Shown here: positions 1 through 64,000 of the stretch, one piece after another
Position numbering within the stretch: the first letter of the stretch is position 1
How the letters are laid out: each line of letters opens with the position of its first letter
Origin: a virus
IMG/VR virus record: IMGVR_UViG_3300020478_001251
Coordinates: 1 to 64,000 of that record
DNA length: 64,000 nt
Direction: 5' to 3' (one strand)
The notes under the pieces: generated by a model
Told to the model about the DNA's origin: nothing
The model's input: only the letters and a program-made list of their open reading frames with translations
Database searches by the model: none
Program-made: the position numbers and the translations under genes

Positions 1-1
1 T

Positions 2-1078
2 CATAGTATCTCCCCACCAATCTTGTACTTGACCACCTCTACCCATTTTGATTCTTCTTATCCAGACATCATTATATTTGGCAGAAATCTTAGGAGCACG
101 CTCATCAAGCCATTTACCAATACCCATTACTCTATGTTTATCTTTTTGGCCTCTTTTTACATATCCTTTACTTATCATATCTTGTACAGCTTTAGCAGAA
201 TTTTCTTTTATTACAGATTCATGTTGAACTAATACACCATCTATTGCTTTTTCAAACTTTTTATAGGAATTAAGTATTTCTTTTGCTGATTTTGGAAATC
301 TACCTTTTTGTAAAAGTGATGATATATGTTTTACTATTGCACTTAAATGGATTCCATATTGTTGTCGGTATCTCTTAATTGCAAGTTTTAATTTTTTACT
401 ATCATTAGGACTCATTTCATATGCTTCAGTTAAATTACTTTTTGCAATCTTACCAACTGAACCTAATAATTTAGAAGATTGTTCTATGAATGCCATTTCA
501 AATTTATATAATTGTTTTTCTAATCTAAGAATTTCATTATTTGGTGATTCAGTTTTTAAAGTATTTAATTGTTTTCTAAGTTTACTATATCTTTCTATAA
601 ACTCATTACGAGCTTTGAGAATATTATTAAAAGATTTGGTTGCTTTTACACCCTCAACAAGTTCAAACTCTGTTCCCATTTTAGCAGTTCTCTTTCTTTT
701 CTCTTTACCTTTAGATTGAAATGCATTTGGTGTATCATATTCACCACCAGCTGTTGCGGTTGTGGATACCTCTTCTAAATCATCATCCAACCCACCAGGT
801 GATGTTAATTTTTTATGTGGTGGTTCTGCCGACATTGTATAACCACAACTTTCCAATTCCATACGAATTAACTCACGAAGTTTTTTTATTACTTCTTTTG
901 GAACATGCTCTGGTTTACCTTTATGTTTAGTAGATGCAAAATCTTCTGCATCTTTATCTGACATATTATCAGCTACATCTTTAACTTTATCGGAAACATC
1001 ATCAGGTGAGAGTTCACCTTTCTGTATAGCATGAACCATTCCCATAAATCTTTGTTGGGCTTTAGATTTGGCAGGCAT
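2..1078 (-). CDS. Putative head/internal protein with N-terminal DUF3008-like module (partial, runs off the left edge)
   Basis: Absent from the ORF track. Manual translation from ATG at 1078 gives MPAKSKAQQRFMGMVHAIQKGE...DAEDFASTKHKGKPE and stays open to the window edge. It contains LEE/V, LVE/G, LTE/A and IKE/N sites and lies directly downstream of the prohead protease. Confidence 0.75.
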   Translation of the reverse strand, partial: MPAKSKAQQRFMGMVHAIQKGELSPDDVSDKVKDVADNMSDKDAEDFASTKHKGKPEHVPKEVIKKLRELIRMELESCGYTMSAEPPHKKLTSPGGLDDDLEEVSTTATAGGEYDTPNAFQSKGKEKRKRTAKMGTEFELVEGVKATKSFNNILKARNEFIERYSKLRKQLNTLKTESPNNEILRLEKQLYKFEMAFIEQSSKLLGSVGKIAKSNLTEAYEMSPNDSKKLKLAIKRYRQQYGIHLSAIVKHISSLLQKGRFPKSAKEILNSYKKFEKAIDGVLVQHESVIKENSAKAVQDMISKGYVKRGQKDKHRVMGIGKWLDERAPKISAKYNDVWIRRIKMGRGGQVQDWWGDTM

Positions 1079-1079
1079 C

Positions 1080-1700
1080 TTACTCGCCTCGGATTATTTT
1101 ATTAATTATATCTTCGGCCTTACAATATTGACCACAAGTTCTACCTTGTGTTTGAGATTTATCAACTCCCTCACTTAATGGATGCATAAAAGCACCATGT
1201 GTTGATGGATTACTTACGAAATCAAATGCGATTAATTCAAAATCTTTACCAACTTTCATCATTGGTTGTCCATTATCTTCCGAAACAGTCTCAACTGAAC
1301 CCATTCCACGAGAACTGATACCAAGTTTAATTCCATTTTTAAATAATTCTCTTAAAATGTTTCCACTTGGTGTTGTTAGTATTTCCACAGTCCCAACTAA
1401 ACTATCACCCTCAAAGTGCATTTCAGTTACATTATGTGATACATTTTGTAAATTAACTACCGAAGAGTCTGGATGGTCTAATTCACCAAGTGCTCTTTTT
1501 TGTTTTATAAAACCTTCATTATAATTCTTTGCTTCTCTTGTTAGTATCTCCATTGGATATACTCTACCATTTTGATTTTTAGCATCTGCTCTTTGTAATA
1601 CACCTTTAACAATTAACTTACCATTATTTTCTTTTAATGATTCTTGTATTTGTTGTGGTGATAAATCAAAAGGTATATAATCTACGATTAATTGTTTCAT
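1080..1700 (-). CDS. Prohead core protease (T4 gp21-like)
   Basis: Motifs GVLQRADAKNQNGRVYP, ALGELDHP, VSH, GISSRGMGS and DFVSNPS are typical of gp21-family proteases; head-module context. Confidence 0.95.
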   Translation of the reverse strand: MKQLIVDYIPFDLSPQQIQESLKENNGKLIVKGVLQRADAKNQNGRVYPMEILTREAKNYNEGFIKQKRALGELDHPDSSVVNLQNVSHNVTEMHFEGDSLVGTVEILTTPSGNILRELFKNGIKLGISSRGMGSVETVSEDNGQPMMKVGKDFELIAFDFVSNPSTHGAFMHPLSEGVDKSQTQGRTCGQYCKAEDIINKIIRGE

Positions 1701-2980
1701 TATTTCATCCTCTTTATCATTTGAACCGAATCTCTCATAAATTTGGTTACACCATCTTTATAGGATTTCTTAATTTCTTTTGCCAATTTTTTGTTTTCAG
1801 GTCTTGGGTCTCTTAGGAATGATTGTTCTAAATCCATCATTGCCTTTCTTAGTGATTTTTCTGACTTTACCACCTTAGATAATGCTCTTCTTGCAAACCT
1901 CACATCATCTGGACCCTCTTTTAATTCTTTTTGCATTAGAGCTCTATATTGAGCCGCTTTATCTACTGGTTTATCTTTTTTCTTTTTCTTAAACTTATCA
2001 ACTAATTTTGCAAATATACCTTTTGCCTTTTGATGTTGTGGATGTGATTTATTACTAAGAGCAGTAGACATTTTATTTACACGACCAGATTGTGGATTTT
2101 TAGCTTTCATTTGAACCATTGCTGCAGTTGCTGCCGCTACCGCCGCTGGATTCTCTTTTAGAAGTGATTCAAATGTTTGTTCTTTAGATAATCCCTGATT
2201 TATTAAATATTCTACAAAATTTTTCTGTTGATTTAATGGCATCTTACTAAAGGCCTTACCCATACCTTGAAGAGCTCTTTTACTATACTTTCTTGTTGGA
2301 TAATATTTCATCCCTTTTTTTAAAAAGAATTGGTCTTTCTTTGGTGCATCAGATAAATTATCTATATATTGCATACCACCTAAAATTCTCCTAATGGTTT
2401 CAGCTAATTGTCTATTATATCTCTTTCCATACCAACCAGCTCTTTTCATCATTCTCACACCAACTATCGTAAATAGTTTTAGTTCAGATGAACTAAGTCT
2501 TTCATTTATGGATTCATCAAAATCAAAATCAAATTCTTTTTCCATATCTTTCTTTGCCTGTTCTTTAGCTTTTCTTTCCATTTCTTTTTCATCTCTATCC
2601 ATCTTAGCATTTGCATCATCTGCCGCCTTACTCATCTTCTTTTCAATATCTTTTGCAGAACCTGGTTCTGGTTTTCTACCACTACCTGGCCCACCTTCAT
2701 CATACACATGAAGTTTGTCCCAACCAGGTGCTTTATTTTGTTTCCAACCACCTGAACCACTATGTGATTTTTTTCTATTTTTTTGTTTCCAACCACCTGA
2801 ACCACTATCGGATTCATAATCATCAGTCTTTTTTTGCTTCACACCTTTTTGAGGTCCACTTCCTGGCCCACCTTCTTTTTTTATCTTGTGAGCTTTCATA
2901 GTATCTTCAAGAGTAGGTAATGGTTGTCCAAATTCTCTTTTTAAAATATCTAAAGATTCTGTTAAATACTTATCGTTCAT
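1700..2980 (-). CDS. Basic low-complexity putative internal head protein
   Basis: Lys-rich, two EGGPGSG and two GSGGWKQ repeats, many (L/I/F)-x-E sites; located between portal and protease. Confidence 0.55.
   Translation of the reverse strand: MNDKYLTESLDILKREFGQPLPTLEDTMKAHKIKKEGGPGSGPQKGVKQKKTDDYESDSGSGGWKQKNRKKSHSGSGGWKQNKAPGWDKLHVYDEGGPGSGRKPEPGSAKDIEKKMSKAADDANAKMDRDEKEMERKAKEQAKKDMEKEFDFDFDESINERLSSSELKLFTIVGVRMMKRAGWYGKRYNRQLAETIRRILGGMQYIDNLSDAPKKDQFFLKKGMKYYPTRKYSKRALQGMGKAFSKMPLNQQKNFVEYLINQGLSKEQTFESLLKENPAAVAAATAAMVQMKAKNPQSGRVNKMSTALSNKSHPQHQKAKGIFAKLVDKFKKKKKDKPVDKAAQYRALMQKELKEGPDDVRFARRALSKVVKSEKSLRKAMMDLEQSFLRDPRPENKKLAKEIKKSYKDGVTKFMRDSVQMIKRMK
2736..2808. repeat. 28-nt direct repeat (2736-2763 and 2781-2808) inside a coding region
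   Basis: ttttgtttccaaccacctgaaccactat occurs twice at a 45-nt period and encodes the SGSGGWKQ repeat on the minus strand. Confidence 0.85.
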
Positions 2981-3495
2981 TGTAGTTTTCCAACTTTATT
3001 AGCCAATTTAACTAATCGTTCTGAGATTTTACTCATTGCTTTATGTGTATTTTTCCAATATGATTTTGAATCAACACTCAACTCATTCTTTAATTTAACA
3101 TTCATATCAATAAGTTTACTTAATTCAGATAATTTATCTCTAACTTCTCTCATTGATATACCAATTTTTTGTTTTGCAGTTAAAGAATCATCATTACGAT
3201 ATTGTGTGTAACGACCTTCTTTTAATTCTTCACCAATTTTTTTAGTCATTTGTCCTGCAAATGCTTGTTGTACTCTTGTTACACTTTTAATACCCTTTAA
3301 ACCTTTTTTTAATTGACGAGCAACAAGTGTTTTTGCTTGTCCAGCACCCTGAGCATCAACGATAACTTTACCAATACCATCAACATTAACGGCCCAAGTT
3401 CCTTCGTTTATTGAAGTTTGTTGTTCTTTAATTTCTTTACGAATTAATGTACGAATTAATTCCGTAAACTTTTGTTTATTTATCTTTGTGGACAT
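2977..3495 (-). CDS. Hypothetical head-module protein
   Basis: Coupled ORF with IKE/Q, INE/G and LKE/G sites and a helical C-terminus. Confidence 0.55.
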   Translation of the reverse strand: MSTKINKQKFTELIRTLIRKEIKEQQTSINEGTWAVNVDGIGKVIVDAQGAGQAKTLVARQLKKGLKGIKSVTRVQQAFAGQMTKKIGEELKEGRYTQYRNDDSLTAKQKIGISMREVRDKLSELSKLIDMNVKLKNELSVDSKSYWKNTHKAMSKISERLVKLANKVGKLQ

Positions 3496-4339
3496 CTTCT
3501 AACTCCCCTACTAATTCATAATATCTCATCAAGGATACAACATGATTATCTTTAACCAATGCTCCACCAGTTGCAGTGTCTGTATGAGTGATTGCCTCGG
3601 TTAATTTAATTTTTGTAATCTTATCATCTACTTTTTTTGAATGAGATTTTAAGGTTTTTTTAATTTTTATAACTTCAGAGTCTATAAATTCTCTTAGAGA
3701 GTTAGTGTTTGATAAATTATTGATATACTCTCTCAATAAATTCTTTTGATTTTCATTTAATGTTTTATATTTGTTATTAAATTTATCAACTAATAATTGA
3801 TAAGTAAGTAAACGCAAATCTTTTTCTTCTGATTCTACTACTGATTTTTTCTTAGTTTTAGAGTGTTTCGAATGACTTATTGTTTCAATAATAGTAACTT
3901 TACTATCTGTTTCTTCAACAGGAGTAATTTTTTCTTTACTTGATTCAATTTCAAATAAGTTATAGACAGATGCCAATACTTTATAGTTTGAAATTCTTGA
4001 ATTAAAGAAATCTTTTACATTATAATTCTCTTTAATTGTTTTAATTAAATTGTATTTTTCGTTTTTTAATCTACGATTAGATAATTTTCTGCGATTTTTA
4101 ATCACCGCTTCAAGCAATATATTAGCTTGTTCTGTTTTAGAATACTTTTTTTCTACTAAAACTTTATATAATTCATATTCTTTACCTAATTCTGTTTTAG
4201 AATTAAAAAATTCTTTAAGAATCTTTATTGCAGGTGATTCTTTTGAGTCATTCATTACATCGACAGTGATTTGTCGTGTTAACAACTCAAACAATATACC
4301 TGTATTTTTAATTTTACTATGTTTCTTATTGATTGACAT
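3476..4339 (-). CDS. Hypothetical helical protein downstream of portal (possible prohead core/scaffold component)
   Basis: Start reassigned to ATG 4339 (MSINKKHSKIKNTGILFELL) because a GGAG Shine-Dalgarno lies at 4346-4349. Function inferred from position only. Confidence 0.55.
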   Translation of the reverse strand: MSINKKHSKIKNTGILFELLTRQITVDVMNDSKESPAIKILKEFFNSKTELGKEYELYKVLVEKKYSKTEQANILLEAVIKNRRKLSNRRLKNEKYNLIKTIKENYNVKDFFNSRISNYKVLASVYNLFEIESSKEKITPVEETDSKVTIIETISHSKHSKTKKKSVVESEEKDLRLLTYQLLVDKFNNKYKTLNENQKNLLREYINNLSNTNSLREFIDSEVIKIKKTLKSHSKKVDDKITKIKLTEAITHTDTATGGALVKDNHVVSLMRYYELVGELEDVHKDK

Positions 4340-4403
4340 CAAACACTCCAATTTTCTATACAATTTAGTATCATATATAAATATAAAAACTTCAAATAAA
4401 TCG

Positions 4404-6260
4404 TTATTTATCGGTCTTTTTATCTACAAATTCTTTATATTCTGATTCTATATCGTCTGTTACTTTCGTTTCCGTTATTATTTCAGCTGCCTTAGAAGAA
4501 TCTATTGATTTTTTAAGTGCATCATAATGAGCTAAAGCCATTTGGTTTTTTGATTTACCTAATGGATTTCTACCTCGAGCACTACCATCTTTATCATATT
4601 TTGATACTTCTTTTGGTCTACCAGCTCCTGGTTGGCCACCCTCAGGAGCCCCACCTTTGTCAAAGATTGAACCCATTGGTGATTCTTCAGTGTCTTGTTG
4701 TTCCCCATCTTCACCTGGCATCGTTGAGATTGATGCCAAATCACTTGGTGTTCCAACTGCTTCTTCACTGGTAACAGGGTCATTACCCTCAACAGCAATT
4801 TGTTCAAATCTAAATTTTTGTTTTTGGTCATCGACCAATTCTTTTTCTAATTCTTTAATATTATCATCTGAAAAATTAAATATATTTTTATAAATCCAAT
4901 CAGATGGTAGTAATTGATTATCTTTCATATCACGAGCAAGATTAACTTTATTACCCCACAATTCAAGTTTCTCTTGTTCGTAAATTGTAGATGGATTAGT
5001 TAGGTTTAATTCAAAGTTTACCAATTCTTCATCTGTATATCCTTGTGAATATAAATGAACAACTGCAATCTTTGTTAATTCACTAACTACAATTCTTTGT
5101 ATTCTTTCTATAGTTCTTGCAAACCTTACATCTTCTGCTGCAAGTGTTGCTTTACTTCCAAGTGATTCTTCATATCCTAAGAATGCTTTTGGAACATGAA
5201 GTGCTGCCAACATACGATTTTTTAAATACTCAATGTCATCAGTACTTTCATAAGTCATACCTGGTAGTGAATCAACTTGTGTTCCACTATCTCCACCACG
5301 AACTGGCATAAAGAAATCTTCAGTTAAATTCTGAATATTAAACTTCAAATTATAATCACCACTTGCTTCATCAATGAATGGTGTTTTCTTCATTTTGTTG
5401 ATAATTCTTTGCATATAGTTATCAACTTCATTTGGTGGTATATTTCCTATATCAATTTTAAATACTCTCTTTTCAGGTGCTCTCATGATTCTATGAATCA
5501 ACATAGCATCTTCCATCAATGTAACTTGTTTCCAAGTTTTACGAGCACTTTCTAACATTGATTTACCATAAGGTAAAAGATTACTATCACTTGCTAATCT
5601 AAAGTGTGCAATTTGGAAATTTTCAAAATCAATTCTTTTACCTTGACCAGTCGGTCTTGCAAAATATGGATGTGTAGTTTCCATCGCTTCTAAATAAAAT
5701 TTTACATAATAAGGATTCTCAGGGTCTTCTCCTTCTGAACGAAGACATTCATATGGTGATAGTGGAACTACATTTACAATACCATATTTATCCTTAACAT
5801 CTAAATATAAAAAGAAATCACCATACTTTGTTAGGTTACGAACCCATGGCCATAGATTGAATTCTATATTTAATATATCATAAAACAAGTTATGTAATAT
5901 TTCTCTAATATTATTATTATCACTTTTAATTTCTAAAACATCACCATAAGGATTTTTCATTGTAGATTCATCTGCATAGATATCCATTGCTGATGCAATG
6001 ATTGAATCAGCTTCCATAGTTTCATAATCTTTAAATAAACCTAATCTTGCGGCTTGTAATTGAGCAAATGTGGAATATCCACTATTCACCATATCTAATC
6101 CACTATGTAGTTTAGAATATCTATCTACAAGATGTGATTTCATTTGTCGTTGTACTTGGTCTGTATCGGCGATTTTTAATTTTTTACCACCTACATTTCT
6201 AACAATTACATTTGTACTAAATAATCGTCTTAGTCTACCAAATAATGATTTATCTGCCAT
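4404..6260 (-). CDS. Portal vertex protein (T4 gp20-like)
   Basis: LMEDAMLIHRIMRAPEKRVFKIDIGN, EDFFMPVRGG..GTQVDSLPG and DIEYLKNRMLAALHVPK match gp20 family motifs. Confidence 0.95.
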   Translation of the reverse strand: MADKSLFGRLRRLFSTNVIVRNVGGKKLKIADTDQVQRQMKSHLVDRYSKLHSGLDMVNSGYSTFAQLQAARLGLFKDYETMEADSIIASAMDIYADESTMKNPYGDVLEIKSDNNNIREILHNLFYDILNIEFNLWPWVRNLTKYGDFFLYLDVKDKYGIVNVVPLSPYECLRSEGEDPENPYYVKFYLEAMETTHPYFARPTGQGKRIDFENFQIAHFRLASDSNLLPYGKSMLESARKTWKQVTLMEDAMLIHRIMRAPEKRVFKIDIGNIPPNEVDNYMQRIINKMKKTPFIDEASGDYNLKFNIQNLTEDFFMPVRGGDSGTQVDSLPGMTYESTDDIEYLKNRMLAALHVPKAFLGYEESLGSKATLAAEDVRFARTIERIQRIVVSELTKIAVVHLYSQGYTDEELVNFELNLTNPSTIYEQEKLELWGNKVNLARDMKDNQLLPSDWIYKNIFNFSDDNIKELEKELVDDQKQKFRFEQIAVEGNDPVTSEEAVGTPSDLASISTMPGEDGEQQDTEESPMGSIFDKGGAPEGGQPGAGRPKEVSKYDKDGSARGRNPLGKSKNQMALAHYDALKKSIDSSKAAEIITETKVTDDIESEYKEFVDKKTDK

Positions 6261-6272
6261 TTTTTACCTCAC

Positions 6273-7847
6273 TTACAAGAGCCACTTTAAAGACTCTTTC
6301 TCTTTATCTTTACCAATTTCCCAATCCCAAGATTCATTCTTGTTTTCATCGGGTGTATAAAGTCCATCAATATCTAACATTTTATTGAGAGACTTTTTTG
6401 TTAATTCAATTCCTTCAGTTCGTAATCTTAATGCGGTATCACGAACCCATAAACCGATAGCAAATGACATAACTAAATCATCATTGTATCCTACCATTGC
6501 TTCGGCTCTATTATTCTTATAAATAAAAGTAAATAATTCATCAATCAAACGATTACTACGAACTATTACACTTCCATCTCTAAAATATTCCTCTAACTTT
6601 GCAATAATTAAAGGTCTTGTTCTGGCAGTAGTACTAAACCCTGCTACCATATTCTTTTCTTCTGCTCTATATCGATTATTTATTTGATGTTGTGTATCGA
6701 TATATTTTAAATCTTTACTTGTATAAAATAGATTAGGATATTCCCTATCTATTACTTGTTGGATGGTTGCCCAACCAATATTGTTGTTTTCTATAATTAG
6801 TAAAGCATCGTTATATTCCGTTGAAATACTCACTAACATATTACCAAAATCTTTGGTACTTAACCTACCTTTATATTCCGCTACTTGTTGAACACTCTCT
6901 ACATCGATAACATGAAATGCACTATAATCTGCACTATCACCTCTACCAACATCAGCACTCACAACATAATTTCGTGTATAATTTGGTTGTTCCCATATCC
7001 ACAAATTACCATCTATACCTCGTTTTTCAACAGGGTCTTGTACTTGTTTACTTCTACACTCCTCTAAAATCGGTCCATCAATTACTGAAGTTCCAGAAGT
7101 GATAAAATCACAATCACATTCTTGAGCCGCACCTTGTAATCCTAATAAGGTATCTTGTTCATCTCTCCACTCTTGTTCTCTATCAGGATGAACAGTCCAA
7201 TGAAGTTTAATATCATTAAACATTCCACGACCTTCTTCGGCCTCTACCCAAGTTCTGTGAAACCAATTACCCACACCATTAGGTGTTGAGAGTGCAATAC
7301 AACTACCACCCGTTGTAAGTGTTTGTTGTGATGCAGTCCATATCTCATCAATCTTATCAATGAACGCCGCCTCATCTAATATCAATAATGATAGAGCTTC
7401 AGAACGAGCCGCTTCTGGACCACTTGCACTTGCTTTTATTTGTGAACCATTAACATATCGAAGATTTAATTTATTATCTTCAACACATCGTTGTTTTAAC
7501 CAACTCGGTAAGTTGGCATGCATTACTCTTACTTTTGTAACTAAGTTTTTTGCAGTATCTTGTTTTGTTGCAATAACCAAGATATTTTTATCTTGAAAGA
7601 ATGTCATCATCCATAAAGAATATCCAGCAGTTAATGTTGATATTCCTAACTGGCGTGCTTTCAGAATAATATTAAATCTCTCTTTAGTAAATTCCTCTAC
7701 AGTCTTCTCTTGAAAGTCATACAAATCAAAAGGTATCTTGCCTTTTATTGGATGTTGTATCATACAATACTTCTTTAAAAAGTAGACTGGGTCTTTTGCA
7801 CACTTTGTGTACTCTTTTTTAATTACTTCTTTTATCTGAGTTGCCAT
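6273..7847 (-). CDS. Terminase large subunit (T4 gp17-like)
   Basis: Walker A-like KARQLGIST, Walker B LLILDEAAF, STPNG, nuclease ADVGRG..DYS and NDDLVMS. Confidence 0.95.
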   Translation of the reverse strand: MATQIKEVIKKEYTKCAKDPVYFLKKYCMIQHPIKGKIPFDLYDFQEKTVEEFTKERFNIILKARQLGISTLTAGYSLWMMTFFQDKNILVIATKQDTAKNLVTKVRVMHANLPSWLKQRCVEDNKLNLRYVNGSQIKASASGPEAARSEALSLLILDEAAFIDKIDEIWTASQQTLTTGGSCIALSTPNGVGNWFHRTWVEAEEGRGMFNDIKLHWTVHPDREQEWRDEQDTLLGLQGAAQECDCDFITSGTSVIDGPILEECRSKQVQDPVEKRGIDGNLWIWEQPNYTRNYVVSADVGRGDSADYSAFHVIDVESVQQVAEYKGRLSTKDFGNMLVSISTEYNDALLIIENNNIGWATIQQVIDREYPNLFYTSKDLKYIDTQHQINNRYRAEEKNMVAGFSTTARTRPLIIAKLEEYFRDGSVIVRSNRLIDELFTFIYKNNRAEAMVGYNDDLVMSFAIGLWVRDTALRLRTEGIELTKKSLNKMLDIDGLYTPDENKNESWDWEIGKDKEKESLKWLL

Positions 7848-8230
7848 TAGTTTGCTAATTGTCCTGCAAGGTTAACTGAAATTGCTGTAGCACCTACACC
7901 ATAACAAAACCATAACCATTTATTTTCATGCCACTTAGGTTTAACAAGTTGTACTTTCTTTTCCATCAGTTCATTTGTTTCTTTAAGTAATGAAATTTGA
8001 AGTTCTCTCTTTTGTATTATTAAAGAATCCATAAATGCATTCTCTTCTAATTTAAAGACAGCCTTTTCTAAATCAGAAATAACCACTTGGGATAAACTAT
8101 CAGCCTTTTCAAACCCTTGTAGTTTATTTGCCCATTCAATTACATCTGATTCAGGTAGAGTTATGGTTTTTTCTTCAGTTTGACCAAAGAGAACACCAAC
8201 AAACAATAATATGTATATAAAATATCTCAT
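7847..8230 (-). CDS. Exported coiled-coil protein with C-terminal hydrophobic segment (spanin-like candidate)
   Basis: Signal-like N-terminus MRYFIYILLFVGVLFG, coiled coil, then KPKWHENKWLWFCYGVGATAISV. Confidence 0.45.
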   Translation of the reverse strand: MRYFIYILLFVGVLFGQTEEKTITLPESDVIEWANKLQGFEKADSLSQVVISDLEKAVFKLEENAFMDSLIIQKRELQISLLKETNELMEKKVQLVKPKWHENKWLWFCYGVGATAISVNLAGQLAN

Positions 8231-8245
8231 ATATATAAATATACT

Positions 8246-8530
8246 CTACTTACTAAATTTCTTCAAATATTTTAAAGCCTCATCAACATCTTGAACATCG
8301 GATGCTTTTTTAGCCTTTTCTATTTGTTTTTTAGTATTGGTTACCTTTCGTTTAAGATTACCAACTTCTTTTTTGTTAACTTTTTTCTTCTTTTCAAGAA
8401 TTTCAACCTCTTTTTCAAGAGTTTTTACTTCTTTATTCTTTACTTCTATCGCCTTATCTAACTTTTTGATTTCTTCTTTCTTCTTTCCACCAAAAAATAG
8501 ATTCATTATAAAATCAATGATTCCACTCAT
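8246..8530 (-). CDS. Lys-rich coiled-coil protein with short hydrophobic N-terminus (spanin-like candidate)
   Basis: MSGIIDFIMNLFFGG followed by a heptad-patterned Lys-rich region. Confidence 0.4.
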   Translation of the reverse strand: MSGIIDFIMNLFFGGKKKEEIKKLDKAIEVKNKEVKTLEKEVEILEKKKKVNKKEVGNLKRKVTNTKKQIEKAKKASDVQDVDEALKYLKKFSK

Positions 8531-8790
8531 TATTTATCTCCTTCACTCGGTAGTTTTATTCCAACATTATGACAAATTTCTTCTAATGATGTTTGGTTAA
8601 ATTCGTTATATTCTTCCAAATCCATCAATTTTTTTATAATTCGTTCATAAACCTTTGTTACACTTAAAGTATCATTACTTTGAATTTTTGAATGGTACTC
8701 AGCAGCAACATTACCAAGTTGTGCTACCATTCCCATTATCTCAATTATTAATTCTTCAGGTAGAAGCAATTTCCTGTTGTTCATCTTCAA
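8530..8790 (-). CDS. Hypothetical protein
   Basis: Coupled ORF in the minus-strand operon; no recognised motif. Confidence 0.5.
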   Translation of the reverse strand: MKMNNRKLLLPEELIIEIMGMVAQLGNVAAEYHSKIQSNDTLSVTKVYERIIKKLMDLEEYNEFNQTSLEEICHNVGIKLPSEGDK

Positions 8791-9325
8791 TGGCCTCCTC
8801 TAATGATTGTATATATTCACGAGCATCGTTCATTTGTTTATCAAATTGTTCTTTACCCATATCCCATTTCTCTTTTTCAAGTTCTGGATTATTAACTCCT
8901 ACTTGATTAAAAAATTCAGCCTTACCTTCTGTTTTTTCAAACTCATCAATACTTTGTTTTAAATCCTTTAAGTAAGCTTTTTTGTTTTCTAACATTTTAT
9001 TTCTTGCCCATTTGTCATATTCACCCTCTCCACTTACTCGAATTTTATTTTCATATTCTATTTGACAATCAAAACAATGACCCATTATTCTCCAAAACTT
9101 TGTATCAAGTTTTTTCTTCATTGCCTTTTTACATGATGGACAAAACCATGGCATTCTTACTGATGCCATAGTATCAGTTAAATGTGATTTTCTTGTTTTA
9201 CCACCAAGATTTTCTTGTTTACCTTCATATCCTACTTGAATATAATCCTTTTCATGTTCTTTACCACTCATTAAATCCTTGAGTGCCTTATTCTGTCTTT
9301 CTGATTCTTTACTATATCCTGCCAT
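8756..9325 (-). CDS. Hypothetical protein with CxxC...CxxC zinc-binding motif and coiled coil
   Basis: WFCPSC...HCFDC; GGAG Shine-Dalgarno upstream. Confidence 0.6.
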   Translation of the reverse strand: MAGYSKESERQNKALKDLMSGKEHEKDYIQVGYEGKQENLGGKTRKSHLTDTMASVRMPWFCPSCKKAMKKKLDTKFWRIMGHCFDCQIEYENKIRVSGEGEYDKWARNKMLENKKAYLKDLKQSIDEFEKTEGKAEFFNQVGVNNPELEKEKWDMGKEQFDKQMNDAREYIQSLEEAIEDEQQEIAST

Positions 9326-9333
9326 TGTAACTC

Positions 9334-12300
9334 CTATCCAAATTTCAAACTACCCAATATCTGATTGATTGGTGCGAATGCTCCTGTGAACTTATATATC
9401 TTTCCTTTATATTTGAAAACTATACCTTCACTTGGAACTATTGCATTTGTTCCACCAATTGCATGTAATTTCTCTATTTGTATTTTTAATTGTTTTAATT
9501 TTTGAACATTACCACCACCCTTTAAATCATTTAAAGCTTTGATAACTTCTTTTCTCATTTTTTGAACAGTCAAATCTGGTGATACTGCAATAAATCCTGA
9601 AATATTTTTTAATATTTCTGCACCAACTGAAAAGAATAATATCTCAAATGGTTTTATATTTTGTTTAAACAACTTTATATGATTTATTTTATCCGTACTT
9701 AATATCCAATCTAAAAATTTTGGATTATTTTTAAAATCTTTTTTAATCATTCCAATCTTATATGACTTATCAAAGAATGCCCAACGATTAACCAAACTAA
9801 CATACTGATTTGGTTTTAAACTTACCTTAAATTGTTTAGATGCATTGAACACATATTCTCTCCAATACGCTTCGTGATAACTACCTAATGTATCCGAATC
9901 TTTCAATGCATATTGTTTTTGTAATCTTAATAATTGTCCTAAAAATTTACTTTTCATCTTACCAAAGTTTTGAACTTTTGGTACAGTCAAAAAATTAGGT
10001 TTACCAATTTTAAAAACACCTTGTATATGTGCATTTATTTGTCTAATCATACCTGCTAACATTCTAGCACTATCCTTTGGTTGTCCAATCGGTTTACCAC
10101 TTACATCATACTCTAATGTTCCATGAAATACTATTTCACAAACATCATAATCAATAACATTTGCTGTTGCTGGATACATAATCTCTAAATTCATCCATCT
10201 TTTACCATTTCCAAAAACTTTTTCTTTTTGTGCAACACTTAAACCACCTATTGCTTTTTCTAAATCACTCATCGCAAAAACAAAAGCTTTCTTAATATTA
10301 CCTCTACCAGCAAACATACTTTTTATACCACTCGTGGTAGGTGCAGTTTTACCATAATTTTTTAAATGGCCTTTGTTACGAGCTGCTCTTAATTTCCCAT
10401 CAACCCAACTTATCATTAAGTTTTGTCCGTCAAGTTTCTCTGTAACTCCATCTTCTCTGGCAAGTGTTCCACCTAACCCATTAATAATTATCTGTTTCAA
10501 ATCTGAAAATGTAAGATTATTGTCATCAAAAGGATGAGACATATGTCCATAAGCTCCACCCATAAGTAGTAACTCCTTTGTTTCGTTTGTTATATCTATT
10601 TGTTCTTGTATTTTTTTAATTTTTTCTACACCCTTTGTTGATGTTTTCATATCATGTGTTAATGAATCTTTCATCTTAGCAGTAGGTTTACCGAAGAATT
10701 TTACAATTTCCCATCCCAATTTCTTTGCCATATTTGTCATATGTGCTCTGTATTTTGGAAATGGTTTATCTACACTATCTTCATTAGATGTTTTCTGATT
10801 TATTGTTTTACCAAATGTGACTGTATCTACTCTATCTTGTACATAAGTAAAATCATATCCAGGGTCAGTTGCTCTATCATAATTTACAATATCATCAATC
10901 ATATCCCATCCTAAAATTTCTGCATGTCTTGGTGATACTCGTTTATAATCTTTAAAATCATTAAAGAAATCATATAAACCCTCATCATCTAAATCACTTG
11001 CATTAAAATGTGCCCCATGTGCACTTACTTCTTTTACTAATTTTTTTACTGATGGTTGATTATAAAATTCAAATAATTTTTTAAACTTATTTGTCAACAT
11101 ATTGTAAACACCTTGATTATAATAACCAAATAATTTTTTAAATATTTTAGGTCTATCTTCTTCTTTAACTTTAGGTGAACCCAAAATATTTCTCATTGTA
11201 GTACCTGATATTTCATTACCACCAATTTTCATACTAACATGCGGAGCAACCATATAATACCCATGCTCTTCATGTCCTTTTAAATTATTTCTATTTTTAT
11301 TAAAATCTTGGAAATAAGATAATCCACCTGTTTTCTTTCTACCACCTTTTAATCTACCTGCATCTTTCTTACCAAAAATATAAACAACTGCAGTAGTTTC
11401 TGGGTCGAATTTTTTAAGTAATGAGGCAGCTACTAATGGTGATTTTTCAAAGACAATACGACTCTTAGGAACACCCATCATAGACATATGACGAGCTTTT
11501 TCCGCAAAGTTCATTGGGTGTCTTGGTAACGATTTAATATTAGATGTGGCTATATATGCTATATCAACCTTAGATTGTAACCATTTAAAAGTCTTAAAAT
11601 GGTGAGGCCCAAACGGCTGAAACCGTCCACCATAAACACCTACTATTGTTTTAATTTTTGATTTCTTTTCATTCAAATTGGTTGCATTATCCCCACTTTC
11701 TATACTTGAATATACAACATTTTCCATATATAAGTCAAGCTTTTTTTCAAGATTTTCTACTGGTTCATAACCTCTTTTCTTTTTGTTTTTCGTTGTTTGG
11801 TGTCCAGGTTTATTATGTGTAGTTCCATCATCATCTCCATCATAAGTGTCTGGTTCTGCTAATTTGCCCATAGTACCTGAACCTTGAGAACCAGCGTGAT
11901 GTCCTGAAAAAGATTTTTCTATATCTGTACCTGGTTCATCTTTTACTTTATTTCCCTTTTTAATTTTATCTTTTACCTTATTTGGTAATGAAGCTTCTGC
12001 TCTTTGTTGTCTTAATTTTTTCTTCCACTTCTTTCTACCTTTTGCACTTGGTGATGGAATTACTCCAGCAGGTGCACCAAACTCTTCACCTAAAAACTTT
12101 TTCGTTTCTAAATCTTTTATCTTATCACCAATCTGTCTTCCTCTTAATCCAATAAACTCATCACCACCAACCTTAACTGATAATTTAAATGTTGATAATT
12201 TTTTAAAATCTTTTCCAATCATTTTACCATATTGTAGAATTTGTAGTGGTGTTAAAGAAGTTTTCTCTTGTGCCTTTTTTACCATATAAATGTCTCGTGG

Positions 12301-14253
12301 TTTAAAACTATTTAGATAAACTAAAAATTGAATGTTACTAACTTCTTTACCACTATACTTTAATAAGTTCAACACCTTTCCTAATCTCTGTACTTTATTA
12401 CCTCTTAAAATAAATGATAAAAATAAAATATAATCCTTGACATTTGGATAAGGTTTTTGTAACTTTAAACCTGGAAATATTTGTTTTGTAAATCCAAACT
12501 TATCACAAGCCTCCATAAATAATTTAGATGATTTCCCTTTCTGAATTGCCTTTATAAACTCTTCCCTAATTCTTTCCCCACTTACACCATGTAAACTTGG
12601 ATTCTTTAATAAAGCTATTTCTGTTTCTTTATCCATCTTACCACCAACTACTGCTTGAAATCTTAATGCTCGTAACTTTCTTAATGGGTCTTCATCAAAT
12701 CTTCTTTTAGGACTACCGACTGTTTTAATTATTTTTGCTTTTAAATCTTTTAATCCACCAGTTAAATCTACAACTTGATTAGTTCCTATATCATAGAATA
12801 ATGAATTGATTGTTAAATCTCTACGATTAACATCACCTTTTATATCTGAAAAATCTACTGCGGTTGGTCTTCTACCTCTACCAATATCTTTTCTAAATGT
12901 AGCAATCTCGTGTCCACCCACAACCACTACTCCAAATGATTTACCTACTTCATATGTTTTGAATCCACCTTGTTTTGCAATCTTCAATACTTCATCTGGT
13001 TTTGCATCTGTGGCTAAATCGAAATCTTTTGGTGCTTTACCAAGAATTGCATCACGAACTGCTCCACCCACGATATATAATTGTTTTTTATTTTTCCTAA
13101 ATAATCTATACAACCCTTTAATATCACCAGGAACTTTTAACATAATTCTATTATTTGATTCTGCAACAACATCCGTATCTTTAATAGCACTTTTTTTCTT
13201 TTTCTTATCTGTAGTAACATAAGTATCATATTTATCTGCTGGTGAATGTTCGTATTGTCTAATTTTTAAATTTAATTTAGATTTATAATCTTTTGGTAAT
13301 GTATTTTCAATTCCTAAAAACTTAACTGCTCCTGGTATCAAATATAAAGTCATTTCTCTTTTATTTAAATTCATCATAACTTGACTTGAAGTCCATAATT
13401 TATTTTGAGCCCTAACTAAATCATACTTAGCACCTTTATTTTGAGTATGATTATAAAACGATGGAAATACTTTTTTATAGTCATCCGTTTTATCTATAAT
13501 ATCCATTGCATTTTTCATTCTCAGCTGTGAAGATAATTTATCAGGACCTCTTTGATATCCTTGTTCTGGGTGTTCTATTCCATGATTAGTTCTAACGATT
13601 GATGATTTATCTATATTATGAATTTTAACTAATGGTTTAGTTCTACTTGTATTTTCAATAACCACTACCTTTTTACCATCACTTACAATTGTATGTCCTT
13701 TAACACCACCTTTAAATTTTACAAGTGAATCTACAACTTTTTTTAATGTTTTCTTTCCTAATGCCTCACGAATTCTTTCTCCATCTTTAGACATTGCTTT
13801 CTTTTTCTTTGCTTTATCAAAATCTTTTTCATCTCTTTTTACAAATAATGCTGAATTAACCAATCCTATTCCATAAGAATTCATACCTTCTGACCAGTCT
13901 GTATCTTGGTCTATTACATAACAAACTTCAACACCATAACCATTTAATTCCCTAACAACTTTTAAATTTGGATTATAATTTCTATCACGATTTTTTCCAA
14001 TTACAACATCATCACCGAATTTTTTTGAGAATGCAACGCACTCATCCACTTGTTCTTCTTTAGGAACAACTCTAAATTTTAATGCCGGCCTATCGTTGAT
14101 AAGTAAATCACCTTTTTCATTCCATTTGATAGATTTAATCTTAACTTTTTTATTTTTAAATCTACCCATCTTGACTGTATCACCAATCTCAATTGGTAAA
14201 TCTACACTCTCATCGATAAGTGGCTTGATTAACCATTCTGTTAATTGAGTCAC
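9334..14253 (-). CDS. Multidomain polyprotein: Ntn-hydrolase + CCA-adding enzyme + cytidylyltransferase-fold + RNA-ligase-like (DUF6267-like)
   Basis: Probable GTG start at 14253, just after the upstream stop. Ntn: CVAF...GKNRDR, EGMNSYGIGLVNS, RTNH. CCA: VGGAVRD..DFDLAT, RRDLTIN, EDPLR, ERIREE. HIGH-like: GGRFQPFGPHH, ISGTTMR. Ligase: EKLDGQN, NLEI, EGIVFK, YKFTG. Confidence 0.85.
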   Translation of the reverse strand: MTQLTEWLIKPLIDESVDLPIEIGDTVKMGRFKNKKVKIKSIKWNEKGDLLINDRPALKFRVVPKEEQVDECVAFSKKFGDDVVIGKNRDRNYNPNLKVVRELNGYGVEVCYVIDQDTDWSEGMNSYGIGLVNSALFVKRDEKDFDKAKKKKAMSKDGERIREALGKKTLKKVVDSLVKFKGGVKGHTIVSDGKKVVVIENTSRTKPLVKIHNIDKSSIVRTNHGIEHPEQGYQRGPDKLSSQLRMKNAMDIIDKTDDYKKVFPSFYNHTQNKGAKYDLVRAQNKLWTSSQVMMNLNKREMTLYLIPGAVKFLGIENTLPKDYKSKLNLKIRQYEHSPADKYDTYVTTDKKKKKSAIKDTDVVAESNNRIMLKVPGDIKGLYRLFRKNKKQLYIVGGAVRDAILGKAPKDFDLATDAKPDEVLKIAKQGGFKTYEVGKSFGVVVVGGHEIATFRKDIGRGRRPTAVDFSDIKGDVNRRDLTINSLFYDIGTNQVVDLTGGLKDLKAKIIKTVGSPKRRFDEDPLRKLRALRFQAVVGGKMDKETEIALLKNPSLHGVSGERIREEFIKAIQKGKSSKLFMEACDKFGFTKQIFPGLKLQKPYPNVKDYILFLSFILRGNKVQRLGKVLNLLKYSGKEVSNIQFLVYLNSFKPRDIYMVKKAQEKTSLTPLQILQYGKMIGKDFKKLSTFKLSVKVGGDEFIGLRGRQIGDKIKDLETKKFLGEEFGAPAGVIPSPSAKGRKKWKKKLRQQRAEASLPNKVKDKIKKGNKVKDEPGTDIEKSFSGHHAGSQGSGTMGKLAEPDTYDGDDDGTTHNKPGHQTTKNKKKRGYEPVENLEKKLDLYMENVVYSSIESGDNATNLNEKKSKIKTIVGVYGGRFQPFGPHHFKTFKWLQSKVDIAYIATSNIKSLPRHPMNFAEKARHMSMMGVPKSRIVFEKSPLVAASLLKKFDPETTAVVYIFGKKDAGRLKGGRKKTGGLSYFQDFNKNRNNLKGHEEHGYYMVAPHVSMKIGGNEISGTTMRNILGSPKVKEEDRPKIFKKLFGYYNQGVYNMLTNKFKKLFEFYNQPSVKKLVKEVSAHGAHFNASDLDDEGLYDFFNDFKDYKRVSPRHAEILGWDMIDDIVNYDRATDPGYDFTYVQDRVDTVTFGKTINQKTSNEDSVDKPFPKYRAHMTNMAKKLGWEIVKFFGKPTAKMKDSLTHDMKTSTKGVEKIKKIQEQIDITNETKELLLMGGAYGHMSHPFDDNNLTFSDLKQIIINGLGGTLAREDGVTEKLDGQNLMISWVDGKLRAARNKGHLKNYGKTAPTTSGIKSMFAGRGNIKKAFVFAMSDLEKAIGGLSVAQKEKVFGNGKRWMNLEIMYPATANVIDYDVCEIVFHGTLEYDVSGKPIGQPKDSARMLAGMIRQINAHIQGVFKIGKPNFLTVPKVQNFGKMKSKFLGQLLRLQKQYALKDSDTLGSYHEAYWREYVFNASKQFKVSLKPNQYVSLVNRWAFFDKSYKIGMIKKDFKNNPKFLDWILSTDKINHIKLFKQNIKPFEILFFSVGAEILKNISGFIAVSPDLTVQKMRKEVIKALNDLKGGGNVQKLKQLKIQIEKLHAIGGTNAIVPSEGIVFKYKGKIYKFTGAFAPINQILGSLKFG

Positions 14254-14254
14254 T

Positions 14255-15268
14255 TTACCACTTCCTACATGACCAATAACGAGCCTTATGTCTCGGGCCT
14301 GGATTATCACAATTGTGTCGTGCTCTAAAAGACTTTCTTGCCTTTGGATTAGATTTTCTAATTCTCATAGTTTTATCTTTACCACCTGCCCCAAAATTAA
14401 CTTTAACTACATTACCAGCGGGATTTTTTACATATACTTTAAACTTTTTTACATCACCTTGCATTGGCTTACCAAGTTTTACTTTACGACCTTGATATTC
14501 AGCTTCATTTAATTCTTTAGTTCTAAGGTATTCAAAGGTATATCCATATCCTTTACCTTCTGATTCATAAAAGATTTCCATTTCTTCCTTTACACAATTA
14601 GGAACTTTTCTACCATTTTTATCTTTCATTCCATATTGTTTATATCCTACCCAACAAGCTTCGTTTGTTGTAGTTTTTACAGATTCTTTTTTAGATTTAT
14701 TACCCCAATTTTTTGCACCAACTTTTCTACATTTTACCAATGCACCACTAGCGTAAGCAGAAGGCCATACATCATAACGAGATTTTACTTTATGATAACA
14801 CGCATCTTTTTCACCAGCTGCCTCATCAAATTGAGCTTCCGTAATTGGTTTACCTACTAACTCTTCTAACTTCATTTTACTCTCCACTTTCGTTTTTACT
14901 CTAATGGGTGCTTTACCTTGTCCAGCAGATTTCTTACCACCACGATTAGCTTTATTTTGTGCTGCTCTTTTTCTACGAACTGCACTTGTTTTTTGTTTTT
15001 TACTCATACTACGAGCCTTTGATGCAGGAACACATTTAGCATACGCTTGTTTTTCACCACTTGTTCCACATTCAGGATGTTTACCACTTTTATCTTTCTT
15101 TCCGATATTCACCCATTTGTCTTTAAACCATTTTCTTAAATTTTCATTCGTAATATTATCGGCGATGAGTCTTTCTTGTAAGTCATTTTTAAGTCTCATC
15201 TTATCTCCTGATGACATTCTTAATCTTTTCTTTCCAATTTCTCTCGGTTCATCTATGTGAAATTCCAT
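14255..15268 (-). CDS. Array of small basic Cys-containing modules (DUF5872/DUF6321-like), putative internal head protein
   Basis: Modules LRKWFKDKWV..C, DACYHKVKSRYDVWPSAYASG..C, ACWVGYKQ..VPNCV and AEYQGRKV..RKSFRARHNC..ARYWSC, separated by TNE, ITE, FDE and LNE sites. DUF names recalled, not searched. Confidence 0.65.
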   Translation of the reverse strand: MEFHIDEPREIGKKRLRMSSGDKMRLKNDLQERLIADNITNENLRKWFKDKWVNIGKKDKSGKHPECGTSGEKQAYAKCVPASKARSMSKKQKTSAVRRKRAAQNKANRGGKKSAGQGKAPIRVKTKVESKMKLEELVGKPITEAQFDEAAGEKDACYHKVKSRYDVWPSAYASGALVKCRKVGAKNWGNKSKKESVKTTTNEACWVGYKQYGMKDKNGRKVPNCVKEEMEIFYESEGKGYGYTFEYLRTKELNEAEYQGRKVKLGKPMQGDVKKFKVYVKNPAGNVVKVNFGAGGKDKTMRIRKSNPKARKSFRARHNCDNPGPRHKARYWSCRKW

Positions 15269-15594
15269 TACTTATCACCCTTTTTCTTTGAATGTCTAAA
15301 CCAAAAATCTATGGTTTTTCCAAATGTTGCTATAAATGTCCCTAAAATAATATTTAATAAATCTCTATGTGTTTCATCTAATTCTAAAGTTGGATGAAAT
15401 AACAAATATAATACCCACCACAATAATCCAAACATACCACAAGTAATTGTAAATTGCATCCAATCTGGTAAACCATCTCCACCATAATAAACATCAACAT
15501 CAGTTACTTTTGGTTTTTTCTTTTCCTCACACTTCTTACATTTATGTGTTGTAGGTGTTGTACTTAATTTAATATCTTTTTTAATTTCAGCCAT
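15268..15594 (-). CDS. Two-TM membrane protein, holin candidate
   Basis: Two hydrophobic segments, IDFWF and a basic C-terminal tail; close to the endolysin. Confidence 0.55.
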   Translation of the reverse strand: MAEIKKDIKLSTTPTTHKCKKCEEKKKPKVTDVDVYYGGDGLPDWMQFTITCGMFGLLWWVLYLLFHPTLELDETHRDLLNIILGTFIATFGKTIDFWFRHSKKKGDK

Positions 15595-15597
15595 AAT

Positions 15598-15909
15598 TTA
15601 TCTCGGTGGTCTTAAATCCCAGGGCCCCCAATGTTCTGTTTGTAATAATTTTTTTGCCATTTCTAAATAAGTGTATTTATAAAGTTTATATGGTTTAACT
15701 GGTATCCCACCTAACTCATAATACTTCTTCTTATTCATTAGAACTTTTTTACCATTACTAAAATCTAATACTTGATTTCCTTTTTCAATCCAACAATGTC
15801 CAAAAGGTTTACCATCTGTTGCTAAGATTGCGACACCATGAACTAATTGGTAACCATCCTTACCAATCATCCATCTTCCATTTGCTGCGTAACAATCTCC
15901 TTTTGCCAT
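15598..15909 (-). CDS. Small transglutaminase/papain-like protein (Cys-His-Asp)
   Basis: GDCY...LVHG...GHCWIE...VLDFS spacing resembles minimal transglutaminase-like cores. Confidence 0.5.
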   Translation of the reverse strand: MAKGDCYAANGRWMIGKDGYQLVHGVAILATDGKPFGHCWIEKGNQVLDFSNGKKVLMNKKKYYELGGIPVKPYKLYKYTYLEMAKKLLQTEHWGPWDLRPPR

Positions 15910-15910
15910 T

Positions 15911-16204
15911 TTATTTTAATAATTTTACGACAGTACTTCCACCTGTTACTATTTTACTAATAGATATTGGATAGATTTCTCCTGCAATTAATCCTTTAGT
16001 AATAGTACCACCTTCTAATGCTGTAAAGGTATAATTACTTCCTTCATGTAAAATAAAAGCTTGGTTTTTAAATGAACCCGTTGGTTCATAAGTTGTACTT
16101 GCCCCTACTTCATGAATTGCTGTGAAAGTATTATCTCCTCTTAAATCACCTTTTGTTCTACTTACAAATGGTGCTTGATATCGTGTTACACTTGACCATG
16201 ACAT
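15911..16204 (-). CDS. Hypothetical beta-rich protein
   Basis: ORF with GGAG Shine-Dalgarno; no recognised motif. Confidence 0.5.
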   Translation of the reverse strand: MSWSSVTRYQAPFVSRTKGDLRGDNTFTAIHEVGASTTYEPTGSFKNQAFILHEGSNYTFTALEGGTITKGLIAGEIYPISISKIVTGGSTVVKLLK

Positions 16205-16215
16205 ATTTTATCTCC

Positions 16216-16698
16216 TTAAACTGATAATGCTCTTTTAAACCATCCGAACAAAAATCTTTCTTGTTCTGGTTTCTTGTTAACTAAATCGTAATAATGTTTC
16301 ATTCTATAACAACGAACTCTATCTATAGATGGTTTATAAGTTTCTAATGCACCTTTAGTGCCTGGTCCAAATCCACCATCAACTGCTAAATCCGCACCTT
16401 TACCATTACAAGCTCGTTGTAAAATTCTTACTGCTGTTCCTCTACCTTGATTAACACACATATCAAAAAAGATATGTTTTAATTGGTCATCAAGTTCATC
16501 AACTTTATTTTTATCCCAATAATCTCTTTTATAAATTTCTTTTGCACCCTCTTTAGTAAGGTTTTTAATATCTACATCTGGATAGAATCTTTTTGCTATT
16601 CCGTAATTAGTTTCACCACCTAAATCTTTTGGGTCGTGAACATATCCGCCTTCGTGATGTAGTGTTACTTCTATAATTTCATCAAAAGTAGTTAACAT
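16216..16698 (-). CDS. Endolysin, glycoside hydrolase family 108 with peptidoglycan-binding C-terminus
   Basis: HEGGYVHDPKDLGGETNYGI, YKRDYWD, FDMCVNQG, VDGGFGPGT, FLFGWFKR. Start reassigned to ATG 16698 (MLTTFDEII), which has an upstream GGAG. Confidence 0.92.
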   Translation of the reverse strand: MLTTFDEIIEVTLHHEGGYVHDPKDLGGETNYGIAKRFYPDVDIKNLTKEGAKEIYKRDYWDKNKVDELDDQLKHIFFDMCVNQGRGTAVRILQRACNGKGADLAVDGGFGPGTKGALETYKPSIDRVRCYRMKHYYDLVNKKPEQERFLFGWFKRALSV

Positions 16699-16699
16699 T

Positions 16700-17470
16700 T
16701 TATTTTCTCCCTTTATGTCTAAGTATGATTTGTTTTTCAACCCATTTTCTTCCAAGTGGGTTTTTGATAGGCATGTTAGCAAATTTTCTAACAACCTTAG
16801 TAACCAATGGTACAAATTTTGCCTCCGCTTCATCTTCGTCTAAATGTTTTGAATTATCAATTATGACGAAATTTCCTTTAAATAAATTCTGAAAAGCACC
16901 AATGTTCTTTTGAACATCAGTCCAACTTTTCTTTAATAATTGTGGTGGTAATACTCTATCTCTTTCTTGATTTCTTTTTTGTGCTACTTCTAATGATGTG
17001 TTAACCATTACCATATATGTATCGTATCCGTCTTCTTCTAACATTTTTTTCATAGTATGTATTTTACCGAAGTCGTGTCCTGTCCCATCAATAATCATAC
17101 CCAACTTACCTTGTTGGTATAATTTCATTCTCTGTTTAGTAAGAGATTTAGCAAAAGTTCTCAATCCACTATCTACATCTTGTGGTTTACTAACCATATC
17201 TTTTGATGTACCTGTTAACTGAGCAAAAACTTCATCTGGCATTTTATCTAAATCTGTTCCGAATCCATACTTGTGTAGTAAGAATTTAAGTTCTTTATCT
17301 GAGTTAACCATCTTCATACCACTCATAGAAATATTAAACTTCTCAGGTATACCAAATAGATTTTTTGCCACATAAGTTTTACCACTTCCAGGACCACCTG
17401 CAAGAAAAACGGCTTTGAAGATACCAGCATCTGCTATACCTTCTTGTAATAAATCTGACAACCTTATCAT
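16700..17470 (-). CDS. P-loop kinase (zeta-toxin/AAA_33/PNK-like) with capsid-targeting-like N-terminus
   Basis: FLAGGPGSGKT, VNSD, IIDGTG and lid motif RNQERDR; begins MIRLSDLLQE/G. Confidence 0.8.
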   Translation of the reverse strand: MIRLSDLLQEGIADAGIFKAVFLAGGPGSGKTYVAKNLFGIPEKFNISMSGMKMVNSDKELKFLLHKYGFGTDLDKMPDEVFAQLTGTSKDMVSKPQDVDSGLRTFAKSLTKQRMKLYQQGKLGMIIDGTGHDFGKIHTMKKMLEEDGYDTYMVMVNTSLEVAQKRNQERDRVLPPQLLKKSWTDVQKNIGAFQNLFKGNFVIIDNSKHLDEDEAEAKFVPLVTKVVRKFANMPIKNPLGRKWVEKQIILRHKGRK

Positions 17471-17754
17471 TATTCTACTTCTGGTAAGTCATCTATCGGT
17501 TCTATTTCTACTATTTCTTCTACTATTTCTTCGGCTTGTAGGGCATCTACTATAGCCTGATTTTTAGCGTGGATTTCACGGCGTTTTTCCGCTTCTTCGT
17601 TTTCAGAACCACATGGTTCAAACCATACCATATCATGTGTTTCTATTTTTTGACCACAATGTCCTTCTCCACAATCCTCACTACAAGCATCTGGATGGAC
17701 TTCGAAAAAATCATCATCAGCTAAGTTTTTTTCCCATGTTGTTAATTCTGACAT
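17470..17754 (-). CDS. Small acidic Cys/His-containing hypothetical protein
   Basis: GGAG Shine-Dalgarno and upstream promoter-like motif; ACSEDCGEGHC. Confidence 0.5.
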   Translation of the reverse strand: MSELTTWEKNLADDDFFEVHPDACSEDCGEGHCGQKIETHDMVWFEPCGSENEEAEKRREIHAKNQAIVDALQAEEIVEEIVEIEPIDDLPEVE

Positions 17755-17801
17755 AATATTCTCCAGTTAATTTAAAGTCTTATACACTTATAAATATAAA
17801 A

Positions 17802-18209
17802 CTACCAAGTTTTAGTTCGCAATCTCCTACGACCTTCTAAACCTTTTTTCCAACAAAAGCCATGATTTCTATACATTTTATTACGATATATTGGTATTTC
17901 GGTTTTACCAAGTAAATAATATGCTTGAATCCTATGATGTCCATCCATTATTTGATTCTTATTATTTACAAATATAGGTAATTCAATACCTTGATTGATT
18001 ATAGATTGAAAATATAATACTAAAGATTTGTTAGTATTTTCACCAACACACTCACAAACTGGTCCTTCTGATTTTTTTCTTGGTGTATTTAGTTCTTCTA
18101 TATCATTTACAAAATTATGTTTACCGCCATTGAAACTTACAAAGTCTTCAATATTTAATAAATCAAATTCTTGTGGAAACAATTTAAGAAAAAAATCTGT
18201 TTCACTCAT
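17802..18209 (-). CDS. ParB/sulfiredoxin-like domain protein
   Basis: PIFV...IMDGHHRIQA motif. Confidence 0.7.
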   Translation of the reverse strand: MSETDFFLKLFPQEFDLLNIEDFVSFNGGKHNFVNDIEELNTPRKKSEGPVCECVGENTNKSLVLYFQSIINQGIELPIFVNNKNQIMDGHHRIQAYYLLGKTEIPIYRNKMYRNHGFCWKKGLEGRRRLRTKTW

Positions 18210-18310
18210 TTGTAAATAAACGGGTCTCGTTTTCTAAGTTCTTTAAGTTTTTTCTTTAACTTTCTTTTTTGTTTCCAATCTTGAAACCATTTTTTTATTG
18301 TTTTAAACAT
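18206..18310 (-). CDS. 34-aa basic peptide
   Basis: Manual translation MFKTIKKWFQDWKQKRKLKKKLKELRKRDPFIYK; fills the gap exactly and overlaps both neighbours. Confidence 0.65.
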   Translation of the reverse strand: MFKTIKKWFQDWKQKRKLKKKLKELRKRDPFIYK

Positions 18311-18980
18311 TATGTTCTTTACTCCTTGCTATAACTATACCTTGTTCTTTACTATGTAAAATTTTATGTAAGTTATATTCTGTTTCTAAACTATCTATAA
18401 ATTTTTTTAACTCATAATCTTTATGTGGCCACAAATAATCATGAAATACTAAATAACCATCAGGTTTTAAAAAATTTTTATAAATTAAAAAATCTGTTAA
18501 TATAGCTTCATAACTATGAAACCCATCAATAAATAACATATCAACTTTTTTACCATCTAAAAGTTTTGCAAGTTTATATATTGATGATGGTTCGTATGAT
18601 TTATTATGTATAAATCTACTTTTATAAATATCAACTTTATTATTATAAAATTTATGTAAATTATCATTAAAAGTGCGAATTCTATTAAAATCTTTTTCTA
18701 TAGTAATAACCATATCAAAAAAATATCTAAATATAAAATGTGTACTTCCAAAGTATCCCAAACCTATTTCTAAAATTATATCTCGTTCATTGACATTATT
18801 GTGTATATAATTTATAAACTCAAAAATTTCTTCTTCATTTTGTTGTATGGCTTGTGTTGGATATACTAATCCATCAACTGAATTTGCTACCATCTTTTCT
18901 TCATTAATAAAATCCACAACACCTTTATCAGATAACCAAAGTCTTAAATCATTTATTATTTTTTCTTTTCTATTTTTCAC
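18303..18980 (-). CDS. Class I SAM methyltransferase (Methyltransf_24-like)
   Basis: ILEIGLGYFGST, DMLFIDGFHSYE, LKPDGYLVFHD. Confidence 0.85.
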   Translation of the reverse strand: MKNRKEKIINDLRLWLSDKGVVDFINEEKMVANSVDGLVYPTQAIQQNEEEIFEFINYIHNNVNERDIILEIGLGYFGSTHFIFRYFFDMVITIEKDFNRIRTFNDNLHKFYNNKVDIYKSRFIHNKSYEPSSIYKLAKLLDGKKVDMLFIDGFHSYEAILTDFLIYKNFLKPDGYLVFHDYLWPHKDYELKKFIDSLETEYNLHKILHSKEQGIVIARSKEHNV

Positions 18981-19740
18981 TTATTACCTCTATTATTCTA
19001 TCAGCAACAATCTCATGTGCTTCTGGTGTTAAATGTGAATCCATGTATTCACCATTAGTTAAATGTTCAAAAGTTTGTTTATTATGAGATGCCCAATTAC
19101 CAAGTGAATGTGGTGAAGCTTTTGATTCAAATTTTATCAAATTAGGAACATCAACTATTGTTTCACAATGTTCCCAAGTAATCCAATATATTTCTTTTCT
19201 CATATTACTAAATAAATCAACATATTGTGCAATTTTTTTCTGAGCCTGTTCTTCATTATAAATTAACTCTAAATATTCTTTATACATATCAGCCAATTTT
19301 ACCATTTTTGGTTCATTATTAAAAGGTGTATTCTGATATTCGTATGAATTTAAATTATAAAATTTTTCCATCAATTCAAACCACCAAAGAACTCTTGTCT
19401 TTAATGTAAGTTGAACTACAAGTTTATCATAGTTATATAAATTTTCATAAAGAACATCAAAAATATTTTCATTTGAATTACAAGATAGAGCAAGATTATC
19501 CACTTGACACTTTAATTTTTTACCAATTAATGTAGAAAATTTATGTTCATCTCTATATTGTTTATATAATATACCTCTCTCCATAGATAAATCTTTTAAA
19601 TCAATTTCTAAATTAGGATGGGTTGTTCTTATATTCCATTTCTCATCAATTAAGTTGTGTTTTAATGCATAAGTATTCCATTCAAAAGAATCCAATCCAC
19701 CACCCTCAGTAAAACTACAACCAAAAAATCCTATCTTCAT
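18970..19740 (-). CDS. SGNH/GDSL-like acyl hydrolase or transferase
   Basis: FFGCSFTEG at the N-terminus and DSHLTPEAH at the C-terminus. Confidence 0.7.
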   Translation of the reverse strand: MKIGFFGCSFTEGGGLDSFEWNTYALKHNLIDEKWNIRTTHPNLEIDLKDLSMERGILYKQYRDEHKFSTLIGKKLKCQVDNLALSCNSNENIFDVLYENLYNYDKLVVQLTLKTRVLWWFELMEKFYNLNSYEYQNTPFNNEPKMVKLADMYKEYLELIYNEEQAQKKIAQYVDLFSNMRKEIYWITWEHCETIVDVPNLIKFESKASPHSLGNWASHNKQTFEHLTNGEYMDSHLTPEAHEIVADRIIEVISEK

Positions 19741-20240
19741 GAATCTCTCCTACTTAATATTGGATTAGTTACTGGCCAATCTATTTTTAACATTGGGTCA
19801 TTCCATTTAACTGATATTTGGTCTTTCCAATCTACATAATCATCTGGATAAGATTGTGTATAATGAAATAAACATTCATCACTTAAACATAAATGTCCAT
19901 TTAAAAATCCTGGTGGAACTAAAACACTTTTATGATTTCTATCAGATATTAAAAAAGTATCATATTCTAAATAATTTTCACTTTCTTCTCTAAAATCTAC
20001 TACAACTAAATATATTTCTCCCCAAACACAACTAATATGTTTCCAAGTTACATCATCTCCATGCAAACCACGAAGAACATTTTTTCTTGAACGAGTAAAC
20101 TTAGAAATTTTTTCTGTTGGTGTATCCATTGATTGTTCCCAAAATGTCCACATTTCACCTCTAAACTCATGGTGTGGTTCAGGAACATAAACTTTTACTT
20201 CTGGTAAAGTTATTGAACTACTTTCTTTATATTTAAACAT
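19737..20240 (-). CDS. rmlC: dTDP-4-dehydrorhamnose 3,5-epimerase family
   Basis: SRKNVLRGLH, VVVDFRE.S, VLVPPGFLNGH, WNDP..IDWP, PILSRRD. Confidence 0.9.
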   Translation of the reverse strand: MFKYKESSSITLPEVKVYVPEPHHEFRGEMWTFWEQSMDTPTEKISKFTRSRKNVLRGLHGDDVTWKHISCVWGEIYLVVVDFREESENYLEYDTFLISDRNHKSVLVPPGFLNGHLCLSDECLFHYTQSYPDDYVDWKDQISVKWNDPMLKIDWPVTNPILSRRDS

Positions 20241-21552
20241 TTAAATTCTCCCTCATTTGTTTATATGTTTTTAAGGTAACTTTAGTATGAAAATCAACAT
20301 ACTCTTCTCCATACTTTAATATAAGTCTCTGATTATGAATTAGAATATCCATCATTTGATAATACCAATCATGCATATCTTCCTCACTCATACTACAAAT
20401 ACGAATAACTTCATCCGTAAATTTTTGCATTCGTTTTCCATTATCAGATTCATCATCATAACTCTCATCTATATAAGGTTCAAAAGTTTTAAATCCTAAT
20501 TTTCTTATTTCTTTTAAAGTTCCTTTAGAACCATGAACTATAAATGGATGAAAATGTAACATAGGTCTCCAAACCTTTTCAGAAGTCATTCCCATCTTTT
20601 CATTAAATGGTGTTTCCGTTACAATTGAAAAATAAGTATTTAAATATGGTTCTTTATTTTCACAACCAGGACCCATAACATCTAATAAATTAGGAAAATC
20701 AACGGTCAATGGCGACATCTCCATTAAATCATTATAATAATTCATATAAGTTTCAATCAAATCATTATCTCTTCCCATTGTATTAACCATCGTTGGTAAA
20801 TCTGGAAAACCACTATGTCCTAAACAATTTAAATTAGGTATTTTTTCTATTGAGAAACTTATAAGATTATTTTTTATCAAATTATTATGATGTAACATAG
20901 CCATAACTGCATATCGTGGTGGTCTAATTCTTCTATTAAAACATAAAAATTGATGTTTTCTTTTTTCTCTCCTAAGAACATCTGTTCCTGTTACAAATGT
21001 TCCTTTACTAAATGCTAAATCTCCACCTTTCATATACATTTGTGAAAAACTATTTACAATTAAAATTGGTTTTTCTTTTTTTAAACTACACCATCTTTTA
21101 TACTTTTTAATTTCTGTATAATTATGTCCTGTAATATAATTAACAACATCCGTTGGAACTTCAAATTTATTACACAACTCGTGTAAATAAGTAAAAGTTC
21201 TAAAATCTACCCTACTTTCTTCAAAAGCAAGTATTGATATAATTCCCTGTTTCTTACGAATCTTATCTAAAGTTTTAGGTTTTATATGATGAAAAAAACA
21301 AAACTCTGCATATTTTTCATCCCTACCAATTAATTTTTCTACAGCACCATATTGATGTATAGGATATATAAAATCAGTATCAACTTTATCTGATTCTATA
21401 ATTGGTGTGCTATACTCAAACATTTCATGAACAGTCGGTTCTTTTTTAAAATAATTAGTATATTCATCTACAGATTCAATATACTTAAAATTTCTTGGAT
21501 AACCATTTGGTACTGGTTTACCATTTATTATTCTATCATAAGCAAAAATCAT
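20233..21552 (-). CDS. Putative GT-B glycosyltransferase (GT10-like C-terminal motif)
   Basis: CFNRRIRPPR, FSIVTET..SEKVWRP..HPFI..GFKTF..DESYD. Confidence 0.55.
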   Translation of the reverse strand: MIFAYDRIINGKPVPNGYPRNFKYIESVDEYTNYFKKEPTVHEMFEYSTPIIESDKVDTDFIYPIHQYGAVEKLIGRDEKYAEFCFFHHIKPKTLDKIRKKQGIISILAFEESRVDFRTFTYLHELCNKFEVPTDVVNYITGHNYTEIKKYKRWCSLKKEKPILIVNSFSQMYMKGGDLAFSKGTFVTGTDVLRREKRKHQFLCFNRRIRPPRYAVMAMLHHNNLIKNNLISFSIEKIPNLNCLGHSGFPDLPTMVNTMGRDNDLIETYMNYYNDLMEMSPLTVDFPNLLDVMGPGCENKEPYLNTYFSIVTETPFNEKMGMTSEKVWRPMLHFHPFIVHGSKGTLKEIRKLGFKTFEPYIDESYDDESDNGKRMQKFTDEVIRICSMSEEDMHDWYYQMMDILIHNQRLILKYGEEYVDFHTKVTLKTYKQMRENLNV

Positions 21553-22518
21553 TTATACCTCATGTCCATAACTTAGTGGAAACGCATTTCTATAATGAGA
21601 ACTCTCTTGTGGAACTATCATTTTATATGCTTTAATTAATTCCTGTATCCCATCATCTAAACTATAAGATGGTTTCCAACCCGTTGATTCTATTTTATCA
21701 TTACTAACAATATAATCTCGTTTATCAGGGTCTTCAAAATAATCAGAATAAGTTACTGATATATTTGGGATATGATTCTGTATCCTTTCAACTAATTGTT
21801 GTTTATTAATATTAGTATCAGATAAACCTACATTAAATATTTGATTTTTATGTGTATCATAATGTGTAATCATCCACTCAAAAACTGAAGCAACATCTTG
21901 TATATGAATAAAATTACGAACAAATTGTTTTTCAAAAATAGTGATATATTTATCAGTTAGTAATTTATATACAAACTCATTTACTAATAAATCTAATCTC
22001 ATTCTACTTGATACACCAAAGACAGTAGCTAATCTAAATATTATACCATTACTAAATGACTTAATATAATTTTCAGCATCACATTTAGTTTGACCATAAT
22101 GTGAAATTGGTGTAAGTTTATTTTTTTCTGTAACCTCTCCACCAGTTCTACTTCCATATCCACTATTAGTATTTGGAAATAATAACTTTTGGTCTTTATC
22201 AAGATTATCTACTATATCTTTTATATGATGATAATTTATCGCAGTAGCTAATTGTTTATCATTTTCACACGCGGGAAATCCCACTAAAGCTGCAAGTGGA
22301 ATTATAACATCATGTTTATTAACTTGTTCTATCAATAACTTGTAATCACGAACATCACCATAAATAAAATTAAAATTTTTATTATTACTTAAATCTATTA
22401 ATGATGTTTGATTATACATCAAGTTATCGATTATTGTTACTTGATTATTTTTTAATAATCTTCGTGTAAGTGCTGAACCTAAATATCCAGCACCACCCGT
22501 AATCAATATTCTATTCAT
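21553..22518 (-). CDS. NAD-dependent NDP-sugar epimerase/dehydratase
   Basis: ILITGGAGYLGS, YGQTK, RNFIHIQD. Confidence 0.9.
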   Translation of the reverse strand: MNRILITGGAGYLGSALTRRLLKNNQVTIIDNLMYNQTSLIDLSNNKNFNFIYGDVRDYKLLIEQVNKHDVIIPLAALVGFPACENDKQLATAINYHHIKDIVDNLDKDQKLLFPNTNSGYGSRTGGEVTEKNKLTPISHYGQTKCDAENYIKSFSNGIIFRLATVFGVSSRMRLDLLVNEFVYKLLTDKYITIFEKQFVRNFIHIQDVASVFEWMITHYDTHKNQIFNVGLSDTNINKQQLVERIQNHIPNISVTYSDYFEDPDKRDYIVSNDKIESTGWKPSYSLDDGIQELIKAYKMIVPQESSHYRNAFPLSYGHEV

Positions 22519-23275
22519 ACCAATGTTTTCCTTTTAACTTATATACATCAATTGCCTCTCGTTTCATATGATTACCTTTATTGAAGTGTGCACCTTTTTT
22601 CAAGTACCCACCAAGTAAAGCTCTTCTAAAACGAGTTTTTGATTTATTAGGTTCTGAACCATGAACACAATGAGAATGTATGATTGTCATTTGTCCTTTT
22701 TTTCCATTACAATATTCCTTTTGAAAATTATGACCTTCAGGCATAACACAAGGTTTACCTCTTTCATTAGTCCAATTTTTAGGATTTGTTTTTGTTCTCT
22801 CTTTATCTACCTCGATAGGTAATAGTGGTAAAAAGTGTGAACCAGGATAACACCATACTGCACCATTCTCTTCATCATGGTCTTCCAATGCTATTGAAGT
22901 ATTTATAACTTCATTAAAATTACATCCAGTATAAAAAACATTCTGATGCATATCTCTTCCTAATTCTCCTGGTTTTTTAAAATACGCCCAATCTTGTAAT
23001 CCAATAATTTCATCACACTCTAATAATACTTCTGCAACCTCAATTATTTTTGGATGTACAAAATACTTTTCCAATAACTCTGATTCTTTATGTGGATAAG
23101 CATATGGTTCATATTCACTCCATTCTCCATTTTCATTTCTTTTTAATCTTAACTTATCAAGTTCATCATTAAGGATATCACAAACATACTCATCAAGTAT
23201 ATCAACTTGAGTGAATCCTTTATACAACCAATCTGATTTGATTCGTTGTTTTTCCGTATCTGTTAAAAACGCCAT
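22511..23275 (-). CDS. PhyH-family Fe(II)/2-oxoglutarate dioxygenase
   Basis: MHQN (HxD variant), ENGAVWCYPGSH, VHGSEPN..R. Confidence 0.85.
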   Translation of the reverse strand: MAFLTDTEKQRIKSDWLYKGFTQVDILDEYVCDILNDELDKLRLKRNENGEWSEYEPYAYPHKESELLEKYFVHPKIIEVAEVLLECDEIIGLQDWAYFKKPGELGRDMHQNVFYTGCNFNEVINTSIALEDHDEENGAVWCYPGSHFLPLLPIEVDKERTKTNPKNWTNERGKPCVMPEGHNFQKEYCNGKKGQMTIIHSHCVHGSEPNKSKTRFRRALLGGYLKKGAHFNKGNHMKREAIDVYKLKGKHWYE

Positions 23276-23284
23276 TTTATCTCC

Positions 23285-23914
23285 TTAAAATACTACCCAC
23301 TTACCTGTGCCATAATGTGGATAGACCCTCTCATACTGATAATATAAAACATCATCAGGTATAGGACTTCTTTTTTTCCAAGTTTCTAATGTAGGTGTAT
23401 TTGTAGATATACCATTATCTTCTACTACAAACTTTATTGGTAAATCAAAGTTTTTAGAATATTTGTAAGCAAGATGAAAATCTCCTGTTTCAAATGCCAT
23501 ATCTCCAACAAAACACCACACCATCCTATCACTCTTTTTGTTCTTTAAAGATTGTGCAACTCCAACCGCTATAGGTAGAATACCACCAACGATTGCACTC
23601 GATACAAAATTATGAGAAGAATTTGTTAATGTTATACTCATTCCACTTAAAATATCAGATTCTAATTTATCTGGACTAACACCATGTAATAATGCATGAT
23701 AATGACTTCTCCAAGTAGAGAATACCCAATCTTCTGGATTTACATATTGAAATATTTCAATAAGTTGTTTTTCATTACCACCAGATAAATGAACTGGACC
23801 TGTAATTTTCCCATTCTCCCAAGAGTCTTTTATTTTAAGTTCGAATTCTTTTAAGAAATCTTCTGTAAGTGTGATTTCTCTTTGTTTTTTTAAATCTTTT
23901 ATATTTTTCACCAT
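23285..23914 (-). CDS. ThDP-dependent enzyme, E1-alpha-like subunit
   Basis: GPVHLSGGNE, STWRSHYH, SAIVGG, ThDP motif GDMAFETG...VEDN. Confidence 0.85.
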   Translation of the reverse strand: MVKNIKDLKKQREITLTEDFLKEFELKIKDSWENGKITGPVHLSGGNEKQLIEIFQYVNPEDWVFSTWRSHYHALLHGVSPDKLESDILSGMSITLTNSSHNFVSSAIVGGILPIAVGVAQSLKNKKSDRMVWCFVGDMAFETGDFHLAYKYSKNFDLPIKFVVEDNGISTNTPTLETWKKRSPIPDDVLYYQYERVYPHYGTGKWVVF

Positions 23915-24597
23915 ATTTTCTCCAAAAACTTTGTTAAATCTTTTCCCAGTTTTTTATTATCTTCCTTATCTAAATGTGTAGGAAAATAATTTTCCTCAAC
24001 ACTTGATATATAATTTCTTAAGTCTGTTTCTTTTGTTAATCCAAATGTTAAATCATTTATAGGATGATTTTTTAATGTTTTACTAAAATGTGAATCTTGA
24101 TTAGTATATAAAAAAGCACTAAAACAAAAATTAATTTTATAAAATGTTAATATCTGATATAACACAATAGGAAACCAAGCATTCATTTCAACTCCCCACC
24201 AATGAATTGTTTCTATATTATCAACTGATTTGAAATCAATTAAAGCTTTAATATCTGGTAAGTTAAGAACATTACCAGTTTTTAATTTATATGGATGTTG
24301 TATTCTACCTATACTTGATAAACCAATTATAACTTTATCATCTTTTTTTATTTCGTTATTTCGTATTAATTCATTCAATTTTACTGAATGATAATACATA
24401 CTACAACCAGCTTGTGAATGATTTTTTACTTCATCAAAACCTAAATTGTTCTTTACAATATTAATCCATTGATGTGAATTATTATATTCCTCTGTTGGGT
24501 CAATTGTGTTTTTATCATCTTTGAAAGTAGTCCACCAATCAAAATCACAACAAAAACTATCACCAATTATATGTAAAGTTTTACTCATAGAAATCAT
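23908..24597 (-). CDS. SGNH/GDSL-like protein
   Basis: IIGDSFC, NHSQAGCS, THLDKEDN. Confidence 0.65.
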   Translation of the reverse strand: MISMSKTLHIIGDSFCCDFDWWTTFKDDKNTIDPTEEYNNSHQWINIVKNNLGFDEVKNHSQAGCSMYYHSVKLNELIRNNEIKKDDKVIIGLSSIGRIQHPYKLKTGNVLNLPDIKALIDFKSVDNIETIHWWGVEMNAWFPIVLYQILTFYKINFCFSAFLYTNQDSHFSKTLKNHPINDLTFGLTKETDLRNYISSVEENYFPTHLDKEDNKKLGKDLTKFLEKIW

Positions 24598-25531
24598 TAT
24601 ACCATTTTATAGTTTTTCGTATACCTTCTTCTAATGTTGTGTTTGCCTTCCATCCGTATTTTTGTAACATTTTATTAGAATTTATTTTTCTAATTGGAAT
24701 CATAGATGGTTTGCCACTAATATGTTCAATTGGTGCTTCATAGTTTTCAACACTCATACAAATATCTAATATTTCATTTACACTATAATCTGTACCTGAA
24801 CCAATGTTTACTACTTCATGTTTCTCATTACAATTTTCCATAACATTTACTAAACCATCTACAAAATCATCAATATAAATCACATCTCTAATATCTTCAC
24901 CATCACCCCAAACTTGAATTGGATTATGTTTATCAATCACTTTTCTAATTGTTGCAGGTGTAACATGACATCTATCAAACTCCCACTTATCATGTGGCCC
25001 ATAACAATTTGCTGGACGAATCACTAAACAATCCATACTTGGTGATAAATGGTTTGCATATAAATCACACAACACCTCACCATATCTTTTCATCCAACCA
25101 ACTGCGTGATAAACTGGATATGGTTCATCAAATATATTCCAAGTTTCATCTACTGATTTTTCATCACTTGGTGGATAGACCGTTGAACTACTAATGAACA
25201 CATATCGTAATACTTTATTAAAATATGCAGCTTCAATTAATTGTGTGTTCACTATCACATTTGGTGTAACATGAACTAATGGTGATTTGACTGTGTCAAC
25301 CGCATTAGATGTATTAGCTGAACAATTAATAACTACATCCATACCCTCTGTAATTTCCTTACAAAATTCCATATCTCGTAAATCACCATAAAAGTATTTT
25401 ACACCATCTACTTCTTTTTTATTTTTATGTATTGTTCCATATACTTCATGTCCATCTTTTAATAATCTTTCCGCAAGATTATATCCAATTAAACCTGAAG
25501 TACCTGTAATTAAAATTTTCATTAGTACCAC
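24581..25531 (-). CDS. NAD(P)-dependent NDP-sugar epimerase/reductase (GDP-fucose synthase-like)
   Basis: ILITGTSGLIG, FISSSTVYP, RPANCYGPHD, VWGDGEDIRDVIYIDD. The catalytic YxxxK appears as VGWMK. Confidence 0.85.
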   Translation of the reverse strand: MVLMKILITGTSGLIGYNLAERLLKDGHEVYGTIHKNKKEVDGVKYFYGDLRDMEFCKEITEGMDVVINCSANTSNAVDTVKSPLVHVTPNVIVNTQLIEAAYFNKVLRYVFISSSTVYPPSDEKSVDETWNIFDEPYPVYHAVGWMKRYGEVLCDLYANHLSPSMDCLVIRPANCYGPHDKWEFDRCHVTPATIRKVIDKHNPIQVWGDGEDIRDVIYIDDFVDGLVNVMENCNEKHEVVNIGSGTDYSVNEILDICMSVENYEAPIEHISGKPSMIPIRKINSNKMLQKYGWKANTTLEEGIRKTIKWYNDFYE

Positions 25532-26409
25532 TCCTGTATTTTTTCACTTAAATATTTTCCATAAACTTTATGTCCATTATAACTTGGATGTGAATCTGAA
25601 TAAGAATAAGGTTTCGTTCTTTCATTATCATAATATCCAGCTATAAGCCCATCTAAATCTTCTTTAATTATTAAGTTTTTTTCCTTACAAAAAGTTTTTG
25701 GATGTTTTATAAATTTAATATATTCCCATTCTTGTTTAAATAAACTTTTAAACTTTTTAATAAACTTTTTATCATTACAAAATTCAAATATCCAACCTGT
25801 TTTATCAGGATTGTCATCCGTAAGTATTAATGGTATTTTATTATTTTCACAATGTAACATTATACCATACATTGAAATTATTTCTTTTTTAAAATGTAAA
25901 ACACAATCAGGATTAAATAAGTGTTTATAATAATTTTTTAATGGTTCATAAACAACATTCTTATCTTCATTAGATTTTAAAGTTTTATAATTTCTTTGAC
26001 CTCCTGTATTTTCAAACGATTCTAAAATCATTTCTGTAGTCATGTTTGTATTTACTTTTATATAATCATTTAATTTTGTAGAAAAAAATTCATCTCGTAA
26101 TCCACCTGGATATTCTAAAACAAATAAAGTATTTAATTCACTATTATTAGAAACATACTCCCAAAACATTCTAACAATTCTATTCCAACTACCACCTTGT
26201 TGTGCTTTATTAATAACTTCTACATCTAATTCATCTGATACTCTTTGTGGATAAGCCACTTCTTTATGGTGTTTCCAATAAACATCCATAATTTCTTTAT
26301 AACCCTTTATCGGCCAAACTGCATATGAATCTTCTTCACTTGGTATTTCTAATCCACCACCAGCAGTATATGAACATCCATTAAAATATATTTTATTGAA
26401 TTGATTCAT
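25522..26409 (-). CDS. SGNH/GDSL-like protein
   Basis: YFNGCSYTAGGG, NKAQQGGS, DSHPSYNGH. Confidence 0.7.
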   Translation of the reverse strand: MNQFNKIYFNGCSYTAGGGLEIPSEEDSYAVWPIKGYKEIMDVYWKHHKEVAYPQRVSDELDVEVINKAQQGGSWNRIVRMFWEYVSNNSELNTLFVLEYPGGLRDEFFSTKLNDYIKVNTNMTTEMILESFENTGGQRNYKTLKSNEDKNVVYEPLKNYYKHLFNPDCVLHFKKEIISMYGIMLHCENNKIPLILTDDNPDKTGWIFEFCNDKKFIKKFKSLFKQEWEYIKFIKHPKTFCKEKNLIIKEDLDGLIAGYYDNERTKPYSYSDSHPSYNGHKVYGKYLSEKIQEWY

Positions 26410-27310
26410 AATATTCTATTGTTTCCTTTATCCCAACTTCCAATGAATGACTTCTTCTGAATCCATATTCTTCCATCCTTGTGGTATCCATCTGTCTTCT
26501 CATATCACCATTTGGTTTTGTTGTATCATAATCTATTTCTTGATTATAATGATTTGCAATTATTTCTGCAATATCTGATATTCTAACTTCCTCACCACTA
26601 CCAAGATTTATTGTATCATTAATTTTATTTTGAACCATATATAACATACCACGAGCAACATCTTTTGAATAAATAAAATCTCTTATAGGTGAACCATCTC
26701 CCCATACCTCTAATATATCATTGTTGTCGTGATATGCTTTTTTAATTAATGAAGCTATGACCGTAGATTCATCACCAAAATTATCATAAGGCCCGTAAAT
26801 ATTTGCGGGTCTAACAATGGATATATTTTTATAATCGTTTGTAATACTAATTGCTTCACAACTTAACTCTCCCATTCGTTTTATATATGCAGGAATTTTA
26901 TCATTTGGACTTGGAACTTTATTCCATACATCATCTTCTTTATAATACTCACTTGGTGGATAAACACCAATCGAACTTGTATATAGAAACCAATCTGGTT
27001 TCCATTGTCCAACCGCCTGTATAACATTTGTATCAAATTGTAACATCGGTAAGTAATCAGCTGGTGATTCCTTTACTCTTAATGGTGAACCCTTTATTCC
27101 TGCTAAGTGATAAACATGATTATAATCTGCAACGATACTTGCATTAGTTTTAAAGGTCATATCACAAGGTTCATAATCAACATTAGCTGGTAAATCTTGT
27201 GGAATACTATAACCTACATCTGCAACACAAACTTCATCATAAACTATGGAACACAACTCTGTAAGTTGTCTTCCAACCATTCCTCTTCCACCTATTATTA
27301 ACGCTTTCAT
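26393..27310 (-). CDS. NAD(P)-dependent NDP-sugar epimerase/reductase (WcaG-like)
   Basis: LIIGGRGMVG, RPANIYGPYDNF, VWGDGSPIRDFIYSKD, DTTKPNG. The catalytic YxxxK appears as PAYIK. Confidence 0.85.
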   Translation of the reverse strand: MKALIIGGRGMVGRQLTELCSIVYDEVCVADVGYSIPQDLPANVDYEPCDMTFKTNASIVADYNHVYHLAGIKGSPLRVKESPADYLPMLQFDTNVIQAVGQWKPDWFLYTSSIGVYPPSEYYKEDDVWNKVPSPNDKIPAYIKRMGELSCEAISITNDYKNISIVRPANIYGPYDNFGDESTVIASLIKKAYHDNNDILEVWGDGSPIRDFIYSKDVARGMLYMVQNKINDTINLGSGEEVRISDIAEIIANHYNQEIDYDTTKPNGDMRRQMDTTRMEEYGFRRSHSLEVGIKETIEYYESIQ

Positions 27311-27891
27311 TAGTATCCGTACCTATCTACATATTCAACAAATATACTTGGTTTTGCATTTGGTTCTAAAAACTTTTTATAAGCAGGAATTATATCTTCA
27401 GGAGTTTTTAATTCTACAACATCAACATACTTTAACATTAACTTAAACGCTTCTGTATAATTTGATTTATGTTGTATACCAGGGTCTATCGGTGAACTTG
27501 TTGGAACTGCAACTCTAATACCAACTACTGGATTAAAATCACCTTGTGAATATTCTTTAAGTTTATCTAAATGTGTACATAATTGATTTGCAGCTAAAAT
27601 TAAGAAATCCCATCGTGGATAAAAAGATAATGGTCGATAACCATCTAATGCCAATCCATTACAAAACCCAAGTTGAAATTCCTCTGCGACTGGCATTTCA
27701 ATCATTTGTTTCTCTGTAACATTTTTTAATGTAGATGACATAGGATTACCTGGAAAAACTATTTGTTGACCGACAAAAATAACTCTTTCATCTTTTGATA
27801 AAAAAGTCATTGCATCAGTTAAATTATCTTTATAGGTTGATTTTGCATTACCAACTTGAATATTTTTCAAGTCATCTTTCTTGATGTCCAT
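27310..27891 (-). CDS. ThDP-dependent enzyme, E1-beta/transketolase pyrimidine-binding subunit (no C-terminal domain)
   Basis: VGQQI, EMPVAEEFQLGFCNGLALDG, DFLILAANQL, GIQH. Confidence 0.85.
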   Translation of the reverse strand: MDIKKDDLKNIQVGNAKSTYKDNLTDAMTFLSKDERVIFVGQQIVFPGNPMSSTLKNVTEKQMIEMPVAEEFQLGFCNGLALDGYRPLSFYPRWDFLILAANQLCTHLDKLKEYSQGDFNPVVGIRVAVPTSSPIDPGIQHKSNYTEAFKLMLKYVDVVELKTPEDIIPAYKKFLEPNAKPSIFVEYVDRYGY

Positions 27892-28003
27892 AACTATTGC
27901 CTCCCATAGACGAAGGCATCTTTAAATGCCTCCCGTTATTTTTTATAGTCTAATAGTGGGTTAGGACTTTCAGGAATCTCACCCGAGTTATCACTATATG
28001 ACT
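27892..28003 (-). promoter_or_regulatory. Structured 5' leader with alternative Shine-Dalgarno-sequestering hairpins (riboswitch-like)
   Basis: Nested stem-loop at 28003-27947, then ACGGGAGGCAU/AUGCCUUCGU, whose 3' arm can alternatively pair with the SD GGGAGGCA. Confidence 0.55.
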
Positions 28004-28033
28004 CTTCATATATAAATATCTATAATCTCAATT

Positions 28034-28726
28034 TTAATCAAGTTTTTTAATAAAACAAGTGAGCATAAACCTAAACCAATTTACTACTGGTGTAACTTCA
28101 TGTGTTGCCTCTGAATTAAAATCTACTACTACCATATCACCCCTTTTTGGTCTGTATTCAAATATTGTTTGATATACTGGAGTTTTAGTATAAGTCATAT
28201 CTTCTTCAAATTTTATAGTGCGTTTTTTAGTTTTTTTTCTACCAACCAAAAGTCCACCACTAGCATTTTCTGGCATTGAATTTAATGGTATTAAAATTGC
28301 ACAAATTTTATCGTCTTCATCATCATAACTTTTATCAGAATGAGCTTCTATATGTGAACCTGGTGGATAAATTTGAATTTGAGTATGTGTTACACCTAAT
28401 TTATCTTTAGGTATGTTATAATTTTTTGAAACCCAGGAGGTTATTTTTTCTTTTAATGGCCAATCTGAATTAAAAAAATGTAAAGGACGAGTAAACCAAA
28501 CCTGTGATATTGATTCAATTGTATCATTACGATATTGATATATATCATCAAATTTTATAGTATCAAATTCTTTACGGAACTGCATTGAGTATTCATTATC
28601 AACGAGATTAGCATTAAATGTAACTGAAAAATTATCGTGGTCACCTAAGTTTTCATTAAAAATTTTATCGAAATTATCTTTCGTAATATAATTTTCTACT
28701 ATATAAAAATCATTTTTCATATCCAA
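28034..28726 (-). CDS. 2OG-Fe(II) oxygenase (prolyl-4-hydroxylase-like fold)
   Basis: IYPPGSHIEAHSD, GGLL, HEVTPV...R. Confidence 0.85.
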   Translation of the reverse strand: MDMKNDFYIVENYITKDNFDKIFNENLGDHDNFSVTFNANLVDNEYSMQFRKEFDTIKFDDIYQYRNDTIESISQVWFTRPLHFFNSDWPLKEKITSWVSKNYNIPKDKLGVTHTQIQIYPPGSHIEAHSDKSYDDEDDKICAILIPLNSMPENASGGLLVGRKKTKKRTIKFEEDMTYTKTPVYQTIFEYRPKRGDMVVVDFNSEATHEVTPVVNWFRFMLTCFIKKLD

Positions 28727-29762
28727 TTAAATCTAAAACAACTTCATTAACAAATTTTTTAGTTAATAAAGATGAAGTATGACCATACCAATTTTGTTCT
28801 AAATATCTCCTCTGTTGTGTTTCATCCATATCATTCAACTCTCTCCATAATACAACTGGTAAATCACTTTGTTGTGTTTCATCAAAGTTTCTAATACTCC
28901 ATTCTATCATACCACCATATTGATGTATATCTTCTTCTTCAAAAAACCACCACTTATCAAAATCAATTCTATCAGCATATGTTTTAACATATGGATTGTC
29001 ATAAATAATTATATCATCGTTCCAAGTTTGTGCAACTCTTTTATCTTTAATTAATTGTTGATAAACATCTCCATCCCAAATGCCATCAGGTGGTGTTTTT
29101 CCTTGTAAAGCTGTTTTTGAAAAATTATTATTCATATTAAAACAATGAAATTTATCTATACCAATATTTTCTAACCAACTTGTTAATCCAATATATGAAT
29201 CAAACCATTCAATATATCGTTCTTCTTTAGTTAAAACATCTAAAAAATACTTTTCAGAATAATCATCAAGGTATTGTTCAGTTTTATTAAACCCACCAGT
29301 CATATAAAAATATCCATGTTCATAACAATGATGTTTATCACCAAATTTTAAATAATCTGTAGTGTGTGGTGGTGGTTGTTGATTTATCCCCTGTTGTTGT
29401 ATATCTAATTTCTTAATTTCATTATATTTGTCTGGAGATACAAACCAAGAATTTCTTGTTAAGGTTGTCCATTGTGCAATAACAATAATATCTTTTGGAT
29501 TAACTTTTTTATTAAAAATTAAATCACTTACTTTATAAAAAATACTACGACAAATGGTTTTATTATCATTTGTTATAGTTCCATAATTATAAAACTCATA
29601 ATCATCTTCACCCAAAATATTCCATAACCAATGAAACCAAGTAAAATCTTTTATAGAATCATTTTTCCACCTATGTTCTCTTGAAGCCTTATCAACATTA
29701 ACTTTATAATTATGTGTGAAAGAACATCCTGATGCAATTATATATTTTTTATTTTTCATCAA
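28710..29762 (-). CDS. SGNH/GDSL-like protein
   Basis: IASGCSFT, IAQWT...R, YGHTS; paralogue of 34749-35780. Confidence 0.65.
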   Translation of the reverse strand: MMKNKKYIIASGCSFTHNYKVNVDKASREHRWKNDSIKDFTWFHWLWNILGEDDYEFYNYGTITNDNKTICRSIFYKVSDLIFNKKVNPKDIIVIAQWTTLTRNSWFVSPDKYNEIKKLDIQQQGINQQPPPHTTDYLKFGDKHHCYEHGYFYMTGGFNKTEQYLDDYSEKYFLDVLTKEERYIEWFDSYIGLTSWLENIGIDKFHCFNMNNNFSKTALQGKTPPDGIWDGDVYQQLIKDKRVAQTWNDDIIIYDNPYVKTYADRIDFDKWWFFEEEDIHQYGGMIEWSIRNFDETQQSDLPVVLWRELNDMDETQQRRYLEQNWYGHTSSLLTKKFVNEVVLDLIGYEK

Positions 29763-30840
29763 ACAACTCCTCTATTGATTTATATAATGTATTATCATCT
29801 ATTTTTTTACATAACTCAAAATTGTGTTGTATCTCATCTTGTTTTGAATTAAAATAATTATCCCCCCAATCAGAATTTATTTTTTTTAAAATTTCTTTCC
29901 ATTGTAAATAATATTCTTTATTAAGTTCCCAACTAACTTCAGGTTCTATTACATAACCACCTCTATTTTCATATAGTAAAGTTTTATCTACATCAAATCC
30001 ATCGTAGATTTCATCAAAAGTATAAAACCCAAGTTGTTCTAAACATTTTCTATTTCTCATATCAGTAGCATATACTGGTATTCGTTTTGCAAGAAATGGT
30101 AAAATACTTTTTTCAGTTATAATTGGTCCAGAATCATAAGTTTCAAGTACTAAATTATATTTTGATTTAGTTTGTAACTTTACAGCATCTGATAGTAATT
30201 TAGCATTATATTTATGATAATTATTTATTCGTTTTTTCCATGTTCCCATTTCTTGTTTCTCTGTAAAATATGGAAACTCAATACCATTCCATTCATCAAA
30301 AAAACATTTTTCTACATTCTGCCATTTCCAATGATAATTCCAATAATTTATAAAAAAATTATTTTTATGTTCATAAGTTAATACAAAAAAATTCCACCTC
30401 TTTTCTGTTCCTCTTCTACCCAAGTAAGAACATTGATATTCTGGTTTAACATCAATATCATAAACTTCTGGATGTAGTATTGTAAGACTTTCAATATGAC
30501 ATTTTACTTGGAAATAAACATCCCAACGGCCATTAGAATAACCACAGGTTTGTCTATAAAATTTATCATTACCATATACAAATGGTGCTCTATCATCATT
30601 CCAAAATTCTGATGGAGCTAATCCAATAACTTTTTTATTTTCAAAAAGTTTTGAAACTTTGTTATCAATTTCTTCTACTGGGTTTGCCCACTTATAATAC
30701 TCTCTAATAATAGCATAATTATCATCTTCATACAAGAGAACATCTTCCCAAGTTAATGATACTCCATTTACATCATACAAATCACGATAATATTTTTCAT
30801 CTAATATCTGTAAATTATTCCAATCCATTAATAACCTCAA
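29749..30840 (-). CDS. Putative GT-B glycosyltransferase (GT10-like motif)
   Basis: NLVLETY..ITEKSILPF...LGFYTF...HNF. Confidence 0.5.
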   Translation of the reverse strand: MRLLMDWNNLQILDEKYYRDLYDVNGVSLTWEDVLLYEDDNYAIIREYYKWANPVEEIDNKVSKLFENKKVIGLAPSEFWNDDRAPFVYGNDKFYRQTCGYSNGRWDVYFQVKCHIESLTILHPEVYDIDVKPEYQCSYLGRRGTEKRWNFFVLTYEHKNNFFINYWNYHWKWQNVEKCFFDEWNGIEFPYFTEKQEMGTWKKRINNYHKYNAKLLSDAVKLQTKSKYNLVLETYDSGPIITEKSILPFLAKRIPVYATDMRNRKCLEQLGFYTFDEIYDGFDVDKTLLYENRGGYVIEPEVSWELNKEYYLQWKEILKKINSDWGDNYFNSKQDEIQHNFELCKKIDDNTLYKSIEELFDEK

Positions 30841-31669
30841 TCAAATGTTTACTCCACATTTCTGAACCTTCTTCGTTAGGATGTCCATCATTTCCTTTTG
30901 TATATTTATCACCAACACCACTTAATTGGTTATTGATTTTTCTATATAATACTTCATCATTATAATAATATTTGTGATTTTTTAAATAATCAATTTCTGA
31001 TTTTAAAATACCTGATGTTGAATCGTATTTTGAATAAAAATGTGTATCAGCTGCACCAGGTTCATTTTCATTTACCATAACTTCAAATTTTTCATGATTT
31101 GGATTTGAACCCTCAAGATACCATTTACCATCTATTTTTATTGGAATATGTTGATTGATACCATCAAAAATTAAAAACGGATAACCTTTACCTTCACAAA
31201 AATTTATAAAATTAATTATATGTTTGTGTGTATTATATAATCTTTCAGTAATATTAACAAATATTGGTGCTAAAGCATATCGATTATCAAATACCCATTT
31301 ATTGATTCTATCTTTCATATCCCAATTATCAAATTTTCTATCACCATAAACATCAAACATAAACTGATTTGGTGTAAAAACCATTGGAACACCTTTACTA
31401 TCTAAATCTAAATCTAAAGATACATTATATCTTAAACATTCCGTTAATTGAATTACAAAAAAACTATTTTTTGCTATTTCTGGATACTTCATTGCATACA
31501 AAATAGTATTTGGAATAATACTATCATTAGAACGACCACCTTTTCCTAAATTTATTAATTCTGATTTTAGTTTCTCACTAAGTTTTGTTGCCCAACTTAT
31601 AGGTTGAATTTTGTGTCCCTCAGTAAAAGAACAACCACTTGTAATTAAATAATCTTTATTTATTTTCAT
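30815..31669 (-). CDS. SGNH/GDSL-like protein (DUF6071-like)
   Basis: ITSGCSFTEG, NLGKGGRSND, DGHPNEEG. Confidence 0.75.
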   Translation of the reverse strand: MKINKDYLITSGCSFTEGHKIQPISWATKLSEKLKSELINLGKGGRSNDSIIPNTILYAMKYPEIAKNSFFVIQLTECLRYNVSLDLDLDSKGVPMVFTPNQFMFDVYGDRKFDNWDMKDRINKWVFDNRYALAPIFVNITERLYNTHKHIINFINFCEGKGYPFLIFDGINQHIPIKIDGKWYLEGSNPNHEKFEVMVNENEPGAADTHFYSKYDSTSGILKSEIDYLKNHKYYYNDEVLYRKINNQLSGVGDKYTKGNDGHPNEEGSEMWSKHLIEVINGLE

Positions 31670-32513
31670 TTTTAATCTTTAGTATTGAGTTATAAAGTGA
31701 GTTTGCAAAAAATTGATTACCTTCTATATTCATATGACCATCTTTTCTGTATTCTATAGGAAAAACTTCAGCAAATACATCACTCCAACAATCTATTACT
31801 TTACCATCTGAAAATCGACCATTGTTTGGTAAGCGTGTATATATTGGTGGTGTTAATTTAGGACATTCTAATAAATTTTCCCAACCATTATGCCTATCTT
31901 TTAGAAGATAATAAATAGTTTCAGATTGCTCTATATTTTTTTTCTTTGATTCTTCTCTAAGATGGTTTTCATCTAAACTATTTAAAACATCTTCAAGTAA
32001 ATCTTTTGGTTCTAATAACCATTGATAAACTTCAGCACCAGTACTTTTTAGTAATTTATAAGCATGGGATTGTTTAAGATACCAATGTGCAAATAAAACT
32101 TGGTCACTTTTATAATTCATGTCAATCAAATCTTCTCGTTTATAATCCTTACCATAATTAGCTTTAAAGTGCTCCATTATACTCGTATGCCAATTAACCC
32201 ATCGTTTATCTTTAGTAGGTTTACTAACAAGTTCTGAAGATTGTATTCGTGTTGAATAAGAAGCATTAAAGATAACTACATCATCAGGTTTAATTAAACC
32301 TAAATGAACCTTTGTCATAACATTTAAGAATATGATACCAATACCACAACCACCATCACCTTCAACTGGAACAGAAAAACCTCTATCAGCTACTCTAATT
32401 TGTTTTGGTAATCTTATACCCAATTTTTTTGCTAATATTGTAGCCCACCACTCATCATGTGAAACTCCACTTGGTGTAGTATGTGAACACCCAAATACCC
32501 ATAGTTTACTCAT
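31656..32513 (-). CDS. SGNH/GDSL-like protein
   Basis: WVFGCSHT, WATILAKKL, DGHMNIEGN. Confidence 0.7.
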   Translation of the reverse strand: MSKLWVFGCSHTTPSGVSHDEWWATILAKKLGIRLPKQIRVADRGFSVPVEGDGGCGIGIIFLNVMTKVHLGLIKPDDVVIFNASYSTRIQSSELVSKPTKDKRWVNWHTSIMEHFKANYGKDYKREDLIDMNYKSDQVLFAHWYLKQSHAYKLLKSTGAEVYQWLLEPKDLLEDVLNSLDENHLREESKKKNIEQSETIYYLLKDRHNGWENLLECPKLTPPIYTRLPNNGRFSDGKVIDCWSDVFAEVFPIEYRKDGHMNIEGNQFFANSLYNSILKIKNENK

Positions 32514-33588
32514 TAATATACTCCACTATTCTTTTTAAAGAACCTTTCCAAAATTCATTTATCAATATATCCCTATTTTGTTTAGTTTGAAGTTTGTATT
32601 GATATGAAAACTCCTTTAAATCCTCTCTACTATAAGTAAGTATTTTTTTCAATTGTTTTTCAATAGAATTTAATCTTTCTTCTGAATTAGTTATATCATC
32701 ATAATCATGTGTCCAAATATCATATGAAAAATTAAATCCAAAGTTATCTTCTAATTTTTTTATAGTTTGTGGATAATTTAACATTATAAAAGGCATACCA
32801 CACAATATAGGTTTAAGTGTTTTTTCTGAAACATGGTGTATAAAATTATCATCATAAAAACAAGTTTCTCCCACAATATCAAAACAACTATTTAAATAAA
32901 ATCCCCAATTGATTGTTATACCAATTGATACTAAATGGTGATTAGAAGTTTCATATTTATAATCAAGTTTTTTTGGTAAAAGTTTTATTACATCAAACGA
33001 TAAATATTCATCATCTCTATCCTGAACATCATGAACCCATGTGATTCCTTTTGGTAAATCATAATCAATCTTTGAACTTGTCCAATATAAACTATCCAAT
33101 AAATTATTTAAATGTAAAAAATTAAGAATTTTTAATTTATGAAATCTTGGATGTCCTGCAAAAAACATTCCCTTTTTCTGTGGCAATAAATAATTTCTAT
33201 TAAAATCCTTTTGTAAATCATCATAAGAATCAAGTATATCAACAAAATCTTTCATTCTAAACATTTGTTGGTCATAATATAAATAATTTAATTCTTTAAA
33301 ATCAAGTGATTTAGATATAACTTTAAAATCACGCTTTAATTTTTTATTTAATGATTTATAAACAGCCTTACCAATACCATCATTGGATGAAGTATCAATC
33401 AATAGTTTTTTACATTTTATTTTATTTAAAAAATCAAAGTCATTATCTGTTAAATTACCCAAAACATCATATATAAAAACACCCTCACCATCACATTGAC
33501 CATCTTTAACATCAGATTCTTTAATTAAATTATGATATATCAAATCTGAAATAAGAATACTATTTGTATTATTAGTGCACAAATTCAT
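32506..33588 (-). CDS. Putative GT-B glycosyltransferase (GT10-like motif)
   Basis: HPRFHK, DIVGET..VSEKTLKPI..MPFI..GFNF..HDYD. Confidence 0.55.
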   Translation of the reverse strand: MNLCTNNTNSILISDLIYHNLIKESDVKDGQCDGEGVFIYDVLGNLTDNDFDFLNKIKCKKLLIDTSSNDGIGKAVYKSLNKKLKRDFKVISKSLDFKELNYLYYDQQMFRMKDFVDILDSYDDLQKDFNRNYLLPQKKGMFFAGHPRFHKLKILNFLHLNNLLDSLYWTSSKIDYDLPKGITWVHDVQDRDDEYLSFDVIKLLPKKLDYKYETSNHHLVSIGITINWGFYLNSCFDIVGETCFYDDNFIHHVSEKTLKPILCGMPFIMLNYPQTIKKLEDNFGFNFSYDIWTHDYDDITNSEERLNSIEKQLKKILTYSREDLKEFSYQYKLQTKQNRDILINEFWKGSLKRIVEYINE

Positions 33589-34774
33589 TTAACACCTCTA
33601 ATACTTTGTTATCTCTATACCTTAATGTTAACCAATTTTTCCATAATTTAAAATTTTTATTTATCCTTGATTGTACATCTTTTCTTTTATAAAACTTTTT
33701 AATTTGAATATAACTCCAAGAATTAATTTCATTAATAATTTCTAAAGTAGTATCTTGAGCAAATAAATCACTAAAAGTTTCTATACCAACTTCATTCAAA
33801 TATTTATCAAAATCACTATGTGAGTTTGTAAAAATTACACATTTAGCTGCCAGTGGAATTATTGTTTTTTCTGTCATATGATATTGATTAAAATATTTTT
33901 TATCTTGGTTTTTACCTCTATGAAAATCTGGAAAACAAGTTTCATGTATAACTGCAAAATATGATTTTAAGTAATCTTCTACTAAAGGTTCATAATACAT
34001 TTCTTCACGGTCTTGCATCAATTCATTTTCGAGATTTTCTGATGGTTCATTGTGTGGAAATAAATCATAGTAAGTTCGTTTACCAAATTTAGATGGTAAA
34101 GTACTATTGGCACAATAATCATAAAACCTAATTATATTATTATCATTAATTAAATCTGGATAATCTGTTAATAACTTTTCATAATAAGAACCTCTATAAT
34201 GATTCCACTTACGAGCACTACTTATAATTTTTTTAGTTTTCTTTATGTTTATTCTATTTTCAAATATTGGTTTAGTTCCAAAATATCTTCCATCATCATC
34301 TGGATATAAATCATCTTGTAAAAAGTATTCTTTTTTACCAAAATAAACTTGTGGTATAAAATAATGTATTGGTGCGAGATAATTTGGTGCGTGTGTGAAA
34401 TAAGAATATTCTACATCAGAATTTATATTTGGTGTAAATGCAATAATCTCTTTTTTTGTAAAAACATTATCTTCAACTAATAACTTCATTACCTCATATA
34501 ATTTATCATGTCCAATGTTTTGAACAATCTCATCTTTCCATACTAATAATATTTTTATATGTGGATATTCTAATTTTACTTGTTTTACTTCTTGTGCAAA
34601 ATCCTTTGGGTCTTCTGGATAATCACTTCTGTATGGAGCATTGAATGACATAAAATCTGCTTCACCAAAATCATTGGTTGTCATTCCTCTTCCTCTGGGT
34701 GTAGTTAATGTTTTACCAAATAAAAAATCTGGTGCATAAGAATATAAACTATCGTTCTTGTGATAAAATTTCAT
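33572..34774 (-). CDS. Putative GT-B glycosyltransferase (GT10-like motif)
   Basis: SARKWNHYR, AVIHET..MTEKTIIPL..GIETF. Confidence 0.5.
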   Translation of the reverse strand: MKFYHKNDSLYSYAPDFLFGKTLTTPRGRGMTTNDFGEADFMSFNAPYRSDYPEDPKDFAQEVKQVKLEYPHIKILLVWKDEIVQNIGHDKLYEVMKLLVEDNVFTKKEIIAFTPNINSDVEYSYFTHAPNYLAPIHYFIPQVYFGKKEYFLQDDLYPDDDGRYFGTKPIFENRINIKKTKKIISSARKWNHYRGSYYEKLLTDYPDLINDNNIIRFYDYCANSTLPSKFGKRTYYDLFPHNEPSENLENELMQDREEMYYEPLVEDYLKSYFAVIHETCFPDFHRGKNQDKKYFNQYHMTEKTIIPLAAKCVIFTNSHSDFDKYLNEVGIETFSDLFAQDTTLEIINEINSWSYIQIKKFYKRKDVQSRINKNFKLWKNWLTLRYRDNKVLEVLNEFVH

Positions 34775-35780
34775 TTCCTAACAACTCCTCTTTTACAAAT
34801 TTTTCATTCATCATTGCAGATAGATGCCCAAAACACCAATCATTTCTTTTTAATTTCTTTTTTAAATCATCTGGAGTTATACCAGCAAATTCATACCATA
34901 ATCCATTTACATTTTTATCTGTTTCAATATCATAGTTTTTAACTGCCCACTCCATTAAACCACCATAAAGAGTATCTTCATTTTTTAAAAACCAAAATTT
35001 ATCAAAATCAATCATATCAAATAAATGTTGTATATAAGGATTATCATAATTTAAATCTGTATCATCATCTATTGTTTTTGGTATAAACTTATCTATATAA
35101 ATAGAATTATATGGTACTTCTTCATCATTTAATAATCCTGGAAATCCTTGTTTTACATAATAGTTAGAAAAATTATTTTGTAAATTAAAAGATAAATTTT
35201 TTATATCGTGAGATTTTAAATAACTTTGTAAAAATATAATATTTTCAAAAAATCTTATTTGAGATTCTTCTTCTGAAAAAAATTCATCTACATATGTATT
35301 AATTAATTTCTTTATTGGATAAGGAACATGGTCTATTGCAAAACCACCAGTTAACAGATAATAACCATATTGTCCAATTTGACTTTTACCATTAATAAAA
35401 TCGGATATATGTGAATATTCACCATGAACTCCCTTAAATTTATACAACAATGATTTACTTAATCGGGCACGGTCTCTTGATATATAAAATGAATTTCTTT
35501 GCCAACTACTCCATTGAACTAAAACAATAATATCTTTAGGTGATATTCCCTCTTTTAATAATTTATCAACTTTATAAATAATAGATTTTCTAACTACTGA
35601 ATTATCATTGGTTGGACTTCCTAAATTATAAATTTTACTATCATTTAAATTTTCTTTTAAAAAATGTGGCCATTTCCAAATCTTTTTATTATCTTTTAAA
35701 TAATCTAAATCTGTACCATTGATATTATATCGATAATGGTCTCTTGTAAAAGAACACCCACAACAAACTATATGTTTCAT
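34749..35780 (-). CDS. SGNH/GDSL-like protein
   Basis: CCGCSFT, YNLGSPTNDN, VQWSSWQR, FGHLS. Confidence 0.65.
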   Translation of the reverse strand: MKHIVCCGCSFTRDHYRYNINGTDLDYLKDNKKIWKWPHFLKENLNDSKIYNLGSPTNDNSVVRKSIIYKVDKLLKEGISPKDIIVLVQWSSWQRNSFYISRDRARLSKSLLYKFKGVHGEYSHISDFINGKSQIGQYGYYLLTGGFAIDHVPYPIKKLINTYVDEFFSEEESQIRFFENIIFLQSYLKSHDIKNLSFNLQNNFSNYYVKQGFPGLLNDEEVPYNSIYIDKFIPKTIDDDTDLNYDNPYIQHLFDMIDFDKFWFLKNEDTLYGGLMEWAVKNYDIETDKNVNGLWYEFAGITPDDLKKKLKRNDWCFGHLSAMMNEKFVKEELLGNEILSQER

Positions 35781-36514
35781 GTGCCCAAATCCGTATTAAC
35801 GGCTAAGAAATTACAATGTCCAGATAAATCCCAAACTTTATACAAGGTTCTATTATTAAAATTAAAATAAAAAACTAAATCTAATAAAGGATAATGTCCT
35901 TTTAACTCATCTTTATCATTTTTTGTTTTATCTATAAATTCTAAAAGTAAACCATCATCATATTCTACATTTTCTATTAAACCACAATTGTATAAATTAT
36001 AATCACCAAAGAAATAATGGTCATCTCCTACTTGTTTGAAATAATTACCACACCCAAAGTTATAAGGTGTTCCACTAAAGTCTTTTAGTTTTCCCTCATA
36101 AGTAGTTTCTCTTGTAATTAATTTTCCAACATCATCATAAACATGCATTGTAAATGCTTTATTTGCTTCAATATGTCTAATGATAACTAACCATTCTGTA
36201 TCAAAAAGTGTTTTACCTTTAAATTCGTGATTTGTACATAATGTTGTCATACCAAATTCATCAGATTCACCATCTTGATTATACCAAAATTCCCAATTTA
36301 TCGAATCATGGTCTTGATTATAACATAAACCATAATGTAATCCTGGCCTCATCATTACAGAACAAGGAACTTTTGTTTTTATCTTTTTATTAACTTTAAA
36401 TTTTGCCCAAAAAGTAAAATTACCTTGCATAGTTTGACTTGGTGGATGTGTTGTTAAATCATATCTTTGTGTTGGTAACACATAATATAAATTATCTTTA
36501 TTAATTTTAACCAT
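35777..36514 (-). CDS. Stand-alone LamG/concanavalin-like domain protein
   Basis: FTFWAKF...FFGDY...LVFYFNF..KVWDLSGHCN resembles the inserts in the two adjacent GT7 proteins. Confidence 0.55.
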   Translation of the reverse strand: MVKINKDNLYYVLPTQRYDLTTHPPSQTMQGNFTFWAKFKVNKKIKTKVPCSVMMRPGLHYGLCYNQDHDSINWEFWYNQDGESDEFGMTTLCTNHEFKGKTLFDTEWLVIIRHIEANKAFTMHVYDDVGKLITRETTYEGKLKDFSGTPYNFGCGNYFKQVGDDHYFFGDYNLYNCGLIENVEYDDGLLLEFIDKTKNDKDELKGHYPLLDLVFYFNFNNRTLYKVWDLSGHCNFLAVNTDLGT

Positions 36515-37941
36515 TATCTATAACTTCTTTCTACCATAACTCTACATCTATTATAAAAATGTTCAAGTTCAGGAAAAGTTTTACAAAAGTCTGTTCCTCT
36601 TCTTTTATCATGTTCACTAAAGAATTTATAAAAATCTTTTCTATTTTGAATTCGTTCTTTTTTATCTGCAACCAACATCCAATCATAAATTCTTTTTATT
36701 TTTTGAACTTCAATATCTGAGTATCCTATCAACCTTGTTTCAAAATTAGGTGTTGCCATATATTCACTTAATTGTGTTTGTTTGTAAATATTTTGTGCAA
36801 AACTCTTTGGTAAAATTTGAACAGATTGATGTAGTGGATATCGTAAATAACTTGAATCTAAAAATACTGCTGAATTCCAATATCTATCATCAGAACCATA
36901 CATTCTTTTCATATCGTAAATACCATATAACAACTTATCATAATTTGGAACTGATAATGCATTGTATGTTGACATGATTGTAAAATTAACACGATTACAT
37001 TTAGTTAAAATTTTATTACAATTATCCCAAAAACGATTAAACTCTAAACCATTTCTAATATACTCCGCTTGTTCTCCCCAAGATTCTACAGAAGTAAATA
37101 TAATCATTTCTCTAACTCTGCCCTCATCTTCAATTCGTTGTACCTTTTCAATTAACTTATCAATCAAATTATCTGGAACACCCAAATTACTATTAATCGC
37201 CAATTGTAAATTTTTATTTGGATTTGGTTGTTCTATAATATAATCTAATACTCCCCAAGTATCTTTTGATAACAATGGTTCTCCACCTGTGATTCTAAAT
37301 GTATGTAAATCCCTATATAGTTCTGGCCACCATTTCCAAAATGCTTCTGTATATGGATTGTGTTCTCGTTGTGGGATTGGAATTTTATCCTCTGCAATTA
37401 AACCTCTTGGGTCATTAAATCCTGTTGATGTTGGGTAACCACCATATTTATCTATTTCTTCCATCCAAGTGGTAGAATATGCCGGTCCACAATAACTACA
37501 TTTGAAATTACAAGCATTTGAGAAAGCAACCTCTACATATCTTGGATTATAATCTGCTCTCCAATCTAAATTGGCAATTTCATCTGCATGTGGCCAAGAC
37601 CAACTTTCAGCTGATTTAAAAACTCTATCACTAAATCTATCTGAATTATCCTCTACATTCCAACAATAATCACATTCTTTTGGTCTTTGACCAGTCAACA
37701 TTTCTTTTCGTTTTTCTTTCTTAAATTGTGTATTATGTAGAGCAGATGGATTTCTTTTAATCTCTTGTAAATTAATTTTATGTGTTTTTGGATGGTGACA
37801 GGAATGATTATGTCCTGACTGTAATTGTAGTGTTACTTGTGTCCATTTTGCTAAACAAAATCCACAACCTGTTTTATCCAACTTATTCTTTGTTTTTTGA
37901 AATATTGGATTTTCTGCTACTTGGTCTTTATACCCTGCCAT
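36514..37941 (-). CDS. Radical SAM enzyme with auxiliary (twitch-like) Cys motifs
   Basis: CNFKCSYC, TGGEPLL; N-terminal FCLAKW..SCHH..CDYCW. Confidence 0.9.
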   Translation of the reverse strand: MAGYKDQVAENPIFQKTKNKLDKTGCGFCLAKWTQVTLQLQSGHNHSCHHPKTHKINLQEIKRNPSALHNTQFKKEKRKEMLTGQRPKECDYCWNVEDNSDRFSDRVFKSAESWSWPHADEIANLDWRADYNPRYVEVAFSNACNFKCSYCGPAYSTTWMEEIDKYGGYPTSTGFNDPRGLIAEDKIPIPQREHNPYTEAFWKWWPELYRDLHTFRITGGEPLLSKDTWGVLDYIIEQPNPNKNLQLAINSNLGVPDNLIDKLIEKVQRIEDEGRVREMIIFTSVESWGEQAEYIRNGLEFNRFWDNCNKILTKCNRVNFTIMSTYNALSVPNYDKLLYGIYDMKRMYGSDDRYWNSAVFLDSSYLRYPLHQSVQILPKSFAQNIYKQTQLSEYMATPNFETRLIGYSDIEVQKIKRIYDWMLVADKKERIQNRKDFYKFFSEHDKRRGTDFCKTFPELEHFYNRCRVMVERSYR

Positions 37942-39366
37942 TTAAAACCTCACATTAATAATTTGATGTCTATTATAAATATCATCTTTACTATCTATTT
38001 CATATTTCATTTCTTTTAAACCATATTCATCGTTATCAATATCTATTTTACCTTTTTGCATATGTTTTCTATATATCAATTCATTTCTTGCTGTTGCTTT
38101 TATATCCCCTTGAAACTTTTCATCAACAATACCCTCATCTTCATGTGGCATACATTCCATAGTTCCGTATCTTCTATCTGGTTCTAATGTATTTACCAAA
38201 TCACCTATATGTTCTCTTGTAACTTTACCCTCATAAAGAAATAATTTACCATGATTATCACATCCACTTAAATCTATAACTTTAGCTCCTTTATATGATT
38301 TATCAAAATCATAATGTAAGATTAATTTATTTTGATGATTCCATATTTTTATATAAGCTAAATCACCCTTGAAAAAATTTCTAATATTTCCCCAAGAGTT
38401 TGGTGCATTCCTACCAATATAAAATGGTTTTGGTGGATATTTTTTTAATCTATCATCAAGTTTTAATTTAGATTTTTGTATTCCAAACCGAGAACCATAC
38501 TCAACATCATTAATTGTTAATTTTCTAAACCTATTTCTAACATCAACTTCTAAATTAACTTTAGTCCACAAATTAGAGTATCGTTTTACCCAACTATACA
38601 TATGTCTATTTTTCCAAGTCCATAATGATGTTGACCAAGCTCTTGCATTATTGTATGAAATATCAAAATCCCATCCTTGTTTACATAATAAAGGATATTT
38701 TATATATCTTGAATTATCGTTACCAATTAAATACTCTTCTTCATCACTTTTTACAACACCTCTTGTTAATGCCTCTACTTTAAAAGATTTTTGTGGAACT
38801 TCATTTAAAGTATAACTTGGTGGTACTTCAATATATGTAGTAAATCCATCAAATTTCAAAATTCTTTTATTACCAGGTCCTGGAATTGTATCTGGTTTAT
38901 AATAACCTTTTTGATAACATCTCCAAAACAAATCATCATCTTCCATACCCCAACCCCAATAGTTAGTGTGATAACCATTTACATTTTCAAATTGTTCTAT
39001 AGTGAACAACACCACTCCACCAAAGTATTCTACATCTCGTAGTGTGTAATCCCATTGTGATAGATATGTAGCAATCTGTTTTGGTGTTTCACCTGGATAC
39101 GAATAATCAACATCCTCTGTTGGTAACATATCTACATCATGAAATGCTACATAATCACAACCATCTTCTTTTGCTGCAAGAAATGCTACATTCTTTGTTC
39201 CACTTCTGTTAAATTGTTTATCATCTACTTGATGTCCAATGTAAATTCTAAAATCAATATCTCGTTCACTAAAAAATTTTTCTAAATGTGGAACTAATGA
39301 ATCTAAATGTCCTTTCCTTACTCCATCACCCGTATCTCTGTATGGAATACAAATTCCTAATTTCAT
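37942..39366 (-). CDS. GT7 (beta-1,4-galactosyltransferase-like) with inserted LamG domain
   Basis: IPYRD, FNRSGTKN, FHDVDMLP, YFGGV, VNGY..YWGWGMEDDD. Confidence 0.85.
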   Translation of the reverse strand: MKLGICIPYRDTGDGVRKGHLDSLVPHLEKFFSERDIDFRIYIGHQVDDKQFNRSGTKNVAFLAAKEDGCDYVAFHDVDMLPTEDVDYSYPGETPKQIATYLSQWDYTLRDVEYFGGVVLFTIEQFENVNGYHTNYWGWGMEDDDLFWRCYQKGYYKPDTIPGPGNKRILKFDGFTTYIEVPPSYTLNEVPQKSFKVEALTRGVVKSDEEEYLIGNDNSRYIKYPLLCKQGWDFDISYNNARAWSTSLWTWKNRHMYSWVKRYSNLWTKVNLEVDVRNRFRKLTINDVEYGSRFGIQKSKLKLDDRLKKYPPKPFYIGRNAPNSWGNIRNFFKGDLAYIKIWNHQNKLILHYDFDKSYKGAKVIDLSGCDNHGKLFLYEGKVTREHIGDLVNTLEPDRRYGTMECMPHEDEGIVDEKFQGDIKATARNELIYRKHMQKGKIDIDNDEYGLKEMKYEIDSKDDIYNRHQIINVRF

Positions 39367-40799
39367 AAAGTAACCTTTAGATGTAAATAATTTCTTACAT
39401 TTTTTTCTTCAATAATCTCATAATGTAATGTAGTTAATCCATCTTCTAATAAATTACTTTTATTATTACGAATTTGGTCAAAAAATTTAATTTGATTTAA
39501 TCTTGTTGATTCAGTTTTCCATCTACCTGCATTATATCCTGTAGGAGCATGTTTTAATAACTTAAATGTAGATGGTCTTCTAAATGGTTTATTTACTTTT
39601 ATATCTTCATTTTCCATTTCTGTTCGTGGGATACAATTAAAAGTTTTTGGCCAAAATCTTTCTTCTTGATGATTTACCAAATCAATTACTTTACCATGTT
39701 CATACTCCCATTGTCTTTCAAGTAGTAAATGTTTAAAATCATAGTAAATTTTTAAATTTTCACAACTACTATATTGTCCTGTATTTGTTAAATAATTTAC
39801 TCCATGATTTTCATGTAATTCCATTACTTCATTTCCACTCAACCCTACATTCCAATATGCAAAATCTTTTACGAGTCCTCTATAACCTTTAATATCACCT
39901 TTTCTTCTTGGCACACCAGTTCCAATATAGAAAAATTGAGTATCTGTATTTAGAAGTTTTCTTGGAATAACTTTTCTACCAACTTCTTCACCATCTTGAT
40001 ACATAACCAAAACTCGTGTACTTCTATCATAAGTGACAGTTATTCTTGTAAGTTTTGGTGGTGAATGCTCTGATGTTATCGAGTAACATTCTTTTTCAGT
40101 ATCCCAACATTCAAATTTATAACGATTAAATGAACTATAACTGATTGTTGTATCCCAACCTGGTAAAGACCAAACACAATATTCATCAAATGGTTTATTG
40201 TATTCTGGAATAATTTCATCAGGTTTAAAAGTACAATGTATAGTGAAACTATTTTCAATATCAATTGTATTGTAACATTGAATATAACTTTCATCACCAT
40301 GTATATACAAGCCTGAATTATATTCTTTTTCAGATTTATGAACTGAAAAATCTGTTCCTATTTGTTGTTCAGTTAATCGTAAAAGTAAATCATCATCCTC
40401 AAATCCCCAACCCCAATATTCATTGGAATAACCATTTACTTTTTTAAATGAATCAATTGGAAAGATTGTAACGCCACCGAAATATGTATCCCATACTTCT
40501 TGTTTACCACCTTCAAAATTTGTAGCCAAATGTATTGGAACATCTGAGGCGGAATAATCTACATCAACTGGTAACATATCAATATCATGAAATACTACAT
40601 ACTCACACCTTTTCTTTAGTGCTTGTTCAAATCCTATATTGAGTAGTTTACCTCGATTAAATGGTAAATTATCATTTTGTTCAACAATAATTAAATGATA
40701 CGAGATATCCTTATCATTAAAGTATGTTTCTATGTATTCTTTAAATTTTCGTAAATGTGTTGGTCTAGCACGATAAGGAACAATAATTCCTAATTTCAT
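39363..40799 (-). CDS. GT7 (beta-1,4-galactosyltransferase-like) with inserted LamG domain
   Basis: VPYRAR, FNRGKLLNIGF, FHDIDMLP, YFGGV, NGYSNEYWGWGFEDDD, C-terminal DGLTTLHY. Confidence 0.88.
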   Translation of the reverse strand: MKLGIIVPYRARPTHLRKFKEYIETYFNDKDISYHLIIVEQNDNLPFNRGKLLNIGFEQALKKRCEYVVFHDIDMLPVDVDYSASDVPIHLATNFEGGKQEVWDTYFGGVTIFPIDSFKKVNGYSNEYWGWGFEDDDLLLRLTEQQIGTDFSVHKSEKEYNSGLYIHGDESYIQCYNTIDIENSFTIHCTFKPDEIIPEYNKPFDEYCVWSLPGWDTTISYSSFNRYKFECWDTEKECYSITSEHSPPKLTRITVTYDRSTRVLVMYQDGEEVGRKVIPRKLLNTDTQFFYIGTGVPRRKGDIKGYRGLVKDFAYWNVGLSGNEVMELHENHGVNYLTNTGQYSSCENLKIYYDFKHLLLERQWEYEHGKVIDLVNHQEERFWPKTFNCIPRTEMENEDIKVNKPFRRPSTFKLLKHAPTGYNAGRWKTESTRLNQIKFFDQIRNNKSNLLEDGLTTLHYEIIEEKNVRNYLHLKVTL

Positions 40800-41002
40800 T
40801 ACTTATCTTTTTCTGGTTTAGTACCAACAAACTTATCGTGGAATTCAAATAAATACCATTGGAGTCTCTCACTCCATTCTGCTTTATCTACATCTTCAAA
40901 CCATATTGTAAGTGCATCTAAAACATTAGCAATCTTTTCTAATGCTTTTACTTTTCTTTCTTCCAATATTAGTTGTTCGTTTGTTTTTGCTGTATTAGCC
41001 AT
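40799..41002 (-). CDS. Small helical hypothetical protein
   Basis: Start probably ATG 41002 (MANTAKT), preceded by GAGG. Confidence 0.55.
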   Translation of the reverse strand: MANTAKTNEQLILEERKVKALEKIANVLDALTIWFEDVDKAEWSERLQWYLFEFHDKFVGTKPEKDK

Positions 41003-41051
41003 ATAAAACCTCATGAGTTTAGTTTAAGTGTTATAACAATAATAAATATAA

Positions 41052-41912
41052 TTATAAGTTTGAAATATTCAATATTTTTTTAGTTAATATATTCCATTTC
41101 CTATAATGATTATAGTTTGGAACATCTACCCTTTCAAACATATAATTTCTTTCATTTAAATCTAATTTATAGTCCAAATATTCAATTGCAGATAACATTT
41201 TCTTATATTCATGTGCAAATGCCTCTACTGCGGTTGAATTACTTACTTGTTTCAACCTTTCTAATACTGAATAATCCCATTTAAAATGGTGAACTTGTGT
41301 AAAATTCTTTTCTACTGGATATCTTAATGGATGTGATTTACCCCAAGATGTTTTTCCATCTTCAAATTGTATAAAATGTTGACCAGGTACAACATTATGT
41401 TTTCCTTTTAATAATGTAACTTTATTTGCTTCTGCTCTACTTAATGGATATCTAAAGAATCCTGCATTTGGCATTTCTTTCCACACATCACTTTCCAATG
41501 TTATCTTTGGAAAACAACCATCTTCTCCTATTCTATCAATAAATCCACCTGTTACAAATTCATAACCATATTCTTCACACTCCTCAATAATCTGATATGT
41601 TGGTTTAGAATATAATTGTAATTCATCATCATCTGCTACTATCCACCACTCATCTGGTTTTAATGATGTGGTTTCATTATAAAGTTCTGTAACACGATTC
41701 CAATTGAATGGTTCTTCTATTGCAATCTTATGTGGTTTTAAATTAAATTTATCTAATATTTCCAATCCTTGTTCAATAACAGGGTCATCTTTATGATGTG
41801 CATATAAAACTACAAAAATTTCCTTGACATTGTATTGATAATGTTGTAACATATGGTATAACATTGTTGTGTTATGTCCACAAACTGTCACTAAATTTTC
41901 TTTTGGTTTCAT
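41052..41912 (-). CDS. GT-A fold glycosyltransferase (GT2/GT92-like)
   Basis: WWIVADDDE, GQH, HHFKW. Start probably ATG 41912 (MKPKENL), overlapping the upstream stop. Confidence 0.7.
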   Translation of the reverse strand: MKPKENLVTVCGHNTTMLYHMLQHYQYNVKEIFVVLYAHHKDDPVIEQGLEILDKFNLKPHKIAIEEPFNWNRVTELYNETTSLKPDEWWIVADDDELQLYSKPTYQIIEECEEYGYEFVTGGFIDRIGEDGCFPKITLESDVWKEMPNAGFFRYPLSRAEANKVTLLKGKHNVVPGQHFIQFEDGKTSWGKSHPLRYPVEKNFTQVHHFKWDYSVLERLKQVSNSTAVEAFAHEYKKMLSAIEYLDYKLDLNERNYMFERVDVPNYNHYRKWNILTKKILNISNL

Positions 41913-42631
41913 TTTTTCCTCACTATTGTTAATCCTGTTGAACTTGGTTTCCAAGATACTTTATTATGATTAAAGAAGTTAAATACTTCAAATTTTCTTT
42001 TATCTATTGTTTTAACAAACTCAGAAGGACCTGTTAAATCATCACCTTTATGACCTTCTAATTCTACAAAATTTTCTACATACTCTTTATCAGTATCATG
42101 TATTGTAATTAAACCACCTTTATTCATTATCTGTGAATACAATTCAAAATCTTTTTTAACACCCTCAAAAGTATGGTCTGCATCTATATGTAATAAATCT
42201 ATTTTAATATCTTGTTTCACAAAGAAATCATAATATGCCTTTTCCGTTGTTTCTTTTATAAACTTTGGATGAAAATGTCTACGAAAAACACTATCCTCTT
42301 CTACCCAATCTACATTACCATTAAAACCATTACAAGCATCTACAACATAAGTACTTCCATTATCTCCCCACTCCATACAAACTTCTTTATAAAATCCTTG
42401 TTCAGATAAATCATATCTTGCTTGTGTCATTATTCTTGGTATAAATCCACCACCACTTCCTAAACAAACTAATGTTTTAAATTTAAAGAACTGAACTAAG
42501 GTGTAAATAATTAAACCATCACCGAGATGCATATCATCTGCACCATGACTCCAACGATAAGGAACTTCTTCTCCTTCATTCGTTGTGATATAATTCATTA
42601 TATAATCATAATTTAATATTGAATTTTTCAT
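41909..42631 (-). CDS. Class I SAM methyltransferase (Methyltransf_24-like)
   Basis: VCLGSGGGF, IDLLHIDADHTFEGVKKD, GGLITIHD. Confidence 0.85.
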   Translation of the reverse strand: MKNSILNYDYIMNYITTNEGEEVPYRWSHGADDMHLGDGLIIYTLVQFFKFKTLVCLGSGGGFIPRIMTQARYDLSEQGFYKEVCMEWGDNGSTYVVDACNGFNGNVDWVEEDSVFRRHFHPKFIKETTEKAYYDFFVKQDIKIDLLHIDADHTFEGVKKDFELYSQIMNKGGLITIHDTDKEYVENFVELEGHKGDDLTGPSEFVKTIDKRKFEVFNFFNHNKVSWKPSSTGLTIVRKK

Positions 42632-42648
42632 AAAACCTTTTTTAAATA

Positions 42649-43689
42649 TTAATCAAATGGATTATCGTTACTTCCCTTATTGTGTACCAAGAATGTTTTA
42701 CCAAAATATACATCCAATGGTTCTACATCAATCTGAACTACTTCGAATCCATCTTCACTTTGAACCTTTTCTAAACTTGTAATTAAAACTTCATTTCCAT
42801 TCTTATCCATTAAATGTCCACCAGTCAACATATTTGGAACTAAATTCCACATCCAAGTATTTTCACCAACTGGTTTATATAACATTTCATGTTCACCTGT
42901 AATTCTCTCTTCTCCGTTATTTATATTCCAATAACTTTGAACAAAATCAAAATTAATATCTTGAATACTGGCCGAATGTATTGTAAATGATTCTGTTTTT
43001 TCATCTGGAAACCTACAACTTCTCCAATCATCATTATCTTCATCTAACTGACCTGGCATTTCCATTGATTTTATCCACTCTCCAATATTCAACTCTTCAA
43101 CCTTTTTATATGAACCATCTGCCATTTCTATTTTTGTTCCCTCTAATAAACAACTTGGTGAACCACCATAACTATCAACAATAGTTACAGCCTTTGTTCT
43201 TGAAGTATTATAATTAGTTGCATGGTCATTATACCCATCAGTTTGTCCATCTTCTTTAAACTTAACACTAACATTCATACTAATATTATTTGTTCCTGCG
43301 GGAAACCAATCACTATCATCACCTGTGCCAGTATTTGCATTTGATATTGCAGCGGCTGCAAACGAACCTGTAGCTCCTTGATTGGTAAGTGTTGCACCAG
43401 AAGTACTTAAACTCCATTCAAAGTTACTTGTTCCTTTTCCAATCTTATCATTAAACTTAGAACCTTTACCAGTAAAACCTAACACATAAGTTTCTGTAGT
43501 ACTTTCCCAAACATAATTATACCCAGTCAAACTATCAACTGATGTGATTGAAAAATCACTCATTTTAGTTGTAGTTGGACTTCCACCAGCTTCAGATAAT
43601 GAAGTTCGTGTGGTATAATTAGAACGAGAACCACTCACGGCTCTTCCTAATTTTCCTAATGATAATATTTGTGCTGCTGTTGTTGCCAT
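42649..43689 (-). CDS. Ser/Thr-rich putative virion protein with C-terminal Hint domain
   Basis: Hint from Cys at 43152 (CLLEGTKIEMADG), block B TGEH, ending IDVEP..FLVHN followed by KGSNDNPFD. Confidence 0.85.
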   Translation of the reverse strand: MATTAAQILSLGKLGRAVSGSRSNYTTRTSLSEAGGSPTTTKMSDFSITSVDSLTGYNYVWESTTETYVLGFTGKGSKFNDKIGKGTSNFEWSLSTSGATLTNQGATGSFAAAAISNANTGTGDDSDWFPAGTNNISMNVSVKFKEDGQTDGYNDHATNYNTSRTKAVTIVDSYGGSPSCLLEGTKIEMADGSYKKVEELNIGEWIKSMEMPGQLDEDNDDWRSCRFPDEKTESFTIHSASIQDINFDFVQSYWNINNGEERITGEHEMLYKPVGENTWMWNLVPNMLTGGHLMDKNGNEVLITSLEKVQSEDGFEVVQIDVEPLDVYFGKTFLVHNKGSNDNPFD

Positions 43690-43717
43690 AATATTTCCTA
43701 TGTTACACTTATAAATA

Positions 43718-44872
43718 TCACTCGTTATACATTCTTAACATTTTTTCAACCCACTCTTCTTTATTTCCATAATGTTTATCTAAATACTCTCGTAATGGAA
43801 AAACATAATCTCTTCTACCATCAATTGATAAATCACAAATCTTTTTATGTTGTTCATGAAATTCTTCAAGTGTTCCTGCTCTAAATGGATAATCATAACT
43901 TGGTATCCAATCGTGAGCTAATATTGGTATTTTACCATAATCTAATGCCTGAAATATACTATACCCAAATGGTTCATAAATATGTGCTGAATGTGATATT
44001 CCCCAATCTCTTTTCATAAATTTATCTTGATTATCATAATTAAAATTATAAACTTTCCAACCATCTCGATTTAAATCACAATTTCTTTGCCACCACAAAA
44101 TATCTTTTCCCTTAGTGTGTAATATAGAATCTAATCCTTGCATAAAATGTGGACATTTTCTTGTTTCCATTCTTGAAGCAAATCCAACTTGATTACTATC
44201 ATTTACATCAAGATTATTTTTAAACTCATAAAAATTTGGAATATGTTCTACAGGATGTTTTAATTCTCTTTCGTTAACACCAATCCAAAATGGATGTTTA
44301 GCAAGTTTACATAAATCATCTTCCCACTTCTGTTCCATATAAAAATGAAAAGAATTTCTTAAATCAAGAATCATTCCTGATTTTAATACATCGGCAACTG
44401 AAACATGAATTGCATTACTATGTATTTTATGTTTATTTTCTACAATATATTTATGTGGTGCATAATAACCATGTAAAATATTTATTCTTCGAGCATTACC
44501 CAATAATTCTTTAAATTTTGTTGTATCATCACCTTGCCAATGATGTTCCAAATCATCTTTTAATATTTGTCTATAATCTTTTTTAGGTTTATCTTTTGTT
44601 TTTTCAACTACTTTATTAAATGTTTTTTCAATTTTTTTCTGTACTTGTCTACCAGTATTTCCACCTCTACCAACTTTTACACTATTCTCAAAAGTTTTCT
44701 TTTGTTCCTCTGTTTGTGGTTTACTCGGTTTATTTCTATGTATAAGTAACTTAGGTTTTACATCTAACTTTGGTGCAATTTCTTCTATCCAATGGTTAAC
44801 CCAAACATCAGCTCCACCACCAACCATACCAGCACCACCTGTTGAATAATAAACATCATATTCTTCTGACAT
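43718..44872 (-). CDS. GT-B glycosyltransferase (GT4-like)
   Basis: GGGADVWV, IPNFY, FASR...K, YEPFGYSIFQALDYGKIPI. Confidence 0.75.
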   Translation of the reverse strand: MSEEYDVYYSTGGAGMVGGGADVWVNHWIEEIAPKLDVKPKLLIHRNKPSKPQTEEQKKTFENSVKVGRGGNTGRQVQKKIEKTFNKVVEKTKDKPKKDYRQILKDDLEHHWQGDDTTKFKELLGNARRINILHGYYAPHKYIVENKHKIHSNAIHVSVADVLKSGMILDLRNSFHFYMEQKWEDDLCKLAKHPFWIGVNERELKHPVEHIPNFYEFKNNLDVNDSNQVGFASRMETRKCPHFMQGLDSILHTKGKDILWWQRNCDLNRDGWKVYNFNYDNQDKFMKRDWGISHSAHIYEPFGYSIFQALDYGKIPILAHDWIPSYDYPFRAGTLEEFHEQHKKICDLSIDGRRDYVFPLREYLDKHYGNKEEWVEKMLRMYNE

Positions 44873-44926
44873 TATAACTCCTTTAATATAAATATAAAAT
44901 TAAATCCTCTTAATGTTAATTATTTA

Positions 44927-47900
44927 TTAAGGTGCTTTTCCTGCATTATGAACAGCAATAGCATTATCACCAAGTTTTACAAAATAAGTATTATTATCCT
45001 CAACATCTAACTTAACAAACAACGCTTCAGATTCAGTATAATTTATCGTTTTAATACTCACAAGTTCTTTATTTGAATTAACTAATTTATCAGTATATTT
45101 ATCTAACGACTTAGCCCTTACCCAACAATATTTAGGTGTAGCTTCTGTAATATTTCCATCATTATTTAATGATAAATCTCTATACACTAAGAATGGATGT
45201 TCATATGTTGATTTTATACTATTATCATTTTCATCAATTATTTCATAATGGTCATAATAATAATCTTGTCCATTAAATACTGCATCTGAATCTGTTATTG
45301 ATGCACCCGCAATTGAACCTGTTGACCAAAAACCATAATCACCAAAATTATCACTATTTGGTAAACCATCAATATTCATAGATTTTAATGAATCTGTTAA
45401 TGTTACATCTTCAATATTTTTCCAAGTTCCATCATTCATCCATACTTTAGTTCCTAATGCAAAACAAGTTGTACCAGTACCACCTGATTCATCAAATACA
45501 TTAACATTTACTTTCACTGCTTTCTTATTCAATCCAGCAGTTTCAGAGTTGTAAAATGCTTTAATAACATAATTCTCTTCAATAGTACCTTCAGCAGTAA
45601 TTCCTGTCTCCATACCCAAAGCAACAAAAGCTTTTGAATTATCATCGGTCATATCACCACCAACCCAAAGTTTAATTGTATCTAATGCAGATACTTCATT
45701 TGAAATGGCACCTGAGAATCCACTATATGCTTCTGTAGTTGCAGTTTGATTTTGTAATTTAACTCTTAAAGTTGTTGTACCATCCGTACTAACTGCACCA
45801 GCCGAACCTGTTCTTCCAATATTCAAATGCATTTTCATACCAGAACCAGCAGTTCCTGGGAAATTATTATTACTTGTATCATTAATGTGAAAATATACTT
45901 CGACATCATCTGTTCCAGAAAGTTCACCCGATTCCACACTCGTTCCACCTATCCACCAAATTTCATCACCTTGTCCTTGATATCCTGAAATGTTAACATC
46001 ATATGGATATGTTAATGGTGTTCCAGGAACTCTCCATACCAACGCATCATTTGCACTGACAGTGAATGAATGATTATTTGCAAGATTTCCACTTGTTGAA
46101 CTTGGATAACCACCATATTTACAATAAATTGTCCAACTACCAGGTTCTAATGATACAGAACTAAATGTAAATGGTCCTGTTCCTGTGGTAGTTCCTAAGT
46201 TTTTCCAACTTGAACCATTATAAGCTCCAAAATAAAGTGTGGCATCATTATTGACTGTAATAGTTCCACTATTTACAGCTCCACCAAATTGATTTACACC
46301 ATTTCTTGAATTCCTAACATTCGCTCCATTAGTATAACTACCATTTGTTACTGAAGTTACAGATTTTCCAGTTGAATTTGCCGCTAATGCAGAATATCCA
46401 CCATTATTCCATTCAAACCCAACTGCATCATTAATAGAACTATTTCTTGTCCAAGTAAACGCTACAGTCTTTGTTGTTGCTTTACCGGTTATTGTAACCG
46501 ACCTATCATTATTTGCACCATATGTATAATCAGCTAAATCACCTATGGAACTAACCGAGGCACCCGTTGTAGTTTGTGAAGAAGCTAAACTTGATATTGC
46601 ATCTGGTGGTATTGCCAGTTCATCGTAATATTCATCAATCCCACCATCTGCACCTATTTTCATCACATCATTATTATATGCACTCAAACCACTATTCCAT
46701 TGATAGTTATGATAATATTGATTAGCACCATCTGTAATAGCAACTGACCCATCTGCCATAAGTTTATAAACTTCAGTTCCATCACCAACAGGGTCATTAA
46801 GGTCTCCATAAATTCTACAATCACTTCCAGCTGCACCACCTCCTGTTGTATCATTAAATGCACCTTCTGGTGTAGAATAACCACCAGACCATTTTCCTGT
46901 AGAACTATTACAGGATTGATAAGTAGTCAATGTGTTTGGATGGTTTAAACTAACAGAAGTGGTAAATAAAACTGGTGAAACAGTCGGGTCATTAGTTGTA
47001 TCATGATTTTGAAATGTAAAACGAACTTTAGCTGTTGTTGTTCCAGTTCCTACAGCGGCATCTACATATCCTAAATTTATAACCTCATCAACAATTTCAC
47101 GCTCAGTTGTATGACTATCATCTATATTAGAAAGTGTAACTGATGTTGTATTACCAGTCGAAGTAGAATAACCGACTGTATTACTACCATCAGATAAATC
47201 TATCACTACATTCATGGCAGAAGCACCAAGTTGTCTAAATCCTTGATATGTAAAATCCTCGACCACTAATTGGTCTGATTCTACACCAACTTTTAAACTT
47301 GTTTTGTTTAAACTCATCGCACTTATCGCAGGATAATGATACAATGCAATTCCAACTGCTGTTGCAGATGTTGTATCAGAATCAGAACCACCCTCACAAG
47401 TAATATCAAGTGTTACTGTCCCAGTTCCTGCAGTTCCTGTTGCCGTTAATAATGCCGTAGATGTAGATGCATCACTAATTGACCAAACGGCAGTATTATC
47501 ACTATAAGCATAAGTAACAACATTATCTGTTGCATTTGTTGGTGAATTAAAATGTAATGTTGTATCTGTACTATTATTTAAAGTAGTTCTAAATATTGTG
47601 GCTGGTGCACTAATTACATTTTTACTATTAGTTGCATCTGGATAAAGTTGATATCGAGCTGATGCATTTGCAGTTCCAGATTCATCCGAAGTAGATGCAC
47701 CACCATTATCATCAACATAAGAATTATCATTATATGGCACCATTCTATAATAATAATTTGTAGTGTTTGTAGAATGACCATCAAGTGTAATAGAAGTACC
47801 TGTAGTTGTTTTACCACTAACATTTCCCCAAGTGACATCATCGGAAGACCTTTGTAGTTGGTAATATGCCGCATATGTACTTGCATTAAAACTTACAGAT

Positions 47901-50179
47901 TTACCAGCAACATATCCACTTCCCTCGGCCGTAGTCCAAGCACCAGTAGTAGTTGGAGCTTTATCAATTATTGTAATATCTTGTAAAGCGGAAGTTCTTG
48001 TTTGTGGTAGATTATTTGGTGCCGAACCTTCAAAATCAAAAACCATAATATCATATAAACCACACTTAGCTGCAGATAATGCAGGTGTGGTGATTGCATA
48101 GTTATTATCAGTATCCGTATTATCAGAAGTCATTGCCACAGTCGCAAGTTTTGTTGTATCACTATGGTCGTAAAAATCTTCATCATCGACAGATGCAAAT
48201 CCTAAACATATATCTCCCTTTGCTACATTCTTAGATTGCCAATCTATTCTAAGTGTATTTGATGCACCTCTTCTCACAACACGACTACTTACCCATCCAC
48301 CACCACCAACCGATGTTGATAGTGCTCCAAAAGATTGTGCCCCAAGTAATGTTACATTAATTGCGACTGTGGCTTGTGTTGATGTTGTACCATTTCCACT
48401 TGCTGTTACACCAAATGTTTTTGAACCAGCAGTTGTTCCTGAAAAATTTCCAGCCAAAGTATTATCCGTTTCACTTGAATCTGAAAATCCAGATGGTATT
48501 GTCCATGTAAATCCATTTGTTGAAATTGTATCACCCGCGGCAGTTGCAGTAAATGATAATGAAGTGGCACTAATTCCTGTTGGTGTAAGTCCAGTACTAT
48601 ATGTATTTGCAAACCCTACCGCCGATGTTAACGAACTATCTTCAACTAAACTTACAGTCGGTCTGACTGTTAATGTATCTGTTTGGTTGTTTGTTTGTGA
48701 ATAATTCGATGTTCCAGCAAAACTAATTGTATAAACTCCATTTGCAGAACCTGGTGTCATTGTGGCACTATTCGTTCCACTGCCAATATTTGGACTTGAA
48801 GTAATAGCAACACTTGCACCATTTCCAGCCGAAACTGATGCCACAAAAGCTTGAGTATTATTTATATCAATTGTTGTATTTCCTGTAGTTGAATAAGTTA
48901 AAGTTGGTGCAACTGAAATACCAGAACCTGCAGTTAAATTTTGGTCTCCACCAGTAAGATAATACGCTTTTGGATAATATGTAGTAAGACCTGTACCTGT
49001 AGCAGTTAATGATGTAGATGTATTACTCCAAGTAGATGCTGAATATAATGAATTAACGAGTCCTGCAGTATAATCTGTAAAGGTTGTATTAGAATTAGAT
49101 GTTCCCCAACCAACTCTTAGAGCGACAGAACCACCACTATTATCAGCACCTTTAGAAACTGCATTCATTGTTACTGAATCACCAGCATTAAATGTTCCAT
49201 CACCAATTGCAGCAACATCATCCCACGACCTTGTATAAGGAACATCTACAATTGCCGTACTCGTTGTTGTATTTCTTGTATTTGGATTATTAACATCTCC
49301 ACTATCTGGATATCCATAATGTGTAGTTGTAAATGTCATTTTACCTGGAGTATTTAAAACTTGTATTCCACCCTCTACCAAATTTAAATGATATATATTA
49401 CCACCATCTCCGTTCACATTAATAGCCCTTGAAACAGATGATGAAAATTGTGTACCCGTTGTTACGGCCGTGGCATAACTTAATGTTCCATTACCTGATG
49501 GCCCAATATATTGGTCTGATTCTGAAACAAATGTTTGATATGTTGCTCCAGCACCCGCCGATTGAATATTAGTAGTTCCATGTCCAGATATAGAATCACG
49601 ATATCTGAATTTAGTATCTGCAAAATTTGAATTATAACTCGAATCATCATCAGCAACTTTAAATTTTAGTGTTGCACCATCTTGTGTTCCTGGAGTAATT
49701 CCTAAAGATACACCTACATATGCCGTTCCACTACCATCTGTATCATCTGCATCAGTATGAGCAGGTGAAACAGAAGAACCCGCATCAGTAACAACTTCAA
49801 ATTCAGCTGTATTTACTATACCTGAATTATCAATTGCTAACATCACAAGAGTTTCACCCTCTACCATTGTAGAGTTAGCATCATTGGCCGCATTACCATC
49901 TAATTGATTTGAACCAACACTACCTCGATATAATACAAAACTTTCAAATGTACCTGGATAATCCGCACTATAAAAATGTGATATCCTATCTTCATCCGCA
50001 CCTAATAATGTTCTTAAAGTTGATGAAGCTGTTGGTGAATTACTTAAAACGGCAGCATTTGCAAATGCATCTGAAAAACTATCTAATGACATATCAGAAC
50101 CAGAAGTTACTGATGATGTTTCGTTCTGGTTCTTATATAAATCCGAAAATTTTATCTCACCACTACTTGTTATTGCCAT
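44927..50179 (-). CDS. Large Ser/Thr/Gly-rich fibre/adhesin-like virion protein with C-terminal Hint domain
   Basis: Ig/FN3-like beta-rich body; Hint from Cys at 45466 (CFALGTKVWMNDG), TYEH, LDVED..AVHN followed by AGKAP. Confidence 0.82.
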   Translation of the reverse strand: MAITSSGEIKFSDLYKNQNETSSVTSGSDMSLDSFSDAFANAAVLSNSPTASSTLRTLLGADEDRISHFYSADYPGTFESFVLYRGSVGSNQLDGNAANDANSTMVEGETLVMLAIDNSGIVNTAEFEVVTDAGSSVSPAHTDADDTDGSGTAYVGVSLGITPGTQDGATLKFKVADDDSSYNSNFADTKFRYRDSISGHGTTNIQSAGAGATYQTFVSESDQYIGPSGNGTLSYATAVTTGTQFSSSVSRAINVNGDGGNIYHLNLVEGGIQVLNTPGKMTFTTTHYGYPDSGDVNNPNTRNTTTSTAIVDVPYTRSWDDVAAIGDGTFNAGDSVTMNAVSKGADNSGGSVALRVGWGTSNSNTTFTDYTAGLVNSLYSASTWSNTSTSLTATGTGLTTYYPKAYYLTGGDQNLTAGSGISVAPTLTYSTTGNTTIDINNTQAFVASVSAGNGASVAITSSPNIGSGTNSATMTPGSANGVYTISFAGTSNYSQTNNQTDTLTVRPTVSLVEDSSLTSAVGFANTYSTGLTPTGISATSLSFTATAAGDTISTNGFTWTIPSGFSDSSETDNTLAGNFSGTTAGSKTFGVTASGNGTTSTQATVAINVTLLGAQSFGALSTSVGGGGWVSSRVVRRGASNTLRIDWQSKNVAKGDICLGFASVDDEDFYDHSDTTKLATVAMTSDNTDTDNNYAITTPALSAAKCGLYDIMVFDFEGSAPNNLPQTRTSALQDITIIDKAPTTTGAWTTAEGSGYVAGKSVSFNASTYAAYYQLQRSSDDVTWGNVSGKTTTGTSITLDGHSTNTTNYYYRMVPYNDNSYVDDNGGASTSDESGTANASARYQLYPDATNSKNVISAPATIFRTTLNNSTDTTLHFNSPTNATDNVVTYAYSDNTAVWSISDASTSTALLTATGTAGTGTVTLDITCEGGSDSDTTSATAVGIALYHYPAISAMSLNKTSLKVGVESDQLVVEDFTYQGFRQLGASAMNVVIDLSDGSNTVGYSTSTGNTTSVTLSNIDDSHTTEREIVDEVINLGYVDAAVGTGTTTAKVRFTFQNHDTTNDPTVSPVLFTTSVSLNHPNTLTTYQSCNSSTGKWSGGYSTPEGAFNDTTGGGAAGSDCRIYGDLNDPVGDGTEVYKLMADGSVAITDGANQYYHNYQWNSGLSAYNNDVMKIGADGGIDEYYDELAIPPDAISSLASSQTTTGASVSSIGDLADYTYGANNDRSVTITGKATTKTVAFTWTRNSSINDAVGFEWNNGGYSALAANSTGKSVTSVTNGSYTNGANVRNSRNGVNQFGGAVNSGTITVNNDATLYFGAYNGSSWKNLGTTTGTGPFTFSSVSLEPGSWTIYCKYGGYPSSTSGNLANNHSFTVSANDALVWRVPGTPLTYPYDVNISGYQGQGDEIWWIGGTSVESGELSGTDDVEVYFHINDTSNNNFPGTAGSGMKMHLNIGRTGSAGAVSTDGTTTLRVKLQNQTATTEAYSGFSGAISNEVSALDTIKLWVGGDMTDDNSKAFVALGMETGITAEGTIEENYVIKAFYNSETAGLNKKAVKVNVNVFDESGGTGTTCFALGTKVWMNDGTWKNIEDVTLTDSLKSMNIDGLPNSDNFGDYGFWSTGSIAGASITDSDAVFNGQDYYYDHYEIIDENDNSIKSTYEHPFLVYRDLSLNNDGNITEATPKYCWVRAKSLDKYTDKLVNSNKELVSIKTINYTESEALFVKLDVEDNNTYFVKLGDNAIAVHNAGKAP

Positions 50180-53100
50180 CTAACTTCTCCACTTTAGATT
50201 GCAATTCCTTAATTTGAATTTGTTGTTCTTTAATGGCCTCTACTAATAGTGGTACAACCTTTTCATAATAAACTCTTTTACCAGTTAATTCCTCATCATC
50301 ATCATTAAGTAGATATCCCTCTTTGACCAACACTTCCAATCCATCAACTTTTTCTACCTCTTGTGCAATAAACCCAACATCATGACCTCTTTCATTAAAA
50401 TCGTCTTTCCAATCAAACTCAACACCTCTTAATTTTTGAACTTTAAGTAATGCATTTTCTATAGGTCTAACATTTTCTTTAAATTTTATATCTGATATTG
50501 TCGATGAATATCCAATAATATCACCATCTGCATGAAAATCTCCAGAATCTGTCATTGCAAAATCAACTGCTCCAGCAGTATAGAATCTCATACCACCAGC
50601 TCCAGTTCCTATAGATTGAATTGAATCATTACCAGTACCATAATTACCAGTATGGTCTAACATTACCGCACCAAAATTTCCAGTATAAGCTTTGACTTTT
50701 CCAGTACCAGAGTAATCCAATGTTATATCACTACCAATGACCGTTTTCTTACTCATCGAACCAAGTTCTGATATTGAAATAGAACCAGTTGTATGAACTG
50801 CTCCCATAATATCAACCGTCTTATCTTCATCAGGAGTCATACGGAAATATTTATTATCCGAATTTTCCAAAGTAGCATTTGTTAAGAATACTGCCTGTAT
50901 TCCTTTTGGTGTAACCTCTACTTTTTTATTACTTGGTGAATGAGCCATTGTTTCGATTTTAGAATATTGCTCTGTAACAGATAAACCTGCAGAAGCATTT
51001 TTTCCAGTACTTGAATGTTGATATTCTTCTCTCAAATTATTATTAGTAAATACAATATCATAAATTACCCAAGTATAATCATCTAAATCATTTGCGACAG
51101 TATGGTTATAACTTCTTGTAATAGTTCTTTTAAATGTATTAGCATAATACGGGCCTCCACCACTACCTGTAAAATCATCAGGTATAAAATCTGTAAAGAA
51201 ATTACCACTATGTGATTCAATCGAATCTGAAATAACTGCCCAAGCACCACCACTTACTGATTTATATAAAGCAGTTTTACAAGTATAACTAACATCACCC
51301 AAACTCATCCAGTTTGTAGTAGTGGTATCTAATACATTCATAGATTTTATTTGACACCATAATGCCCAACCAGCCTCACTCTTATAAACTGCATCTGTTA
51401 AATCTGCAGAGTATGTTCCAAAATTTGTTGTAGATGGTGAATTTCCAACCGAACTTTCAACATTGGCATAAACACTACTTTCTCCAGTATGTCCTGTAAA
51501 TCCACCTGCAATCCAAGATTTACTACTTGAATCACCATTATCTAAATCTGGAGTTTGTGTTTGTGTTTGTGTTCCAGTCCATCCTTGTGTAACACTATTA
51601 TATGCCAAACCACCAGCCTTCAATATAGAAGCTGCCGCTGTGAATGATGGAACAATTTCAGCTATATAGTTTCCATCCTTTAATGTGATATTTGGACTTG
51701 CACCACCATCAATTACAATTGAACTATCTGCATCTCTTATTTTACTACCATCAATATTCCAACCTGAACCTGTACTTTGACCAAAGAAACCTGAAGTTGC
51801 TGATATATCTCCTGCAAAAACCGCATCTTCAGCCGTCATAATACCACCATCTCGTAGTGAGAATTTTGGTGTAGCTATACCAAGTTGGAAATTATCACCT
51901 GTACTACCAATATTTTTCTTCTGCATAAATCTTACATATTCCGAACCACTTCTCATAGAAAATTCACCACTACCACTAATGAATACTCCCTCAATATCTG
52001 CCATTGAAGTTCTATTACCACCTGGACCTACTGATATATAACCACTATCAGCAGATGATGCTGTAAATGTTGCTGTATTTATAGCTAAATTATCTGTTAC
52101 GATATTAATACTTGATGGTGTTCCAGAAATATAATTAGTACTTCCACCCCATTTAAACGCCGAAGTAGAATCTATATAAGCATAATTGTTTGAATCAACA
52201 TATAATCCATCATTATTACCACTAACATTAATACCAAATTTACTACTACCTGCAGTGACTGTTCCATCTGGAATTGTTAATCCATCTGAATTCATACGAA
52301 CTCGGACAGTAGTACCATCCATCAATCTCATACCTAAAGCATCTATCTGAATATGTTCCGTTGCAGTTGGACCAAATGAAGATGTTGTAGCAGTAATACT
52401 TACGGCTGTGTTACTTGCATCACCAGCATGAATTGCAAAACCAGTACTTGATTGATTTGTAAAAAATGTATTAGTATTACCATAAGATTTAACACCACTT
52501 GAACTAATAACGACTGTATTTGTATCATCACTATCAGCACCACCTAATGTTAAAACACCATTCTTTTGTTCACTTATTATAGTTCCATCTTCATCATAAT
52601 ATCGAGTTGAAGTAGAATCAATAATAATTCTATCCCTTGTATTATCATTAAAAGATACAGTCCCACCATAAATTGTAGAATTTGCACCAAAGGTTGATAA
52701 AACTGAACTTGCGTTTTTTATATCAATTGAATCGGTATCAATGTGGACATGTTGACCAGAAGTTGGACCAAGTGTAATTAAATTATCTGCAAATGAAGCT
52801 GAAATTTGTGTTCCTCTTCTAAGTTGAATACCAGCATCAGAATCAACATACACATTACGATTTGTAGATGTAGTTTGTCCAATCGTCATATCAGTACCAT
52901 AACTTGCTAATGTTGCATTACCAGCGGCATTCTTCAAATCCATACCAGCAGAAGATAATACAACTTGTGTTTGCATTGATTGTGAAAATTGATTTAAATA
53001 TGAACCACTAATACTACCACTAATATCTGCATCCGTTGGTATTCCTGTTCCACCAGTTATATTAATTGTTCCCTCAACTTCTAATGTACTTCCATTCCAT

Positions 53101-56100
53101 TTAATATGGTCACCACTTGAATTACCTAATAGGAATTTACCACTACCATCTACAAAGAAACCATTACCAGCAGTATAATCAGTAGGTGGTGTACTACCAA
53201 GTGCAATACTACCACTTCCACCTGCGGCTGAATCTATATCAAGATTACTTGTATCAAGTTTAAACACACCTGTTTTAATATCTAAATCACTACCATCAAA
53301 ATGTAAATAAGAATCACCACTTGTTGCAGTTCCAACTCTGAACTTACCAGTACCATCCATATACACACCTGTATTAGCAGTTTCGGTAATATCTTTTGCA
53401 GATGAACCTAATTTAATAGCACCACTACTTAGTGAACTACTAACGATTATTGTTCCTGCATCTAATCCAAAGTTTTGTGATTTTAAATCAAAACCACTTG
53501 ATGTATTCCTTATATAATTACCTATTCCTGCTTGAAGATTAAAGTATCCACTACCACTTATGATAATTCCATTTGAAGAAAAATTCGTTGGTGGTGATGC
53601 ACCCATAGAAAGTCTTGTTGCACTACCTGATGCAACTATATCCATCGTTGTGGTATCAATATTTAAGTTACTTGTTTTTACTTGTAATTCTTCGGATGTT
53701 GGATTATATCTTACAAATGAATTACCACTTGTTGCAGTTCCAACTCTAAAGTTTCCACCACCATCAAGATAAGCACCCTCACCAGCCGTTACAGAAGTTG
53801 CACTTCCAAGTTTTAAGAAGTTAGATGTGCCAGTTCCACTCGTTCCACTAATATCAAAACCTTCTGTTACAACTCTAAATGATACTGTCCTTAAATCAAA
53901 ATCTGTTCCATCAAATACTAAGGAAGAAGAAGCATGATTATAAACTTTTAATTTTGAAGTTCCACTATCACTACCAATTATAATTCCACCTTCTGTTCCC
54001 GTAAATGTTTGTGAACCAATTTGTAAATAATTATCACTTGTAGTACTTGATAGTAACATCTTAGCACTTCCTTTTGGTCCGAAATGTATCTTTGATGGGC
54101 TTCCACCTGTAAATGTTACTCCTGCATTTGAATTAGTATCATAACCCAAACTCATTGATGGGACTGTAGATTCTATTTCAAAATCAGTTGCATCTACAGA
54201 TATAGTTCCTGTTGTAATATCAACATTGGATGCCGTTACTTCAATATCATCACTTGCTATTTGTAAATTACCACTTGTACTATCAAATTTTATATATTGT
54301 GTAGAAGTTCCAATGTTCATTTGTTGAACTGAATTACTATTTGCAATCCAAATACCAGTAGTAGTATCTGCAAAAGATGTTTTACCACTTGATAATGAAC
54401 CAAAAGTTTGTGAACCACTCAAAATCAGAGCTTTACTTACATTTCTACCAACTCTTAAATAAGCACTATCATCAGATGCTTGCATTAAAATATCATTATT
54501 TTTTAATGACATCGAGGCTTGTGTAGATGATATTCTTAAATCTGTATATCCATTTAATGCTGTTCCAGCCTTTAACTCAAAAGTTTTTGGTTGAATTGCA
54601 ATATTTCCACTTGAATCATTTGATAAATAATAATTTGAACTACCAACTTTAAATGCGGCATTAGTGTACCAATAATTGTTGTTATTTATATAGATACCAT
54701 CATTACTTCCATTTACATCAATACCCATTTTTATCTGTTCAGAATCGGAAGTATTGATATGAACGATACCAGTAAACGAACCTGTCGTTGCGGTTATGGC
54801 TCCTGTTAAAAATATATTTTCTGTAAATAAACCAAATCCAGGATTTGTGTTTCCATAAAGTAATCCACTACTTAATCCACTTAAATCACCAAGTCTTGCT
54901 TTTAAATTTACATCATAAATTGCAGAACCAGTTCTTTCAACAATATCCATATAAGGTGTTGTTTCATCATTTGGATTAGCATTTAATCTAATGTAACCAG
55001 TATTAATCTTACCAGTCGAAACTATTACTTGTGAACCACTATAAGCTTGTGCAGTTCCTGGAGTTTCTCCTAATGAACCACTATCACCACTTATTCCACT
55101 TCCATAAGAACGAGTTACAAATAACTGACCTGAAAAGTTTGTTTCACTATCAGGATAATCTCTCGAAGCACTTTGAACTAAAACATACTCTGTTCCAAAT
55201 CCTGTTGTACTTACTTTCTTTAAAGATAAAACTTCATTAGCAGTAAATCCTGTAACATTAACAACTGACATTGTATTTTGTGTTGAAGCATGAACTCCAC
55301 TTGGATTAAATGCACTTGATGTTAAGACAGTCGAATTGGCAACATATAATTGTCCACCAACGGCATTTACACTTTCTTTTTCAAATACGGCAGTTGCCAA
55401 TGTTCCACGAATTTTAGCATTTTCTACTTCTAAGAAACCACCTTGTGCGGCAGTTAATCTAAATCCACTACCAGCAACATTACTTGCAAATCCACTTGAT
55501 TCAATAGTACCATCTTTTCTAATAACCATAGCACCACCAGTTAAAGTTTCATTTGCAATAGTCCAACCTGCTATCTCGTTACCTTCACCACCAAGTTTTA
55601 ATAATGTATCACTTGAACCCGTTCCTGCACCATCGTAAACTTTTAATCCATATAAATCTGAAGCACTATCTGATATTTCTCCAAATCTAATAACTTCATC
55701 ACCCTCTCCATCATATACTTGTATTCTACTTGTGGATGAATCAATATCTAATCTATCAGTATCTAATCTAAAATTAGGTGTTTTAATATCAATACCACTA
55801 TTTTGTGCTCTGAAGTAATTATTATTACCACTACCAACTGTCATATCAAATTTGGCTTCTCCATTATCCATACCCATAATGAAACCAGCCGTTGTAGTTT
55901 GAGCAAAATCTGTTTTACTACCAAATTTTATAAATCTATCATTACCAGCACTTTGAATTACTATTGGATTACTTCCACCTGGACCTATACTCATACTCGT
56001 ATGTGCTGATGAAATTTCAATACCTGTAGTTTGAACTTCTAAAGTAGAAGTTTTAATATCTACACCAGTATCAAATAGGAAATGTCCAGCACTACCACTA

Positions 56101-59100
56101 AACGAAACTCGTGGTCTTGATTGTGCATTTACATATCCAAGAAATACTCCAGGATTTGAATATGCTTTTGTAGATTGTCCAATACTCAAATATGGACTTG
56201 CCCCATTACCATTTGCATACCATTGTTCATTTGTTCCTAAAGACATTGAAGCATCAGTAGATGATAATTTAAATCCTGCGGCAGTAATGTTTAAATCTGT
56301 TACTTGTATATCAACATCAGAACCAGTTATACTAAAATTACCACTATTAAATGAAACATTACCATCATCATCACCAAATTTAAAATTACCAGCTCCATCC
56401 ATATAAATACCACTACCTGTGGTCATACTGATAAATGATGCATCTGTTCCTATTGCAACTTTTGGTGTTCCACTTCCTTGTAATATAATTCTACCTTGTG
56501 GATAACTTACACTATGTCCTAAACTCATAGAAGATTCGGTAGTAGATACCTCAAATGTTGAAGCATCTATTTCAAGTTTTTGTGATTGTATATCTAAATT
56601 TCCACCATCAAATTTTATAAAATCTGTTGAGTTACCTACATGAAATTCAGGGTCTGTATTATTATTTGCTAACCAAAATCCTGCGGTTGTTGATGTTGCA
56701 GATGTTTTACCTGTTGCAATATATCCTTGTGTTGATGAACCAACTATCTCTACTTGTTTACTTGTAGTTGCACCAACTTTAATTTTACTATTATCACCAT
56801 CGAGTATAATATTACCCTCACCCAATGACATACTTGCATTTGTAGAACTTATTTCTACATTACTTGCATCTAATTCTAATGAACCAACTTGGACTGTAAA
56901 GTTACTACCATCAAATTGGATTCTATCTCCACTTCCACTACCAATTAATAATTTACCAGTACCATCTACATAAAATCCATTTCCACTATTATAAGCAGTT
57001 GGTGGTGTTCCACCAAGTGCAATTTTACCCTCATTCGTTCCACTATCCATAATAAGTGAAGTTGCATCTAAATCAAAGTTTTGTGCCTTAATATCAATAC
57101 TACCACCAGCAGAAACTTTAAGATAATCATTATTACTAACATTACCTTTTATTAAAACATTACCACTTGAATCTGCAAAGAAACCACTATTGGTTGTTGC
57201 GACTGTAGTAGCATCGGATAATCCACCAACTTCTATTGAACCTGCAGAATTTAATGTTACTACTCCACCAGTTAATGTAGTATCAGTTAAAGTCCATCCA
57301 CCAATCTTACCACCAGTAAATAATACTTGTGAACCTGTTATTTCTCCTGAACCACTAAGAATTAAACTATTATCAGTAGAATGAATAGCAACTGGAGTAA
57401 TACTGAAACCTGATATCTTTTGTTCACTTTTACCAATATACATAATATTGGAATAATTGTTATCTGAATCCTTTTTTATTACTTGTAAACCATAATCATC
57501 ATTGTGGTGTAAAGTGGTAGTATTACTTAATCCACCAACTCTAACTATCTTTACATGACCATCGGTTGTATCATCATCATCTCTGTATATATGTAAACCT
57601 TGTTGAATATTTTGAGCTTGATTATCAGCCTCAACTGATAAGTAAATTCTGGATGTAGCAGTTGTAGAATGACCACCAAGTGCCTTAGAAATATATTGTG
57701 GATTCATTTCCCATCCAGCAATAGAACCTGAAACAAACTTTGCATGTCCTTGTGCAGTTATAGATGATGAGGCATTTGCCACTGTCGCTGGTGAACCACC
57801 AATTGTTGCAGGTGTTAATATAGAGTTAGCAGCAACTGTCCCAAGTATTGTAACTCCATCTGTAATTGTTCCACCCTCTAATAAGAAACTACTACCTGTT
57901 ACATCTCCATTTTGTTTTACATTAAACTTCGATGTACTGATAAACATATATTTATCTTGATTAATTCCACCTGCAGTTGGCGAACCAGAAATAAAAATAT
58001 TGTTACTTGAAAAGGCATGGTCATCAGAAGTAAATCCACCAATCAAACCAGCACTTGCAGTTATAGTACCCTGGAATGTAGCCCCACTTGCAAATAAAAT
58101 ACCATCCTTATCAACACCAAAATTTGGCCCCATCTTAATATAATAACCAGAACGATAATTATTTACTTTATCTACACTTTCGGATGGTTGAAAATCTATA
58201 TAATATTCATCTCTTAATTGTTCAAAAGCTGCTCCTGTATCAGAACCTGGACCAGCATCTGTTTTATATATTTGAGAACGAGTAGCATTCATCGTGATAT
58301 TACTACCACTAATTTGTCCATCTACAATTTGAAAATCACCAATATTACCAGCAGTTGCTGTAATAGTACCTGACATAATAACATCACCATCAGGTTGTAT
58401 TTCAAAATTACTCGAACTTATATGTAAGTTTCCATTTGAACCACTAACAAAAGTAGATGTTGATTGTCCTAAAAAGAACTCATCAGTAACAACTTGAAAT
58501 GTACTTGGATTTGTTCTAAACTTTAAATATCTATCTGTTGAACTATGTGCATCTACAATTTCTAAACCAACACCATTGTAAGTTTCTGCTGAACCTATTT
58601 GGTCTGTAACAGAACCACTAAACATCATAAATCCACCACTACTACTTGCTATAGTTTTATCAAACCCATCATATCCTATTGAACGAATAAATGCAGAACC
58701 ACCATGCATTTCAATACCACTACCCTCAACATTTCCAAGATACATTGAACCACTTAATAAGTTTCCATCTCCATCTATATTAAATGATGCCCCAAGAAAA
58801 TCAGCATCTTCTGCGATTGCAACAGTCTCCGCGATATTATTATTTACATCATAAAATTCAACTAAGAAATCATACTTATCTGGTTTCTTAGGCATTGGAT
58901 GTGGCATTGGAACAATTGCCCTAAAGAAATCTGGATTAAAATTTGTTTCACTATAAGGCCCAACTTCTACATCAGAAATTATTGCTCTACCAGAATTAAT
59001 TTCAAACTTTAATTTTAATTTAGGGTCTACTGTCGCACCACTCGGTGTTATAAATGTATTGAATACTGAAGGTATTGAACCTTGTTCTTCTGTTGCATCT

Positions 59101-60797
59101 TGAACTCTTCCTAATGGATACCATTTATCAGTAGCAAGTGATGTTCCATCGATTGCAGATTGGTGAACATATACTTGCATATCAAAATCTTGTGAACCCG
59201 TTCCATTGGCATTTATTTTATTACCTTGATAATAATGTGTATTAAATCTTAATGTATGTGTTACATTTTTTTCTAAATCAAAACTTGCAGAAGTTTCAAA
59301 AGTTAATTTTGTTCCATGAGCTTCATTAGAACCACTAATTAAAATACCATCTATAAATTGTGAATCATCTCGTGTAACAACGGCATTTGATGAACTAACC
59401 CAATAATTATCTACTATACTTGAAGAATAAAAATATCCCTCATTAACAAATCCTGTTTTACTAAATGGGTCAATCAATAATGTTGGTGATTCAATTGTAG
59501 ATTCATACATTGGTTCAAAATCACCAAGTGTTCCTTTACTCTTTGCATAAATTTTTGCTTTATAAACATCACCACTAAAAGTTCTTAAATTTGCAATTGT
59601 AATATCAGCAAAAGAACGATAGTGTGTATTACTTAATGTAACATTTGGTGTTGGTGTATATGACATTGTAACATTTGGTGTTCCACCCGTATTATGAACA
59701 ATATCAGCTACAACCTTTTCACCAGTATCTTTTCTTGTTATTATAAAATCATCAAGTGGAACAAGAGTATTTTGATTTTTTACTTTCTTAATTGAAGTAG
59801 TATATGTTGATGGAATTGTATAATCCTCTGATGGATATTTTGTATCATCAACCGCTGGACTATTAATTGTTAATGTTCCACCAACTAAAGCACTTGAAGC
59901 TTGATTTGAACTATTCTCATCTGAACTTTCAAGGTCATTAATTGTAATTGTAAATCTATCTTCCTCTGGAGAAGCTCTTCTAACCAATCTACCACGAGAA
60001 GAAAATGATGTATTTCTCAATGGTTCTATTTTAGATTGTCTTCTATCTTTGTATAATGATAATTGTTGACCAACATTATCTATTCCTGAAACATCAGTAC
60101 TATCAAACTCTGATTGTCCTGTAGGTCCTGTTTGATTGGCTGTTATATTTGGTGCTTTATTTACATCAACACTTCCAGTTATTTCTATTGATGCAGATGG
60201 TCTTGTTTCTTCAACGAATGGTTTTACTATTTCTGATAATGAAATTGTTGGTTGTTTATAGAAAAATATTGGTTGTGTATTTGGTAGTGTAGCATTAATA
60301 AAAACAGGTCTGATATATCTAACATTATATACACCTTGAAATTCTGGTGGTATATCATCCGTTAAATTACCACCACCTACTTCTTCTAACAAATCTTGTG
60401 GGTCTATTTCACCAGAAGTAATCTCATCTTGATTTTCATTTAAAGCAGCTATACTTTGATAATTAGGTTTTAGTTCCCCAACTATATACATAAAACCATC
60501 ACCAGGAACTACATCATCATATACCTCTACTGATACACGACGAGAACCACCCTCAAGATAATTAGTTACAGCTTCCGTATAGATTGTGTTTCCACCAGCA
60601 TCTAAAATCTCAACTTTTAATTCTACATTGTTTTTAAGATATGGTGAACCTGCTATAAGAAAGGAAGATTTACCTTGTGGTATCTGGTCTGGAAAGTCGT
60701 AAACATTAAAATATTGTGAAGTTAATCCCTGTTCTTCAACCAGTATATCAATGTCTTTTAATCCTTGATATTTATTAATTCTTTTGAGAATTGCCAT
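50163..60797 (-). CDS. Giant tail fibre (3544 aa) with C-terminal peptidase S74 intramolecular chaperone
   Basis: Repetitive Gly/Ser/Thr beta-rich body (G.IGGW.I repeats). C-terminal SDIKFKENV..LRGVEFDW..GFIAQEVE..LLVEAIKE from about 50495. Confidence 0.88.
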   Translation of the reverse strand: MAILKRINKYQGLKDIDILVEEQGLTSQYFNVYDFPDQIPQGKSSFLIAGSPYLKNNVELKVEILDAGGNTIYTEAVTNYLEGGSRRVSVEVYDDVVPGDGFMYIVGELKPNYQSIAALNENQDEITSGEIDPQDLLEEVGGGNLTDDIPPEFQGVYNVRYIRPVFINATLPNTQPIFFYKQPTISLSEIVKPFVEETRPSASIEITGSVDVNKAPNITANQTGPTGQSEFDSTDVSGIDNVGQQLSLYKDRRQSKIEPLRNTSFSSRGRLVRRASPEEDRFTITINDLESSDENSSNQASSALVGGTLTINSPAVDDTKYPSEDYTIPSTYTTSIKKVKNQNTLVPLDDFIITRKDTGEKVVADIVHNTGGTPNVTMSYTPTPNVTLSNTHYRSFADITIANLRTFSGDVYKAKIYAKSKGTLGDFEPMYESTIESPTLLIDPFSKTGFVNEGYFYSSSIVDNYWVSSSNAVVTRDDSQFIDGILISGSNEAHGTKLTFETSASFDLEKNVTHTLRFNTHYYQGNKINANGTGSQDFDMQVYVHQSAIDGTSLATDKWYPLGRVQDATEEQGSIPSVFNTFITPSGATVDPKLKLKFEINSGRAIISDVEVGPYSETNFNPDFFRAIVPMPHPMPKKPDKYDFLVEFYDVNNNIAETVAIAEDADFLGASFNIDGDGNLLSGSMYLGNVEGSGIEMHGGSAFIRSIGYDGFDKTIASSSGGFMMFSGSVTDQIGSAETYNGVGLEIVDAHSSTDRYLKFRTNPSTFQVVTDEFFLGQSTSTFVSGSNGNLHISSSNFEIQPDGDVIMSGTITATAGNIGDFQIVDGQISGSNITMNATRSQIYKTDAGPGSDTGAAFEQLRDEYYIDFQPSESVDKVNNYRSGYYIKMGPNFGVDKDGILFASGATFQGTITASAGLIGGFTSDDHAFSSNNIFISGSPTAGGINQDKYMFISTSKFNVKQNGDVTGSSFLLEGGTITDGVTILGTVAANSILTPATIGGSPATVANASSSITAQGHAKFVSGSIAGWEMNPQYISKALGGHSTTATSRIYLSVEADNQAQNIQQGLHIYRDDDDTTDGHVKIVRVGGLSNTTTLHHNDDYGLQVIKKDSDNNYSNIMYIGKSEQKISGFSITPVAIHSTDNSLILSGSGEITGSQVLFTGGKIGGWTLTDTTLTGGVVTLNSAGSIEVGGLSDATTVATTNSGFFADSSGNVLIKGNVSNNDYLKVSAGGSIDIKAQNFDLDATSLIMDSGTNEGKIALGGTPPTAYNSGNGFYVDGTGKLLIGSGSGDRIQFDGSNFTVQVGSLELDASNVEISSTNASMSLGEGNIILDGDNSKIKVGATTSKQVEIVGSSTQGYIATGKTSATSTTAGFWLANNNTDPEFHVGNSTDFIKFDGGNLDIQSQKLEIDASTFEVSTTESSMSLGHSVSYPQGRIILQGSGTPKVAIGTDASFISMTTGSGIYMDGAGNFKFGDDDGNVSFNSGNFSITGSDVDIQVTDLNITAAGFKLSSTDASMSLGTNEQWYANGNGASPYLSIGQSTKAYSNPGVFLGYVNAQSRPRVSFSGSAGHFLFDTGVDIKTSTLEVQTTGIEISSAHTSMSIGPGGSNPIVIQSAGNDRFIKFGSKTDFAQTTTAGFIMGMDNGEAKFDMTVGSGNNNYFRAQNSGIDIKTPNFRLDTDRLDIDSSTSRIQVYDGEGDEVIRFGEISDSASDLYGLKVYDGAGTGSSDTLLKLGGEGNEIAGWTIANETLTGGAMVIRKDGTIESSGFASNVAGSGFRLTAAQGGFLEVENAKIRGTLATAVFEKESVNAVGGQLYVANSTVLTSSAFNPSGVHASTQNTMSVVNVTGFTANEVLSLKKVSTTGFGTEYVLVQSASRDYPDSETNFSGQLFVTRSYGSGISGDSGSLGETPGTAQAYSGSQVIVSTGKINTGYIRLNANPNDETTPYMDIVERTGSAIYDVNLKARLGDLSGLSSGLLYGNTNPGFGLFTENIFLTGAITATTGSFTGIVHINTSDSEQIKMGIDVNGSNDGIYINNNNYWYTNAAFKVGSSNYYLSNDSSGNIAIQPKTFELKAGTALNGYTDLRISSTQASMSLKNNDILMQASDDSAYLRVGRNVSKALILSGSQTFGSLSSGKTSFADTTTGIWIANSNSVQQMNIGTSTQYIKFDSTSGNLQIASDDIEVTASNVDITTGTISVDATDFEIESTVPSMSLGYDTNSNAGVTFTGGSPSKIHFGPKGSAKMLLSSTTSDNYLQIGSQTFTGTEGGIIIGSDSGTSKLKVYNHASSSLVFDGTDFDLRTVSFRVVTEGFDISGTSGTGTSNFLKLGSATSVTAGEGAYLDGGGNFRVGTATSGNSFVRYNPTSEELQVKTSNLNIDTTTMDIVASGSATRLSMGASPPTNFSSNGIIISGSGYFNLQAGIGNYIRNTSSGFDLKSQNFGLDAGTIIVSSSLSSGAIKLGSSAKDITETANTGVYMDGTGKFRVGTATSGDSYLHFDGSDLDIKTGVFKLDTSNLDIDSAAGGSGSIALGSTPPTDYTAGNGFFVDGSGKFLLGNSSGDHIKWNGSTLEVEGTINITGGTGIPTDADISGSISGSYLNQFSQSMQTQVVLSSAGMDLKNAAGNATLASYGTDMTIGQTTSTNRNVYVDSDAGIQLRRGTQISASFADNLITLGPTSGQHVHIDTDSIDIKNASSVLSTFGANSTIYGGTVSFNDNTRDRIIIDSTSTRYYDEDGTIISEQKNGVLTLGGADSDDTNTVVISSSGVKSYGNTNTFFTNQSSTGFAIHAGDASNTAVSITATTSSFGPTATEHIQIDALGMRLMDGTTVRVRMNSDGLTIPDGTVTAGSSKFGINVSGNNDGLYVDSNNYAYIDSTSAFKWGGSTNYISGTPSSINIVTDNLAINTATFTASSADSGYISVGPGGNRTSMADIEGVFISGSGEFSMRSGSEYVRFMQKKNIGSTGDNFQLGIATPKFSLRDGGIMTAEDAVFAGDISATSGFFGQSTGSGWNIDGSKIRDADSSIVIDGGASPNITLKDGNYIAEIVPSFTAAASILKAGGLAYNSVTQGWTGTQTQTQTPDLDNGDSSSKSWIAGGFTGHTGESSVYANVESSVGNSPSTTNFGTYSADLTDAVYKSEAGWALWCQIKSMNVLDTTTTNWMSLGDVSYTCKTALYKSVSGGAWAVISDSIESHSGNFFTDFIPDDFTGSGGGPYYANTFKRTITRSYNHTVANDLDDYTWVIYDIVFTNNNLREEYQHSSTGKNASAGLSVTEQYSKIETMAHSPSNKKVEVTPKGIQAVFLTNATLENSDNKYFRMTPDEDKTVDIMGAVHTTGSISISELGSMSKKTVIGSDITLDYSGTGKVKAYTGNFGAVMLDHTGNYGTGNDSIQSIGTGAGGMRFYTAGAVDFAMTDSGDFHADGDIIGYSSTISDIKFKENVRPIENALLKVQKLRGVEFDWKDDFNERGHDVGFIAQEVEKVDGLEVLVKEGYLLNDDDEELTGKRVYYEKVVPLLVEAIKEQQIQIKELQSKVEKLDGNNK

Positions 60798-60825
60798 CTA
60801 TAAAATACTCCATTCGGGGTTCTAT

Positions 60826-60860
60826 TATAAATATCAAAATTTTAAAATTTACTATTTATT
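60826..60860. promoter_or_regulatory. Divergent pair of TATTTAT(A/T) promoter-like motifs
   Basis: tataaata at 60826-60833 (TATTTATA on minus, upstream of the tail fibre) and tatttatt at 60853-60860 on plus, upstream of the RHH gene. Confidence 0.55.
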
Positions 60861-60894
60861 AATATATATAAAGTGTGTATAAGGTGAGTATAAT

Positions 60895-61068
60895 ATGAAA
60901 AAAAGATATAATTTCACATTAGATGAAGATGTTATGGAATGGTTAAAATATTATTGTAAAGAGAATAGAACTAATTGTTCTTCTTTTATAAATCAAACAT
61001 TAGCAAAGATGAAAGGTGCTTCTCAACCCAAAGTTAAGATGTCATCAATCTCTAGCAAATCTAACTGA
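60895..61068 (+). CDS. Ribbon-helix-helix (CopG-like) DNA-binding protein
   Basis: Manual translation MKKRYNFTLDEDVMEWLKYYCKENRTNCSSFINQTL... (57 aa, below the track cutoff); alternating beta-strand followed by two helices. Confidence 0.7.
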   Translation: MKKRYNFTLDEDVMEWLKYYCKENRTNCSSFINQTLAKMKGASQPKVKMSSISSKSN

Positions 61069-63999
61069 TGAACTTCCACTAACTTTTTTAATTTCTAATA
61101 GTGTATCAACAAAATCTCTCATAGATTCAATATGAGAAACAACCAATGAGAACTGAAATTGAGTTTTCAGATATTGAAACAATTGGTGTACAGAATTTAG
61201 ATTCTCTGAATCCATTGTTCCCCAACCTTCGTCAATAGCAAGGAAGTTACTTCTTGGTAAATTACTTACATTCATTAAACCAACACGAATAGCCAGTGAT
61301 GAAACAAACCTTTCCATTCCACTTGATAACTCAAGAGGCCATACTCTATCATCATCATATACGATATGAGTATCGATTTGTTTTCCATCCATATTAAACA
61401 CAATACTAAAATCAACTATTTGTGCCAAGATATCATTTACTGCACCCTCGACAGTTGGTAATGATTTACTGATTAAATCATAAGGAACACCATCTCGTTT
61501 TATTGCCTCTAATAGATATTGATATGCCTGATGTGAATCTTCAAGTTCTTCTACTTTATTAATGTTATCATTAATTTGTTTTTCTTTGGTTTTCAATACT
61601 TGGATATCACCATGTAATGAAGTTAATTTTGAACCAACTACATCTAATTGATAATCTAAATCATCACTTTCATTTTGTAATTTATCAATCTCTATTTCTA
61701 CCTGTGAATTAAACATTACATCTTGTTCTTGTGATTTTGCTCTTTCCATATCACTCTTAATAAGATTAAATTGTGTTCCGATATTCTTTTGTTTTTCTTT
61801 AGTAAGATTTATATTAGATACAATGTTATCTTGGTATCGTTGTTTTTCACTTAATTTAGTTTCTAACTCATCTAAATCTTTTTTGAATGCACGAACCTTA
61901 AATTGTTTTTGTATCTCATCTTCCATAGTTTGTTTCTTTTGAACATATTCTTGTGCAAGAAGTTTATCTTTGTTTAAATTCTTTTTAGTTTCTATCGCAT
62001 CTAATGTAAATGGATTACTCATACAATGGTCACAATCATCATCATAAGTTAAATCACCAAGTTTCTCAATCTTATCTAATTTACTACGAACTTCTATTTT
62101 CAATTTATCAATTTCTACTTGAAATAAATCTCTTTCCTCTTCTAACTTCTCTAATTGATAATACTTCTCTTCTACACCATCTTGTTGATAGATAACAATC
62201 TTATTCTCAATCTCTTTTACTGCCTTATCAAAATCATATTGTTCTGTTTCATATTCTGAAAGTTTTTGCTTGACATTCTCAGATAAAGTTTGTAACTTAG
62301 AGTGTTCTCCTTCGAGTACTTCTATACTTTTCAAACTATCATCTACTGGTTTTAATCTTTTAGTTTGTTCTTTTATTTTTGATAATAACTCTTTGTTTGA
62401 TTTCTTTAAATCTCGTTCATCTTTCTTGAAATCTTTTTGTTTAGATTCAAGTAAAATCAAATCATCAGTTATACTTGCCAATTCACTATCGTAATCAGCC
62501 TTTTTAAAATCAGTTAAAAGTGTATTAACTTCTTTAATATCTTCTGCCGCCTGTGTATATAATTTATCAAATATCTTTAATCCCATAAATTGTGATAATA
62601 ACTCTTTTCGTTCTTTTTGAGTTTTATCTATAAAGACTGTAGAATTGTTTTGTGAACTCATTGATGTAAGAATGAAATCTTCATAATTACCAATAACCTT
62701 TTTAATGTTATTTTGTGTAGTTCTTCTTTGGTCTCCATTTAATGATATACTTTCACCTGTTTCATCTACCATCCAAAAATCTATATCAACCTTAACATGA
62801 CCAGTTCTTAAATTCTTTTTACCTTTTTTCTCTATATAATAATCTATACCATCTATTTCAAAATTAACTTTACAATATAAATTAGATTTTGCCTTATTAA
62901 TAATATTATCTGCCTTATATGCTCTTGAACTTATATCAAATAAACAAAATGATAAAGCATCTAATAATGCAGATTTACCTGTTGCGTTTGGAGCAAATAA
63001 TCCAACAATACCATTTAGTTTTGTGAAATCAACTACATTGTTTTCTCCATAACTAAACATATTATCAAACTCAAATCTTTTTATTTTCCAACTTACATTT
63101 CTTTGTATATCTGCTTCTGGTATTACTCCATTTAAATCTTTTAATATATCCTTGATTTTAATCATAGTATCATCATCAACAATATAATTGTTTTTCAAAT
63201 ACTCACTAACTAAATCATATTGATAATCTACATTATTAACATCACCAATATTAATTTTCTTATCACGAATTTTTTCTGTTGATAATCCATCTACTCGTGT
63301 GATAACTGATTCTTGAATTTTTGCCATCTTCTGAACCTTAGTCATCAATCGTTTTAATTGTGCTGGTTTTGTATTACTTACTCTAACACGAACTCTTGGT
63401 TTATTTGGTAAATCACTTAAATCTGGTAACTTACCATTATCAATATTAATAGTATAATAACCAAAATCATTATGTATTTCTATATATTTAGATTTTCTCT
63501 TTGGAACATCCCATAACAAATAACCTTTACCAATATCTTCACCATGATTTTGTTGAACCAATGAACCACAATAAGAAATAGTTTCTTCTTTATTCAAATG
63601 TTGTCGTTTGTGAATATCTCCAAGTAATCCTAAATCATATCCTTTAAACATACTCATCTTTACTTTACTTGGTAACTTGAATCCTAAATCAGTTTCACTT
63701 CTATCGACTGTTCCATGAAACAATACAACTTTAGTTCTATCACCTGGAACATCTTTTGCTTTAATATAATCTTTCTCTTTATCCCAAACATCCCATACGA
63801 TAAAATCCGTATCAGCACAAGTGTAAATACCAGTTCTCTTTAGATAGTGTAAATTAGGATGATTTAAATTTTCTACAATTGGTGATAAACAATCTAATCT
63901 ATTTAAATTATTTAAATTACAATCGTGATTTCCAGCTATAATAATTGTAGGAACAATATCAGATAAGTTTTTGAATAACCTTGATAACTGGTCAATTAA
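61045..63999 (-). CDS. Fused Mre11/SbcD nuclease - Rad50/SbcC ATPase (gp47-gp46 fusion), 5' partial
   Basis: Frame is open upstream of 63723 to the window edge and includes IAGNHD. Then FHG, LLGDIH, YCGSLVQQ (nuclease), APNATGKS, zinc hook CDHC, LSSGME and LAIDEGWG (ATPase). Confidence 0.92.
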   Translation of the reverse strand, partial: LIDQLSRLFKNLSDIVPTIIIAGNHDCNLNNLNRLDCLSPIVENLNHPNLHYLKRTGIYTCADTDFIVWDVWDKEKDYIKAKDVPGDRTKVVLFHGTVDRSETDLGFKLPSKVKMSMFKGYDLGLLGDIHKRQHLNKEETISYCGSLVQQNHGEDIGKGYLLWDVPKRKSKYIEIHNDFGYYTINIDNGKLPDLSDLPNKPRVRVRVSNTKPAQLKRLMTKVQKMAKIQESVITRVDGLSTEKIRDKKINIGDVNNVDYQYDLVSEYLKNNYIVDDDTMIKIKDILKDLNGVIPEADIQRNVSWKIKRFEFDNMFSYGENNVVDFTKLNGIVGLFAPNATGKSALLDALSFCLFDISSRAYKADNIINKAKSNLYCKVNFEIDGIDYYIEKKGKKNLRTGHVKVDIDFWMVDETGESISLNGDQRRTTQNNIKKVIGNYEDFILTSMSSQNNSTVFIDKTQKERKELLSQFMGLKIFDKLYTQAAEDIKEVNTLLTDFKKADYDSELASITDDLILLESKQKDFKKDERDLKKSNKELLSKIKEQTKRLKPVDDSLKSIEVLEGEHSKLQTLSENVKQKLSEYETEQYDFDKAVKEIENKIVIYQQDGVEEKYYQLEKLEEERDLFQVEIDKLKIEVRSKLDKIEKLGDLTYDDDCDHCMSNPFTLDAIETKKNLNKDKLLAQEYVQKKQTMEDEIQKQFKVRAFKKDLDELETKLSEKQRYQDNIVSNINLTKEKQKNIGTQFNLIKSDMERAKSQEQDVMFNSQVEIEIDKLQNESDDLDYQLDVVGSKLTSLHGDIQVLKTKEKQINDNINKVEELEDSHQAYQYLLEAIKRDGVPYDLISKSLPTVEGAVNDILAQIVDFSIVFNMDGKQIDTHIVYDDDRVWPLELSSGMERFVSSLAIRVGLMNVSNLPRSNFLAIDEGWGTMDSENLNSVHQLFQYLKTQFQFSLVVSHIESMRDFVDTLLEIKKVSGSSSVRFARD

Positions 64000-64000
64000 T

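What the first reader, a model, noticed from the sequence alone, without database searches (positions are those of the whole stretch)
13160..14049. Ntn-hydrolase whose catalytic N-terminal Cys would be exposed by capsid-protease cleavage (VDE/C)
Seen: EEQVDE-CVAFSKKFGDDVVIGKNRDR, with the Cys codon at 14040-14038, followed by EGMNSYG and RTNH. Known: Ntn-hydrolases (C45/NRDE/choloylglycine hydrolase type) need a free N-terminal Cys and usually gain it by Met removal or autocleavage. Inference: the Cys sits exactly at P1' of a gp21-type site, so head maturation could act as the zymogen switch and the amidase would be active only in mature virions. The substrate is unknown; an acylated or peptidyl-tRNA adduct or a protein conjugate is speculative.
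Basis: partly seen in the sequence, partly recalled or inferred. Interest (0 to 1): 0.8.

Follow-up and report, generated by a model that had tools for sequence, protein, structure and literature searches.

The report
Phage amidase primed by capsid protease
A large marine T4-like phage encodes a new kind of amide-cutting enzyme whose catalytic first residue sits exactly behind a cut site for the phage's own capsid-maturation protease, so the enzyme is probably switched on only inside the virus particle and then injected with an RNA-repair kit.

Summary
Cys91 (codon 14040-14038, minus strand) follows V-D-E and opens a 294-residue domain. The domain folds with high confidence (pLDDT 91) as an Ntn hydrolase. 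Residue 1 of the model aligns with the nucleophile of isopenicillin-N acyltransferase, NAAA, acid ceramidase and bile-salt hydrolase (Z 16-21).

The domain lies in a 1639-aa polyprotein: leader, KOW-like module, Ntn, CCA-adding enzyme, cytidylyltransferase-like module, ligase-like module. The gene is 7.6 kb from a gp21-type (S77) prohead protease gene.

The family is large (459 cluster representatives at E<=1e-3), viral in every setting I could read, and has no Pfam, NCBIfam or PHROG model.

- In the T4-like branch the Cys always follows [LIVM]-x-E, the gp21 motif, even where the upstream sequence is unrelated.
- The same motif precedes the other modules, which have no Cys.
- It also sits at the site homologous to T4 gp23 E65|A66 in the capsid proteins of these phages.
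- A sister branch, in phages with a different protease family, has [KR]-x-[AGS]|Cys on an unchanged catalytic core.
- A minority have Met|Cys.

I therefore favour trans-activation by the prohead protease (about 0.55) over classical self-processing (about 0.25). Cleavage, packaging and substrate are all untested. The scan had already noted this polyprotein on the same window.

The parts
9334..14253 (-). Polyprotein gene (1639 aa from GTG 14253; the ORF listing gives 1658 aa from GTG 14310)
   Evidence: The start is inferred from AGGAAG 7 nt upstream and from the stop of the upstream gene at 14257-14255.
14209..14253 (-). N-terminal leader MTQLTEWLIKPLIDE, ending in a gp21-type site (I-D-E|S); candidate capsid-targeting propeptide
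   Evidence: The same kind of leader heads relatives whose first module differs: L007, L017/L021/L022, L149, P0009. pLDDT is below 50 for residues 1-18 of the precursor model.
14050..14208 (-). Small beta module (KOW/SH3-like) plus linker
   Evidence: Weak KOW hit, E 0.11. Strands at residues 26-52 with pLDDT 74-84; linker residues 63-68 are below 50. The module recurs in relatives, next to or apart from the Ntn domain.
14041..14049 (-). V-D-E, a gp21-type cleavage motif immediately before the nucleophile
   Evidence: conservation.
14038..14040 (-). Cys codon (TGC), the predicted N-terminal nucleophile
   Evidence: Invariant column C1. Aligns with IAT C103, NAAA C126, acid ceramidase C143 and BSH C2.
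13159..14040 (-). Ntn-hydrolase domain (294 aa), ending at a second gp21-type site V-A-E|S (13159-13167)
   Evidence: AF2 pLDDT 91, pTM 0.89; Foldseek and VIA matches; VAE at residues 382-384.
12286..13086 (-). CCA-adding tRNA nucleotidyltransferase module
   Evidence: Pfam PolyA_pol 3.3e-29 and PolyA_pol_RNAbd; phrog_2244 2.3e-57.
11668..11676 (-). L-N-E site 9 residues before the next module
   Evidence: 27 of 27 distinct upstream contexts in relatives carry [LIVM]xE 7-9 residues before this module.
11041..11640 (-). Cytidylyltransferase/NMNAT-like module (GGRFQPFGPHH)
   Evidence: Weak hits only: CTP_transf_like E 0.11 and arch_NMN_Atrans E 0.075. Conserved partner of the Ntn domain in relatives.
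9337..10560 (-). Ligase-like module (EKLDGQN motif; DUF6267-like)
   Evidence: RNA_ligase E 0.038. Atlas neighbours carry PF19782 in 24% of members. No PDB sequence match.
1080..1700 (-). gp21-type prohead protease (Peptidase_S77)
   Evidence: PF03420 89.1 bits against a cut-off of 27; phrog_207 7.9e-52. Portal at 4404-6260 and large terminase at 6273-7847 lie between it and the polyprotein gene.

Best explanation
The domain is a cysteine Ntn amidohydrolase of a new, apparently virus-only branch of the AAT/C45-choloylglycine-hydrolase superfamily. It is made as an inactive internal module of a polyprotein. The polyprotein is made late and carried into the prohead, probably by the N-terminal leader. 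There the gp21-type S77 protease cuts it at [LIVM]-x-E sites placed before each module. The cut at V-D-E|C frees the alpha-amino group of Cys91, which every Ntn hydrolase needs for catalysis. The amidase, like the other modules, would thus become a free, active enzyme only in the maturing capsid, and would be ejected into the next host with the DNA.

Shown: the fold, the nucleophile position, the protease gene, and the conservation and placement of the motif.

Inferred: packaging, the identity of the cutting enzyme, and latency of the uncut form. Latency follows from the known Ntn mechanism.

Guess: the substrate is an amide-linked adduct of the translation apparatus, such as an N-acylated aminoacyl-tRNA. 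I put that at about 0.15.
For: 1. Fold and nucleophile. pLDDT 91. Foldseek top hit is IAT 2x1e at E 1.6e-9. VIA gives Z 20.7 to 3gvz, about 19 to NAAA, IAT and acid ceramidase, and 16-18 to BSH and PVA. Model residue 1 aligns with their nucleophiles.

2. An S77 protease gene lies in the same head module.

3. Motif before the Cys. Among close relatives (61-81% identity in the domain) the upstream sequence is unrelated and the modules are shuffled. Even so, 25 of 26 distinct junctions have [LIVM]xE flush against the Cys, against a background of 0.0136. Of 145 representatives with a locatable Cys, 53 have P1 Glu, and 51 of those 53 have L/I/V/M at P3. Of 146 callable IMG/VR loci, 103 are E-type, all with L/I/V/M at P3.

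4. The motif is not tied to the Cys. 27 of 27 distinct contexts have it 7-9 residues before the cytidylyltransferase-like module. 6 of 21 have it flush before the ligase-like module. Ntn self-cleavage cannot act at these places.

5. Positive control. The gp23 homologues of 5 of 5 E-type records have [LIV]xE at the column of T4 gp23 E65|A66. The gp21 motif L/I-X-E and the 65-residue gp23 propeptide are taken from PMC9026906 (passages).

6. Protease families differ between branches. S77 was found in 11 of 27 records and in 4 of 4 that were at least 90% complete. It was found in 0 of 13 records of the sister branch, which has [KR]x[AGS]|C. 6 of those 13 carry a different head protease, akin to phage G gp19. 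0 of 9 E/M-type records do.

7. The catalytic core does not explain the change of motif. 46 positions are conserved at 80% or more in both branches, all with the same residue.

8. The leader and the linker before the Cys are modelled as flexible, with pLDDT below 50.

9. In L149 the separate Ntn gene and the separate cytidylyltransferase-ligase gene carry related leaders ending L-G-E|C and I-G-E|Q. T4 IPII and IPIII likewise share one leader.
Against: - No cleavage, virion proteomics or activity data exist.
- The nearest structural relatives (IAT, NAAA, acid ceramidase, the 66.3 kDa protein) all activate themselves. PMC9140057 (abstract seen in the listing) calls auto-activation a hallmark of the superfamily.
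- The change from the E-type to the [KR]x[AGS]-type motif maps to a single clade (support 0.946, midpoint root). The match with protease family is therefore one evolutionary event, not many.
- In the sister branch P1 is small (Ala, Gly, Ser), as at classical self-cleavage sites.
- Met|Cys forms occur in T4-like phages that have S77: G041-G044 were 4 of 4, and L187 is another. The enzyme therefore need not be gated.
- Some leaders are only 4-8 residues long, shorter than T4's 10-residue targeting sequence.
- The leaders do not keep T4's aromatic residues at fixed positions.
- The leader type was found only on this polyprotein family in the loci held (5 of 6 regex hits), not on unrelated proteins.
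- [LIVM]xE is not enriched in the ORF as a whole (18 seen, 18.5 expected).
- One sister-branch record with terminal repeats (G029, 222 kb) showed neither protease.
- Most records are fragments.
Confidence: 0.55

Rival explanations
1. Classical Ntn self-processing. The Cys attacks its own preceding peptide bond once the domain has folded, in the cytoplasm and without the prohead protease. The [LIVM]xE in front of it is either a family-specific requirement of that reaction or serves only to separate modules.
For: IAT, NAAA, acid ceramidase and the 66.3 kDa protein are the best structural matches and occur in the PDB as precursor and self-cleaved forms. Auto-activation is called a hallmark of the superfamily in the abstract of PMC9140057 (listing). 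The sister branch has small P1 residues. Met|Cys forms show that no leader is needed for folding.
Against: Self-processing does not explain why P3 and P1 copy the gp21 motif. It does not explain why the same motif precedes modules that have no Cys (27 of 27 and 6 of 21). It does not explain why the motif changes wholesale in phages with another protease while all 46 shared conserved positions stay the same.
Confidence: 0.25
2. The Ntn domain is itself the polyprotein-processing peptidase. It cuts at its own N-terminus in cis and at the other [LIVM]xE junctions in trans. It would be the counterpart of the MPTase proposed for polyvalent proteins.
For: The domain occurs at the start, middle or end of polyproteins of up to 2792 aa. 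Iyer et al. 2017 (PMC5512222, passages) propose a resident peptidase that cuts polyvalent proteins into units. The family is distantly related to peptidase family C45.
Against: Many members are stand-alone proteins of 260-300 aa, with short leaders or none, and have nothing to process. The two branches would need opposite specificities, yet no conserved residue differs between them. The capsid proteins of the same phages carry the motif at the known gp21 site, so a protease of that specificity is already present.
Confidence: 0.08
3. The polyprotein is a cytoplasmic multi-enzyme that is never cut or packaged. The junction motifs are linker composition, and the Ntn module is inactive or has a non-catalytic role.
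For: Packaging was not tested. [LIVM]xE is common in this Lys/Glu/Ile-rich proteome. N-terminal matches also occur on proteins that are not packaged, such as the terminase, MATQIKE.
Against: 18 invariant residues, including the whole predicted catalytic set, are kept across 44 diverse sequences. That argues for an active enzyme, and an active Ntn enzyme needs a free N-terminal Cys. The exact offsets of the motif (0 before the Cys, 7-9 before the next module) are kept through module shuffling.
Confidence: 0.07

Closest known systems
Acyl-CoA:isopenicillin N acyltransferase (Pfam PF03417 AAT; MEROPS C45)
   Same: Best Foldseek hit (2x1e, E 1.6e-9). VIA Z 18.9 with model residue 1 on C103. Two distant relatives of the family hit PF03417 at 26.0 and 21.2 bits against a cut-off of 23.2. 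Ten percent of members of one neighbouring Atlas cluster carry it.
   Different: The window's domain does not match PF03417 even at E 10. IAT cuts itself; the Gly-Cys junction is recalled, not taken from a call. Here the junction is [LIVM]-x-Glu|Cys. This family looks viral only, is often one module of a polyprotein, and has no alpha-subunit-like prosegment.
NAAA / acid ceramidase / bile-salt hydrolase / penicillin V acylase (choloylglycine-hydrolase-type Ntn enzymes)
   Same: Same fold and the same position of the Cys nucleophile: Z 19.3 for NAAA, 18.9 for acid ceramidase, 16-18 for BSH and PVA. An Arg/Asp pair near residue 18-20 and Asn residues occupy comparable sequence positions. That comparison with the BSH catalytic set is recalled, not computed.
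   Different: No sequence-level match: profile search of the PDB gave 0 hits at E 10, and there is no PF02275 hit. Those enzymes hydrolyse lipid or bile-acid amides. Here the fusion partners are RNA-repair enzymes.
T4 internal proteins IPI-III and Alt (capsid-targeting sequence plus gp21 processing)
   Same: An N-terminal propeptide ending L/I-x-E is removed by the prohead protease, and the protein is then ejected into the host (PMC9026906, passages). T4 IPII and IPIII leaders were read from NC_000866. Same protease family. The motif is kept at the gp23 site.
   Different: In T4 the cut only releases the cargo from the core. Here the cut would also create the catalytic N-terminus, acting as a true zymogen switch. 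The cargo here is a 1639-aa multi-enzyme cut at several internal sites. The leader sequence is not homologous to T4's.
Polyvalent proteins of phages (Iyer et al. 2017, PMC5512222) and 'Swiss army knife' RNA-repair proteins
   Same: Many enzymatic domains sit in one polypeptide, next to virion genes, and are predicted to be packaged and injected. A sister-branch relative combines the Ntn domain with topoisomerase IB and the polyvalent-type InPase (PF18823). It lies beside a CCA + HAD_SAK_1 + 2H protein.
   Different: That paper proposes a resident metallopeptidase as the processing enzyme. 'Nucleophile' does not occur in its main text. No MPTase was found here. Processing is instead assigned to the prohead protease.

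Membership tests
Ntn-hydrolase superfamily | Four-layer alpha-beta-beta-alpha fold | tested here: met
   AF2 pLDDT 91, pTM 0.89. 94 Foldseek PDB matches at E<=0.001, all listed ones Ntn enzymes. VIA Z up to 20.7.
Ntn-hydrolase superfamily | Nucleophile (Cys/Ser/Thr) is the first residue of the first beta strand of the mature chain | tested here: met
   The strand starts at residue 2 of the model. Model residue 1 aligns with IAT 103, NAAA 126, acid ceramidase 143, BSH 2 and PVA 1. The Cys is invariant in 44 of 44 sequences.
Ntn-hydrolase superfamily | Precursor is converted to a form with a free N-terminal nucleophile; amidohydrolase activity | not testable with these tools
   Needs protein chemistry.
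Pfam PF03417 AAT / MEROPS C45 | Match to the family model above its gathering score | tested here: not met
   No Pfam family at E<=10 for the window's domain. One distant relative (L187) reaches 26.0 bits against 23.2, another (L183) reaches 21.2. This is a divergent sister group rather than a member.
Pfam PF02275 CBAH (C59) and PF05742 TANGO2/NRDE | Match to the family model | tested here: not met
   No hit. Structural similarity only: BSH Z 16-18, TANGO2 Z 15.6. The motif here is NRDR, not NRDE.
Substrates of the T4-type prohead protease (gp21, S77) | L/I(/V)-x-E immediately before the new N-terminus | tested here: met
   V-D-E|C. Conserved in 25 of 26 close junctions and 103 of 103 E-type loci.
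Substrates of the T4-type prohead protease (gp21, S77) | An S77 protease encoded by the same phage | tested here: met
   PF03420 89.1 bits at 1080-1700. 4 of 4 near-complete E-type records have it.
Substrates of the T4-type prohead protease (gp21, S77) | Incorporation into the prohead core through a targeting propeptide | tested here: inconclusive
   A conserved leader ending I-D-E heads the polyprotein and relatives that have other first modules. It is not homologous to T4's leader and was not found on unrelated proteins.
Substrates of the T4-type prohead protease (gp21, S77) | Observed cleavage and presence in virions | not testable with these tools
   No proteomic data for this uncultured phage.
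Phage polyvalent proteins (Iyer et al. 2017) | Several unrelated enzymatic domains in one polypeptide, encoded next to virion genes | tested here: met
   At least five modules. The gene is adjacent to terminase, portal and protease genes.

The most novel reading that the evidence does not exclude
Head maturation is used as a general zymogen switch. In a wide clade of large T4-like phages, and with a different protease and motif in a second clade of huge phages, the prohead protease dismantles packaged polyproteins. It also creates the catalytic N-terminus of an Ntn amidase. A potentially harmful enzyme is then active only in the virion and in the first moments of the next infection, as part of an injected tRNA/RNA-repair kit. 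This would be the first Ntn hydrolase activated in trans by a dedicated viral protease.
Probability: 0.45. Interest if true: 0.85.

Novelty: new variant of a known kind. Interest (0 to 1): 0.72.

Why it matters
Ntn hydrolases are textbook self-activating enzymes. One whose activation is handed to a capsid protease would be a new regulatory logic. It would also be a clean natural example of 'active only after packaging'.

The case points to a large, unannotated, apparently virus-only enzyme family (459 cluster representatives at E<=1e-3) that travels with CCA-adding, ligase-like and nucleotidyltransferase-like modules. That suggests an unknown amide-linked lesion or modification in the host's translation apparatus that phages reverse on entry.

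It extends the idea of T4 internal proteins to multi-enzyme cargo. It also gives a simple sequence rule, module boundaries marked by the resident protease's motif, for predicting virion-delivered enzymes in uncultured phages.

Tried and rejected
- Sequence-level annotation of the Ntn part found no family. Pfam and PHROGs gave no hit at all. NCBIfam gave only a stray flavodoxin hit at E 0.077. A PDB profile search gave 0 hits.
- Only two GenBank phages (Chryseobacterium MA9V-1 and MA9V-2) of 50,697 records carry the domain.
- I tested whether the sister-branch records are T4-like, HK97-like or giant eukaryotic viruses. S77 was found in 0 of 13. S78, Phage_capsid and Capsid_NCLDV were each found in 0 of 5. 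The NCLDV search had no positive control, so it says nothing.
- The T4 late-promoter motif TATAAATA is not enriched: 21 matches against 16.9 expected, and 22 of 100 shuffles reached 21. One sense-strand copy at 15674-15681 lies upstream of the three-gene run that ends in the polyprotein. I draw no conclusion on timing.
- The major capsid gene is not in this 83-kb fragment, so I used relatives.
- I looked for the leader on unrelated proteins of the fetched loci. 5 of 6 regex hits were this polyprotein family. That gives no evidence for a genome-wide shared targeting sequence.
- I looked for cellular homologues. Two alignment queries were unusable. A single-protein scan found none. A degenerate pattern gave 32 stretches, of which 3 were true relatives. 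One of the two with start-codon|Cys lies on a T4-like phage-like contig. I therefore found no clearly cellular copy.
- The ligase-like and cytidylyltransferase-like parts gave no PDB sequence match. I did not fold them.
- I did not use complex prediction, because protease-substrate pairs are a poor case for it.
- I considered and rejected a fusion with the upstream ORF by frameshift. The frames differ by one base, and a start with a ribosome-binding site is present.
- Supplementary files of the papers were closed. File S2/S4 of PMC5512222 and the supplements of PMC7824862 could list this domain under another name.
Full report
WHAT IS THERE. On the minus strand an ORF runs from 14310 (more likely from GTG 14253) to 9334. 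The Cys codon is at 14040-14038 and is preceded by V-D-E, as reported.

Pfam sees only a CCA-adding enzyme: PolyA_pol at residues 411-528, 3.3e-29, plus its RNA-binding part. PHROGs agrees (phrog_2244, 2.3e-57). The 293 residues after the Cys match nothing in Pfam (even at E 10) or PHROGs, only a stray NCBIfam flavodoxin hit at E 0.077, and nothing in a profile search of PDB sequences. Downstream there are only faint hints of a cytidylyltransferase/NMNAT fold and of an RNA-ligase motif.

The record is an 83-kb fragment of a viral genome, estimated 29% complete. It encodes a Peptidase_S77 (gp21-type) prohead protease at 1080-1700 (89.1 bits). Portal and large terminase lie between that gene and the polyprotein gene.

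FOLD. A search of 1.84 billion cluster representatives found 459 relatives at E<=1e-3, of which 167 were at E<=1e-30. I used 43 of the 150 listed proteins, the stand-alone ones of at most 331 aa, as an alignment. AlphaFold2 then gave a model with pLDDT 91 and pTM 0.89, in which the first strand begins at residue 2.

Foldseek's best PDB matches are isopenicillin-N acyltransferase (E 1.6e-9), CV2077, bile-salt hydrolases, TANGO2 and NAAA. VIA-align gives Z 20.7 (3gvz), about 19 (NAAA, IAT, acid ceramidase) and 16-18 (BSH, PVA). In every one of these, model residue 1 is aligned with the known nucleophile: IAT 103, NAAA 126, acid ceramidase 143, BSH 2. Eighteen columns are invariant, including C1, R18, D19, R20, N54, N62, N152 and R174. 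The fold and the role of the Cys are therefore well supported.

The nearest curated family is AAT/C45. The window's domain fails its model. One distant relative passes it (26.0 bits) and another falls just short (21.2 bits; cut-off 23.2). Ten percent of one neighbouring Atlas cluster carries it.

WHAT PRECEDES THE CYS IN RELATIVES. I could place the Cys in 145 of the 151 proteins in hand.
- P1 is Glu in 53, Ala in 70, Ser in 9, Gly in 7, the initiator Met in 2, and other in 4. Of those four, two were mis-picked Cys positions (one truncated protein, one E-type), and two (P1 Gln, P1 Val) were not checked further. One further mis-picked Cys sits among the Ala rows and supplies the lone Ala at P3.
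- With Glu at P1, P3 is L25, I16, V8, M2, T1, F1.
- With Ala, Ser or Gly at P1, P3 is K56, R29, A1.

Among 146 callable IMG/VR loci (some contigs appear under two locus ids), 103 are E-type with P3 L46, I34, V20, M3. Twenty are [KR]x[AGS]-type and 19 are Met|Cys. Four were mis-picked, and three of those are IEE|C.

In 48 distinct polyproteins whose Ntn domain is 61-81% identical to the window's, the modules are shuffled. Ntn can be first, middle or before the ligase-like part, and only the window has a CCA module. The sequence upstream of the Cys is unrelated from one architecture to the next. Yet 25 of 26 distinct junctions have [LIVM]xE flush with the Cys. The exception is T-S-E. The background is 0.0136.

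IS THE MOTIF THE PROTEASE'S? Five observations say yes.

First, the motif is not special to the Cys. 27 of 27 distinct contexts have it 7-9 residues before the cytidylyltransferase-like module. It lies flush before the ligase-like module in 6 of 21 and 19 residues before it in 8 of 21. Two contexts have none within 30 residues. The background for any place within 0-12 residues is 0.16. An Ntn-type acyl shift cannot cut there.

Second, the gp23 homologues of five E-type records have [LIV]xE in the column aligned with T4 gp23 E65|A66, 5 of 5. Three of these records carry polyproteins like the window's. The review PMC9026906 (passages read) gives L/I-X-E as gp21's motif, a 65-residue gp23 propeptide, and the 10-residue targeting leader of IPIII. 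I read that leader from the T4 record.

Third, the protease families differ between the branches.
- S77 was found in 11 of 27 records examined, and in 4 of 4 that were at least 90% complete.
- It was found in 3 of 5 further E-type records and 4 of 5 Met|Cys records.
- It was found in 0 of 13 records of the [KR]x[AGS] branch, including contigs of 288, 266 and 222 kb.
- In that branch a 501-aa protein two genes from the Ntn polyprotein hits a head-maturation-protease PHROG (1.4e-8). It resembles the proteases of Bacillus phage G, Rhodococcus phage E3 and cluster-C-like mycobacteriophages.
- Homologues of it occur in 6 of 13 records of that branch and in 0 of 9 E/M-type records.

Fourth, the two branches share 46 positions conserved at 80% or more, all with the same residue, and none is branch-specific. 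The enzyme's own pocket is thus unlikely to dictate Glu in one branch and Ala in the other.

Fifth, in a model of the precursor (pLDDT 84.8) the 18-residue leader and the six residues just before V-D-E are below pLDDT 50. They are predicted loose rather than docked. This is weak evidence, because alignment depth is low there.

LEADER. From GTG 14253 the protein begins MTQLTEWLIKPLIDE|S. Very similar leaders head relatives whose first module is different:
- MNKLTKWLIKPLIEE|D (L007, KOW-like first);
- MDRLVKQLITPFITE|Q (L017/L021/L022) and MNKLVESIIKPFIVE|Q (P0009), both cytidylyltransferase-like first;
- MKELIKFLVETLIGE|Q (L149).

In L149 the Ntn enzyme is a separate gene with the leader MPQLFDRIILGE|C. 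This is how a capsid-targeting propeptide would behave. However, the leader is not similar to T4's, and I did not find it on unrelated proteins.

AGAINST. The switch between motifs maps to one clade (support 0.946 with midpoint rooting; 137 domains of at least 200 aa, shorter ones dropped). The co-variation with protease family is therefore one event. All close structural relatives self-activate. Met|Cys forms exist in S77 phages, so gating is optional. One record of the sister branch with terminal repeats showed neither protease. Nothing here shows cleavage, packaging or activity.

FUNCTION. The Ntn domain is linked again and again with the cytidylyltransferase-like and ligase-like modules. 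They are fused in shuffled order or lie as neighbouring genes (L113, L117, L121, L149). In the sister branch the partners are CCA-adding enzymes (L095, L115, L139), and topoisomerase IB and a polyvalent-type InPase. The gene there lies next to a CCA + HAD_SAK_1 + 2H protein. The many invariant Arg and Lys residues suggest an anionic substrate. My best guess is removal of an amide-linked group from an RNA-associated substrate, for instance N-acylated aminoacyl-tRNA. This is inference only.

LITERATURE. Four full-text searches and term look-ups in PMC5512222 and PMC7824862 found no paper that joins an Ntn hydrolase with a prohead protease or a capsid-targeting sequence. 'Nucleophile' and 'NTN' do not occur in the main texts of those two surveys. 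Their supplements were closed.

EARLIER NOTES. I used these as leads only.

VERDICT. This is a new variant of two known things, Ntn zymogens and gp21-processed internal proteins. Interest 0.72.

Noticed in passing
L088:9959-16351 and neighbouring ORFs; proteins P0012-P0151 of the [KR]x[AGS] branch: A short motif, (R/K)-V-A-(S/A)-R-(Y/F/W), recurs at N-termini, C-termini and between modules of the sister-branch polyproteins and of neighbouring proteins. Its first three residues fit the [KR]-x-A| pattern seen before the Cys. It may be that clade's cleavage or docking signal.
   Followed up: partly
window 9337-11640 (-) and loci L003-L048: The cytidylyltransferase-like module (GGRFQPFGPHH) and the ligase-like module (GGAYGHM...EKLDGQN; Atlas neighbours carry DUF6267) form a conserved trio with the Ntn domain. 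The order of the three is shuffled among close relatives. Their function is unknown and there is no PDB sequence match.
   Followed up: partly
   Followed up: no
window 1080-1700 (-): The S77 protease's own N-terminus (MKQLIVDYIPFDLSPQQIQE|S) loosely resembles the polyprotein leader (M-x-Q-L ... I-x-P-F/L) and ends in a site of its own type.
   Followed up: no
window 14255-15268 (-): The upstream 337-aa gene starts MEFHIDE|P and ends one base before the polyprotein start. It hits several PHROGs of unknown function (phrog_727, 3.1e-37). Its C-terminal part resembles small basic modules seen elsewhere.
   Followed up: no
L156 (Chryseobacterium phage MA9V-1, record 126606-126944): The only S77-like match in this cultured carrier of the Ntn family is weak (29.2 bits against 27) and lies inside a 1349-aa open frame. 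That suggests a protease fused to other head-core modules.
   Followed up: no
window 4376-4383, 8234-8241, 17789-17796, 28011-28018, 43710-43717, 44887-44894, 60826-60833: Seven plus-strand copies of TATAAATA fall in intergenic gaps of the minus-strand genes, where the sense strand reads TATTTATA. This is possibly a promoter or terminator element of this phage. The total count is not above chance.
   Followed up: no
L070, L071, L076, L080, L081 (about 1.2-2.3 kb downstream of the stand-alone Ntn gene): The KOW-like N-terminal module of the window's polyprotein recurs as part of a separate gene near stand-alone Ntn genes (45-54% identity). This hints at a functional tie between the two.
   Followed up: no

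Follow-up and report, generated by a model that had tools for sequence, protein, structure and literature searches.

The 142-nt gap at positions 27892-28033 of the window (the whole stretch of phage DNA analysed here, which comprises the first 64 kb of an IMG/VR virus record of 83,277 bp and 30.5% G+C) is, judged by sequence comparison, a real, conserved and structured cis-regulatory leader of a kind absent from Rfam. The initial annotation of this DNA had proposed a novel cis-regulatory RNA at this site, and the proposal is supported by a conserved covarying domain, a coherent gene association and the lack of an Rfam family. Covariation and modelled folds lead us to consider it probable that the leader acts as a new riboswitch-like OFF switch in which a pseudoknot does the switching and a metabolite is the most likely effector. 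Three marks of a riboswitch were found together in it, namely a covarying structured domain, a consistent placement in the 5' UTR of functionally related genes, and a predicted platform of mutually exclusive pairings that is coupled to the domain via the pseudoknot.

Genomic setting and parts of the leader

The ORFs of the record are nearly all on the minus strand, and its portal and large-terminase (TerL) genes indicate a tailed phage; among cultured phages, TerL places Microcystis phage Mel-JY01 (55% identity) and Flavobacterium phage immuto (54%) nearest. The gap sits within a long array of sugar-modifying genes. As had been claimed, it is GC-rich (35% G+C, against 30.5% for the record) and the longest gap of the island, being the only one of at least 40 nt between 18303 and 40799. 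Its upstream neighbour is a 2OG-Fe(II) oxygenase-like gene, and the E1-beta-like gene on its other side is followed without gaps by SDR, SGNH-like, SDR, E1-alpha-like, PhyH, SDR, RmlC and methyltransferase genes. Across 14 studies, 20 listed sequencing runs contain the stretch covered by the window, and all are labelled marine, seawater or aquatic. Two RNA runs cover small parts of it, one of them with 151-nt contigs at 27667-27942 that have a depth of 2 and tell neither strand nor ends. Across two marine DNA runs, which consist of contigs and have low coverage, strain differences were seen in flanking genes (e.g. at 27577, 28143 and 28541) and none is listed within 27892-28033.

Read on the minus strand, the gap holds in order a promoter-like box, a structured domain of 77 nt (28003-27927) and a platform with a duplicated Shine-Dalgarno (SD) sequence:

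28018-28011, minus strand: promoter-like box TATTTATA (wider form TA[TC]TTATATA), 7 nt upstream of the structured domain
28003-27947, minus strand: helical core, from the RNAalifold consensus of 11 sequences with pair counts on 21 distinct sequences
28003-28000 with 27950-27947, minus strand: P0, AGUC/GACU, invariant
27997-27992 with 27958-27953, minus strand: P1, AUAGUG/CACUAU, 6 bp, with four covarying pairs
27991-27986, minus strand: J1/2, AUAACU
27985-27982 with 27974-27971, minus strand: P2, CGGG/CCUG with the loop UGAGAUU, three covarying pairs
27970-27966, minus strand: J2, AAAGU
27965-27958, minus strand: proposed 5' strand of the pseudoknot, CCUAACCC, anti-SD-like with AA bulged, supported by the covarying column pairs 75-115 and 80-112
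27946-27935, minus strand: A-rich linker AUAAAAAAUAAC between P0 and the tail, from the alignments
27934-27927, minus strand: putative switching tail, the first GGGAGGCA copy, either 3' strand of the pseudoknot or 5' arm of an anti-sequestor hairpin with 27919-27912
27919-27912, minus strand: anti-SD segment AUGCCUUC, complementary to both GGGAGGCA copies and predicted to pair with the tail or the SD copy
27905-27898, minus strand: second GGGAGGCA copy, the SD of the E1-beta-like gene, 6 nt before its AUG (27891-27889)
27310-27891, minus strand: E1-beta-like gene (Transket_pyr, 193 aa), a ThDP enzyme subunit with the PYR domain only, by Pfam, NCBIfam and the ORF map; putatively the first controlled gene

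The outer stem of the initial annotation, AGUC-AU-AUAGUG (28003-27992) with CACUAU-UA-GACU (27958-27947), was located as the inverted repeat I2 (12 nt, 83% complementary), and the duplication of GGGAGGCA, with one complementary segment able to pair with either copy, was likewise found on the minus strand where it had been placed. These are the only two copies of GGGAGGCA in the 64-kb window, for which 0.44 would be expected; 9 of 100 shuffles give at least two. The minus-strand RNA of the gap has a folding energy of -34.9 kcal/mol (z -2.51), which 2 of 200 shuffles equalled. Two small ORFs, of 19 codons (AUG 28008) and 15 codons (AUG 27919), were rejected as the reason for conservation, as they are generally absent from relatives. 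The AUG of the shorter one (27919-27917) lies inside the anti-SD segment, 9 nt after the first GGGAGG, and opens an out-of-frame frame that overlaps the main start (27874-27919, minus strand); a similar 15-codon ORF exists in one relative (L007) and not in the others, and it is thus probably incidental. A repeat element was rejected too, for a DNA search of the phage's own record returned only the locus itself and two matches of 14-16 nt to the promoter box.

The box upstream of the domain is likely a phage promoter, as far as its distribution in the sequence tells. In the 83-kb record, the sense strand has six copies of TA[TC]TTATATA against one on the opposite strand, and five of the six sense copies are intergenic, though ORFs cover 96.6% of that strand and only 3.4% of it is intergenic:

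4376-4383, 8234-8241 and 28011-28018 of the window, sense strand: intergenic TA[TC]TTATATA boxes
75016-75023 and 77932-77939 of the record, sense strand: intergenic TA[TC]TTATATA boxes

In the relatives examined, a similar box stands 3-7 nt before AGUC, with a looser form in L126. The core of T4 late promoters, TATAAATA, gives TATTTATA when reverse-complemented. Beyond the window, at 74835-75038 of the record, the same promoter-like box is followed by a second long intergenic gap (204 nt) with GC-rich hairpin-like sequence, in which our covariance model of the leader (R1) has no match.

Conserved fold and proposed pseudoknot

The model alignment has 23 rows, 21 of them distinct, and the duplicates were left out of the counts; it was fitted to the structure of the covariance model and therefore favours that structure. 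RNAalifold on 11 sequences gave the three helices P0, P1 (6 bp) and P2, and the 21 distinct sequences show compensatory changes at four positions of P1 and three of P2. P0 never varies, so that covariation lends it no support. An Rfam scan and a covariation test on collected homologous leaders, as the initial annotation had proposed, thus returned no Rfam match and covariation in both P1 and P2. The inner hairpin described there stands as CGGG-UGAGAUU-CCUG at 27985-27971, without its fifth pair U-A, which is not kept in relatives. Its loop, which had been called T-loop-like, is not a conserved feature, since relatives show UAACCAAU, UUCG or a longer hairpin instead; P2 itself varies as CGGG/CCUG, CGAG/CUUG, GGG/CCC, CUC-UUCG-GAG and longer hairpins. 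The unpaired stretches (A/C)UAAC, AAAG and CC-N-AA-CC are strongly conserved, and the A-rich linker is 8-12 nt long in relatives, with AUAA at its start in all of them. The GG-N-GGCA tail is present in 21 of the 21 distinct members, which is partly enforced by the retrieval patterns, yet is true of the protein-found members too.

When the columns were scanned for covariation, two pairs came up that the nested structure does not contain. Added to four invariant C-G pairs, they give a pseudoknot between CC-N-AA-CC-N, just 5' of the 3' strand of P1, and the tail N'-GG-N'-GG; pseudoknots lie outside what Infernal models. Column pair 75-115 is UA in 10 sequences, AU in 6, CG in 2 and unpaired in 3, and column pair 80-112 is CG in 13, GC in 4, unpaired in 1 and a gap in 3. 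With the pseudoknot included, 97.4% of the cells are paired in the 21 distinct sequences, against 35-50% with slid partners. Compensatory changes occur in 9 of 19 pairs, a number reached by 1 of 500 shuffles in a control that ignores relatedness, and the covariation score is 0.322 against 0.119 +/- 0.015 (21 distinct sequences, relatedness again ignored). G-U pairs, among them column pair 22-66 in 12 sequences, are compatible with the sense-strand RNA only. A change from C to G in column 80 has its counterpart in tail column 112 rather than in P1 column 14, which favours the pseudoknot over a sixth P1 pair. The exceptions at 75-115 are U.U in three distinct rows (the L123 clade), which a shifted ACCC/GGGU register may cover, and those at 80-112 are one U.U and, by reading of the sequences, two A.C. 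We regard the pseudoknot as supported but not proven by these comparisons. Its topology would be that of an H-type pseudoknot, in which P0/P1 form stem 1, P2 with (A/C)UAAC and AAAG forms loop 1, and the A-rich linker is loop 3, crossing the P0/P1 groove.

Relatives and gene association

The domain is present in a single copy in each of 22 other IMG/VR phage records and in each of 6 marine metagenome contigs; 21 distinct sequences were aligned. Loci were retrieved through alignment of close E1-beta homologues, and the six nearest E1-beta relatives (marine metagenomes, 79-87% amino acid identity) all have the domain directly after the same box. The second half of the feature described in the initial annotation, i.e. 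two GGGAGGCA copies with UGCCUUC, is confined among these six closest relatives to L007, besides the window. Degenerate pattern scans of IMG/VR matched 7, 8 and 22 records, and two further members (L105 and L112) were reached without any pattern, via the neighbouring SDR gene and the covariance model. The patterns fix AAAG.CC.AACC, GACTATAA and GG.GGCA, the very positions used to retrieve most members, and invariance at these positions is therefore partly circular; it is independent only for the protein-found members, which are the window, L007, L008, L011, L012, L105 and L112 (L095 record).

At E<=1, with E-values that are rough for this model, R1 gave one match in the phage's own record, in each of five whole records, and in two of three further motif-bearing records; one of the single-match records has 216 kb and is rated 100% complete. 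The third of the three had an extra match of 13.5 bits (E 0.9), which is taken as noise. Among the 84 E1-beta loci L004-L087, the 78 more distant ones gave no R1 match at E<=1, and in the SDR relatives L106-L111 the gene lies inside operons and the leader is absent. R1 found no copy in Mel-JY01 or immuto, blastn searches of cultured phages in GenBank with the wider locus and with two leaders gave nothing or only short spurious matches, and exact leader strings had 0 matches in IMG/VR. Two scans across 185,579 prokaryote species, each represented by one genome, gave 0 matches; these used exact patterns only, so that this number is not proof of absence. In 8 of the 10 motif-bearing records tested, TerL is 71-84% identical to that of the window, indicating that the leader family belongs to one marine phage lineage with genomes of roughly 200 kb. 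One lineage and 21 distinct sequences also mean few independent evolutionary events.

The domain always lies between a promoter-like box and a gene of an NDP-sugar pathway, which varies as follows:

Window and L007-L012: E1-beta-like (Transket_pyr)
L088 and L105, and L089 by N-terminal similarity: SDR of the GDP_Man_Dehyd type
L094 and L118, and L091 and L120 by N-terminal similarity: dTDP_sugar_isom (RmlC-like)
L119, L122 and L124, and L095 by N-terminal similarity: DUF6071/SGNH-like
L123 clade: another SDR
L126: B12-binding radical SAM enzyme

The upstream genes differ between loci, indicating that the element travels with the start of the sugar operon rather than with a particular gene; a 426-aa upstream gene thought to be common to the window and L118 was rejected, as the two have no similarity. 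The idea that the leader gates sugar-nucleotide genes is thus upheld as far as the association is concerned, which is coherent across loci, while the gating itself is a reading of predicted folds. In the window, the E1-alpha-like gene (23285-23914, 209 aa) and the E1-beta-like gene (27310-27891, 193 aa) are 3.4 kb apart. In relatives the two are adjacent or in another order, L088 having SDR, RmlC-like, E1-alpha-like and E1-beta-like genes and L011 having E1-beta before E1-alpha. This variation indicates that the island has been reshuffled while the leader stays at its head.

Predicted switching in the expression platform

Twenty leaders were folded from the tail to the start codon, once with an unconstrained tail and once with the first six tail bases blocked to mimic the pseudoknot. 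With the tail blocked, the SD is fully paired in 19 of the 20 predicted folds; the twentieth is L008, where the tail itself is the SD, and in L008-L010 the pseudoknot would hence hide the SD directly. A terminator-like run of at least five U follows the hairpin in 17 of 20 leaders, the exceptions being the window, L007 and L008. With the tail free, it pairs with the 5' arm of the SD hairpin, and the SD is fully unpaired in 11 of the 20 predicted folds. In other predictions the effect is smaller or lacking: three of four SD bases remain paired in the window, L012, L088 and L126, the SD of L007 is fully paired even when the tail is unblocked, and L091 forms its terminator and SD hairpins in both tail states. 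In the window, the free tail is predicted to form a hairpin with 27919-27912 (-14.7 kcal/mol), and the blocked tail gives way to a hairpin of 27918-27912 with 27904-27898 (-10.4 kcal/mol) in which the SD is fully paired.

The sequence of the paired platform segments varies by clade and their complementarity stays. The mutual exclusion of anti-anti-SD, anti-SD and SD that had been suggested for the window therefore holds more widely, as this three-part competition recurs in the predicted folds of relatives in different sequence guises. The free and blocked states are 0.1-4.3 kcal/mol apart, and the pseudoknot duplex has an energy of only -2.5 to -5.4 kcal/mol, which would place the pseudoknot with the sequestor hairpin near the anti-sequestor hairpin in energy. 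With so small a gap between states and so weak a duplex, the system looks poised and in need of extra stabilisation.

Two observations concern the starts of the downstream genes. In L126 (4036-4102, minus strand), a 7-codon mini-ORF (MVTKEVI) lies between the terminator-like hairpin and the B12-radical-SAM gene, and its stop overlaps the gene start (UGAUG); the arrangement suggests translational coupling, as a further variant of the platform. In L011 (2929-3543), the database protein P0008 starts with MGGTIKFKNMVSPKGDFF, residues that are translated from the leader tail and platform (AUGGGUGGCA...). The protein probably begins instead at the AUG that follows the SD hairpin and U-run (MQGNTLNPKS), as P0009 does.

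Proposed mechanism and alternative explanations

The mechanism that we propose is as follows. The gap would be the 5' leader of a phage mRNA whose presumed start lies directly downstream of the TATTTATA box. The first 77 nt of this leader would fold as a conserved sensor, in which P0 and P1 form one long helix enclosing the variable P2 and the conserved unpaired stretches. The GG-N-GGCA tail would then have two possible partners, CC-N-AA-CC-N, with which it gives the H-type pseudoknot, and AUGCCUUC further downstream. As long as the tail is engaged in the pseudoknot, AUGCCUUC would be free to pair with the second GGGAGGCA, i.e. the ribosome-binding site, and translation of the E1-beta-like protein would be blocked; in most relatives, the hairpin that sequesters the SD would double as an intrinsic terminator. 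When the pseudoknot opens, the tail would take AUGCCUUC and the ribosome-binding site would be free. An effector would stabilise the weak pseudoknot; the most likely candidate is a small metabolite with a connection to the NDP-sugar pathway, which would make the leader an OFF riboswitch.

The same RNA and switch might instead answer to a protein, such as a phage or host RNA-binding regulator, or to another macromolecule, for example in the timing of infection, with the T4 gp32 and RegA operators and ribosomal-protein leaders as models. Confinement to one phage lineage, with 0 matches in the two prokaryote pattern scans, is what a regulator-operator pair would be expected to show, the element is present in one copy per genome and at a promoter, and the data are compatible with a small ligand and a protein alike. 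We nevertheless consider a protein effector unlikely, because the junction is compact, many unpaired bases are invariant, and the platforms are modular (direct SD, SD sequestor, terminator), a modularity typical of metabolite riboswitches; moreover, no candidate gene for an RNA-binding protein accompanies the element in the loci read, whose upstream genes differ. A constitutive 5' structure that stabilises or processes the mRNA without sensing, its alternative pairings being incidental to a strong SD and a terminator-like hairpin, would suit the position at the presumed 5' end, the invariant P0, and predicted folds that do not change with the tail state (L091). However, a stabilising hairpin needs no set of about 25 invariant unpaired bases, and across very different sequences the extension of the tail covaries with the 5' arm of the hairpin that follows (GGCAUUU/AAAUGCC, GGCACU/AGUGUC, GGCAUCAA/UUGAUGCC), which makes this account improbable.

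The layout of promoter, structured RNA, terminator-like hairpin and long co-directional operon of the polysaccharide type also recalls cis-acting antitermination RNAs such as HK022 put and Bacillus EAR, which modify RNA polymerase to read through terminators, here to traverse a long sugar operon; polysaccharide operons often use antitermination. Against this stand the window, L007 and L008-L010, which have no terminator-like U-run at all, the conserved competition between tail and terminator arm, which such a mechanism does not need, and the failure of any Rfam antitermination family to match, and we rate processive antitermination as very unlikely. The initial annotation had itself raised the doubt that the GC-rich hairpin could be merely an intrinsic terminator of the plus strand, to which the inverted repeats as a DNA-level operator may be added. 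There is indeed one terminator-like site on the plus strand, at 27914-27931, followed by CCCGTTATTT. However, nearly all ORFs are on the minus strand and no plus-strand genes converge on the site, the plus-strand fold of the gap is no better than those of shuffles (z -0.76, 42 of 200), and the hairpin is absent in L008-L010 and has other sequences elsewhere, while the minus-strand structure is conserved. The G-U pairs and the asymmetric conserved interior fit a sense-strand RNA, and both notions, terminator and operator, are hardly credible.

The metabolite-responsive OFF switch thus remains our preferred reading. A narrower version of it, that the leader represents a riboswitch class found in phages only and responding to a nucleotide-sugar or other branched-chain sugar pathway intermediate, and would be the first RNA sensor for NDP-sugar metabolism, is a speculation that we hold to be possible but doubtful. 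On that reading, the phage would throttle a glycan-modification operon of about 10-20 kb by end-product feedback. A 2022 review finds riboswitches almost missing from the control of sugar metabolism and names glmS as the one prominent exception (PMC9971707), and in 2010 the marine wcaG and manA motifs were described as riboswitch candidates only (PMC2864571). The leader would be the second candidate with a link to NDP-sugar genes, and one of unrelated structure. It marks a likely promoter and a putative control point inside a large phage glycosylation island, and is relevant to the use that these abundant marine phages make of their auxiliary sugar genes. At 77 nt it is compact, and it offers clear mutational handles in the pseudoknot, the tail and the anti-SD segment, and the natural variants (direct SD capture, SD sequestration and termination) make it directly testable in vitro.

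Comparison with known RNA families

The statement that the leader matches no known riboswitch class was confirmed: with the 4227 models of Rfam 15, which include known riboswitches and small ribozymes, neither gathering nor relaxed thresholds gave any family in the window or in 19 loci. The best Rfam match near the gap is a snoRNA model on the other strand (22.1 bits against a cut-off of 50). Literature searches gave no prior description, though the supplements of Fremin et al. 2023, with over ten thousand candidate viral structured RNAs, may list the motif unnamed (PMC10690425). The wcaG RNA motif (RF01761) is described as an orphan riboswitch candidate from marine metagenomes and phages, located in 5' UTRs of exopolysaccharide and NDP-sugar genes (PMC2864571). 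Its niche and gene theme are nearly identical to those of our leader. Identity with wcaG was rejected, as RF01761 (cut-off 42 bits) has no match at E<=10 in the phage's own record and none in the loci. The wcaG consensus consists of two similar hairpins, each followed by UGGUG or UGGCG, whereas the leader has nested P0/P1/P2 and the proposed pseudoknot, and wcaG was reported from T4-like cyanophages, whereas the phages with the leader are of another lineage. According to the 2022 review, glmS is the only validated RNA sensor dedicated to the supply of sugar building blocks (PMC9971707). It is a self-cleaving ribozyme that senses GlcN6P in bacteria, while the leader has no sign of cleavage and no Rfam match.

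In its proposed mode of action, the leader resembles the H-type pseudoknot riboswitches preQ1-I/II, SAM-II/V and NAD+-II, which sequester the Shine-Dalgarno sequence. Like them, it has a small putative aptamer, an SD-like G tail that would close the pseudoknot, an A-rich strand and a proposed OFF logic, and in some leaders (L008-L010) the SD would be sequestered directly, as it is in those riboswitches. Unlike them, it has an extra enclosed P2, a long P0/P1 helix and another gene context, and no Rfam model of these classes matches it. Downstream of the sensor, the same three-part competition among a switching sequence, a competitor and a terminator or SD hairpin is seen in classical terminator/antiterminator and SD/anti-SD platforms. 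The platform is therefore ordinary, and the novelty of the leader is the sensor domain in front of it.

Follow-up and report, generated by a model that had tools for sequence, protein, structure and literature searches.

The closest described system is the BIL2 domain of the Tetrahymena thermophila BUBL1 polyubiquitin-like locus (PDB 6Y75 and 6TMM), which gave the best structural and profile match to the phage domains described here. BIL2 comes from a eukaryote, where ubiquitin-like domains flank it on both sides. According to the excerpted text of its description (PMC8616854), BIL2 passes its N-terminal flank to a lysine side chain, forming an isopeptide between Lys-epsilon and the C-terminus of that flank. 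The Lys that accepts the flank belongs either to a folded C-terminal domain or to a different protein. Type-A BILs, represented by the C. thermocellum BIL (2LWY), occur in variable non-housekeeping proteins, as the excerpts of two reviews state (PMC7765530, PMC7664689), and the proteins described there are bacterial and have sizeable flanks. Hedgehog/Hog domains (1AT0) are C-terminal Hints that make a thioester of the end of the N-terminal part for transfer; Hedgehog needs a sterol-recognition region behind the Hint and lacks His-Asn, in the excerpted account of PMC7765530. Pretoxin-HINT (PF07591) is a non-mobile Hint that serves processing and frees a C-terminal toxin domain. The Peptidase_S74 chaperone of endosialidases and tail fibres, which is common on fibres in the text excerpted from PMC12143355, is also a self-removing C-terminal fibre module, but its fold and chemistry are unrelated to those of Hint domains: it relies on a Ser-Lys dyad, works as a trimeric chaperone and yields an unmodified carboxylate.

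The window, a 64-kb stretch of DNA from a large marine phage, encodes two virion-type proteins, each with an intact intein-like self-processing Hint end (Table 1). The Hint profile found only these two domains among the six-frame ORFs of the window, and only these in the whole 83-kb record. The next gene starts 17 nt past the P0001 stop codon, which leaves no hidden C-terminal part, and 54 nt past that of P0003. A methyltransferase gene is the next or second gene after the P0001 orthologue in 11/11 close loci. The Peptidase_S74 domain of the upstream 3544-aa fibre (PF13884, residues 3435–3484) scored 54.2 bits, above its gathering threshold of 22 bits.

Table 1. Positions and supporting evidence of the features discussed in the text.
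Feature	Position	Strand	Evidence
P0001, gene for a 346-aa virion-type protein	42649..43689	-	ORF and translation
P0001 residues 1-179, presumed remainder after processing, ending ...DSYGGSPS	43153..43689	-	secondary structure, conserved columns
P0001 Hint (BIL-like), residues 180-337	42679..43152	-	Foldseek PDB, conservation
P0001 tail KGSNDNPFD	42652..42678	-	alignment, invariant K338
P0002, GT-B-fold glycosyltransferase-like gene, upstream partner of the P0001 family	43718..44872	-	model, Foldseek, pairing
P0003, gene for a 1750-aa Ser/Thr-rich fibre-like protein	44927..50179	-	translation
P0003 Hint (BIL-like), residues 1572-1745	44945..45466	-	motifs, homology to P0001, Hint profile
P0003 tail AGKAP, Lys at +3	44930..44944	-	translation
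Peptidase_S74 domain, C-terminus of the upstream 3544-aa fibre (gene 50163-60797)	50346..50495	-	Pfam PF13884
Methyltransferase gene that follows P0001 directly and is the first gene in the glycan island	41909..42631	-	Pfam Methyltransf_24, E 4.3e-11

The translation of P0001 runs ...DSYGGSPS / C180 LLEGTKIEMADGS ... T264-G-E-H267 ... VVQID321VE ... FLVH336N337 / KGSNDNPFD, with a Hint of 158 residues, Lys at +1 and a 9-residue tail behind N337. Block B is T264xxH267 and not the nearby FTIH238, whose H238 is unconserved. The AlphaFold2 model of P0001 has a mean pLDDT of 80.6 and places a helix and a beta-sandwich in front of the Hint, and the tail region is of low confidence (pLDDT 33). Conserved columns in the N-terminal part include L9, S10, L11, L14, A17, N154, H156, D172 and Y174; no named relative of residues 1-179 was found in the searches, Pfam included. 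The sequence-only reading had called both proteins fibre-like, which fits the 1750-aa protein and not the 346-aa protein, whose predicted N-terminal structure has no fibre shape. In 60/80 P0001 relatives the Hint is internal and has some 100 aa of C-terminal sequence behind it, a part that is reduced to 6–21 residues in the other 20/80. P0001 of the window is a truncated version of a protein conserved in myoviruses, which consists of an N-domain, the Hint, Lys and the ~100-aa C-terminal domain; the P0001 tail is homologous to the start of that C-terminal part in most relatives.

P0003, in which Ser and Thr make up 25.5% of the residues, ends in the order ...ESGGTGTT / C1572 FALGTKVWMNDGT ... 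TYEH ... VKLDVE ... AIAVH1744N1745 / AGKAP. Its Hint has 174 residues and begins exactly at the Cys1572 codon, at the position 45466 that had been proposed; Ala stands at +1 and the tail behind N1745 has 5 residues. The C-terminus matches the Hint profile (E 2.2e-59), shows sub-threshold Pfam matches to Hom_end_hint, Intein_splicing and PT-HINT, and is homologous to the Hint end of P0001 (27% identity, E 2e-10). In related phages the protein encoded at the equivalent position measures 235 to 1750 aa and may carry or lack a Hint end. The tails of these counterparts (AGKGGP, GKGE, VHDK, AKD and EVGK) all contain Lys.

The best Pfam scores for Hint families were 14.9–18.9 bits against cut-offs of 27.7–35.8. 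Because these matches stayed below the curated thresholds, the fold was tested by structure. A Foldseek search of PDB with the P0001 model returned 58 matches at E ≤ 0.001, nearly all of them Hint domains, led by BIL2 (6y75, E 6e-10) and the C. thermocellum BIL (2lwy, 5e-8) and followed by many mini-inteins and then Hedgehog (1at0, E 5.7e-4). In the profile comparison, too, no intein scored as well as BIL2 (E 8.6e-13) or the C. thermocellum BIL (1.1e-11), and neither did Hedgehog (0.019), whose match is weak in both searches. Judged from the predicted structure and the profiles, BIL domains are the nearest solved relatives, nearer than inteins or Hedgehog. Curated Pfam models miss this Hint subfamily, although sub-threshold matches to PT-HINT (PF07591) occur in 14/20 class members. 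We used the C. thermocellum BIL as second-best profile match as a proxy for the type-specific BIL-A motifs (Amitai et al. 2003).

Both domains have several features of type-A BILs. They contain a Cys nucleophile and block B TxxH (C180 and T264xxH267; C1572 and TYEH) and a C-terminal His-Asn (H336-N337; H1744-N1745), the latter being present in 84/89 full-span class domains. Neither has Cys, Ser or Thr at +1. Hint parts of 158 and 174 residues are of mini-intein size and leave no room for a homing endonuclease, and the domains are not sporadic in conserved enzyme sites. The same set of Cys1, block B and His-Asn, lacking a +1 nucleophile and an endonuclease, is described for type-A BILs such as that of C. 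thermocellum (PMC7765530, PMC7664689), and the phage domains share with them a host that is a variable, non-housekeeping protein. Translations, the P0001 model and the homology between the two ends thus bear out the sequence-only reading, which had described two Hint ends with Cys1, TxxH, block-F Asp and His-Asn, with Lys or Ala at +1, 9 or 5 residues behind and no endonuclease. Three other assignments were rejected: a canonical class 1 intein, given Lys or Ala at +1 and only 9 or 5 residues behind the Hint; a Hedgehog/Hog autoprocessing domain, given 5–9 residues where an adduct- or sterol-recognition region would stand; and Pretoxin-HINT, given the lack of a C-terminal toxin domain in those 5–9 residues.

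With BIL2 the phage domains share the Hint fold, Cys1, the terminal Asn and the flexible Gly-rich end before Cys1. Ubiquitin-like domains have a flexible Gly-rich end. Unlike BIL2, the phage Hints are hosted by virion proteins, have a tail of only 5–9 residues, and are predicted to carry out their reaction. Three traits go beyond the type-A BIL description in the published excerpts: the obligate tail Lys, the location at the very C-terminus of phage fibres, and an insert behind block A that is specific to this family (G-L-x-D-E...W).

The search for P0001 homologues gave 332 at E ≤ 0.001, the best 120 of which share 57–99% identity and lie on contigs of up to 202 kb. In the alignment of 121 sequences, including that of the window, C180, T264, H267 and H336 occur in 121/121 and N337 and K338 in 120/121. 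Mean column conservation is 0.83–0.89 in the Hint part versus 0.62–0.77 in the N-terminal part. A set of 68 family members, with identities of 29–76% (median 34%), retains C180, H267, H336, N337 and K338 without exception (68/68 each); T264 is T in 66 and S in 2, and the block-F residue D321 is D in 64 and N in 4, just below the cut-off for the only 25 columns that are at least 97% conserved. This pattern suggests that both Hint junctions are under selection in the P0001 family. Among loci found through the neighbouring gene, the Hint stands at the same site in 80/80, so no Hint-less allele was seen.

The wider class comprised 89 full-span domains among the top 150 representatives, with 67 terminal tails. 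All 67 short tails contain Lys, versus 13.7 ± 3.2 expected from same-length pieces of the same proteins (maximum 26 in 5000 draws), although the profile used to collect them was built from the window's two domains, tail columns included, and may favour Lys slightly. Lys makes up 14.3% of tail residues versus 3.3% elsewhere, at positions +1 to +11, and all eight single-residue tails are K. At +1, Ser or Thr is found in 10 of the 67 tails and Cys in none. Flexible Gly/Ser/Thr linkers stand before Cys1, with Gly at -1 in 34/65 members. The tail lysine is obligate. It could have another role: a source of charge, a general base or a signal for recognition. In P0003 and many class members it lies off +1. 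No published description of such a Gly-Hint-Lys phage module was found.

P0002 had no Pfam match, and no glycosyltransferase family appeared even at E ≤ 1, so P0002 falls in no curated glycosyltransferase family. Its model is of moderate quality (pLDDT 68) and has a predicted two-Rossmann-domain GT-B fold. Nearly all listed Foldseek PDB matches are GT-B proteins, the best being 7fga (E 7.7e-7), and they include T4 AGT (1xv5, E 3.8e-5), TarM and HMW1C, with TM about 0.5. An ESM Atlas look-up concurs with a glycosyltransferase, and the motifs GGGADVW and EPFGYSIFQA resemble what we take to be GT4/GT5 motifs. The predicted fold agrees with the proposal of a glycosyltransferase gene between the two Hint proteins. 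The P0002 and P0001 families form a strict gene pair (80/80 loci in one direction, 76/76 in the other), with the P0001 family encoded directly after the GT-B gene. The pairing is limited to the P0001 family, with P0003 outside, and may partly mirror conserved gene order in one phage group. It is more likely that the P0002 enzyme glycosylates P0001 or a neighbouring virion protein than that it supplies a nucleophile.

From the computed fold, residues, conservation, obligate lysine and gene pairing, both Hints appear to be catalytically intact BIL-type end modules that are fixed and vertically inherited rather than mobile inteins. We infer each chemical step of their action from known Hint chemistry. 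After folding, Cys1 would attack the preceding peptide bond (Ser179-Cys180 or Thr1571-Cys1572), giving a thioester at the end of the mature protein. Since Cys, Ser or Thr is lacking at +1, normal splicing cannot follow. The acyl group would most likely be taken by the side-chain amine of the tail Lys (K338, or K1748 in AGKAP), as in BIL2, and cyclisation of the terminal Asn would then release the Hint. The product would be a virion protein without its Hint, whose last carbonyl is capped by a short lysine-linked peptide. We assign a probability of about 0.5 to this reading of fixed maturation modules that excise themselves via a thioester and probably pass the fibre end to the tail lysine. Together the findings point to a so far undescribed mode of phage tail protein maturation.

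Plain self-cleavage, in which the thioester is hydrolysed, the Asn cyclises and a free carboxylate remains, is possible but rather unlikely. The Hint would then be a disposable cap or folding aid like S74, and the tail lysine would merely help catalysis or solubility. Reviews report, in their excerpted text, that A-type BILs mainly cleave without ligation (PMC7664689, PMC7765530). The locus commonly has removable C-terminal modules, in keeping with this reading and with lysine transfer alike: S74 is found on the upstream fibre, and counterparts elsewhere have S74 or C1q-like ends, or fn3 domains within. The C-terminal part is dispensable, as the 20/80 shortened P0001 relatives indicate. A weakness of the lysine-transfer reading is that a single-lysine cap has no obvious use. 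Against plain self-cleavage, the obligate lysine (67/67 tails; 68/68 at +1) would be left unexplained, above all in single-residue K tails, as would the retention of His-Asn where just 1–9 residues follow. A folding-aid role is further weakened since no Hint domain is known to us to act as a trimerisation chaperone. That the Hint escapes processing and forms a structural or receptor-binding tip of the virion is very unlikely: the Hint part of P0001 does match PHROG 38766 (E 1.6e-7), a group annotated as virion structural protein, but strict conservation of catalytic residues at 29–76% identity is hard to explain in an inert domain. The size and motifs of a mini-intein would suit decaying remnants of mobile inteins that lost the endonuclease and the +1 nucleophile, yet the Hint is found at one site in every relative examined, exceeds the host part of the protein in conservation and sits at extreme protein ends instead of a conserved enzyme site, which makes this origin extremely improbable. 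The sequence-only reading of a dedicated maturation device rather than a parasite is strengthened by these observations, by the lack of an endonuclease, the invariant catalytic residues and the presence of the Hint in all 80 loci, and by BIL domains as nearest solved relatives.

That reading had also proposed that the thioester serves coupling to a glycan or another product of the adjoining island. In a broader form, the thioester would be captured in trans by an outside nucleophile, either a glycan or small molecule that the island or the glycosyltransferase produces or a lysine on a different virion subunit, which would thereby be joined covalently to the fibre end. BIL2 does conjugate its N-terminal flank to lysines on separate proteins (PMC8616854, excerpted text), and the flexible linkers with frequent Gly at -1, the strict glycosyltransferase pairing and the glycan island would all suit such a reaction. 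However, a same-chain lysine beside the active site should outcompete outside nucleophiles, and the acceptor looks built in. The 5–9 residues behind the Hint leave no adduct-recognition region like that of Hedgehog. The glycosyltransferase partner, found with the P0001 family only, is retained in relatives whose downstream genes encode tail sheath and tube in place of the island, and phage NCTB encodes three such Hint proteins with no annotated glycosyltransferase gene within 12 kb. Capture in trans is therefore doubtful, and coupling to a glycan is not supported. A related and similarly speculative idea is an enzyme-free, ubiquitin-like phage conjugation, in which the Hint-activated Gly/Ser-rich fibre or tail end is joined to the tail lysine and possibly to lysines of other virion parts or to amino sugars on them that the paired glycosyltransferase helps to make; if true, the particle would be welded together or decorated covalently during assembly.

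The strict pairing with P0002 points to a conserved, unstudied virion-protein modification in abundant marine and freshwater myoviruses. If transfer to the tail lysine is true, these Hints would be a second self-removing fibre end beside the S74 chaperone, and small ~160-residue modules that a cysteine precedes and a lysine follows would become available for protein capping or ligation. Lysine-directed Hint transfer, so far known to us from a single ciliate protein, would then be a widespread natural phage reaction. The class profile search retrieved 2265 representative proteins at E ≤ 0.001.

The record that holds the window is an 83-kb sequence of a large uncultured phage, estimated by CheckV to be 29% complete. 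All genes of the window are carried on the minus strand, and T4-type terminase, portal and head protease are encoded in it. A megablast search with window bases 1-20000 retrieved no match. The Peptidase_S74 end of the 3544-aa fibre protein (residues 3435-3484; 54.2 bits against a Pfam cut-off of 22) is canonical, and its gene lies directly upstream of that for P0003, a fibre-like protein. Because this fibre ends in S74 and both P0003 and P0001 end in Hint domains, self-processing ends (S74, Hint, Hint) are found on three consecutive virion genes.

Genes of the fibre region of the window and their predicted products
Feature	Coordinates	Strand	Description
3544-aa fibre gene	50163-60797	-	Product ends in Peptidase_S74 self-cleaving chaperone domain
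P0003	44927-50179	-	1750 aa, Ser/Thr-rich, Hint-ended
P0002	43718-44872	-	384 aa, glycosyltransferase-like
P0001	42649-43689	-	346 aa, Hint-ended
Methyltransferase, two GT7 glycosyltransferases, radical-SAM enzyme, further sugar genes		-	After P0001

The translations bear out the sequence-only reading that P0001 and P0003 both carry Cys1, the block B motif TxxH, the block-F Asp and a terminal His-Asn. The P0001 sequence reads ...DSYGGSPS / C180...T264GEH267...QID321VE...VH336N337 / KGSNDNPFD, and that of P0003 reads ...ESGGTGTT / C1572...TYEH...LDVE...VH1744N1745 / AGKAP. The Lys or Ala claimed at +1, the first residue after His-Asn, is thus present, with tails of 9 and 5 residues. The two Hint domains comprise only 158 and 174 residues, so neither holds a homing endonuclease, as had also been claimed. 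The ends of P0001 and P0003 are homologous (27% identity, E = 2e-10), and the similarity extends about 45 residues upstream of Cys1. With the Hint profile, no further copy was detected, whether in the window or in the whole 83-kb record. Two other possibilities were ruled out: FTIH238 as block B of P0001, a position that is not conserved, and a longer C-terminal part hidden in a missed frame, as the next genes lie 17 and 54 nt past the stop codons.

Pfam and PHROGs searches of P0001, P0002 and P0003 gave only sub-threshold Hint matches; one PHROG labelled virion structural protein was matched. Since both Hints scored below the Pfam threshold, the fold was tested by structure. The AlphaFold2 model of P0001, built with 35 family sequences, has a mean pLDDT of 80.6. 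Its top Foldseek match in the PDB is BIL2 of Tetrahymena thermophila, an intein-like self-processing (BIL) domain (6y75, E = 6e-10), followed by the C. thermocellum BIL (2lwy, 5e-8) and many mini-inteins, with Hedgehog far lower (1at0, 5.7e-4). A profile of 20 class members gave the same ranking (BIL2 8.6e-13, 2lwy 1.1e-11, best intein about 1e-6, Hedgehog 0.019). The window Hint domains display every BIL-A feature tested, with BIL2 as their closest solved relative, whereas they do not qualify as canonical intein, Hedgehog or pretoxin-HINT domains. By analogy, they are best regarded as working like BIL domains. In a PDB search with the single sequence of the P0001 Hint part, nothing useful came up, only Ataxin AXH (E = 0.024), and no named relative was found for the N-terminal part of P0001, its best ESM Atlas score of 0.78 being under lead level. 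Outside the BILs, the best profile match (E = 2.6e-7) is PDB 8w20/8w22, a solved protein of 1368 aa titled 'Intein C-terminal splicing domain-containing protein', whose Hint spans residues 1079-1222. An insert after block A, G-L/M-x-D-E...W, is common to the class (alignment A3, columns ~245-225); it occupies P0001 residues 211-222 (MPGQLDEDNDDW), is absent from BIL2 and mini-inteins in the profile alignment, and could be a marker of this Hint subfamily.

P0001 homologues of similar length number 332 at E ≤ 0.001, the best 120 of which were listed. Among the 121 aligned sequences, C180, T264, H267 and H336 are kept in all and N337 and K338 in 120, and the tail positions G339, S340, P344 and F345 are nearly invariant. 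Conservation is 0.83-0.89 in the Hint part versus 0.62-0.77 in the N-terminal part. In a set of 68 distinct sequences whose identity to P0001 ranges from 29 to 76% (median 34%), conservation reaches 97% or more in only 25 columns, among them C180, T264, H267, H336, N337 and K338; the block-F D321 (64 D, 4 N) falls just under this cut-off.

The two Hint domains of the window, used in an exhaustive profile search, retrieved 2265 representative proteins at E ≤ 0.001. The best 150 of these, proteins of 151 to 2000 residues, contained 89 full-span Hint domains: 67 terminal (1-21 residues past His-Asn), 17 internal and 5 without His-Asn. Counted among these 67 are the tails of the window's 1750-aa protein itself (P0124) and of one orthologue of P0001 (P0027). 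A Gly-rich linker usually precedes Cys1, with Gly at -1, the residue before Cys1, in 34 of 65 class members. At +1 of the 67 terminal domains, Lys occurs 23 times, Ala 11, Ser 7, Val 6, Thr 3 and Cys never. All 67 terminal tails from the best 150 of 2265 representatives contain at least one lysine, against an expectation of 13.7 ± 3.2 tails (maximum 26) in 5000 draws of same-length pieces from the same proteins. Lysine makes up 14.3% of tail residues versus 3.3% elsewhere, and the first one lies anywhere from +1 to +11. Each of the eight one-residue tails is K. Tandem Hints, spaced by 2-4 residues, were seen in P0192, P0196, P0200, P0251, P0243 and P0187; with linkers such as HN-IPPK-C, HN-LPP-C and HN-NP-C, almost nothing stands between array members.

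The glycosyltransferase gene that had been claimed between the two Hint proteins is supported by the predicted fold of P0002. This protein has no Pfam match; nearly all listed structural matches of its model (pLDDT 68) are GT-B glycosyltransferases (best E = 7.7e-7), including T4 alpha-glucosyltransferase, TarM, HMW1C and GtfA, and an ESM Atlas look-up concurs. The order glycosyltransferase, P0001, methyltransferase (as next or second gene) is found in 11/11 closely related viral contigs; in 7 of them another protein with a Hint end, 361 to 1724 residues long, is encoded upstream of the glycosyltransferase. A search by the glycosyltransferase yielded 303 confirmed loci. In all of the best 80 of these (down to 38% identity), the next ORF is a P0001-like Hint protein, starting -61 to +179 nt from the glycosyltransferase, and its Hint ends in His-Asn-Lys (KG in 76). 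A search in the other direction, from the P0001-like protein, was assessed on the best 80 of 294 loci: all 62 with room for the gene have the glycosyltransferase immediately upstream, and all 14 shorter ones contain part of it, four loci with too little upstream DNA being left out; the two locus sets overlap partly, and all loci come from related myoviruses. The pairing is real. It stays constant as its surroundings vary: some loci have a methyltransferase and GT7 island downstream, as in the window, and others a small ORF and then genes for tail sheath, tube and baseplate, and in locus L034 the flanks differ on both sides. Of the best 80 of 303 loci, 16 have another Hint-ended protein encoded upstream of the glycosyltransferase, so two Hints around the glycosyltransferase are a feature of the lineage, not of the pair. 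In the simplest reading, P0002 would glycosylate the P0001-family protein or a Ser/Thr-rich virion protein encoded nearby; Ser and Thr make up 20-25% of residues.

Within the best 80 of 303 loci, the Hint is internal in 60, followed by 27 to 145 residues (at least 97 in 59/60) that by eye look like a fibronectin-type domain; in the other 20, this lineage included, only 6-21 residues follow. These relatives and the conserved columns together indicate that the P0001 Hint is a conserved internal BIL-like domain in a C-terminally shortened version.

When each Hint end was compared by tblastn with 50,697 deposited phage records, only phage NCTB (LT598654) was matched. Its tail-fibre cluster encodes three such proteins, whose annotation says no more than 'intein domain'; their tails are AVMVAKK, APVDQKH and KVD. 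They also come first in a structure search against predicted viral proteins, followed by numerous proteins of uncultured phages that bear the names fibronectin type III, collagen or 'Hint domain containing'. NCTB, the only counter-example examined for proximity of Hint and glycosyltransferase, has no annotated glycosyltransferase nearby. One NCTB protein (L001:7083-7544) is Hint-like and free-standing, has 153 aa and ends in HN-KVD; the immediately preceding gene encodes a collagen-repeat tail protein that is also Hint-ended.

Hint domains are established to form a thioester through an N-to-S acyl shift at Cys1. By this chemistry, P0001 and P0003 would form a thioester that is attacked by the tail lysine; the terminal Asn would then cyclise and release the Hint, leaving a mature protein that carries its own short tail as an isopeptide-linked cap. 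We assign this sequence of steps a probability of roughly 0.5. It fits best because the lysine is obligate and positionally free on a short flexible tail and the terminal Asn is conserved. BIL2 is reported to link a lysine side chain to the C-terminus of its N-terminal flank by an isopeptide (PMC8616854). Plain hydrolytic self-cleavage is rather unlikely; BIL domains without Cys, Ser or Thr at +1 are reported to give mostly cleaved products (PMC7664689; PMC7765530), but hydrolysis leaves unexplained why His-Asn and Lys are retained where a single residue follows, which tail-lysine capping would explain.

Capture of the thioester in trans is improbable; in its favour, BIL2 is reported to transfer its N-terminal flank to other proteins (PMC8616854). 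The earlier proposal of coupling to a glycan, plausibly a product of the adjoining island, is weakened: the tail lysine looks like a built-in nucleophile, the Hint is followed by no region resembling one for adduct recognition, the pairing with the glycosyltransferase does not depend on the glycan island, and NCTB carries members of the class with no glycosyltransferase annotated close by. That the Hint is not processed at all is very doubtful, and that it is a decaying parasite is scarcely credible; conservation in the P0001 family points to a fixed module under selection, with strict selection apparent on both Hint junctions and on the lysine behind the Hint.

In the literature text retrieved, no paper was found on Hint domains ending phage fibre or tail proteins, nor was the phage end module (flexible linker, Hint and lysine tail), the obligate lysine or the glycosyltransferase pairing found in print. 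The available text on phiCbK (PMC3556154) and CBB (PMC5259590) mentions inteins in terminase and reductase only. The NCTB Hint proteins are unmentioned in the accessible parts of a jumbo-phage overview (PMC7824862) and the PaBG paper (PMC7412058); NCTB, PaBG and jumbo-phage supplements may annotate them. The words intein, Hint and hedgehog are absent from the retrieved portion of a tail-fibre atlas (PMC12143355).

Further variation was observed among related contigs. The proteins in the P0003 position at L006:4789-8784 and L008:4576-8787 share just the first ~550-600 residues with P0003 and carry fn3 domains without a Hint end, so the fibre's C-terminal part is exchangeable. Within glycan islands, the 719-aa product of L012:15757-17916 has an internal Hint with about 200 residues behind it, and L007:13264-14205 encodes a 313-aa protein with a Hint (16-167) ending His-Asn-Ser, then a second Hint-like half. 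An N-terminal helix motif (L9 S10 L11 .. L14 .. A17; window 43660-43689) is invariant in the P0001 family, and a similar motif, I-K-F-S-D-L, starts P0003 (window 50150-50179); these may be a shared virion-attachment element. The P0003 counterpart at L011:7738-8982 (= L084:4760-6004) aligns only with the latter half of the Hint profile and ends VHSET, with Ser in place of Asn; it may be a decayed copy.
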